Of a stretch of 64,000 bases of DNA, positions 1 to 64,000 are shown piece by piece. How positions within the stretch are numbered: the first letter of the stretch is position 1; each line of letters begins with the position of its first letter. The DNA is from Perna viridis. Taxonomy: Eukaryota. The DNA lies in the NCBI GenBank assembly GCA_037379345.1, contig CM074515.1, positions 4,216,001 through 4,280,000 of the forward strand. The letters run 5' to 3'. A model generated the notes under the pieces. That model was not told where the DNA came from. It did no database searches and saw only the letters and a list, made by a program, of their open reading frames with translations. A program made the position numbers and the translations under genes.

Positions 1-879
1 CAGCCTGGACTTATTGTACACTTCCACTTATGTAAGGAATTTTTCTAGAAAAAAAGTTTTTCAAGTGATTTTTTTAGAATTGATTACATTATATTTATTG
101 TTTGATTCAAAAATGGGGTAAACTGCTAACACACGTCTTAGGAGAACAAAAGCCTTCAAAGCAAATCAAACTGGCGATCGAACTCACAAGTCACAAGATC
201 ATTGATCAGTGATGCTATTCATTTATGAACGAAGATGACGATGTTACATTAGGTCATCTCTAAGTGCTATTCTTCAAAACCATTATAATATATTAACAAA
301 CTCTGGAAGATCTTTAATCGGATCATGCATTCCAGAGTTATTTGTCCTTAAATATGCAAATTTATACCCTTTTATGGTATGTCATAACACATTAGCATGT
401 GGCACACAAATTATAATCATTTAAAGTGTTATTTAATTGGCTAATTGTAACCAGATTTAAAGGTAGCAATTTTTTATTGTAATTTAGAATACCAGATTAT
501 ATTGTTTAATTATTGGTCTTCATTATGACTGGTTGTCCAGAGTAATTTCACACCTGGGTGCCCATGCTTGACATGTTCATGATCTTTGTGTTTCAGTATC
601 AGAGCAATTGACATGGAATTAAATAAAACTGATAAAACTCATTTACAAAATATGCTTTAATAAAAATACTAATTAAGTTAAGGATATCATTTAAAGTTAT
701 TTCGCTTGAATAATATGAATTGAAAAACTTCCGCTGAAACCTACGGTTTACATTGAAGACCTAAGATGCAAGTCTATCTCTCAACTTATCTGGCAAATTC
801 TATGTTTGTTTCATTGATTCTCGTCAAAATGCTGGATTCGACTTATACTCCACATCGACTTATAGATAAAAAAATACAG
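1..879 (-). mobile_element. Tc1/mariner-pogo-type MITE, reverse copy of the 27629-28565 element, cut by the window edge
   Basis: Ends in gacttatagataaaaaaatacag|ta. Internal blocks such as tatgcaaatttataccc are the reverse complement of those in 27629-28565. Confidence 0.65.
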
Positions 880-1352
880 TAATATTTCTTCATGCACATC
901 AACAATAATGCTTTACCTTCCTATAAATTTAATCAAAATCCTTTGTGCAGTCAAGGAAAAGTTGCGCTTACAAGAAATGTGGACAGATGGGATGATTTCC
1001 TTCAACTATGAGCATTGTATATAAATTACATCTTTGCATATAGCCATATACTAGTGTCAGACCTAATACAGGAAGTAATGCATGAGGATTTGAGTACATT
1101 AAGTTGAGCAGCAGGCCCAAAAAAATGACCAGCGCAATATCTTTTACACAACATGTCAAAAAGAAATTTCTGATAACATAAACATCTCCATTTAGTGGAG
1201 TAGGCACAAATATAGATGGAGAAATCTGGATAACAAAAAAAAACAAAAACAGAGATTTATACAGTGTAAAGCATCTAAAAATCAAAAGGCAGTCTCAATG
1301 ATATCTGACAAATCGAAGCAGATGAGAAAAAAGTCTACCTTACTTGACCTAC

Positions 1353-4300
1353 CTTTATGTTCATAGAATCCTTTTCTTCTTTCAATAAATCAATCTGTCT
1401 CTAAAAGCAAGATTGAAACTTTTAAATAACTGACTTAACAGTATGAAAATGTCATACATCCCCAAGGCCAAGACCAAAAAATCTAGGTTTATTATTTACT
1501 ACTCATTAGTGAATATGACTGATAATCTTTTGTTTTGAACTGTAATATTATTTTGTAGGCCTCACTTATAGAGTGGACAATAAAAGAATAACTAAATAAA
1601 AAAGCAAGTTTTGGCAGGATTATGTCAAACTGAAGGCTAAACTGTCATCTATTAATACACGTTCTAGTGCTAATACAATTTATGTCCCTGAACTTTATAA
1701 TTTTCTTACCTCCAAATCAAAAACAGTTTTTTGAGAGTTTTTCAGTTCTTCTTCAAGTTCATTAAAATTCTTGGTAAGAGTATCTAATTCTTCATTTGCA
1801 TTTGTAAGCTGTAAGTAGAAATCACTGTTAACATTTAATAATTAGCACATAACTAGTAACAGTTTATTTCTTTTGATTTCATATTTTATCATGATGATAC
1901 ATGTATCTACTGTAATTATTTTTAGGTTTATTTTTGGTTTCTTCTTCCATTATTTTTTTTTCTTCTTTGGCTGACTAGTTTCCATGCACAATTCTTTAAT
2001 TCCTTACATAATTTCCATCAATTTGTCAAAGTAACAAGCAATATAGCAGATCTATTACCTCAATCTGATGTTCTGATTTCATTTTTTCACTGGTATCTTC
2101 CAGTTCAGAAATTTGACCCTTCAATGCAGTAGTTTCATTAGATATGGATAGTAAACTGTCCTCAAGTGCCCTCGTCTTGTCTAGTTCAGCCTCTAAGCTG
2201 AAGCATTTTTCAGAAAGACCTGTTTTCAAATCCTCAATCTTACTTAAGTAGTTGTTGATCACATCCTGAAATATTGTTATGATACATATACAATAGTTGA
2301 TACTAGTGTTTGACTATATCTCCTTCTGATTTTCCAGTAAAAGATTTAAAACCAGTCTCTCATTATGTAGTTGCACATGCCGATACCAGAGGGCTCCCTA
2401 GGTCACTAACAACATATGCCACATCCACATAAAGCAACATGCCAAATTTACAAATCTGCTTATTGAGAATTGAGATAATTATTAGGAAATTAAGGAGGAC
2501 AGATGAAACGACAAGGTAATTCCAATGTACAATCAAATCATTGAGTAGGGGTAGAAAAAATAATCAACAATAATGTATAATTTCATTTGTACTTATATAA
2601 TTATCCATCAAAAAGATATATATCACTTTTATAAAGAGACTATACTTTGTTTAACCTACAGTATTTTCAGTGAGTTGTTTCAGTTGAGTAGTATTGATTG
2701 TTTAACCTACAGTATTTTCAGTGAGTTGTTTCAGTTGAGTATTGATTGTTGAACCTACTGTATTTTCAGTGAGTTGTTTCAGTTGAGTATTGATTGTTCA
2801 ACCTACAGTATTTTCAGTGAGATGTTTCAGTTAATATTGATAGTTGAACCTACAGTATTTTCAGTGAGTTGTTTCTGTTGAGTATTGACTGTCTGTTCCA
2901 TTTTTTCCAATTCTCTCTTCAGGTTAGTGATTGTCTGATAATTAGCTTCATTTTGTCGCTCCTCAGTACGCAGCTGTTCTGATAAATTTGATCTTTCAAG
3001 CTGTGACTCTTGAATTAATGCCTGAAATACATAACAAAACCAACATTTTCCATTAATTATCGATAATATAACTTAATTAATTTGATAACGTGGAAAACTT
3101 GTGACAATGGAAACAGTGAAACTACACAGCCAAAATTGCCACACATGAAAATCTTATGAAGTGCAACATATGATTATCATAAGAATTGAGCAAATTATGA
3201 TTAACATATGTTTCAGTTTGCTTATGGTTATCACATGTTAATCAAGTTTTCAACAAACACACTGTATGATAATCATATGGTTATTATCATATAAATAGAG
3301 AAACATATGATTACCATATGTGGCTATGCAGGTCTTATGATTTCTTAATGTTCATCAATTTAACACATCTTTCTTTATACAGAAAGACCAGATGCAGATT
3401 ATTGTGTCCATAAACAAGAGGCTCCCAGGAGCCTGAATTGCTCACCTGGTTGAATTTTGTCTTTCAAGGGCAGTAAATTTAAGAAGAATTTCTATCATAG
3501 TTTTCAAGATATTAGCTGAAAGGGCAATAACTCTTACAAGAAATCATCTGACAACTTTTATCCCTGAAGACTTTTGTAGTCCTAATAATATGGATCATTT
3601 CAGATATTGAAAGAATTTGGCTAAACTTAACGATTTTGGAGATATACTCAAAAAGCTACTGTCTGACCCCTATGTTCTATTTTTAGTAATGGTGGCCATG
3701 TTTTTCGACAGATCAAAAATCACCACATCAGTTCCATGCAGGATACCTTAAGGAACATTCATACCAAGTTTGGTTCAAATTGGTCATGTAGTGTCAGAGG
3801 AGAAAATTTTTGAAAGAAATAACATAAAAAATAACAAAATGTTGAAAAAAGGCAATAACTCCAACATGGCTTAACAGATTGAAATGAAAATTTGACCACA
3901 AATAGATCTCATTATGCTGAAAACTTTTATCCATGTCAGAATTTAGCTTAACCTAACGGTTTTGGATCTATACTCAAAAAGCTACTGTCTGACCCCTATG
4001 TTCTATTTTCTATAGATAGATCTCATTATGCTGAACACAACCCGTCAGAATTTAGCTAAACCTAACGGTTTATGAGATATATGCGAAAAACTACTGTCTG
4101 ACCCATATGTTCTATTTTTAACGATGGCAATGTTTTTCAACAGATCAAAAATCACCACATCAATCTATGCAGGATACCCCAAAACACATTCACACCAAGT
4201 TTGGTTTAAATTGGTCAAATAGTGTCAGAGGAGAAGAGTTTTGAAAAATTGTTAACAACGACGATGGACACCAAGTGATGCCTTCAGCCAGGTGAGCTAA

Positions 4301-7300
4301 AAAACAATTATTAGATTTACTAAGATCAGTGTTTATTGGCCACAATTGGCTTATATCTACACATGCAACATAAAAGTGATCATTGAGTACCCAAATAATT
4401 AACTCCCTACTTACAAATAAAAAAGAAATTAATAAAATTGTTTTACCTTATTGTCTTTCATCAAATCAGCAGACTTTAGTTTTTCATTTCTGAGGTTCTC
4501 CTCCATTTCAGCTATCACACTATCTTTAAACCCAGACTCAGTTTGTAACCTATCTACTTCATCCTTTAAACAAATATAAACTGTTATCACAGAGATGCAC
4601 ATTTATCATATAAATCATATGATTATCATATATGGCATTTGTGGCTATGTTGGTTTTTTCATACTCTCTCTAATAAATAATCAAATCAAATAAATTGGTT
4701 TTTAATTTCAACAATTAGATGTGACACAAATAAGTTATATATATCAAGCAACTTGAAAAAAAAATGATGAAATAAATGTGATTTTTTGTGTATGTCAAAA
4801 TTGGTAAATAAATAGCTATGTTCTTAAAATGGCAAGGGCAGACAACAATTGCCAAGAAATCACAAAGCATATAATTTTGAAAACTGACTATATAAACTAT
4901 CAATATTAAATCTGCTTTATAGCACAAGAGAAAATTTCAAACTAAAAAGATCAAACTACATGTAACATAGACTACAAATGATGACAAAAGCCTACACTAA
5001 CCATTAATGACCAAAGCCTACCCTAACCATTGATGACCAAAGTGTACACTAACCATTAAAGACAAAAGCCTACACTATTAATCATTGATGAACAAGGCCT
5101 ACACTAAAGATTGATGACAAAAGCATACCCTAACCATTAATGACAAAAGCCAACACTAACCATTAATGACGAAAGCCTACACTAACCATTAATGCCAAAA
5201 GCCTACACTAACCACTGATGACAAAAGCTTACCCTAACCATTAATGACAAAAGCCAACACTAACCATTAATGACGAAAGCCTACACTAACCATTAATGCC
5301 AAAAGCCTACACTAACCATTGATGACAAAAGCTTACCCTAACCATTGATGACCAAAGCCTAGGCTAACCATTGATGACAAAAGCCTACACTAACCATTAA
5401 TGACAAAAAGCCAACACTAACCATTAATGATCAAAGTGTACACTAACTATTGATGACCAAGGCCTACACTAACCACTGATGACAAAAGCTTACCCTAACT
5501 ATTGATGCCAAAAGCCTACACTAAACATTAATGACAAAAAGCCAACACTAACCATTAATGACAAAAGCCTACACTAACAATTGATGACAAAAGCTTACCC
5601 TAACCATTGATGACAAAAGCCTACACTAACCATTAATGACAAAAGCCTACACTAACCATTGATGACAAAACCCTACACTAACCATTGATGACAAAAGCTT
5701 ACCCTAACCATTGATGACAAAAGCCTACACTAACCATTGATGACAAAAGCCTACTCTAACCATTGATGACAAAAGCTTACCCTAACCATTGATGACAAAA
5801 GCCTACACTAACCATTAATGACAAAAGCCTACACTAACCATTGATGATAAAAGCCTACACTAAAGATTGATGACAAAAGCTTACCCTAACCATTAATGAC
5901 AAAAGCCAACACTAACCATTAATGACGAAAGCCTACACTAACCATTAATGCCAAAAGCCTACACTAACCACTGATGACAAAAGCTTACCCTAACCATTGA
6001 TGACAAAAGCCTACACTAAGCATTAATGCCAAAAGCTTATCCTAACCATTGATGATAAAAGCCTACACTAACAATTGATGACAAAAGCTTACCCTAACCA
6101 TTGATGACAAAAGCCTACACTAACCATTAATGACAAAAGCCTACACTAACCATTGATGACAAAACCCTACACTAACCATTGATGACAAAAGCTTACCCTA
6201 ACCATTGATGACAAAAGCCTACACTAACCATTGATGACAAAAGCCTACTCTAACCATTGATGACAAAAGCTTACCCTAACCATTGATGACAAAAGCCTAC
6301 ACTAACCACTGATGACAAAAGCTTACCCTAACCATTAATGACAAAAGCCAACACTAACCATTAATGACGAAAGCCTACACTAACCATTAATGCCAAAAGC
6401 CTACACTAACCATTGATGACAAAAGCTTACCCTAACCATTGATGACCAAAGCCTAGGCTAACCATTGATGACAAAAGCCTACACTAACCATTAATGACAA
6501 AAAGCCAACACTAACCATTAATGATCAAAGTGTACACTAACTATTGATGACCAAGGCCTACACTAACCACTGATGACAAAAGCTTACCCTAACCATTGAT
6601 GCCAAAAGCCTACACTAAACATTAATGACAAAAAGCCAACACTAACCATTAATGACAAAAGCCTACACTAACAATTGATGACAAAAGGTTACCCTAACCA
6701 TTGATGACAAAAGCCTACACTAACCATTAATGACAAAAGCCTACACTAACCATTGATGACAAAACCCTACACTAACCATTGATGACAAAAGCTTACCCTA
6801 ACCATTGATGACAAAAGCCTACACTAACCATTGATGACAAAAGCCTACTCTAACCATTGATGACAAAAGCTTACCCTAACCATTGATGACAAAAGCCTAC
6901 ACTAACCATTAATGACAAAAGCCTACACTAACCATTGATGATAAAAGCCTACACTAAAGATTGATGACAAAAGCTTACCCTAACCATTAATGACAAAAGC
7001 CAACACTAACCATTAATGACGAAAGCCTACACTAACCATTAATGCCAAAAGCCTACACTAACCACTGATGACAAAAGCTTACCCTAACCATTGATGACAA
7101 AAGCCTACACTAAGCATTAATGCCAAAAGCTTATCCTAACCATTGATGATAAAAGCCTACACTAACAATTGATGACAAAAGCTTACCCTAACCATTGATG
7201 ACAAAAGCCTACACTAACCATTAATGACAAAAGCCTACACTAACCATTGATGACAAAACCCTACACTAACCATTGATGACAAAAGCTTACCCTAACCATT

Positions 7301-10300
7301 GATGACAAAAGCCTACACTAACCATTGATGACAAAAGCCTACTCTAACCATTGATGACAAAAGCTTACCCTAACCATTGATGACAAAAGCCTACACTAAG
7401 CATTAATGACAAAAGCCCACACTAACCATTGATGACAAAAGCCTACACTAACCATTGATTCCAAAGATCAAACGACAGGTTTCATAGACTACAAATGATG
7501 ACAAAAGCTTATTGATTCCAAAGAATGATTATGAAAGGCAAAAGCTAACTGCTTACAGATGTATACATGTCTAGAACTAGATCTTACCTGTAATTCGTCA
7601 CCTGTAAGCTAACTGTTTACAGACTGATGGTATACACGTCTAGATCTTACCTGTAATTGGTCACGGTCTTCAGAAACAGTTTCTAGCTCCTTATTAACAT
7701 TTTCTAACTTGGTTTTCTTTTGGACATACTGAAATAGAGTAAAACATTCAAACATAAAAATATAGTTAAAATAGAGTTCTGGGTTTTTTATTTTTCACTC
7801 ACTTAAGTGATATAGTTCGGTAATAACTATAGATACAATATAGATAACAATGAACAGCAAAGAACTTCCAAGACCTTGAAATCCCATGATCCAATTTGGT
7901 AATAACAATATATACAACATAGATAACTGTGTGACATATTTCTTAAGTAAATACAAAGTTTAATGACATAACAATGTCCATCTAAATGAATTAGTATGTT
8001 ACATACAAAATATGTTCAAGAACAAAACTAAGGGAAAATACATCATGTACCTTTGTTTCTAACATGTTATAATTTTTATCATGCTCCTCTTTAGTGACTT
8101 TCAGTTCATTTTTAACATCTCTCAGTTGTTTATCAGAAGATATTGACGTGATCCTCAAGTCTTTAGTTTCCTCCTGGTGTTCTACAAAATATAAAAATAT
8201 TGGGTGTCTTTAACACTAAAGGCTAACATGTATAGTTAATGGTACTATAACTTGCAAACCTATGATACAATATTGTAAATTCTGAACGCTCTAACAACAT
8301 CAAACCAAAAGACAAAGATTGTTTCCCAATGTAAAAATTACCATCACCACAACTAAAAGTTCTCTGAAACCTTAAGTTGTGGATTCCAATGTTTTCAATG
8401 TTTTATGCACAGCTTAACTATACTGTGAATAAGAAAATAATCAGCAGCAATTTTTTTTAATTTTCTTTTTTTGTGTGGGGGGGGGGCAATTTCCCAAATA
8501 TTTCATTAGAAAAGATACCATAATGATTAATGATCTTTTAAATTGATTGGCAGAAAAATTAGTACAACAATGGTGTGTTCTAGCTCATCTATCTTGTTAA
8601 AATCATTTTTAGTAATGTTGACCTTTGATCATCAATCTTTGACCTAAATTCTATAAATGTTTACCTAACATTTACTCTTGACCAGGGCAACTAGCGGTAT
8701 ACTCATATTTCTCGAATTTTTTCCTCCAATTCTCAGTGGCTAATCAAATATAAGATATTGTAGAGGTATATCCTTGAACAACATTAAAACCTGACAACTA
8801 CCATGGTCGTACAATTCCTTTCTGAAGACATCATTATGGTTCAGTATAATAAAACATTTGTTGACTGTTCATTTAGGGAACAATCAATTAATTATCCCTG
8901 GATACCAAATATTATCTTTAGCCTCAGGCAATAATTTCAGGGAAACCAATTTACAGTTGCCCTAATTACCATTAATCAAACATATAATAATGTACATACT
9001 ATTAACAGATTCTTGTGCTTCAATCAGTTGTTGTTGACTTTCTGTCAATTCTTTTCTACAGATTTCCAGTTTAGAGGACAGCTCAGATTTCTCTCTATCT
9101 AAAATCTGATCACAGCTTTATCATATCATAATTCATATCTAGTAGATATTTAATACAAGTTTGTTTTATCCCTTTGTCAAATATTTACTACATTAACCAA
9201 ACAGTGGACAACAAGATTCCATTCTAAAAATTCTGTGTTAGCTATTACTTAAGAAACTAACTTCATTATAAACATAAAATATGTTTGTTACACATTAAAA
9301 GTTTTAGGGATTAACATAAGGTTTCATCAAAATTTTTGAAAATTTCATAATGTGATTTACAAAATAACAGTCCCATTACATTGTTAATGTATAAACTGAA
9401 CTTTCCAAACAAGCATTATATTACCTCATTCAACTAGGCATTCTGGTGATCTACTTTGGAAAACCACCATAATATTACCTCATTCAACTGAGCATTCTGG
9501 TGATCTACTTTGGAGATATGTTGTCTCAGCTTAATGGCTTCTGCTTCATACTCTGCTATTCTCTCATTCATGCTAAGATTCTTACCCTAAATACAAAATA
9601 CAAAACGTAATTTCTACAAATGTTGGTATAACAAAGGGGGAACTGTTACTGTTACTTTCCTCCTATTCCAGGAGAACTCCATTATGGGAATACATCAGAG
9701 TGTAAACTTTAAAAGTTTGAAATATGAAATATACAGTTACCTCCAACACCTCAAATATTTAACTTCCAGTGATTAGAAGAAATGCCAGGAGTTTTGTAGA
9801 ATCACCTCAATTTTATTTTTTCGAACTACACACAGGGAAAAACTACAAAATTATATTACATCATTTTTTCATCCTTTTACTATACATGTATTGGTATTGT
9901 ATTAGTTATAACTTTCTACAATGGTTTAATGTTAAATCATGTTAATAGTCAAGTCTCCTTTCTAAGTCCCTATTTTGCTGCTGAAAACATTGCAGTAATG
10001 TTCTGTTTGAATTTTGTTATTTCTATCAATATGATCTCGAAACAAGTACGAACTCTTACCTGCAAGATTTTGATCTCATCTTTGAGGGCTTGTTGAGCTT
10101 GTTCCATCATGAAATCAGGCTGTTTTTCATCAAAGATGTCACTATTTTCAAATGGAATAGATTCATTCAGATCAGGCGTTGATGATGCTGAACAAGGAGC
10201 TGCAATAACTCTGTTTCTCAGGTGGTAGGCTGCCTTCTTTGGGGTTGTTATTTGCTATAGAAATCATAAACATATATCAATCCAATTCTTGATTGAGATT

Positions 10301-13300
10301 TTGAATTATAGTTGTTAAGTAGAGGCTCTTAAGAGCATCAACCACTTGCCTGGATGTAAACATATAATAAAAATTGATACATGTGAATATATCAAAGAGA
10401 CAACAACCCCACCAGAATGAAAAATGTCAGCTCAAGGCCACCCATCGGTCTTTAATGAATGATGAAAAAACCCTAACACCACAGGGTAGGCTGCAACTGG
10501 CCTATGGTGTATATAAAATGTTAGAGATACATAAGAAAATCTATTTAAAAGACTTTTACCAAATGTGTTATCTGAGAGGGTTTCTATGTTAACTTTATTC
10601 AGCTTCAACCCCAGAAGAAGCCATCTTCATGGCATTCATGGTATTTACTTACAGTGATAGTTTGTAAGTGTATATCATTCATGGTTTCTCTCTCAATTTT
10701 GTTAGTAAGTTTTTGAGATTTAAGACTTGTAGTGAGATCCTTTACTGTTGACTTGAGAGATTCTATCTCAGAATTCAGTTCTACTTTTTCTTTCTCAGCA
10801 GCATCTGATTTCTCTGTAAACTGCTGTTTCAACTGAAAACAGATATAAAATGATGGTGCATAAAAATGAAATATTACACTGATACAAGAGGTTGTTTGGG
10901 AAAATGGCTGATGCTATCTCAATCATCATAATTCAAAACTAGGAAAACTGAGAAATGCTCATTAAATTGACACCCCCACTCCTCATTTGATAACATGCAC
11001 CTTTTGACCTCCAAATGATTTGGCTCAAACCTAAAAAAGTGGTGTACAATGTTTACCATGTGAAACATCCAAATCGAATTCGATCAAAATTTAAAACTGA
11101 AGGTGTACAATGGGAATGTGTATTAAAAATTCTGTGAAAATTTCAATTAATTCCATTCTATGGTGGAGGAGGAGTAACAGAAGGAAAGAAGGAAGGAGGA
11201 ACACCTCACTATATATCCAACACTTTGTTAGTGGTGGTTACTTTCATTTTTACTTAATCAGCAGTTTTTGCCTTGAATGGACAGTCATATCTTTGCAGTT
11301 CACACGACTTATGTTTCATTCCCTTGTATAAACTAGATAGCATTGAGATGGGAGCCATCTCTGTGGGCCTCGTTGTCAATAACGTGGTAAATAAGCTGAT
11401 ATGAGACATTAGTTGAAGTTATTACATAGTCTCCTTATGTTCGATTTGATTCTAAGATTTTTAGTGAAAACTGACTAGTGACTACTCTCAATCAACTGCT
11501 TTATTTTTGCTTCTATGGTAACGTTGGGGAAAATATGGTTACCTTGGAAACCTCTTCCTGTAAACCATTGATTTGACTTTTATACTTCTCAATAGTTGCT
11601 GTAGCAACATTTTCTTCCTTTGGAGTCTGAGATGGGGTGAATATTTTCTTCTCTACAAAAAAGGATAATTAATCAAAAAGAGTGAAAATATCACATGATC
11701 AAGATTGCCCGAGATGACAAAATTCATCATGTGAGTGGAAGATAGTTCATGGTTCACTATCAGACAAGGAAAAACAGAGAAGCAGAAATTTATGGATGTA
11801 GTAAAGAACTTTGGCAAAATCTGGCGAAATCATCCATGTAATATTAAAAAAAGTTCTTTCTAACAATATTGAACAATAAAATACGTTTAATCTAATTGAT
11901 CTTTTGTATTATATAATTAAAAATGTTTGTTTACAATGAAGAAATAATGAAGAGGACTAAGGTGTTTGCAAGAAGCTTTAACAAATAATTATTCTATCAT
12001 CATTCAATGATAACAACAAAAATTTATTAGGTTCCTTACCTTGCGTTAATTCTTTATACTTCTTTTCAAGTTCTTGAAACCTGGCTTGAGATGTATTAGC
12101 AGCATCTTTTTGTGATTTCTCATATTTTAATTGTGTTCTAAGAGCCTGAATTTCCATGGAATATTTAGCTACCATTGGATGTTGGTTGACTTGATCTTGT
12201 AAAAGCTTTATTTCTGCTTTTAAGTCATCCTATAGAAAATAAAACAACAGTATCCATCATATGTAACAACAGGGAGTCACTTATTTATAGTAATTCAAAT
12301 TCTTCTAACAGGTCCTAAGCCCTTTAAGTACAATAGAAATCTACTGCAAAATATCTGACATATCTCTGTATGTAATGCTAAAACAGTTGATATGCCTCAC
12401 ATTATTGGGTTCACAAAGTCTGAAATGAAACATGGGAAACATTCAGAATAAATTGGTGCTTTAATGAAATGTAATACTTTTACAGTTTTAATTGCCACAG
12501 ACAATGGCACATGTCAAAAGATGAGTATCTATGCATGAAGTTACACATGTTCAAAACAACATATGTTCTTTCTATAAAAAATCTCACAAGTTTGAAACCA
12601 ATCCATGGACAAAGCGCCTGAGCATTGAGATAATTGTGATGAAATTCAGATGAATAGACTGACGGAAAAGGTGATTCCAATATACCATCCACTGGTTAAG
12701 TGAGTGTATTAAAATAAGCAGCAAGTTATTAACACATATACTCAGATAAACAATCTGTTTATGACATTCTTCATCCAGAATTTTGTAATCAGGACATATC
12801 TCCTGTTTAGCTGTAACAATGATATCAGTAATAAACAAATATCTGATCTCCTTTGTTGTTTACTATAATGATTTAAGATATCAGGTATTCCTATACATCT
12901 CTTATGTTTTATATTACATTACCATGTATTTATCTCTGTCTTCAGCCTGCAAACCATTCTTCTTCAGAGCATTATCTAACTGAGAGATTCTATTTTCTCT
13001 AAATTTCACCACCATTTTAGTTGACTGTAGACAAACATCTTTTTTACTGCATTGGTCAGTCAACTTAACAACTTTTTCTTGTAACATCTAAAAATTTGTG
13101 AAATAAATTATAAAAATTGTATTTTTCTTAGCATTGTTCTATGTTGTCATCGACATTAGGCCAACTTTTTTTATAATCTGTTTTACAGGATTTTTTTTAA
13201 AAATTGGATCAAGGGGAGCAAATAAGAATAAAAATAAAAGTCAAAATCTTGGAGAGTCGATGGAAAAAATAAAAATCAAAGTAATTATTTTTCATTTTTA

Positions 13301-16300
13301 TTTAGTTTTTTTTGCTATATTCCAAATATGTGAAAAGTAAAAGCTTTAGATACCCAATTTTAATATACATTTCATGTCAACAATTATTAAAAGACTGAAT
13401 GATACTGCTTTCGCAATGAAACAGAGAATACACACAACTTTTACTTTTTGAAAAGAAGATGTATAAAATATTTTTAATGTGTAGATACATTTGTACCCCT
13501 TTCCAACCTTTTGGCTATATTTCTGAAGTGTTTTGAATATGTATTTCATAAGTCATTTGTGAACATTTTGACCTTTCAATATATTTTTTTTTCTAGGTAA
13601 ATACATCAGAAACCATGTCACATTTGATCTAACTGTCACTGATAAGTTACGGTCATTAGTTGGAGAATCACATTTGTACTGTGTCATAGGTATGACTGGA
13701 TGTCAGCATCTTATTGATATAATGTGTTTTGATAATGGTTTTATTGGTAAATGCAATTGTCTTAATATAAAGCTGCAGCTGAGGTGTGCAGTGTTGTCCA
13801 TCTTTGGTTTATGTAATTTGATAGTTAAATTTAAATAGGTCTATGTTGGTTATAATAATGACATGTACATTTACTATAATGACCAGTAATCTTCAGCTGT
13901 CCAAGCCAGATAAAAATGGTAATTATAGGCAAGATGTTCACCCAGGACAGTACTGTATATAAATGTGATTCCTTTAATTTATCCATAGAGTATAATCTTA
14001 TCTCTTGGTGGTTTGAGAGGAGCATTTTCGAGATAAGATGATTATTTTGAATTTGCAATTGGTATTAAAATAGTTGGTTACATCAATATTGGTACCAATT
14101 GCGGAGGTGAAATGTTGGAGGAGTATTGCTTTGTAAAATGTAAATAATTTATGTGCAGAACGTTTTTACTGTTTACAAGGTATGTTGAGATTTAGACATA
14201 ACTTTAAGTGTAATATTGCCCGCCGGTGTGTTGGCAGTGTGGGAGAATGTTGCTTGGTTAATAAGCATTTATTTTATAATCATGCAGCTCGTGGAGTTCT
14301 GATCGACAATTTCATCAATTATTTTGTTGACAGATAGAAAAAGATTCACCTTTCGGTATTCCCAAATAATAACGAATTTGAAAAAATTGTAGGCCGACCC
14401 TCAACCGCATTGTTGTTGTGGTCGGCCATTGACCTTCAGGCTTCAGTGTTTTTTATTAACTACAGATAAATGCCGAGAGCTTCCACGATCACTGATTGGT
14501 CACTTCTATTTTACTCATCCAATGAAAACTTACAATCTATTTTCTTTTATTTTTAGCATGGGATTTTCTTGCAAATATCCAGGAGTCAGGGGAATTTCCA
14601 AAAATAAAACGACATTCACGTACTTTTATCTTTATTTTATTGTTGGCTAAAATAGGGTCAGCATTCCGGTAAAACAGATTATAAAAGCCTTATAGGAGGG
14701 ATAGAAAACAACTATTGTTTTTAAGTTTTAGAAAACAAATGTATGGTGTTATCTATGAAAATATTAAGTACAGCCATTAAAAAGATATAAATACCAGGAC
14801 AATTATTGAAATGAAAATTGGTTACCATTTTTTCCTGAGCCACATTTTCCCTGAATATCATTGCCTGTATAAACCTTTCTTTCCATTCAGAATCACTGAT
14901 GATGGTGTCCGATTTCTCCATTACTCCTGAAAGTATTACACAGATATGATGTAAGCCATTATAGGTTGGTAGAAATAATTGATCATTTTTAAATTTTGCA
15001 AAATGTTCCTAAAACTTGGCAAAAAGAGAAAGAACAGTCAATGAAATCCAAACCTGATTTTGATAACAAACACAACAGGCAGTTTAACATTGATATATAG
15101 TAAAAACACACATGTATGTAAGTCATAGGTGGAAAAGGAAATAAAGGAGTGTACATTTCCACTCAAAAGTCATCAACATCATTTTACATGTATTTTATAC
15201 CTGAAAGAGAGGCCTCTGCTTTTAATGACCCAGATGAATACTGTTGTAACATGTCTTTTAATTTCTTTATCTCCAGCTGAAGAGCTAAAACATTGCCCTG
15301 TGAGTCTTCGTTAATAACAGCCTGATAAAATACAAGTTGTAACTATGTACCTAGACATACACAAACAACAAAGGGAAATCAAGGGAACCAGGATTTGAAT
15401 GGTAATTAAAAGAATATAATAAAAGGATAACTGCTAAACAGGGATAAAGGGCAAAGACAAAAAAAAAAACATGAAATAACCAAAAAGACCAAATAAAAGA
15501 AAGAAAACTAAATGAGCAACCTGGACTCTACTAAAAACTAGGAGCATGGACCAGGTACTCCGATAGGGTAAGCTTCCTCTGCTGTTCCAGAAACATTAGT
15601 GAGTTGCTCATAAAACGTAACAGCCAGGATTGGCATAGAGGAAAGGAAAAATATGACAGTGAACAAATACGTTCTCACAGTGCAGATGGATACACCTTAA
15701 CAAACCACAAGTTCATGATGATGACCATAAAACTTTTGTAGTGACTTTAATCTTGAAGCAACAAAACTCTGTTCCAGAAGCCTTATTGTAAGGAGACTAG
15801 CATGGTACAAAAAGTCAGTGTAATTATGGCAAGCTCTTACTAAAATCAATAGTTAACAATCACAACAATCTAATATGAAATCACAAATTTTCGTTTAATT
15901 TGGTTTACTTCATGGGTAGAACAAATCAATTAAAATAAGTCCCCACAAAAATGTATCTCCAAATATATAGTTCAAACTTAAATAAAACATTATTTTAAAT
16001 TCAAATGCACTTATACTTGCACAAATGTATGTACATAAAATTAATAATCCTTTTTATTCCCTCAAAATATGTGTGCAGTAGAGCATGTAATACATAATAA
16101 CAGGAGTGCTAAGCGGTCCTATAGACATTTGTCTAAAAGGTCTAGAGGACTGCTCATTTAAACAGCAGATAATAAAAAATCATTTATGATGGAGAAAACA
16201 ATTAACACTTATCCTTTAATCCACAAGATGAATGGTTTCCATATGTCAAAACATTCATTAATGAGCTTGGCATATTCAAAATATCTTTTTCATTAACTGT

Positions 16301-19300
16301 GACAGTGCCACTGCCGATGTCATTGTTTAAGTGCACAAAACAGTAACTTGAATATATGAGCTGAAGGGAACCAAAATCGTATTATTTTAATTAATAAATG
16401 GCTATCAAAAAACATGGTATCAGCAAAAACTACGTTATTCAAAAGAATCTCCAACCTGCCATTACCAAGTGCAGTTTTTATGGAAGAATACAGCAAATCA
16501 GAGAGTTTGTATCGGAAGTGCATTTCCTTTTAACAAAAAAAATTCAATCGAGAATCCACGCAAATTCGTCCCCTTGAAATTAATTTCAAAGACAGAACAA
16601 CTAAATTTCATCCTCAAGAAAATAAATGATTGTACAATAATTGAAAAAAAAATAATATATTTGAAAATAAATAATTTGACTTTCGTAAGGATTTTTCAAG
16701 AAGAAATGTTAATGTAGTGTCTTTATCAGATTTACAGATACGCAGAATAAATTTGTACCAAATCAATTATTTACAGTACAATATTTGTTTCGTAGACCTT
16801 TGAACTTCCAAACCAACTGCTTTCCCCACTTGAACTTGGGCCCTTGCGATGTAAAATTATTTGATTTCAATATATTGATTACATTCATTCATAATTTTAG
16901 GTAAACTGCGATCACAGAAAGCTATAAATCAAACTGGCGATTGAAGATTGCTATCCATTTAAGAAATGTACCCCATTCATATTTACCAATTGTCAACACA
17001 CGATTACAACTAAGAACTAAATCCAGCTCTAAGTCCTCAACACCTTGCAGTAAAACTTTGAAACTTAGGCATTGACATTCCACATATTTTTTAACTTTGC
17101 AAACTTGCTGTAGTATCCAAAACAAGAACTAGCATTATTATTAAATCAGAAATTCTAACCATATATTACTAATGTGACATTATTTGCTTATTGGGTTTTG
17201 ACAATGTTTTACAGTATTGTCTTACCTTGTTTTTAATCATTTTTGCCCTATTGGCAAATTGTAGTGTTGATAAAGTTTCACCAAAACATCTGTAAAACAA
17301 CATTAAAAAAAGTTTTAAATATGAAAAAAGTTATGATAGTTGATGATAGACCATGGTAGTGATCACAGATTGATTGATGACAAAGTAAAAACTAGATTAA
17401 ACCAAGATCACTCACTACTACATCCTAAATCAAGTGACCACACTTACTTAAATCTATTTTTAGTAACAGTTTTCTTCACCTCCAACCAACTGACATCAAA
17501 ATCTATGGGTTTGTACCTTGTAAGTAAATTTTCCATCTGTTCACAGATAAACAGAAAGAAGTATTATTGGTTGGAGAATCTAGTTTTATGTCAACAAAGA
17601 AATCAGAAAATGGCAAAATCAGTAAATCAACAGAAAAAAAATTATGAAGGTAAAAAAATCGTGAAATTTCAAATTTGTAAGAAAATCAAGTTTAATTAAC
17701 TTAAAGTTTTCTGCTTAGTTTTTTTTATTAATGCAATGCATTTCAGAAATAGAAAACAAACCAAAAAAAATTCACAACTATGGGTCATTATTCACTACCC
17801 AGAGAAAAAAAAGAGTCAATCATTATTAGTTTTAGCCGGTTATAATCTTACTTGGATGCTGGATGTACACATGCTATAATGTGGGTCATAGCATTTCCTC
17901 CAAGTGAATCCTGTCAATAAAAATGGGTCATTTATTTATTCACACCATTTGTATATTATGTAGATCAAATAAAAAAAAAATCATTTTCTGGTATACAGAA
18001 GTTTTTAAAAAAGATTTCAAATATATATATGAATGAGCTTCAATGACAAAAATCTCATTAATAACAAAATATGGCATAATACCAAGGAATGCGGTTTAAT
18101 GGGTCTTATTATTCATATTCAAATTGTATGCTATCATACCCTAATTTTTCCCAAGTTTATTGAACCAAAATTACAAATAAATCCAAACTAATCTGCAGAC
18201 TTTTTTGGTTTTTGGTGTGTAGATTAGTACTTAACCTCAGAAGAAATGTCATCTTATTTCTTACCCTCAAAAGAAATGTCAACTTAGAATCTCTGTATGG
18301 TATATGTCTGGCTTTACCATGGCTGATCCTGACCAAAGAGTTAATTACATTACCAAGGATTGACAACGACTTGTTTATAGAACCTGCTTCCTGGAAATAA
18401 TATTAAACATGGGTATCAGGTTATTACTAAATCAATATGACAAAAAATAATCTTTTATTTCAGTAATTACAACAGTTTGAAGTTGCTGTCTTTATATATT
18501 TCATGGAGATCAATAAGTATTTACTTACCTACATGTTCACTGTACCAACAGAAAGATAAATATACCTTTAACCTTTTACCAACAGCATTTGTATCTTTTT
18601 GTCTTTCACTACCAGCTAGATCTACTAAATTCAACTGAGACATCCTCAAATTTTGTACTCCATCTTTCTTTTCCTAGAATGAAAAACAACAAAAAAACTG
18701 AATTATTAAAAGTCATGCTACAGGTCCTTTGATTATGTAATCAGACTAAAGACCAGGTCTGGTATAAGTTTCATCTAGTCTCATTGGCATGTCATTTTCT
18801 CATGATAATCAGTTTCCAACTCTAATGACTTGTGAATCAAAACTGTAAATGCTTTAGAATTAGGATTTACAGGTATAAATAATATCAATATATCCAATAC
18901 ATAGACTCACAATTCTATCTAGTTTTGGAGTAGCATTAACATATTACTGAAAAGAAGATTTAATTTAACACAAACATGGCAACCACTCATGCAAGTATTC
19001 AATATCTATATCAATCTTACTATAAGTAAGTTCTCAGTTTTTAATATCACATTGATAAGCTTGATAAAAGTTTACCTTAGATTCTACCATAACTGTAAAC
19101 ACCGCATGGCTCCTTGAACTCTCTCGATTCATTGATGTGGACGCAACTCTTCTGTTTATCCAACCAGCATTTAATACCTAAAAAGATAATTAAAGTTCTT
19201 CACCTAATTAGTTCTCAATACTGAAAATATATTTGATCAAATATATCCAGTTTATTCACCGTTGTTTTGTTTACATTTTCCCTCCCATCCCTCGGAGAAT

Positions 19301-22300
19301 TATTCATAAGTTAACAAATAAGAGCAGACAATGGGTGTATAACAATAAGAGCAGACAATGGGCGTATAACAATAAGAGCAAACAATGGGTGTATAACAAC
19401 AAGAGCAGACAATGGGCGTATAACAACAAGGGCAGACAATGGGCGTATAACAATTAGAGCAGACAATGGGCGTATAACAATAAGAGCAGACAATGGGTGT
19501 AAAACAATAAGAGCAGACAATGGATGTATAACAACCAGAGCAGACAATGGGTGTATAACAATAAGAGCAGACAATGGGCGTATAACAATAAGAGCAGACA
19601 ATGGGTGTATAACAACAAGAGCAGACAATGGGCGTATAACAACAAGAGCAGACAATGGGCGTATAACAATTAGAGCAGACAATGGGCGTATAACAATAAG
19701 AGCAGACAATGGGTGTATAACAATAAGAGCAGACAATGGGTGTATAACAATAAGAGCAGACAATGGGTGTATAACAATAAGAGCAGACAATGGGCGTATA
19801 ACAATAAGAGCAGACAATGGGCGTATAAGAGCAGACAATGGGTGTATAACAACAAGAGCAGACAATGAGTGTATAACAATAAGAGCATACAATGGGCGTA
19901 TAACAATAAGAGCAGACAATGGGCATATAAGAGCAGACAATGGGTGTATAACAATAAGAGCAGACAATGGGTGTATAACAACAAGAGCATACAATGGGCG
20001 TATAACAACAAGAGCAGACAATGGGTGTATAACAACAAGAGCAGACAATGGGTGTATAACAATAAGAGCAGACAATGGGTGTATAACAACAAGAGCATAC
20101 AATGGGCGTATAACAACAAGAGCAGACAATGGGTGTATAACAATAAGAGCAGACAATGGGTGTATAACAATAAGAGCAGACAATGGGTGTATAACAATAA
20201 GAGCAGACAATGGGCGTATAACAATAAGAGCAGACAATGGGTGTATAACAATAAGAGCAGACAATGGGCGTATAACAACAAGAGCAGACAATGGGTGTAT
20301 AAAGCAGACAATGGGTGCATAACAATAAGAGCAGACAATGGGTGTATAACAATAAGAGCAGACAATGGGTGTATAACAACAAGAGCAGACAATGGGTGCA
20401 TAACAATAAGAGCAGACAATGGGCGTATAACAATAAGAGCAGACAATGGGCGTATAACAATAAGAGCAGACAATGGGCGTATAAGAGCAGACAATGGGCG
20501 TATAACAATAAGAGCAGACAATGGGTGTATAACAATAAGAGCAGACAATGGGTGTATAACAACAAGAGCAGACAATGGGTGTATAAGAGCAGACAATGGG
20601 CGTATAACAATAAGAGCAGACAATGGGTGTATAAGAGCAGACAATGGGTGTATAACAATAAGAGCAGAAAATGGGCGTATAACAATAAGAGCAGACAATG
20701 GGCATATAACAATAAGAGCAGACAATGGGTGTATAACAATAAGAGCAGACAATGGGCGTATAACAACAAGAGCAGACAATGGGCGTATAACAATAAGAGC
20801 AGACAATGGGTGTATAACAATAAGAGCAGACAATGGGCGTATAACAATAAGAGCAGACAATGGGCGTATAACAATAAGAGCAAACAATGGGCGTATAACA
20901 ATAAGAGCAGACAATGGGCGTATAACAATAAGAGCAGACAATGGGTGTATAACAATAAGAGCAGACAATGGGCGTATAACAATAAGAGCAGACAATGGGT
21001 GTATAACAATAAGAGCAGACAATGGATGTATAACAACCAGAGCAGACAATGGGTGTATAACAATAAGAGCAGACAATGGGCGTATAACAATAAGAGCAGA
21101 CAATGGGTGTATAACAACAAGAGCAGACAATGGGTGTATAACAACAAGAGCAGACAATGGGCGTATAACAATTAGAGCAGACAATGGGCGTATAACAATA
21201 AGAGCAGACAATGGGTGTATAACAATAAGAGCAGACAATGGGTGTATAACAATAAGAGCAGACAATGGGTGTATAACAATAAGAGCAGACAATGGGCGTA
21301 TAACAATAAGAGCAGACAATGGGCGTATAAGAGCAGACAATGGGTGTATAACAACAAGAGCAGACAATGAAAGTATAACAATAAGAGCATACAATGGGCG
21401 TATAACAATAAGAGCAGACAATGGGCATATAAGAGCAGACAATGGGTGTATAACAATAAGAGCAGACAATGGGTGTATAACAACAAGAGCATACAATGGG
21501 CGTATAACAACAAGAGCAGACAATGGGTGTATAACAACAAGAGCAGACAATGGGTGTATAACAATAAGAGCAGACAATGGGTGTATAACAACAAGAGCAT
21601 ACAATGGGCGTATAACAACAAGAGCAGACAATGGGTGTATAACAATAAGAGCAGACAATGGGTGTATAACAATAAGAGCAGACAATGGGTGTATAACAAT
21701 AAGAGCAGACAATGGGCGTATAACAATAAGAGCAGACAATGGGTGTATAACAATAAGAGCAGACAATGGGCGTATAACAACAAGAGCAGACAATGGGTGT
21801 ATAAAGCAGACAATGGGTGCATAACAATAAGAGCAGACAATGGGTGTATAACAATAAGAGCAGACAATGGGTGTATAACAACAAGAGCAGACAATGGGTG
21901 CATAACAATAAGAGCAGACAATGGGCGTATAACAATAAGAGCAGACAATGGGCGTATAACAATAAGAGCAGACAATGGGCGTATAAGAGCAGACAATGGG
22001 CGTATAACAATAAGAGCAGACAATGGGTGTATAACAATAAGAGCAGACAATGGGTGTATAACAACAAGAGCAGACAATGGGTGTATAAGAGCAGACAATG
22101 GGCGTATAACAATAAGAGCAGACAATGGGTGTATAAGAGCAGACAATGGGTGTATAACAATAAGAGCAGAAAATGGGCGTATAACAATAAGAGCAGACAA
22201 TGGGCATATAACAATAAGAGCAGACAATGGGTGTATAACAATAAGAGCAGACAATGGGCGTATAACAACAAGAGCAGACAATGGGCGTATAACAATAAGA

Positions 22301-25300
22301 GCAGACAATGGGTGTATAACAATAAGAGCAGACAATGGGCGTATAACAATAAGAGCAGACAATGGGTGTATAACAATAAGAGCAGACAATGGGCGTATAA
22401 CAATAAGAGCAGACAATGGGCGTATAACAATAAGAGCAGACAATGGGTGTATAACAATAAGAGCAGACAATGGGCGTATAACAATAAGAGCAGACAATGG
22501 GTGTATAACAATAAGAGCAGACAATGGGCGTATAACAACAAGAGCAGACAATGGGTGTATAACAACAAGAGCAGACAATGGGCGTATAACAACAAGAGCA
22601 GACAATGGGCGTATAACAATAAGAGCAGACAATGGGCGCATAACAATAAGAGCAGACAATGGGCGTATAACAATAAGAGCAGACAATGGGCGTATAACAA
22701 TAAGAGCAGACAATGGGTGTATAACAACAAGAGCAGACAATGGGCGTATAACAATAAGAGCAGACAATGGGCATATAACAATAAGAGCAGACAATGGGTG
22801 TATAACAATAAGAGCAGACAATGGGTTTATAACAACAAGAGCAGACAATGGGTGTATAACAACAAGAGCAGACAATGGGCGTATAACAATAAGAGCAGAC
22901 AATGGGTGCATAACAATAAGAGCAGACAATGGGCGTATAACAATAAGAGCAGACAATGGGCGTATAACAATAAGAGCAGACAATGGGCGTATAACAATAA
23001 TAGTACTAAACAACAACAAATATTTTTTGTCATATGCACATACTTGGTAAGCTTCAGTAGCACTAGCTACAGCTGTCTCCACCAAACCTTCAACAAACAC
23101 TCCTTTCTTCATGTTTTCTCTCAAATGTAGACCTCTGTTAGATGGCTCTAACAAATCAAAAACATCCTCTCTGTAAATCTCCAGAAAGGAACATTTCAAC
23201 AGAAATTCTTTTCCTTTGTTCTTAACAAAAAAAAAAAAATTAATGTTAAAAACCTTACACAATACATTCTTCTCTGTTCAGACATTCTATTAAAATAATG
23301 AATTCATGCATTTCATACCGTTTTTATTCTTCTTAAAATAAAAAGCATTGCAGTGTCCAGCTTGATATAACCTCAGAGGTAAAACCCAGAACAATTGGGA
23401 CAAGTACGGACACAACATTTAAACTTCTTTGACTTTGAATTGTGATGAATTATTAGATTTTGATCAGAATGAAAGAAGACAAAGAACTTAATAATTTGCT
23501 GTTAGACATCAGTATTTTATACAGTTTGAAGAAATGGCTTATTTCTAGCCCCTTTCTACAAAGTAAATTATAAAATTTCATTTAGTATTTCAAGTAATTT
23601 CATAATGTTCAATATATACCTTTCATCCGTAAAAATTAAAGACACGCAATCTTAATGAACATGCCAACAATACCACATGCAATCTAAGTGAGCACGCCAA
23701 CAATACCTCAAACAAACTTAGTGAGTATGCCAACAATATCTCACACAGCCATAGTGAGCATGCCAACAATACCTCACACAACCTTCGTGAGCATGCCAAC
23801 AATATCTCACACAGCCTTAGTGAGCATGCCAACAATACCTCACACAGCCTTATTGAGCATGCCGACAATACCTCACACAACCTTAGTAAGCATGCTGACA
23901 ATACATCACACACACACACACATCTGCACTTGTAAACAAAATTTTTATTGCTACTATTTACCAAAGTTTGAAGGAATTCATTCAAAAAGAGGAGGTGCTA
24001 TCAAGTGACAAAAATGTCTGACGGATGGACAGACAGGTCAAAACTTTGCTGTATGGGGTATGACAAGTCAGATAAAAAAAAATATGATTTGGCACATTTG
24101 AATAAAGTTCTCCAAAGTTGAATGGGAAAAATTTGGGATATAAAATATTACCATCTCTTTTTCTTTCTCCACTAAATTAAAGAGATTTTCAAAACTTCGT
24201 GGAATAATTCCTCTTAATTCATGCTGAAAGTTTTCATCATCTTCACAAGGTCCTGAAATATAATGAAAAACTCCAATGTCAAAAGCATACTCATAAATTG
24301 GTAAGAACGATATACCAAAGTCTTTCTCACATACACAACACATTTTCCCAAAACAGGCTATCCTTATGAGATATTCATATTGCTGGACTACAAGCTACAT
24401 GTTCATATGTTTCACAACAAAGACAAATAATCCAAATAAAGAGTCAGTCCTGTCAATGCCTATGTCAAATGAGTATGTACAGTGTCAAATAATTTGTGTT
24501 CAGTTACTGGAAAATATAACCATAATTTTTGTAGTTTACTTATTTTAACTATTTTGGTGATGGACTGAAAAGCATGAAAAAAATTATTTGCAAAATTGAA
24601 TTTTTAACACTATATAACACTTATCATTTTATGAAACCGTGAAAATGATACCCACGAATCTGTTCACTGGACGGAATCCACAAAAATTAGCAGCCACAAA
24701 ATAATTAGAATGCTTACAGTGTACTAACATACTATGCTAAAGGCAAGAACTGTTGAATTTCTTTTTGACAGATAGTAATTTTAACATCAATTTAAAACCA
24801 GAATAAAAAAAAGATTGCTAACCATAAAGTTGCATATATGTTGTCATTGTTCATCCAAACTTTTAACATTATTCCCTATCAATTGGAAGCCCTGTGCTGC
24901 TATTTTTTTGGAAAATTAATTGTCTCTTTGAAATATTCCCAATTTCATCATTTAAGTCAAGCTGCAAACTTCAAACTATGCCTACAGTATATTTTTGGGA
25001 CAGAATTTTTTGATAGAAAGTTGATGTCTAACATGAGCCAAAATTGATAACAACGTACAATTTATTATTAACCTGAAAAATAAAAAATATTCCCAGAAAA
25101 AAAGAGCCAAGATTTTCGTGACAGAAGTTTTCACTATCACTGACATGCACTGAAAAGATCTGCTAAACAAGAATGTGATATCTGGCAGTTGGAATACAGA
25201 TAGAAGAATGGACAGCATGATGGAATATAAAAAATGTATACTAACAGTTCACATTTAGTTTTTTTACAGTCATTTAGCTTACCTAACATGGTATGTGTTT

Positions 25301-28300
25301 TTCCAGAGCCAGTCTGTCCACTGAAATAGCAGAAATCATGTGATAGATAAGAACCAATATAACAAAAATCATCAAAATTTGTATTCCAGGTACAAATTAG
25401 TGATGGTCCAACACCCTCAATTTCAGACCTTGGACTTATAAAAATTCATTATCTGGGGTCCAAGACTTTTAAATTAAATGACACTTTTAGAATACTTTTG
25501 ATTTTCCTTAAGTGGACCATTAATTTTAAGCTTGAGACAGGCCAGGACCTTTTACTCTTTAAAGTAAATCTGATTCTCTGTTAAATTCTAATTATGTAAT
25601 TATTATTCCATAACAAAGTTTCACATAATATGAATCAGGATAATTTTTTAAAACATAAATTTGCAACATGATCAAAAAGGTTGCTCCATGTAAAAAATTA
25701 TGATCTAAATGTACTTTAAAACATTGTCTTTAAATACAAAGACAAAGAGTGGAATACTCTGTACCAGGGTTCACCATGACATCTTTTCGCATGGCAATGC
25801 AGCATGTGTTATTTTCTTTGCATCATGTGTTCATTTGGTGTGCGCTATGTATTCAAATTTGTGTCATGCATTGCAAATCAGCACTGTATTTTCTAATTAC
25901 TCTTGCCTATTAACCACCTATACCTGTCATAAATCAATATGATTGGCGTGTGTGTTTATTTTGACAGTAATGTCTGGGGGATTAATGTGTTGGGGAGTGA
26001 AATGTGTGAGTAAACAAATCTTAGATCTGCCAAATTGGTGATTATCATCATTGGCAAAATCAATAAGATTCAAATAAGCTGGACGATTTCTACAGTTTTT
26101 TCTTTAAATGAATAAAATTTGATAACTTTTCATTTAATAAAATATAGTAAGTATCAAGAGTTGAATTCAATTTGACAAAGATTGGTGTGATTGGAGAGGG
26201 AGGAAGACGTTCTTAAATTTATACAACGCCTGAACTTTCCCAGCATTTATCTAACAAAGAAAAGCAATTCAATTTATTCAACTTTCTTTGAATTGACTCC
26301 TTAAAGCTCTAAAAGATTGTTTAGTGACAGATCGAAAGAAAATGATGTACGGCTGTCTAAGTTCTTGTGGTTAAATTATAAAAAAAACTTGTTTAATGGT
26401 ATCTACACAATGACAACCTGCCAGTGATTTTAACCTCTCTAGAGCTTTGGACCTATGGTCAAGCCTGGGAAAAGAAAACTTGACCATTGGATAATTGATA
26501 ATACAGACAAAAAGATTTACAATTGCTTACTTTTAATTTCTATGTTGTAGCGTGTGCTATCAAATATGTCTGATAAAATCTTATCATACTTTCTTTGGCA
26601 ATTTATTTTCTGTGTGAAAGGATAAGCCCCACTATGAAAATTTGTCCAACTGAAGAGTAAGCCTTGTTCATTTTGATCCCAAGGAGATCCCTGTGTACTG
26701 TATTTGTGTATAAATATACATACATGTACATCTTTACCTGTATTTTTTAAGCCATACCATAATTTTTTTAAGATTGCTGAGAAGCTGGGGCTACCCATGT
26801 GCATTTGGTGTAACAATATTTCTACATTTTTCAACAAATAATTCCTTAGTATTTAATATTTCTATGTTCATGAATGCCTTTATGTTTGTAATGTATTGAA
26901 TTACGCATTGTTATCATGTGATTGACAAGGCTTTATTTAATATGCAAAACTAGGAAACTGTTTTACTCAGGATATATTCTCCCACTAATTGACTACAGTA
27001 GTTCTTTTTGGGGCAATTGTACAAAAGAAAATTTACTACATGTACTTAAAACTACAAAAGTGGGCAGCTAGGCTTATACCCGATATAGAATTCAGTGCCC
27101 CATCTAAACCTCTCTTTAATTCTTTAGGTTGGCTAACAGTTGCAAATAGAATTATATATCATATATATTATACAAGTGCCTATTGATTTTCAAATGTTTA
27201 ATTGGGTTAGCTGCATCTTATTTAGCAGATAAAATAAACTTGTTTCTGAATTAAATCCATATCATTCAAGAAATGCCATAAACAATGCTCTTTTTATTCC
27301 TAAACCTAAGACAGAACTATTCGACTATTTAGACTCTGTTTACTCCGGTCCATCATATTAGAATACCCTCCCAATTGAAACAAGAAGTGTAAAACGAATA
27401 AGTCTTTTAAAGCAGAAATAAAAAATCTTCCTAACAGACCAACAGGCAAAAGAATAATCCAACTGTTTTTACATGTACTCTAATGTAAAATGATATTTTA
27501 TGCATTTATGTATTATTTAGAAGTACTCATTTGTGGCATTGAAATTAACCTTGTATTTTTGTTTTTATGTGAGAGCCTCAGTGAAGAATAGTTGTAAACT
27601 AATTGAGTTACCCTCTTGAAATAAAGAACCATATTTTCCGGACTATAAGTCAATGTGGAGTACGAGTCGAATTGCCCAATTTGACCAAAGTCGAATTCGG
27701 CAGATAAGTCAGAGTCAGACTTGCACATTTTATTGTAGGTGTCATCAGATATGAGTTGAGCGGTTTGTTTTCAACAGCATATATTACATATTATTCCAGC
27801 GATGTCACTAAGTATAATATTTCTAAATTAAATTAATACAACATGTAATTGGAGTACTTTGTCTGCGTGTTCAAAATATTTTTATTGATTGGTGTTTAAA
27901 TGCTCTGAAGCCTTAGATCATCAGGTGTAAAAAATCGTAAACGTGGCAAACATGGGCACCCATGTGTGAAATAAGCGGGAAATTTGTTTGATGAATCGGT
28001 CATATTACTAGCGGTAATTAATAAACAATATTACCTGGTATTACAACATACAATAAAGAATAATTGTTACTTGCAAATTTGGTTGCAATTAGCCATATAG
28101 ATAACACCATAACTTATTATAATTTGAGCCACGTGCAAATGTGTTACGACATATCGTAAATGGGTATAAATTTGCATATTAAAGGACTGATAACTCCAGA
28201 ACACTCGATAACGTCTTTCCAGTTAAAAAAGAGTTTTGTTAACATATCTTCTAAAGTTTGTTTTTATATTTTAACAGTTTCAAAGTTTTTATTAACATCG

Positions 28301-31300
28301 TCGTTTTCATTCAAAATGGATAGCCGCAATGATCAATAATATTTTAATTTAATCGCCGGTTTGACTGTTTGAGTGTCGGCTTTGGTTGATTGACGTTTAC
28401 CAAAATTTTGAATTAAAGCAATCAAAAGCAAATGGAACAAATCTGATGAAATGCATTGTAGATGAACATTTTTTCTTAAAAAATCCTAATATAAGTTGAA
28501 GTGGACGATAAGTCGAGGCTGACACTTTGCTGAAAAAATATCGAATTATAGTCCGGAAAATATAGTATCATTATTAGTATTATTTATTCTTTTTCTTACC
28601 AAATGACTTTAAGAATTATCAGAATGTACAACTTACTATGCAAATATTGTCCCATTGTAACCACGGATACAGCAATCAATAATAGGTTTTCCTATCACAT
28701 TAAACAAAGATTCCTGTAATAAATGCAAAAAATCACTGAATTTTTAACATATATTTTTATGTAGTTCTTTAGTAGGCAATTTATGTTTGAAAAAAAAAAT
28801 GAATTTGAAGAAATAAATTCCTGTCAGATAGGGAAAATGTTTCCATTAACTGAACTTTCTAAGATAATTTAGAGGTAAATATGAAAAGAAATAATCTTCA
28901 TCATTATTTTTATAAGAATCTGTATCAATTGGATGTCAGTGGTAATTAAATTGTACTCATCTATACCTGAGTAGAAGTTACATCAGCAACTTGATCAAAT
29001 GTAAACACTTTAGAATTTGAGTCAGGTTTACAGTTCATCACCAACGATGTGTCATCGAGGACCTTTAGAGCCAGAACCTGTCCAATATCTGTATCATAGG
29101 AGTCAGGCGGTCTGATCCGCACAAATACTTTAATGGCATCACCTTCTCTAAAACCAATATAGAATAAATTAAAACATGGTTTTTATTAAATTAAAATAAG
29201 AATGATTTACTTGAAATCAACAAAGTTTACCAATGTGAAGTCAATTTTCTGAAGAGCTGCTCATATCTATTTGAACCTTGTAAAAATATCCTTTTGATTA
29301 ATTCTATGCTATGAGGACTTCCATATTCTCTCATTACCAACATCACAATATAAAATTTCTTGTATTTACACCATTAAGCATACATGTAGACTTGTTTTGT
29401 TTGTTTGTTGGGGTTGAACGTCCGAGCAGCAATATTTCAGCTATATTCAGACGATGAACATGAAATTGATGATAAAATGAACATGAAATGATGATGAAAT
29501 GAAAAAGGGATGGGACACAAGGACAATGGGGGGTCGACAAATTTTGATTGCTACTGGAAATAGAGAGAGGTGGGTAGGGTCGGGCAATATAGCCTCCTGT
29601 GGCGGAGCCCTATGGTTCCTACTCCGGGAGAATACCACAGTAGGGTTCTTTAACGTGTGAGGAACGTGGCATCTTTCCCAACACGGTGCACCACTATGGT
29701 TTGCGGTCAGGTTTTCCATATTATAGCCTGACAACCCTAGCATGTAACACGTCAGGGGTACCCCATTCCACCACCTGGGGCACATCCCAGTTGCTCTGTG
29801 GGCAGAGCGCCCTAGCTCCCGGCTAGGGTTCTGAGCACTATTTAGTCGCCTTTTACGACAAGCTTAGCGCTGCTGCAGGCCTATTCTTTTAACACCCGGA
29901 CCTGCACAGGGTTACATGTATACTTATACATCTACATAACTATTAACTAGAAGCCCTTGTGGGTCTCAATCCATCACTCTGAAATAATAGAAATCTTGAA
30001 CTTGCAGTTCAAAGTCAAATTTTTTTCAGATCATAACAGAATAGGCGAATGTGTACTATCAGTATATGATCAACACAATATTTTTAAAGATGCTTAGAAC
30101 AAAATTTACTCTAGTTAAAATCACATATTATATACCAGTAGATAGCAGTGTTTTAACAAATGTTCCCAGTGTAATAAATTTCGATAATTCAAACTGTGGG
30201 AAAAAAAATCATTCACTCTTGCACTTTCTCCCACCAAAACGTAACAACTTTGATATCATTCTGCCAATCACAGAATTTTAAAATTCATATTGAAAACATT
30301 GATAAATTATGAAGGAAATCTATATAATAAATAGGATAATCAATTGGTTATTCAGTCTTTCCAATTAATTATCATATTATTAATCCACTCAGTAGTTTCA
30401 AAGATGAAGATTTTTTTAAAAGAAAACTACAATAAACAACTTAACGTATACATGACCTTACCCTGCATCTGTTGAAGTATCATGACCTACAAAATACAAA
30501 ATTTGTTATTATTTTATTTCTACAAGGAGTCTGTGTTTATAACATATTCATATGAGACATAGATGACATTAATGCTTAAAATACATTATTACATAGTAAT
30601 AAATACTTTCCTATTCAAATCAATAGAAAATAAAGCATGCAATATATCCCAGTATTTGCACACAAACTTTCATTCGTATCCAGAAAAATTCGGAGACATT
30701 CCAAATACCTTTTTAAATTTATTCCACTGTTGTCATTTGCTAAAAAAATGGCTGAACAGGATATTGACAGGTTGTTACAAAATGCGGAATTTGAAGAAAT
30801 ACCACAAGAGGAGGCAAATAATGCTGTATTAAATGTTGACAGACAAGGAGTCAAAGACTTTCAATTTTACTACAATTTATCAAACATTCATAAATTCATA
30901 TTGCACTAGTTCATATATTTATTATGCATCATATTTGAACTAGTGCAATAAAACACATACAACGTTATAAAATGCATTATATCCAACAAATTAGTATAAT
31001 GTTAACTGAAATATTTATTACTATATAATAAAAGGGTTATTGCATGAATACTGGTGAATATTGTCCCTGGCAGAGCATTACTTCAGCTTGGGACAAGTTC
31101 GTACTGACCACTACCATATGTGTGTCAATGAAGTTTCAACCTTGATTTGTCAGTTATAAATTTTGAACATGATACTTTTGGTCAACTTATATCAAGAGAG
31201 TGGATATTTGATCAAGAAATCATCATGGATTATATTTAAATTATACAGAGCCATTCCATTCACAGATGTACATATTTCTAAGAGATTTTTCTCCTAATGA

Positions 31301-34300
31301 CCTAGAACTGTCTCGTTTGACATCTGACAAACACAGAAATTTTAAAACTACGGTTCATCAATTATTAGAAATGTATGATTGTATCTTGAGCTCCCTAAAG
31401 AAAAGGGAATTCAACTGTTTTACTTTCTGTGATTTCTCAAAAGCTTTTGATAAGGTATGGCACAGAGGACTAATGTACAAAATGAAATCCTATGATATAA
31501 TAAAGTCGGTATTGATGGAAGGTAACTCACCTTGTTTAAAGACTATCTATATGCAAGAAAACAAGAATGCTACACGTAGCCATATGTCCACCCCTCCCCC
31601 CCCCCCCCCAACCCCCGGTTTCTGAGGAGTTGCGTCCACAATGTGTTCCTATTGCAAATAATGTCAAAAATGAACAAAGTCCCATAACTCCAATAAAAAT
31701 TGTCCAATCAAATTAGCAGTTAAGTATGGTAAACTACATATGTGACAAACAATCCTACAAAATTTGGTCCAATTCCGTTCAGACATTTCTGAGGAGTTGC
31801 GTCCACAAGCTTCGGACGGACGAACACCAGCATTTCTATGTCCCCGCTCCGCGTTGCGGCAGGGGACTATAAAGAGTGGTGTTAAATGAATCATCATCCC
31901 TTTGAAATGTTTCAGCGGGAGTCCCCCAAGATTCTGTTATAACGCCTTTACTATTTATTATCTATATTAACGATATTGCTGACAAACTTATTTCCCTATG
32001 CAGATTATTTGCTGATGATACCTTTTTCTTTTAATATTTCTAGTCAAAGCACAAAACACATTAAAAATGTAGTTGATCAAGATTTGACAGAATTGAATAA
32101 CTGGTCTTCTAAATGGATGATGTGTTTCAGTCATGAGAAGACGGAAATAATGTTCTCGAATAACAAAGTTCTAGATTTCAAATTTACAATGAATAATACA
32201 AACATATCTTTGTTCAAAACTCATAAGCATCTTGGTGTCGCTTTTAGTGATGATGCTAAGTGGGGCTGCCATGTTGAAGCAATTATTAACAGTGTCAAAA
32301 AACACCTTAATGTTCTTTGTATACTCAAATTGAAAATTTCCATACATAATCTTGAGAAACTGTATCTTGTTTTTATACGACCCTTATTTGAATATGCATG
32401 TGAAGTTTGGGGTAATTGTGGTACTGGCTATATTAATAAACTGGAAAGCTTACAACTTGAAGCAGCTAGAATTGTTACTGGTCTACCGATATTCACAAGT
32501 AAAGATATTTTGTATAGAGAGGTAGGATGGGAAACCTTGCATGAACAATGAAGAAATCAGCAAATTGCAAATGTTTTATAATATTCAGCATAATAATGCC
32601 CCTGAATATCTTACCAAACTGGCCCCACTTTCCATCCAAAGCACTAGTAAATATCCCTTACGGAACTGTGACAATATCATTGTTCCGTTTTGACCTCAGA
32701 GTTAATCACCCCTTCCACCATTTGCAAATGGAACTAACTTGATTTAACAATTAAACATGCAGATTCAATATCAAAATTTAAAATGGAATTAAAAAACATG
32801 AATTGTAATATTAAAATCAGACCAACCAAAACCTTTTATTTTGGTCAAAGGAAACTGAATATAATTCTGACCCAACTGCGACGTTCTGAGTCATTTCTAA
32901 ATTATGATCTTTCCAGATGCAATATTATTTCTGATCCATCTTGTTTTTGTGGATCAGCAGTGGAAAATGTCTAACACTTTCTCCCCAAGACGAAGTGCCG
33001 ACTTCATTTTGAACAAAGACGAATTTTGATGAATAAAATTAACTGGTTTCCAAAAGGACAGGAAATAGATGTAAGACTACTAATTTGTGGAAGTTTTGAA
33101 CTGTCTGGTGTTGAAAATATTAAGATATTCAAAAATGTCCTTAACTTTATTAAAGGACCTAACAGATTTCTAGTATTTTAAGTGGCAGAGTTATAGTGTT
33201 CTCAATTCCATCGCAATCTTCCTCTTCTTTTTCTTCCTTCATATACATACACTCCCTTTACTTAAACCTTTATCTTTGTTTTATATATTTTTTGCCTACA
33301 TGTACATACTATTATATTGAATTATGTATATTATGATATCATACTCTAACCACCAGTTGTCAGTTGTATCTGGGGAGGACATTGTAAGTGGGATTTCACT
33401 TGTGTCCAATCCTACTGCTTTATTTGCAATAAAATATTACTGTACCATATAATTAGGGGTACAAAAATGTAGTTCCCAAAAAAGGAGGGGTAAACCTCAT
33501 TCAGAACTTGTTTAATCCCTTTAATGGCTTTATGCAGTGATTGGGATTAAAATTAAATGGGATTAAAATGGGACTATAGCCCCCTTACCCTTCAATTCAA
33601 TTTTTGATTTCTATGGGCCATTCTAAAAAAACATGGGACAAAATTTGGAATAGCAGCTAAGGCCATCTAGACATAAATATTGAAGACCAAATGTAGCATA
33701 AACAAACTTTAATTTACAATGCAGATCAAATGTTTGTAAGAGTTAACAATTAACATGTCAATTAATTGTCACACCAAATCACTTCTTTTCTGTTTTTTGA
33801 GTTTTCATACTAATGTATTGTCTAGTGCTTTATCATAGTCCACAGATCCCCATCAGTTAGAACCTAACTTAGCTATCAAAGTAGTTTATCACAAATGATA
33901 GGAAAGAGTCTGTTTTTTGGTTTGGCTGCAATCAGATTTTGGATTTTTTTGGGGTGCTTCAGGTCCTATTTTCAATAGGGGGTTCATTATTGTGTCCAGC
34001 TACGAAGTTAGTTCCTACAACAACTGCAGTTTGATTCTGGTAATTACCATCATTAATATTTTTTTAGGCTTTGAAAAATATAATTTCTTCCGTTTAGGTC
34101 TAGCTTAAAAATGTCTTTGGTGGCATTTTCAAATGGGACGGCCAGTCCATGCTATTCTGACAGGGCTCAAGCTACTGGCGATTCTGGGCGAAATATTCGC
34201 CCCAGAGTCTCTCACTTCGCACACCAAAAGCAAAGTGAAGTCGCCTGATCATTTTCAGACATCACCCATGATCAGGACTGCACACCGTCTTTTAGCGGTA

Positions 34301-35877
34301 TTTTGACCAGAGTTATCTCTATTCAGATAACAATTCAAACAAAAATGGCACCTGTTCGAGAAAATTAATTGTAAAATTATTTTAAATCTATCGAATTATC
34401 TGTTACAAGCAAGTAGTTTAATCAGCTTTTTGTTTCAAACATTTAAGACAGGATATTCTTCACTTCAGCTTACAATAATTCATGTTTCACCATTCACATT
34501 TCATTACAAAACATGCAAATTTGTCATTTGTTCTTTGGACTTAAGCTAAATTTATCTCAATTGATAATTCGGTAGAAAACCCAAAGCATTTCTTTTGACT
34601 TCATGTTTCATAACAAAACAGTTAATTCTCCATTTTGACAGAACATTTCTAAAGCTTGAGAGGAGTCCGTACCGACCGCTACAATATGTGTCAATAAAGT
34701 TTCAGTCTTGATTTGTCAGTAATAAATTTTGAACATGATTATTGATACTCTTGGTTAACTATATCAAGAGAACTATATCAAGAGACTGGATATTTTGAAC
34801 GAGAAATCATTACGGATTAAGTAGGCTCAGGAAAAAAAAAAATGAACAAAATGAAAATTCCAACAGAATGTCACTGCCTGAAATTTTCAATTCCAGTGCT
34901 GCTGAAAAGGATAAAATCATTAGGATAATGCAGTGCAAGAAGCTTTGCTTTGCTCAATCATATATTAATTTTGTTGTAATAAATTTGGTAAGGGGTAGAG
35001 AAGTCACTTCTCCCTGTTTTTCTCAAGTAGCTTGAGCCCTGTTGTGATATTATCAAATTATTTTTATTCTTTAAAACAATGTTTGTTGTTCTTCCAAACA
35101 CACAAGCGATCGAGAATATGTAATCTAGAAAATCGACAAAGTACTGTTTCATTCCCCGTTCTTCGAATCCCCTCGAATATGTGGCGATCAAAACATCCGC
35201 CTGCAGCTATTAAAAAAATTGTTAAAAGACACGTTCATGCCTTTTTTACTGTCACAAGTAGTAGACAACATTCCACCATCAATGATGGAAACTTAATGTG
35301 CGCACATGACACGTCACATTAGTCACTCAATGCTTCATTTTAAGAGGAAATGCGACTATGGTGCACTGTTTATGAATTCAATGTTTGATGCTATTTTCCT
35401 ATTTAGTGGGCAGACATATCAGAAAATAATCATGAACACTGAATACCAAATGGGATTACCTCACCAACCTGCTTCAATGTATCGACACAGAAATGAAAAC
35501 CCACCAGCTATCCCTAACAAATGATATGTAATTGTAATGTTTTAGTTGGGTAGCTTGTGATATGGATAGAATATACCGTTAATAATCTTGAAAAGAAGTG
35601 CCTGTGTGCATGACATTGAAGCCGCGCTATGTACATGAAACAAGTGTATGAAATGTGTATCTGTCTCAGTGTGTCACTGCATGAGTAAACATAACATTCT
35701 TGACTATAAAAAAGAATATATATATAATAATATATTTGACTATATTTTTTTATAATATTCTTGAGTCATAACCATTTCAAAATAGCTTGTTTACTGGCTA
35801 AATGGTTTGCATATTGTGTCTCGTTAGGGTGCAGGCAGGAACAAGCTTAAAAAAAACCTTGATCGTTCACCTGACAT
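1353..35877 (-). CDS. KIF15: Kinesin-like protein KIF15 (kinesin-12), 28 coding exons in window, 3' part runs off the left edge
   Basis: Exons in transcript order: 35871-35877, 30462-30486, 28967-29147, 28637-28713, 25283-25320, 24152-24252, 23044-23220, 19076-19177, 18566-18673, 18265-18390, 17852-17910, 17226-17289, 15201-15321, 14826-14926, 12923-13087, 12040-12229, 11543-11652, 10653-10832, 10060-10254, 9479-9586, 9000-9105, 8051-8181, 7651-7728, 4447-4563, 2854-3021, 2059-2265, 1710-1808, 1353-1400. All GT-AG with consistent phases, 3189 nt. Translation contains [31 protein letters not shown] (P-loop), NRESSRSH (switch I), [13 protein letters not shown] (switch II), [34 protein letters not shown] and [11 protein letters not shown], then coiled coil, matching KIF15 as I recall it. 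The 7-nt first exon (ATGTCAG|GTGAAC) is the least certain. Confidence 0.95.
2648..2890. repeat. Tandem repeat of about 48 bp, 5 copies, derived from a KIF15 exon 3' end plus splice donor
   Basis: Unit aacctacagtattttcagtgagttgtttcagttgagtattgattgttg. The last copy overlaps the real exon end at 2854. Confidence 0.9.
3413..4304 (-). mobile_element. Non-autonomous Helentron/HINE-like element
   Basis: Subterminal inverted repeat gctcacctgg/ccaggtgagc, terminal hairpin gaggctc...gagcct and internal duplicated blocks. Same family as 57352-59730 in the opposite orientation. Confidence 0.65.
4978..7460. repeat. 26-bp minisatellite array (about 95 copies) in a KIF15 intron
   Basis: Unit gacaaaagcctacactaaccatt(g/a)at. 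Rare variants recur at a 1094-bp period. Confidence 0.97.
13158..14690. mobile_element. Degenerate non-autonomous TIR DNA transposon
   Basis: About 20-bp inverted repeat ttataatctgttttacagga (13171) / tccggtaaaacagattataa (14665), with aggc...gcct termini. Confidence 0.5.
15375..15840 (-). mobile_element. Penelope-like element 3' fragment
   Basis: Minus strand encodes decayed [23 protein letters not shown]...[10 protein letters not shown], followed by a stem-loop closed by ATGAGCAAC/GTTGCTCAT. Same family as 39640-41195, 48875-49276 and 60678-60873. Confidence 0.7.
19318..23001. repeat. 27-bp minisatellite array (about 138 copies) in KIF15 intron 7
   Basis: Unit aacaataagagcagacaatggg(t/c)gtat, with 21-bp deletion variants and a higher-order period of 1502 bp. 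Confidence 0.98.
23655..23922. repeat. 33-bp tandem repeat (about 8 copies) followed by a short (CA)n
   Basis: Unit gagcatgccaacaatacctcacacagccttagt. Confidence 0.9.
26960..27430 (+). mobile_element. Decayed 3' fragment of a CR1/L2-type LINE
   Basis: Remnant [11 protein letters not shown]...[18 protein letters not shown], typical of the post-RT region, with frameshifts. Confidence 0.55.
27629..28565 (+). mobile_element. Tc1/mariner-pogo-type MITE
   Basis: TIRs ccatattttccggactataagtc / gaattatagtccggaaaatatag followed by TA. Second copy at 1-879. Confidence 0.75.
29394..29912 (-). mobile_element. Intact SINE-like retroposon with structured 5' head and (CAAA)n tail
   Basis: GC-rich 519-bp insert flanked by a 13-bp TSD with one mismatch (TACATGTAGACTT 29381-29393 / TACATGTATACTT 29913-29925). 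Tail aatatagctgaaatattgctg...caacaaacaaacaaaac. Head contains GCTTGTCGTAAAAGGCGACTAA. Confidence 0.85.
31085..31232 (+). repeat. About 150-bp dispersed direct repeat, second copy at 34653-34819
   Basis: Shared tgtgtcaat(g/a)aagtttca...ttgatttgtcagt...aaattttgaacatgat...gaaatcat...ggatta. Confidence 0.75.
31345..33440 (+). mobile_element. 5'-truncated, frameshifted CR1/L2-type LINE (RT domain to 3' end) in KIF15 intron 1
   Basis: [20 protein letters not shown]..., [38 protein letters not shown] and a C-terminal C-x-C motif. Interrupted by an insertion at about 31559-31873. Confidence 0.85.
31559..31873 (-). mobile_element. Short Helentron/HINE-like insertion nested in the LINE
   Basis: aacaagaatg...gaggagttgcgtccacaa (twice)...gacggacgaac...hairpin ccgc..gcgg...gggactataaa. 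Splits the LINE RT frame. Confidence 0.55.
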
Positions 35878-36215
35878 GGTTAATTCATACGACAAGAAAC
35901 ATTCGATCAACGACGTCCCATATTTTTGTTTCGAAAATGGCGCTATTTGTTTTCGAAGTTTCGCATTTTGATATATTTTTCTAACGCTATACATTTTGCA
36001 GTTGAATTAATTAAAAACATTTTAAAATTAAATTAAACTAGCAGCTTAAAATCACATAGTGTCGATTTACATTTACCGTGAATATTTACGAAACAAAATT
36101 ACAGGGATCTCTATGCTATTTCTAGCTTATTTTACGTCACAATAACGACAGGGGCTTCCCCAGCATCAGCTGCTTATTAGACTAAGAATCACATGTAGTA
36201 CAATGGAAAGGCAAA
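35878..36215. promoter_or_regulatory. Compact bidirectional promoter between KIF15 and the DUF218 gene
   Basis: Only 338 bp between divergent ATGs; CpG-retaining. Two TTCGAA CHR-type hexamers (35930-35935, 35952-35957), YY1-type AAAATGGCG (35934-35942), TTACGTCA CRE/ATF-like site (36132-36139) and kB-consensus GGGGCTTCCC (36151-36160). Confidence 0.6.
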
Positions 36216-37481
36216 ATGCCGAATGAAGAGCATTTCAATTATGCCAGCATTATCTGGAACTACTTAAAAATAAATCACTCATTAGAAAAGGTAGGTTGTA
36301 AATTTCTTCTGCTGTAAAAATTTGGTATTTTTTCGTGTTGGAAAGGCAAAAAGGGGAGGGGTGGTTACGGCTCAGGCCTTGCAAAATTTATATTTACTCC
36401 CAAAATTGATTTTTCTTCATGACACAACTCGTGACGATAGTCGTCAATGTATGTAGAATTATAGACAATACTTAAATATTATAACTATATCAGATTTGTA
36501 CTTTACAGAATGATCTGATTTTGGTTTTGGGGAACCCAGATCTAAGAACAGCAGAATATGCCTCTAGACTGTTTCTGAATGGACTATCAACTTGGCTTAT
36601 GTTTTCCGGAAAAGATGGAAGATTGACCAGAGGTATATAACCGTTTTATTAATTGTCGATATCAGGACTTATTCAGGCATGTAAATGGTATACCCAATTT
36701 AATCAACTTTCAATTGGAGATCCGACAGATCTCCATATAGCACTTTATAATTGACCATGCTTATAGTATTTATATTGGAAAGAATATTTGTTTTTCATAT
36801 CATGATCAAAAGTGTGTTCAAAATTTTGAATTATCACAGTACTTAAATATATCATATATGGCACGAGGCATGCAGTAAGACAACTACCTCATATAACGGT
36901 TTATGTGCATATAATTCTTCTTTAAGAAATACTTGTAGTTAGATGAGTAACATGGCCCAGGACCGGCCCCGTTTTCGGTTTATCTTAAATTATATGGTGT
37001 TTTTTCACTGATAGGGAAGTGGCAAAAGCCAGAGGCACAAGTTTTTAAAGACGTCGCTATCAGCATGGGTGTCATGGAGGAGAAGATACTTCTCGAAGAA
37101 GAGGCAACAAATACAGGAGAAAATATCGTGTTCTCTTATGATGTCTTAAAAGGAAGAGGACTACTCGATTCCATTTCCACTATAACCTTAGTACAAATGC
37201 CATTCATGGAAAGGCGCACATACGCAACATTCCAGAAACAATGGCCCGGTGAAATGAATAGACTAAGTCGAGTGGTCGTAACGTCCCCAAATATTGAACT
37301 GTCGTCGTATCCAAACGCGGATGTTGGTAATATCGACGATATTATAGGGATGATGATTGGTTGTTTAGACCGAATTAAAAACTACCCAAAATTAGGGTAT
37401 CAAATTGAACAGAACATTCCTGAAGAAGTTTTAAATGTTGGGAAAAAGTTATTGCAGTCGGGCATATATGTCAAAAAATAA
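36216..37481 (+). CDS. DUF218/YdcF-family (SanA/ElyC-like superfamily) protein, 221 aa, 3 exons
   Basis: Exons 36216-36290, 36509-36632, 37015-37481 (GT-AG, phases 0 and 1) join into an uninterrupted ORF: MPNEEHFNYASIIWNYLKINHSLEKNDLILVLGNPDLRTAEYASRLFLNGLSTWLMFSGKDGRLTRGKWQKPEAQVFKDVAISMGVMEEKILLEEEATNTGENIVFSY...VQMPFMERRTYATFQKQWP...VVTSP...GYQIEQNIP. The motifs ILVLG, FSG, EA, TNTGEN and MERR-YATF are typical of bacterial YdcF proteins. AATAAA at 37477-37482 overlaps the stop codon. Confidence 0.88.
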
Positions 37482-37495
37482 AATAGTCTTTCATA

Positions 37496-37499
<4 letters not shown>

Positions 37500-37549
<50 letters not shown>
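37500..37549. repeat. (GT)n microsatellite just 3' of the DUF218 gene stop
   Basis: About 25 perfect GT units. Confidence 0.98.
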
Positions 37550-37550
<1 letters not shown>

Positions 37551-38649
37551 TTTCTAATTTTAGTTTATGATTAAAGTTACCTTCAGCTTATTCTTTCGTT
37601 TTTCCTAAAAAAGTTGTATAATTCGAATGAGTTTTAGAACTCTATACCTGTAGCGAAAAAAAAACTGTTCAAGAGAGAAAAAGAGCATAAATTGAATATG
37701 AAGTTCTTAGTCCATGGAAAAAAGGGCGTCGAAGCTGCTTTCAAAATACCAGTTAAATTAAGGATGCTCTTAAATCGTGTCTGAAGAATTGAAATTATGT
37801 GAACAAATTATTTTCGTGTTTTTTATACTCTGTTAATGAAAGTATCATTTGATACCTTCCGTTTTCGTCCATCTATCCGTCCGTCCGTTTACTCCGATTG
37901 TTTCCAGATGATGTTAAAGTAAGAAACAGACCAAAGATTTTTTTTCAAACTTTGCACAACTATTTGTAAAAATACAAAATTCTCACGAAGTAGGACAACC
38001 CAATTTATCATTTTTGAGTTTTGTTGTTTGTCGTTGTCCCGTTTGACACATTCGATTTAACGCAATCCCGATTTCATTTCCCATTTATCATGGTTATGTC
38101 GTCATCAACAGCACGTTTTAGAGCAACTTTTAAAAAGTTTTCTACTTGTGCAATTTCATGCATGATCAATATTGACTGTTAACAAACATTCTTCCCTAAA
38201 ACTAGTTCTTGATATTTTATTTATAACACATATGAATAACTATGACTGAAACGTCTAAGAAACACCTGATCAGTTAAGGATGAAATAAAACAAACGGAAA
38301 CAATTGCATGTGGGTCTTAGTATCTGAATTAATTGCATTCTTTAGATTTCCGCTAGAATCTTGGTTCCTTTAATTACTCATTCATAGGAGATGGATCCTA
38401 TTTTCGTTGAATTCTAAATTTTTCGCTTTTTATACTCCAACAAAAAAGACTTCAACCATTTTACTTTCACCTCTCTATCCTGAAATCCAGACTCCGCCCC
38501 GAAAAGACATCATTATAAAATCTTTTGGAATTTTGATGACAAATATCCTAATTACAAATCTTATCAACCATGCAATTTTGTCGATTAATGATGACAGCAA
38601 TTTTGTTGATCAGATTTAGATGCAAATATTTAAAATATATATATATATA

Positions 38650-53900: not shown

Positions 53901-56900
53901 TACTGCCAATTCACTCTTGGTATTTTTTATATTTTTTTACTTCAAAGTTTCATGGATTTTATAAGCTCATCATGGACATGACCAGTTACTCAGGTGTAGA
54001 AGGTATAGATATTAGGATTCCAAGAGAACATTGATCATAATTAAAATGTTGTGTATATTCTATCTTAAATCTTATTATTTTTAAAAAAATAGCTTTTAAA
54101 ATAAAACAAGAGTGTACATAGTGTGGTGTATTCTTATGTGAAATTTGCTGTTTTTAATTCTAGTTGGTATTGCATGTTACCTAATGCACTGGTTTTTATT
54201 CTTTAGTTGTCATTTTTTTAAAAGATATTTATCTATTTTATAGAATCCAGATCCAATGAAAACAGACGATCAGCCCTATAATGCCCAACAGTTAGAGGAG
54301 TGTGATGCCTATCCTAATGATGGTTTTGTTTTACTCAGGGTAGATGGAAATTCACATAAAATTACACATAAGGTAAAAGGCAGGTCAATTTAATAGTGCA
54401 AAATGGAGACAATAAATTTGGTAGATAGAATCTAGAAACATTATTGCATATATATCTGTAGATTGTAAATTTTGGTTATAGAATGATTTTATACCCCTGC
54501 TCATTATATTGGGGTCTATATTTGTCTGTTCATCAATTATAAATCTCTGTAACAGATTTCTCATCTTCTAGTGGAATGAATGATTAAATGATTGGTATAT
54601 TATTTATGCATGATGACTTGTACAGTGTCTCCCCTTTCCAGGTTCCTTGTTTATCTATTTCCTGTTTACCATACATCTTGGTATTTTTTTTTATGTGATG
54701 CATAATTAAAATATTTGAACAGAATTGTTTTCTTGACAGTGATGTAATATAAAAGTGTATACCCTTGGTTCTCTATAAAATTGTACCACAAGGTTCCATA
54801 TGAAAAAAGAATGATGTGTCCATATTTGTCCCTACTTGGCAGGGTTTAACCTCTGTGGTTGTGTCACGCTACACCATGCACAGCATTTTATTATTGAAAT
54901 ACGGGCTGTATAGTGATCGGAGTGTCCATCCGTCTGTCATTCTGTTTGTAACAAATATTTCTGTCATCAGCTTCGTTTTCCGAGTGACTCAGAATTTTTT
55001 CATGTGCTGTATTGGGAAATTTCCTTTGCAGATTTCATATTGCAGCACCCATTGGAGGGAATTATTACATTTTTTTTATATATGTCTTAAGCATGATGAC
55101 TTGTGCTGTATCTCCTTTTTTCAGCTTTCTAGTTCTTGTTTTCTGAGTGAATTTTTGAATTTGTGGTATTGGGAAATTTTCTGTCACAGATTTCTCAGCA
55201 CCCATTTGAAGGAATGGTTACTGGTAGATGTTTGGTGATATAGTGATTAAATGAGCTTTTAAGATATTTCTATGGACAGATTACAACTTTATATTACATA
55301 TTATTTAATTTATTTAAAATTCCTGTTTTTAGCAAGAAACCATGAAACCATTGAGGACAGTCAATAAACCGTAAACACTCCAAAGGTTACATGTACATAG
55401 CACTTTTCAATAAATCAAGAATGGATTTTGATGAAATGTCAAAGAGACAATGACCCAACTAGGGTAAAAAATATCAGAATTTCATCGGCGCTTTAAATCC
55501 CCCCATTTTTTTTTTTTGGTTCCCCACCTAGCGTATAATTAAGACTTCTGTGTATATGATTATTTTTTGGGGAGTGGGGGTATAGATGTAGTGAGCATTG
55601 CTCACAGATTTTCTAGTTTTTTTGTTTTTTTTTTTTAAATATATACACATTTTTTCATTGTCAGAAACATCAATATTTTATCAAAATCCACAGTTGAGAG
55701 ATATGCTGATTTTGAATCAATATCTGTCCCAACTCTTCAGGATTTCGACCAAAATAGTTGTATATAGCCTAGTGATATTCCGATGATCAATTATGATAAA
55801 AAATTGATTGATTTTTCAATTTCTGGCAATGATCAATATTTTTTTTCAGAATCAATTATCACAAATCCTGATCAAAACTCTGATTTTTCTGTCATTTGTT
55901 TGTATTTAAACTTCAGGTCATTCAAACCTTTGTGAGTTAGCCAAAATGACCAATTCCAAAACCCCCAAACAGTGCTTAAGTGACAGATTAGACTAGGTTC
56001 ACATAGCAGAGAAAGTTGCTTGACCACCCAGGCTATAAAAAAGTGTCATGTGGAAATATTTTGAGTTTATTAAAGTACTAGATGGACCTGCAAATATTTG
56101 TCCAAAAGTCACCTGTAAACTGTGTTAAAAGTCATACACCAACAAAGGTTTTCACATTTAGTACACATTTATTAAAAACCTAAATCTTCCTTCAGTAAGT
56201 CTGATCTAAATCAATAATTGCATCTGACAGACGACTCCAATTATTCTGATTAACTGATAATGGATTTTCATATGATTCCAACCATGAATATAGCTACACT
56301 CTCTAGAGCATTTTATTTATGGGCATTTATTATATAAACCCTGCTTTTAAAAAGGACAGTTTATATTGATACATTATGCTTGTAAATATTAATTGTAATA
56401 AGCGATGGATTAGGCTATGAATGTATATCTTATATATTAATATATTAATACATTTAATTTGTAGACAAACCTAGGAAGTCATCAGTGGTTGTTCCAATCC
56501 AGATTAGACATTGATTTACCCCCAGCGTTGTGTCTGAGACATGATGTTGATGGATTGATGATACAACCTCAGAATACAGCCAAGGAAAACCAACAGCCAT
56601 GGACGCATACTGCCACATTTAATGCATTTGGTTATGTTCAAGCATCAAAACAACAAAGAAGGTTTTCTCTGTGTGCACCTGACTGCTCCTATGCTGTTAT
56701 TTGTGATTGCGTAAGACACATGTACATATATAGACAGCCAACAGCTGTTTTATCTCCCATACGCAATAGAAAAACAGGACAGGAAGTTGGTGCTGTTGCA
56801 AAGCAACAGTTAGTGTCATTAGATGCAGTTGACAATATCATTGGCATTCAAGTTACAAACAAATACGTATTTGTTACGACAGCTGATAATTTATACTGCA

Positions 56901-56914
56901 TTACTGTTCACTGA
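41972..56914 (+). CDS. NUDCD1: NudC domain-containing protein 1, complete, 9 exons, 589 aa
   Basis: Exons 41972-42083, 45860-46011, 46313-46501, 47031-47220, 48087-48281, 51371-51581, 53194-53335, 54244-54372, 56465-56914; 1770 nt including stop, phases consistent. Translation has LRVNRDLLDSSFSGYKLSLD, a CS domain (YTWNQNDEEINVQF...STWIM), YNAQQLEECD, CLRHDVDG, TFNAFGYVQASK and AKQQLVSL, matching NUDCD1. Confidence 0.95.
43040..44970 (+). mobile_element. Decayed RTE-clade LINE in NUDCD1 intron 1, split by an AT-rich insert (about 43650-44560)
   Basis: SVPRKVLCRILL, AGFRRGRKCIDQIF, INFIDFKKAFDSVHRE and GVRQG, then later TYLESI and NSNVKSLLLYGS..W. Confidence 0.8.
48437..49577 (+). mobile_element. 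Non-autonomous piggyBac-like element
   Basis: TTAA|CCCTTTAGCTGCTA ... TAGCAGCTTAAGGG|TAAA (14-bp TIR, one mismatch). Carries a nested Penelope fragment. Confidence 0.65.
48875..49276 (+). mobile_element. Penelope-like 3' fragment nested in the piggyBac-like element
   Basis: [45 protein letters not shown], then the family 3' UTR (gcacctggtccatgct...ctcggttccc). Confidence 0.7.
49760..51246 (+). mobile_element. Helentron/HINE-like element with an internal tandem array of about 155 bp
   Basis: Starts with ctgtctgtt...ctgtccgt. Repeats of tatgtagatgtg...gactccaa...aagtgcaactccttct...gatgaaatttta. Ends ggtgggggtatt...gtgacc/ggtcac hairpin...cttagt. Interrupted by the MITE at 50278. Confidence 0.6.
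50278..50739 (-). mobile_element. About 460-bp MITE with 18-bp TIR GGTCTCACTAACCACTTC (copy 1)
   Basis: Perfect TIRs; flanks tta|...|ttaa (Kolobok- or PIF/Harbinger-type target). Reverse complement of copies 2 and 3. Confidence 0.9.
54488..55620 (+). mobile_element. Degenerate Helentron/HINE-like element(s)
   Basis: ttttataccc start, repeated gcatgatgacttgt blocks, and end gggggtata...gtgagcattgctcac hairpin...ttctagtt. Confidence 0.45.
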
Positions 56915-56924
56915 TCTGTTGTAT

Positions 56925-56930
56925 AATAAA
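56925..56930 (+). terminator. Candidate polyadenylation signal of NUDCD1
   Basis: AATAAA begins 11 nt after the TGA stop. Confidence 0.4.
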
Positions 56931-58020
56931 TGATGTATATAGAACCTTACTTATTACTCTTATTAATGTACTGTAAATTGGGAAATTATTGACGTGTTTT
57001 AATTATTGAAAAAAGTTAGATATGATTTTAATATTCAAAATTTAAAACAGTATCAAAGTGGAGGAATATATAGTGATTGTGATGTCTATCCATCCTTCTT
57101 TCCTTCCTTCTGTTACAGAGAATGGAATTTAATGAAGCTTTCACAGAATCTTTACTTATTATTGAATATGTGGACCTTTTACTTTAGATTTTAATCTGAA
57201 GTTTTTTAGGTCTCACATCAGCAAACATGGACTTCATCATTCCCTGATGTGGGGGTACCCATCTCTTATCTGTAACTCATTCTACACCACTGAATGGAAT
57301 GTAATGAAACTTTCAAAGAATCTTTATTATAAATTCCAATTTTGCACCTTTTTTTTTAGCTCACCTGGCCATAGGCCTTGTGAGCTATTGCCATCACTTG
57401 GTGTCCATTGTCTTTCATCGTCATTAACAATTTTTCAAAACTCTTCTCCTCTGAAACTACTGGACCAATCAGAATCAAACTTGGTATGAATGTTCCTTGG
57501 GGTATCGTGCAAACTGATTTGGGGATTTTTGATCCATTGAAAACCATGGCAGCGGTTACTGAAATTAGAACATAGGGGTCAGAGAGTAGTTTTTTGCATA
57601 TATCTCCAAAACCATTAGGTTTAGCCTAATTCTGACATGGGATAAGAGTGTTCAACATGACAAGATCTATCTGTGGTTAAATTTTCATTTTAATCTCTTA
57701 AGCCATGTTGGAGTTATTGCCCTTTTTCAACATTTTTTTACTATTTTTAATGTTATTTCTTTAAAAAATCTTCTCCTCTGGCACTACTTGACCAATTGGA
57801 ACCAAACTTGGTATGAATGTTCCTTGGGGTATCATGCATAGAACTGATGTGGGGATTTTTTATCTGTCGAAAAACATGGCTGCTGTTACTAAAAATAGAA
57901 CAAAGGGGTCAGACAGTAGTTTTTCACATATATCTCCAAAACTGTTTTGGTTAGCAAAATTATTTCTAAAGCTGAAATGACCCTTATTATAAGACTTAGA
58001 AGTCTTCAAAGCTGTTCATA

Positions 58021-58478
58021 GGTCTCACTAACCACTTCTAACGTTTCCATTACTTTACATGTTAAAAAAGTAATTTTCAAAGTCTCACTGTGAATTCCCA
58101 GGACAAATGACATCTTAAAGCTGCATACCATTGCGAAGCTTGGAAAATAAGGCTTCCAAAATCATTATGCTAATGGTACGATGATAGTAGAAATTCTTCA
58201 CAAAATTTACTTGAATAAATAATACTGAAAATCCACATTTTTACCTGTTCTGCTAACTGACAGCATGGAGGCATATTACTCACACATATTACCAATATTC
58301 ATACACTTTTGTAGTTAATTACATATATGATTTTAAAGTACACATTCTCAGCTTTATTTTGACTACTTTTAATCATAATACACACAAATAATGCACTTAT
58401 AATGCATGTCTAGGTTCAGTGTGTTTTTGGTACTACATAGGGGGGTGGCCATTTGACCCAGAAGTGGTTAGTGAGACC
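58021..58478 (+). mobile_element. MITE, TIR GGTCTCACTAACCACTTC (copy 2)
   Basis: Perfect TIRs; near-identical to copies 1 and 3. Confidence 0.9.
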
Positions 58479-59065
58479 TTAAAAACATTTTATGAGTTTT
58501 TATGTTTTTCTTTTTTTACATTTTATGAAAGCTTGTGGTATTGTGAGTCTAATAAGACCAAAACTATCAAAATCAGACAAGGGACTACAAAGAAATGGTC
58601 ATTTTTATATCATGCCCCTCAGTGATATTTTCCCTAAATTACTAAAAAATTACAATTTTAACTAACTTGTCACACCAAATTGATACCTATGATAATTCCA
58701 GAAGTTGTAATAGTAAATATCATTTATCATTATGAAAAAAGAACAGATTTCAACAATTTATATCATACCTATTTCATTACTGTGTGATTCTAAGTCTGTG
58801 CTGTGTGACAATTTGAGTACTTTAAATATCCCAAGCAGTGACGTTGTGTATTTCATGGATGACGTCAAGTTATGAGTCACTGTTACAGACAAAAATCTTG
58901 TTGCTATGTTGTTTTTTAAAATACCTTGCACAATGCACCTCTTAAAATATAGCCAGATTACCAATATCACTATACTGATTTTATGGGAAAATGGAAATAA
59001 TGACCAGGAAAGGCAATTTTCCTCAAATTATGCATTTCTCTGAAATATGCCATAATTTAATTTAT

Positions 59066-59521
59066 GGTCTCACTAACCACTTCTAACGTTTCCATTACTT
59101 TACATGTTAAAAAAGTAATTTTCAAAGTCTCACTGCGAATTCCCAGGACAAATAACATCTTAAAGCTGCATACAGTTGTGAAGCTTGGAAAATAAAGCTT
59201 CCAAAATCATTACGCTTATGGTACGATGATAGTAGAAATTCTTCACAAAATTTACTTGAATAAATAATACTGAAAATCCACATTTTTACCTGTTCTGCTG
59301 ACAGCATGGAGGCATATTACTCACACATGTCAACAATATTCATACACTTTTGTAGTTAATTACATATATGATTTTAAAGTACACATTCTCAGCTTTATTT
59401 TGACTACTTTTAATCATAATACACACAAATAATGCACTTACAATGCATATGTCTCGGTTCAGTGTGTTTTTGGTACTACATAGTGGGGTGGCCATTTGAC
59501 TCGGAAGTGGTTAGTGAGACC
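59066..59521 (+). mobile_element. MITE, TIR GGTCTCACTAACCACTTC (copy 3)
   Basis: Perfect TIRs; near-identical to copy 2. Confidence 0.9.
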
Positions 59522-60677
59522 ATACTACCTGTAAGAGTTATTGCCCTCTCCAATATCTTGAAAACTATAATGGATAGAGAGAAACTTTCTATCGCTGAAA
59601 TGATCCTTATGATAGTCCTACTAAAGTTTTCTTGAGTCAAAATTGTTGGACAACTCCTTGTTAAATTTATTGCCCTTGAAAGACAAACTTTAACTAGGTG
59701 AGGGATTCAGGCTCCTGAGAGCCTCTTGTTTAGAATTTGATCCAAATAAATTTGGAGGTCAAAAGATGCATGTTATCAAATGGGAAAGTGTGGGAGAGTG
59801 TCTTGTTCACAGTTTTCCTCATTTATGATACTTTTCTCAGAAACAAATAATTATCACATTATTTAAGGACTAATATTTGTTCTGTATAAGTCTTAAATAA
59901 CTACATGTATCACTATTAGTTATTTCAATAAACAATGCATGAAATTGATCAGGGGAAAATAAATGGTATGCTGTAAAATACTTCCACAAAAGCACATCAT
60001 CTTCATATTACTGCAAAATTGTGATTTATATCGTTATGGCAATCTTTTCAAAGGGACACAGGTTTTGGGAAAACACATAAGATTGCCAGACAATGACTTA
60101 ACAAAAGGGTACAGACCATTCTGTTATGGAGGAGATATGGGATTTTATTGTGAGTTAGAAGCATTTTTTGCTCAAGTGTGAAAATTATGTTTTTTCTGCA
60201 GCAGAAAATTTTTTTCTTAAAAAATTTAGGAATTGGGATCATGAAATTTACTATAAAGCTCTAGTATTTGAGTATTTTTGTTTGGATCTCTATAAAATTG
60301 TACCACAAAATTATTGGGATTTAGGCATAATATGGCGCTGATCATTTTATTACAGAGGGGGATCTTTGATCTTTTGGAAAAAAAAATAGATGTTCCAATT
60401 TTAGAAATTTTTCATCCAATGAAAAAAATAAAAATGATTCTACATAATCCCAATAACTTTACAAGGCAGATTTTCAAATAAAAATACTAATTTCAGTTGC
60501 TGCTGATAAATTGATAAATAAATATAAATTTTGTGCTTGAGCGATAAAAATTCTTTTCTAACACCTAATCAAAGCCCTCCCTCCTCCTACCACCGCTCAG
60601 GATAATATTGGTAGGTGCTTTACTTAGACTTGAGACTTGAACTGTTGAACTTTAACATTGATTTCCATACTACAAAA

Positions 60678-60873
60678 GGAAGAGTAATCAAGGGAACCAA
60701 GGTTATAGCGTAATTAAAACAATGTAATCCAGGGACAAAGACCAGACATGAAAAACAGACATACACAACAAAGAACATAAAGTAACTAAAATCATACATA
60801 CAAATTAACAAAAGCAAATGAGCAACTCGGACTCCACTAAAAACTGGGAGCATGGACCAGGTGCACCGGAAGG
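60678..60873 (-). mobile_element. Penelope-like 3' UTR fragment
   Basis: atcaagggaacca...atgagcaactcggactccactaaaaactgggagcatggaccaggtgcaccgg matches 15377-15560. Confidence 0.7.
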
Positions 60874-61505
60874 CTTTATTTAATATTTAGGATTACAGAA
60901 GTAATTAAGCTTTACACAATATTTAGCACGAACTTATATGGCTTTCTATAGAATTGTAGTGCAAGGTTCTGTAAAAGGAAGCCTTTGATTGTTTTAAAAG
61001 ATTGTGGTTGTTACCAAAAAGGTCCAGAAATAAACTTTCTACTACATAGTACATGTATAAGGTTGCTTATCGCTGCGCCTATTTGCAATTTTAAATTTTC
61101 TTTTACCATTTTCATTCTGGGCTGAAGCTTTCAAAATTTTAAATCACATTTACACAGGTGTATCAAGTTTGAATGTCATGTCTATATACTTGTCCAAAAT
61201 GTTCAGTGTCTGTGCTCTTCAGTCGTATCACTATCAAGCTATGCTTTGCAAATCCCATTTATTTTCAAATTGCATGTAAAAGAAATGCCCACTATTATTC
61301 ACAATAAGGAGTGTAAGAGTAGTTAATATGAAGTCCACTAGTGAAGTTGATGGATAATTATGATTTTGAATCGGATTTAAAGTTTCGGGTTCGAAGTGAA
61401 TCTCGATAACATAGGTTTTTACAATAGTACTGGTTTCCGAGTATTGCACTGCTTCACCTCTGCTCACTGTTACCGTTATGACCAGATTGTTCTAAAATGG
61501 GACTC

Positions 61506-61547
61506 GGGGAAATCCATCTCTCTGATTTTGTAAAACGAAAGTGAAAG
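61506..61547 (+). promoter_or_regulatory. IRF-binding element plus near-consensus kB site upstream of the RIPK-like gene
   Basis: AAACGAAAGTGAAAG at 61533-61547 (GAAANNGAAA core) and GGGGAAATCC at 61506-61515, in a locally CpG-retaining patch 1.7 kb upstream of the kinase ATG. Confidence 0.45.
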
Positions 61548-62561
61548 AAATTTTGCAGGCTGAGGGAAAATTAGGACGACTAAATACATTAGATGTTATA
61601 AGTTGGTATCATAGGTGTCTCACTGAGCATATGTCAACAAGTTCTTTACAATCAGGCTAGTGTTGAAATTTGTTCAATTGTATGCATTTTGCTCTCAGTC
61701 TCAGTCTCAAACGGTGACAATATTAGACATTACTCAATAACATGTTATTAGATACTTGTTACATTAGGTAATATGGATTTAATCATGTTTACGAAGAATG
61801 GACCTTATTTATATATGCAAGTTGAACTGAAGTGCTTTTAATACCTTCCTTGATAATATCGGTGCTTGTGACTCCTTATATTATTTTTCCTTTTTCTCCT
61901 AGTCGGCCGAAGTAATTATGCTGTCTTTGGAGGCTAAGTTTTATTTTGCATGGATGCCTCCCTGTTGGTGGGGCATAAACATCATTAAAGAAATATATGC
62001 TTCTTCAAAGTCAAGATTATTTGGACTAGGTCAGCCAATGCCTTTTGTGTGGGAGATACATGCACATGTAGGTGTAGTTCTTGACAGTGCATGTCTATTC
62101 AGACCAAAAGGACTGAAATTTAACCAGTGTTCAGTATTCAAGGATTTTTTTTTGAAATTTTAGGTTTCTACGGTGCATCTCTACTGGAAAAGTTACCATA
62201 TTCTCCCACACTTAAGTTACCTTTCCAAATTTAACAAATCCTTCCAAAAGTTCAAATTTTCTACTTGCCAAAGGTAAAGTGGAACCATTATGAACAACTT
62301 TTCCACACCTAAATTGCACTAGCCCCGGGTGATGGGAAAACTACCAAGGGTAAGATTTGAAGTTCTCTAACCAGGGGAGATATCTGAGATTTTCTAGGCT
62401 TGCATTTTCTAGCAGTGTTTGATTTTTTTTGTTCTTTTTATTTTCAAAATTAATGAAGGATTTGTATACAAGTTCTGAATTCCCTGCCTGGCGAAATTAC
62501 TTTGTATTTACAAGAAGCACAATACATTGTATTGTTACTTTACAAACATTGCATGTTTCAT

Positions 62562-62783
62562 CTCACCATGGGTGAAATTGGGAAATCTCACATGGCTAAA
62601 AATAGGAATATACATGTCTGAATTTGAGAAAAGGAAATCCAATACTTTATCTCATCAGTGGGTGAGTTGAGGAAATCAACATTTTTATAGATAATTTTAT
62701 CTTCTAAGGAATTCTCACTAAAGAGACAAAAGAAATTCTTTTTTTTAGCTGTGCAAGATTTCCTGATCTCACCCATGGTGGAG
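62562..62783. mobile_element. Small MITE/foldback with about 40-bp imperfect TIRs
   Basis: ctcaccatgggtgaaattgggaaatctcacatggctaaaaa versus tttttagctgtgcaagatttcctgatctcacccatggtggag. Confidence 0.6.
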
Positions 62784-63212
62784 CCAAAATGTGCACTTTT
62801 TCATAAAAATTTGCTACAGCCAAATAAAGAGTTGGAGTATGATCATATCTTAACAATGGGTGTTTGAAAGTGCTATAAAAATATGAGTAAAACGAGGACT
62901 AGTTAACTTTTGGTAATGTTACTTTGATGGCTGCCTATTAGTGTCAATACTATAATATCTATTAATTCTTATGAAACTAGTAGATGCTGATTAACAATTT
63001 GTTAATGTACATGTGCAAGTTGTTTCCCAAGTTCAAATTTAAAGTTCATTTGCATTTGTTTTACATTATTAACTCATTCTATCGCTTATTTCTTCAGAAA
63101 AATACAATTTCACAATTTAATACAGTAAGAAATACCTTTTAGTTCTATGATTTTTTTTTAATTGTTTGTTGCCAAATCAGAGTTAATTCATATTTCAGGA
63201 AGTTTATAAAAC

Positions 63213-63974
63213 ATGCCACAGGACAAATCACAAGTCACAGTCTTTCCTCGGAACCAGTTTATGTTAGAGGAGCTTCCTATTGGTAGGGGAGGTTATGGCA
63301 CTGTGTTCCGTGGTCAACATACCAAACTGGGCATTGTTGCAATTAAAACTCTAATAGACACTGGGTTGTTACCTCAAAAGTAAGATATAAAGATATCTAG
63401 AGAATTTTTAATACAAGTGTTATCAGTAGTATTGCCTGTTAACATGTATTTTTGTGTAGATTTGCAACTTTTTATGTGTAAGTTACAATTTCTCTGACCA
63501 ACTGAGTATATTTTTTAATGCATTTAAAAGCCATCTGTATGATTGTCAGTAATGTAAAAAATATTTTATACATATGGTGAAGAGTATTTCTTACACAAAG
63601 GGTGCATTTGAAACTCATTTTTTCAACAACATTTCTCAATGAATAAAATCTGTTGCATGTATGTTTTTTTCAGGCACTTGCTGGCATTACAGAGAGAAGC
63701 AGAGAAATTGAGAGGTGTGTGTCAACATCCATCCATTCTAAATCTTCATGGAATTATCACTGAAAAGAATAATTATTCATTAGTTTTAGAGTACATGCCA
63801 TTAGGTAGTGCCACTGAGTTCCGTAAAGACTTTAATGTTCAGTGGCCATTAATTGTACAGATTATCAGAGACCTTGCAGATGGCATGACTTTTTTACATG
63901 AACACAAACCTACTATACTCCATCTGGACTTAAAGGGAGATAATATTTTACTAGATAAACTGTGCAGAGCAAAG
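63213..63974 (+). CDS. RIPK-like (TKL group) Ser/Thr protein kinase, first two coding exons, continues beyond the right edge
   Basis: Exons 63213-63379 and 63674-63974 (phase 2 join). Gly loop IGRGGYGTV, VAIK, alphaC QREAE, LVLEYMPLGS, GMTFLH and catalytic loop HLDLKGDNILL. An acceptor at 63198 (tttcag) implies an upstream non-coding exon. Confidence 0.85.
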
Positions 63975-64000
63975 GTAGGATACAGCAAAACTGACTGAAT

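Follow-up and report, generated by a model that had tools for sequence, protein, structure and literature searches.

A spliced DUF218 gene lies between a kinesin gene and a NUDCD1-like gene

The window, a stretch of 64,000 nt on contig C5 of the Perna viridis genome (723 Mb in 46 contigs were searched), carries on its plus strand a DUF218 gene, flanked upstream by a kinesin gene on the minus strand (PF00225) and downstream by a CS-domain gene on the plus strand (PF04969, E 6.5e-13). The DUF218 gene consists of three exons, whose 666 nt give 221 codons and a stop. Coding exon 1 (36216..36290; 75 nt, 25 codons, phase 0) is common to all three transcript forms found at the locus and is followed by intron 1 (36291..36508; 218 nt, phase 0), exon 2 (36509..36632; 124 nt, phase 1), intron 2 (36633..37014; 382 nt, phase 1) and the terminal exon 3 (37015..37481), which carries Thr100, Met128, Met131, Arg134 and Cys183. 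Both introns are of the GT-AG type; their donors lie at 36291 and 36633, and their acceptors end at 36508 and 37014. The donor at 36633 joins 37015, 41959 or 45860. A first-pass annotation of this DNA had proposed the 221-aa model with two GT-AG introns, and it proved exact in length and in phases (0 and 1).

Both joints, skipping 218 and 382 nt, were present in assembled contigs of five out of five RNA-like sequencing runs from five studies, these runs being marked 'RNA?' as a guess, with none recorded as RNA and their RNA status resting on the spliced joints. The junctions 36290/36509 and 36632/37015, named in the earlier annotation as the ones to look for, were thus recovered. Neither occurred in the DNA-like run X15, where a single unbroken contig (35284-37486) covered the gene at a depth of 114, like the flanking single-copy contigs. 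Contamination of the assembly or decay into a pseudogene is ruled out by splicing in five studies, the continuous DNA contig at single-copy depth and a reading frame that is intact; the Mytilus orthologue, 69-70% identical over 210 columns, speaks against it as well, and we give this explanation practically no weight. The earlier argument that the gene is no contaminant, made from its metazoan neighbours, held: kinesin and NUDCD1-like genes flank it, and the X15 contig is unbroken at their depth. The DUF218 gene is a real, chromosome-integrated, spliced and transcribed animal gene.

The 5' leader of exon 1 (36150..36215, plus strand) was delimited by the starts of RNA-like contigs at 36150 (X1), 36160 (X5, X11 and X14) and 36169 (X2), contig ends being unable to fix the true transcription start. 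A 7-codon upstream ORF (36203..36226, plus strand) overlaps the DUF218 start codon out of frame and has a putative regulatory role. Candidate 3' end signals were found at 37477..37575 on the plus strand, namely AATAAA over the stop (37477), a TG dinucleotide run at about 37500-37550 and ATTAAA at 37570.

The contig starts at 36150-36169 fall inside a CpG-rich region (35800..36500) between the kinesin and DUF218 genes, in which the observed/expected CpG ratio reaches 1.11 versus a window median of 0.28. This region is likely to act as a bidirectional promoter. The ratio is 0.26 in the 600 nt upstream of N1, the first exon of the downstream gene, and 0.20 in the body of that gene. By analogy with gene-body methylation in invertebrates, this profile would fit one unmethylated promoter upstream of DUF218. 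The divergent neighbour is a kinesin gene that we take to be KIF15-like; its candidate first coding exon (35858..35877, minus strand), predicted from sequence only, consists of an ATG and 20 nt to a GT donor, and its phase 2 fits the kinesin exon near 29150.

The downstream CS-domain gene, presumably NUDCD1, is single-copy in the genome. Its exon N1 (41959..42083, plus strand) has its ATG at 41972, preceded at 13 nt by the AG of a pyrimidine-rich acceptor, and lies in a 184-nt contig of run X1. In a 1701-nt contig of run X5, DUF218 exon 2 runs straight into exon N2 (45860..46011, plus strand) without a change of frame, and the same contig continues through four exons with splice sites that carry the CS domain (46313..51581, plus strand: 46313-46501, 47031-47220, 48087-48281 and 51371-51581). 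The last coding exon (56465..56914, plus strand) is a sequence-predicted open frame with acceptor and stop and has one match in the genome; an atlas search with it returned only unnamed or beta-propeller clusters, none of them named NUDCD1. The gene product combines a mid-chain CS/p23 domain with a basic N-terminal stretch in N1 that matches the RVKR context described for the human protein (PMC5636827), and on these features its identity as NUDCD1 is likely.

The protein has a YdcF-type fold with two altered pocket residues

Exon 3 alone scored 47.2 bits against the Pfam DUF218 model (PF02698; cut-off 27.6), and the full-length Mytilus orthologue reached 66.8 bits. The fold comparison relied on the Mytilus orthologue in place of the window's own protein; its AlphaFold model (pLDDT 96.2) matched E. 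coli YdcF (3CA8) with a Foldseek E of 3e-12 and a Z of 23.4 (rmsd 2.7 over 213 residues). The next structural matches were universal stress proteins, at Z 8.3 and below. The DUF218/YdcF assignment of the first-pass annotation is confirmed by these scores. No more than about 10 residues separate the ATG from the start of the domain, the frame is closed by a stop 11 codons upstream, and this copy has no hydrophobic N-terminal stretch, membrane anchor or signal peptide; the N-terminus of the Mytilus orthologue is likewise 'short'. We predict that the 221-aa protein is soluble and resides in the cytosol.

The annotation had named two positions differing from the bacterial consensus, and both differences are real. 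Lys128 and Asp183, replaced here by Met and Cys, occur without exception in the 74 bacterial rows, which were retrieved with patterns that allowed Met, Thr or Lys at position 128 and left 183 unconstrained, and in the 11 fungal rows. Among 47 animal rows, Lys128 is kept in 16 and Asp183 in 10. Sponges, Owenia, one amphioxus paralogue, unionids and a second Mytilus paralogue retain both residues; in the clade of this gene, in fishes and in the other amphioxus paralogue both are replaced. About 20 other positions are near-invariant across the subfamily.

A reaction has only recently been assigned to DUF218 proteins, and this in bacteria: the main text of a preprint reports that the periplasmic proteins SanA/UprA, ElyC/UprB and YgjQ/UprC hydrolyse the C55-PP-sugar bond by means of a Thr-His-Arg-Glu cluster, formed in UprA by T125, H149 (required), R152 and E182 and including E240 in UprB, and describes cytoplasmic YdcF as lacking several of these residues, binding SAM and having an undefined substrate (10.64898/2026.10.14.759067). 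The words eukaryote, animal and fungi are absent from that main text. In our profile alignment Thr125, His149 and Arg152 of SanA correspond to Thr100, Met131 and Arg134. The MAFFT register is one column off, placing UprA H149 on Phe130 and R152 on Arg133, and neither candidate for H149 is a histidine. In the SCO4629-type subfamily the Upr-His position is Met in 46/47 animal and 74/74 bacterial rows. The helix of the Upr glutamate aligns at low confidence, with ElyC E240 falling near Met180, three residues before Cys183. Judged by this histidine, the protein is no Upr enzyme, nor are its bacterial relatives. To our knowledge, animals have no undecaprenyl pathway.

Domain fusions were seen among the 17 proteins scanned, with Methyltransf_16 in two rows and DTW in one. 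Across 160 prokaryotic and metagenome loci, with the family recovered in 142, no conserved gene neighbourhood was found; the recurring neighbours were lineage-limited, besides an antisense shadow ORF and broad superfamilies, and offered no hint of function. E. coli YdcF is reported to be cytoplasmic and SAM-binding, and this is reported for YdcF only (PMC3879167, PMC12176290).

Since the Thr, the Arg and the pocket residues are kept but the Upr His is absent and the Lys and Asp are lost, the protein is most likely a metabolite binder. With two invariant charges lost together from an otherwise conserved pocket, the protein may be a binder or a re-tuned enzyme, and we lean slightly towards such a role over that of an Upr-type hydrolase. 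The protein might bind a metabolite that contains a diphosphate or adenosyl group, of the sugar-diphosphate or SAM type, and any hydrolytic activity would be changed or small; this ligand class is a guess by analogy with family chemistry, SAM binding of YdcF and the Methyltransf_16/DTW fusions. We consider it unlikely that the protein is instead an active cytosolic sugar-diphosphate hydrolase, serving dolichol-PP-glycan salvage or NDP-sugar turnover, in which different residues do the work of His and Glu. Such an activity would be in line with the cleavage reported for UprA, UprB and UprC and with the retention of Thr100 and Arg134 alongside the other near-invariant residues. However, the required His is Met throughout almost the whole subfamily, Asp183, the sole invariant acid of the matching helix, is Cys here, the preprint leaves YdcF itself without a defined substrate, and another ligand is indicated both by the domain fusions and by the SAM binding of YdcF.

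Orthologues are patchily distributed from sponges to fishes

In the profile search (best 120 of 4684 matches) and in cluster look-ups, named orthologues came from the sponges Corticium and Oscarella. The matches listed further included the annelid Owenia and, among molluscs, many bivalves as well as Lottia, Patella, Haliotis and Gigantopelta; the arthropods Limulus, Tachypleus, Centruroides (a scorpion) and Chamberlinius (a myriapod); and the chordates Branchiostoma, Erpetoichthys, Acipenser, Hoplias, Clupea, Latimeria and Protopterus. Among them the closest named proteins were from Mytilus, with XP_076111498.1 of M. galloprovincialis 72% identical over exon 3. The nearest cluster in the atlas is 78% eukaryotic, with Chordata commonest. 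None of the matches listed (best 120-150 rows) came from mammals, birds, insects or nematodes. NCBIfam held no family for the five proteins scanned, and 34 pattern matches to viral contigs yielded no confirmed member.

Most animal orthologues carry the automatic RefSeq name 'uncharacterized protein SCO4629-like'. This bears out the expectation of the first-pass annotation that similar genes were already auto-annotated in marine invertebrates, and extends it to fishes. Its statement that no vertebrate member was known is wrong, as six fish genera (Erpetoichthys, Protopterus, Hoplias, Acipenser, Clupea and Latimeria) have a DUF218 orthologue. As relatives span sponges to lungfish, the gene is likely very old and not recently borrowed. 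We are nearly certain that it belongs to an ancient, patchily kept animal family, with likely losses in other animal lineages.

The genome contains one other copy, on contig C13, with 48% identity over exon 3 and both introns at the same positions and in the same phases. This paralogue has a hydrophobic, signal-like N-terminus. A similar stretch, with a mean hydropathy of 1.9-2.7 over 11 residues, was found in six bivalve paralogues of the C13 clade, and no other row exceeded 1.5. Secretion of the C13-type paralogues is predicted.

A single old acquisition is the favoured origin

Trees were computed from a set of 301 rows, to which 67 out of 80 genome loci contributed a protein retrieved by pattern, and from one of 314 rows with bacteria thinned; the IQ-TREE, mixture-model and AU analyses used 72 hand-picked rows. 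In the IQ-TREE analysis (LG+G4, bootstrap not fully settled) all 22 animal rows and the long-branch row P0261, which has no taxon label, formed one clade (100/95), and the mixture model recovered the same clade with a support of 95. Within it the 72-row tree resolved a chordate subclade (98/92), a protostome subclade (98/94) and a duplication within protostomes, and the animal subtree roughly tracks the species tree. Fungal rows grouped apart from animals with Saccharibacteria-type rows (97/92 under LG+G4, 98 under the mixture model), and the named fungi among the matches listed were all Xylariales. The 'fungal' row P0303 and ten 'putative protist' rows carry no database name and were labelled after the tree had been seen. 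Backbone support stayed under 80, and no donor group stands out.

The introns were compared across the family as well. In 26 of 32 short rows tested (31 belonging to the animal clade, most of them genes called on one exon), Limulus included, homology starts at the position of intron 2, and mis-joined models of Acipenser and Latimeria break at the same intron sites. Judged from these breakpoints, intron 2 is old.

The first-pass annotation had offered acquisition from bacteria or patchy retention in invertebrates. A patchy, old animal family stands; a recent or invertebrate-only acquisition is contradicted by the distribution and the tree. The identity of about 50% to many bacterial proteins, including those of Vibrio and Photobacterium, and the long exon 3 might suggest that molluscs or invertebrates alone obtained the gene recently by horizontal transfer from a marine bacterium, but orthologues from sponge to lungfish share one clade and common introns, and Vibrionaceae rows fall outside that clade. 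We hold such a transfer to be extremely improbable.

Vertical descent from an early eukaryote or opisthokont ancestor with many losses, and with no transfer into the animal line, deserves more attention. The annotation had set a vertically inherited opisthokont clade against horizontal transfer. We found the animals in one clade and the fungi apart; yet AU tests did not reject one clade of animals and fungi (p 0.086) or of all putative eukaryotes (p 0.055). Vertical descent would also agree with the approximate species-tree order of the animal subtree and with unnamed rows showing intron-like read-through or eukaryote-like fusions, four or five of which, protist-like in appearance, adjoin animals in one FastTree run. 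However, the best trees lie 40 and 61 log units above the constrained trees, the fungi side with Saccharibacteria-type rows, and the matches listed, most of them unnamed, include no named choanoflagellate or other protist and, as named fungi, Xylariales only. A metagenome scan for protist-like rows near animals gave a best identity of 51% among the matches listed, and their contigs were not found. We therefore treat vertical descent as a possibility of roughly one in three. One ancient transfer from bacteria would be the simplest reading of the best tree, and a single old acquisition, before or at the origin of animals, is the origin that we moderately favour.

DUF218 exon 2 is spliced into the NUDCD1-like gene

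In two of the five RNA-like runs the exon-2 donor of DUF218 had loose ends, leading to 41959 in X1 and to 45860 in X5. Each of these positions directly follows an AG acceptor, and they begin the first two coding exons of the NUDCD1-like gene, so that both joints use canonical sites. The X5 contig is single and unbranched and passes from exon 2 through five NUDCD1-like exons, and an X1 contig leads from exon 2 via N1 into N2. The joints are those among the matches listed (279 further), mapping of contigs over the wide region being crowded by repeats, and they come from two studies of one species. In X2, X11 and X14 the contigs joining exons 2 and 3 were unbranched, and X14 had no cover over NUDCD1 exons N2-N4. 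Splicing of DUF218 exon 2 into the downstream gene is new here.

The two forms differ in their coding consequences. In the X1 form the DUF218 frame comprises 69 codons and its stop lies 2 nt short of the NUDCD1 ATG; the leader holds ten upstream ATGs. The X5 form is an in-frame fusion with 66 DUF218 residues in place of the first 38 of NUDCD1. Longer proteins with a DUF218 N-terminus were searched for a conserved fusion; in this weak search ten candidates were retrieved and none scored.

As DUF218 exons 1 and 2 are also spliced into the NUDCD1-like gene, both genes likely share one promoter. Neither the X1 nor the X5 contigs, which cannot show starts, contained an independent 5' path into NUDCD1; a separate NUDCD1 start could be hidden because contigs drop rare or short branches. 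We judge it probable that the shared promoter is the main source of NUDCD1 transcripts. The joints might alternatively reflect ordinary read-through of a highly expressed upstream gene, with NUDCD1 having its own promoter at N1. The CpG observed/expected ratio of 0.73 over N1 +/- 300 nt, the occurrence of the joints in only two of five runs and the X5 joint itself, which leads from the penultimate exon to the second exon of the next gene, the pattern that read-through chimeras are reported to prefer (PMC5209911), would all be expected of read-through. In X5 the DUF218 form is also about nine times deeper than the NUDCD1-joined form (389 versus 41.8), these being rough contig depths and contig depth a poor measure of abundance. 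On the other hand, N1 is entered through a pyrimidine-rich acceptor upstream of its ATG, the X5 joint is the sole 5' path of the assembled NUDCD1 contig, and in X1 the joint of exon 2 and N1 has a depth of 29.5, near the 37.1 of the NUDCD1 body and with 33.7 for the joint of exons 2 and 3, rough values subject to the same caution. Read-through appears to us a doubtful explanation.

With a shared promoter, one pre-mRNA would either end in exon 3, giving the DUF218 protein, or skip exon 3 and continue into NUDCD1. If N1 is included, the DUF218 start codon would open a 69-codon upstream ORF limiting translation of NUDCD1. If N1 is skipped, the DUF218 residues would replace the N-terminus of NUDCD1, which in the human protein is the nuclear-signal segment. 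Human NUDCD1 isoform 1 is reported to have an RVKR nuclear signal at residues 10-13, and only the first-exon isoform is described as strictly nuclear and DHX15-binding (PMC5636827); therefore, skipping of N1 would plausibly change location and partner of NUDCD1.

Altogether, the explanation that we prefer, by a modest degree of confidence, is an intact old animal gene of the YdcF type, likely derived from a single old bacterial acquisition, whose exons 1 and 2 feed the NUDCD1-like gene, likely from one promoter. A more far-reaching joint reading is speculative, and we think it improbable as a whole: one YdcF-type acquisition from bacteria before sponges would have given rise to an ancestral form keeping Lys and Asp, secreted in some bivalves, and to a cytosolic form without both, and within the lineage of this mussel the cytosolic copy would have captured the conserved co-chaperone gene NUDCD1, now promoterless and splice-switched between a full-length protein under upstream-ORF control and a DUF218-headed fusion. 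The secreted bivalve form could then act on bacterial lipid-linked wall precursors.

Significance and comparison with known systems

The animal genes as such are already known, being annotated in RefSeq. The comparisons presented here delineate, within the YdcF-type DUF218 proteins, an old and so far unstudied animal branch whose pocket residues are altered. Our literature search, which covered mostly open papers as judged from titles and the beginnings of abstracts, found no paper on animal DUF218, YdcF or SCO4629-like members, and nothing on the arrangement of the DUF218 and NUDCD1 genes. Text matches to 'DUF218' in PMC3482391 refer to DUF2185, another family, and were discarded. A pan-animal family allows one to ask what a bacterial envelope-type fold does in animals, and, as the YdcF branch still has no substrate in the main text of the preprint (10.64898/2026.10.14.759067), naturally paired proteins with and without the two invariant residues, together with cytosolic and signal-bearing paralogues, offer ready constructs for finding one. 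The locus itself resembles a housekeeping gene driven via the first exons of an unrelated neighbour, a case of promoter capture.

The RefSeq SCO4629-like genes of Mytilus, scallops, oysters, limpets, horseshoe crabs, amphioxus and fishes are direct orthologues known from automatic annotation. The mussel protein resembles E. coli YdcF (3CA8) in its full-chain fold, as judged on the Mytilus model, in having no membrane anchor, in carrying Met for the Upr His and in keeping the Arg, Asn99, Glu102 and Asn103. E. coli YdcF is only 24-29% identical to it, whereas the unstudied SCO4629-type bacterial proteins reach about 50%; in contrast to this bacterial subfamily, the mussel gene is an animal gene with introns and has Lys128 and Asp183 replaced. 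With the Upr factors UprA/SanA, UprB/ElyC and UprC/YgjQ, as the preprint's main text describes them, it shares the Pfam family and an aligned catalytic Thr and Arg, but it has neither the catalytic His nor the N-terminal membrane anchor.

Human NUDCD1 isoforms 1 and 2, like the mussel forms, have alternative N-termini before a common body, and the RVKR of isoform 1 aligns with the similar basic stretch of mussel N1 (PMC5636827). As far as that source describes it, the alternative start in human is a dedicated exon, whereas in the mussel an unrelated enzyme fold would contribute it with its first third. Cis-spliced read-through chimeras likewise involve neighbours on the same strand, canonical sites and an in-frame product, and the X5 joint (36632 to 45860) connects the penultimate exon to the second exon of the next gene as theirs do. 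The mussel locus differs in that two runs show the joint as what appears to be the principal 5' end of the mRNA of the downstream gene, whose start exon possesses an acceptor of its own, used by the X1 form to enter N1. On this comparison, promoter capture combined with alternative last exons would describe the locus better than read-through does.

Sequence context of the DUF218 gene

The DUF218 gene and the kinesin gene, presumably KIF15-like, are arranged head to head across a gap of about 280 nt (window 35858-36160), within which the motif AAAATGGCG, which we take to be of YY1 type, is found near 35935. In the 5' leader a 7-codon upstream ORF (36203-36226) overlaps the DUF218 ATG. Its start codon has a strong context, and ribosomes initiating there would be expected to skip past the DUF218 ATG. 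At the opposite end of the gene (37477-37575) the stop codon and an AATAAA motif overlap, and about 25 TG repeats come next. These TG runs could influence whether transcripts end with exon 3, the terminal DUF218 exon, or are spliced onward to the NUDCD1-like gene.

Broken fragments resembling reverse-transcriptase retroelements are located at about 31200-33200, 38600-39400, 40000-41300 and 43050-43500. Several of them fall in very deep repeat bins, and those beyond 37500 lie within the stretch that is skipped by the joints between DUF218 exon 2 and NUDCD1. The kinesin gene contains a long tandem repeat (about 19300-23300) that produces spurious ORFs of very great length on each strand. An exon of a protein kinase gene (63612-63995), recognized by its PF07714/PF00069 match, lies downstream of the NUDCD1-like gene.

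A second DUF218 copy and relatives in other genomes

The same genome carries a second DUF218 copy (C13:6700091-6704263; loci L003, L004 and L002), which shares both of its introns with the window gene. Regarding the two positions that are invariant in bacterial relatives, this copy keeps Lys128 and has Tyr at position 183; its Mytilus counterparts retain both Lys and Asp. The N-terminus is signal-peptide-like, and the copy is possibly a secreted form.

DUF218 proteins of Xylariales fungi (P0008-P0063) grouped with Saccharibacteria-type sequences in the trees and are candidates for a separate transfer into fungi. Within the subfamily the domain is also fused to Methyltransf_16, DTW, tRNA-editing, Ppx-GppA or NUDIX domains (P0318, P0356, P0315, P0338, P0294, P0337). 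In a gene model of the fish Clupea harengus (P0235) the DUF218 domain is preceded by an N-terminus of Obg/GTP1 type, which represents, at least in annotation, a further instance of DUF218 exon sharing with a neighbouring gene. Several scallop, oyster, limpet and scorpion orthologues (P0129-P0131, P0135, P0144, P0126) carry basic, non-hydrophobic N-terminal extensions with a net charge of +3 to +5, which resemble mitochondrial presequences. Unlike these orthologues, the window DUF218 protein has no basic N-terminal extension.
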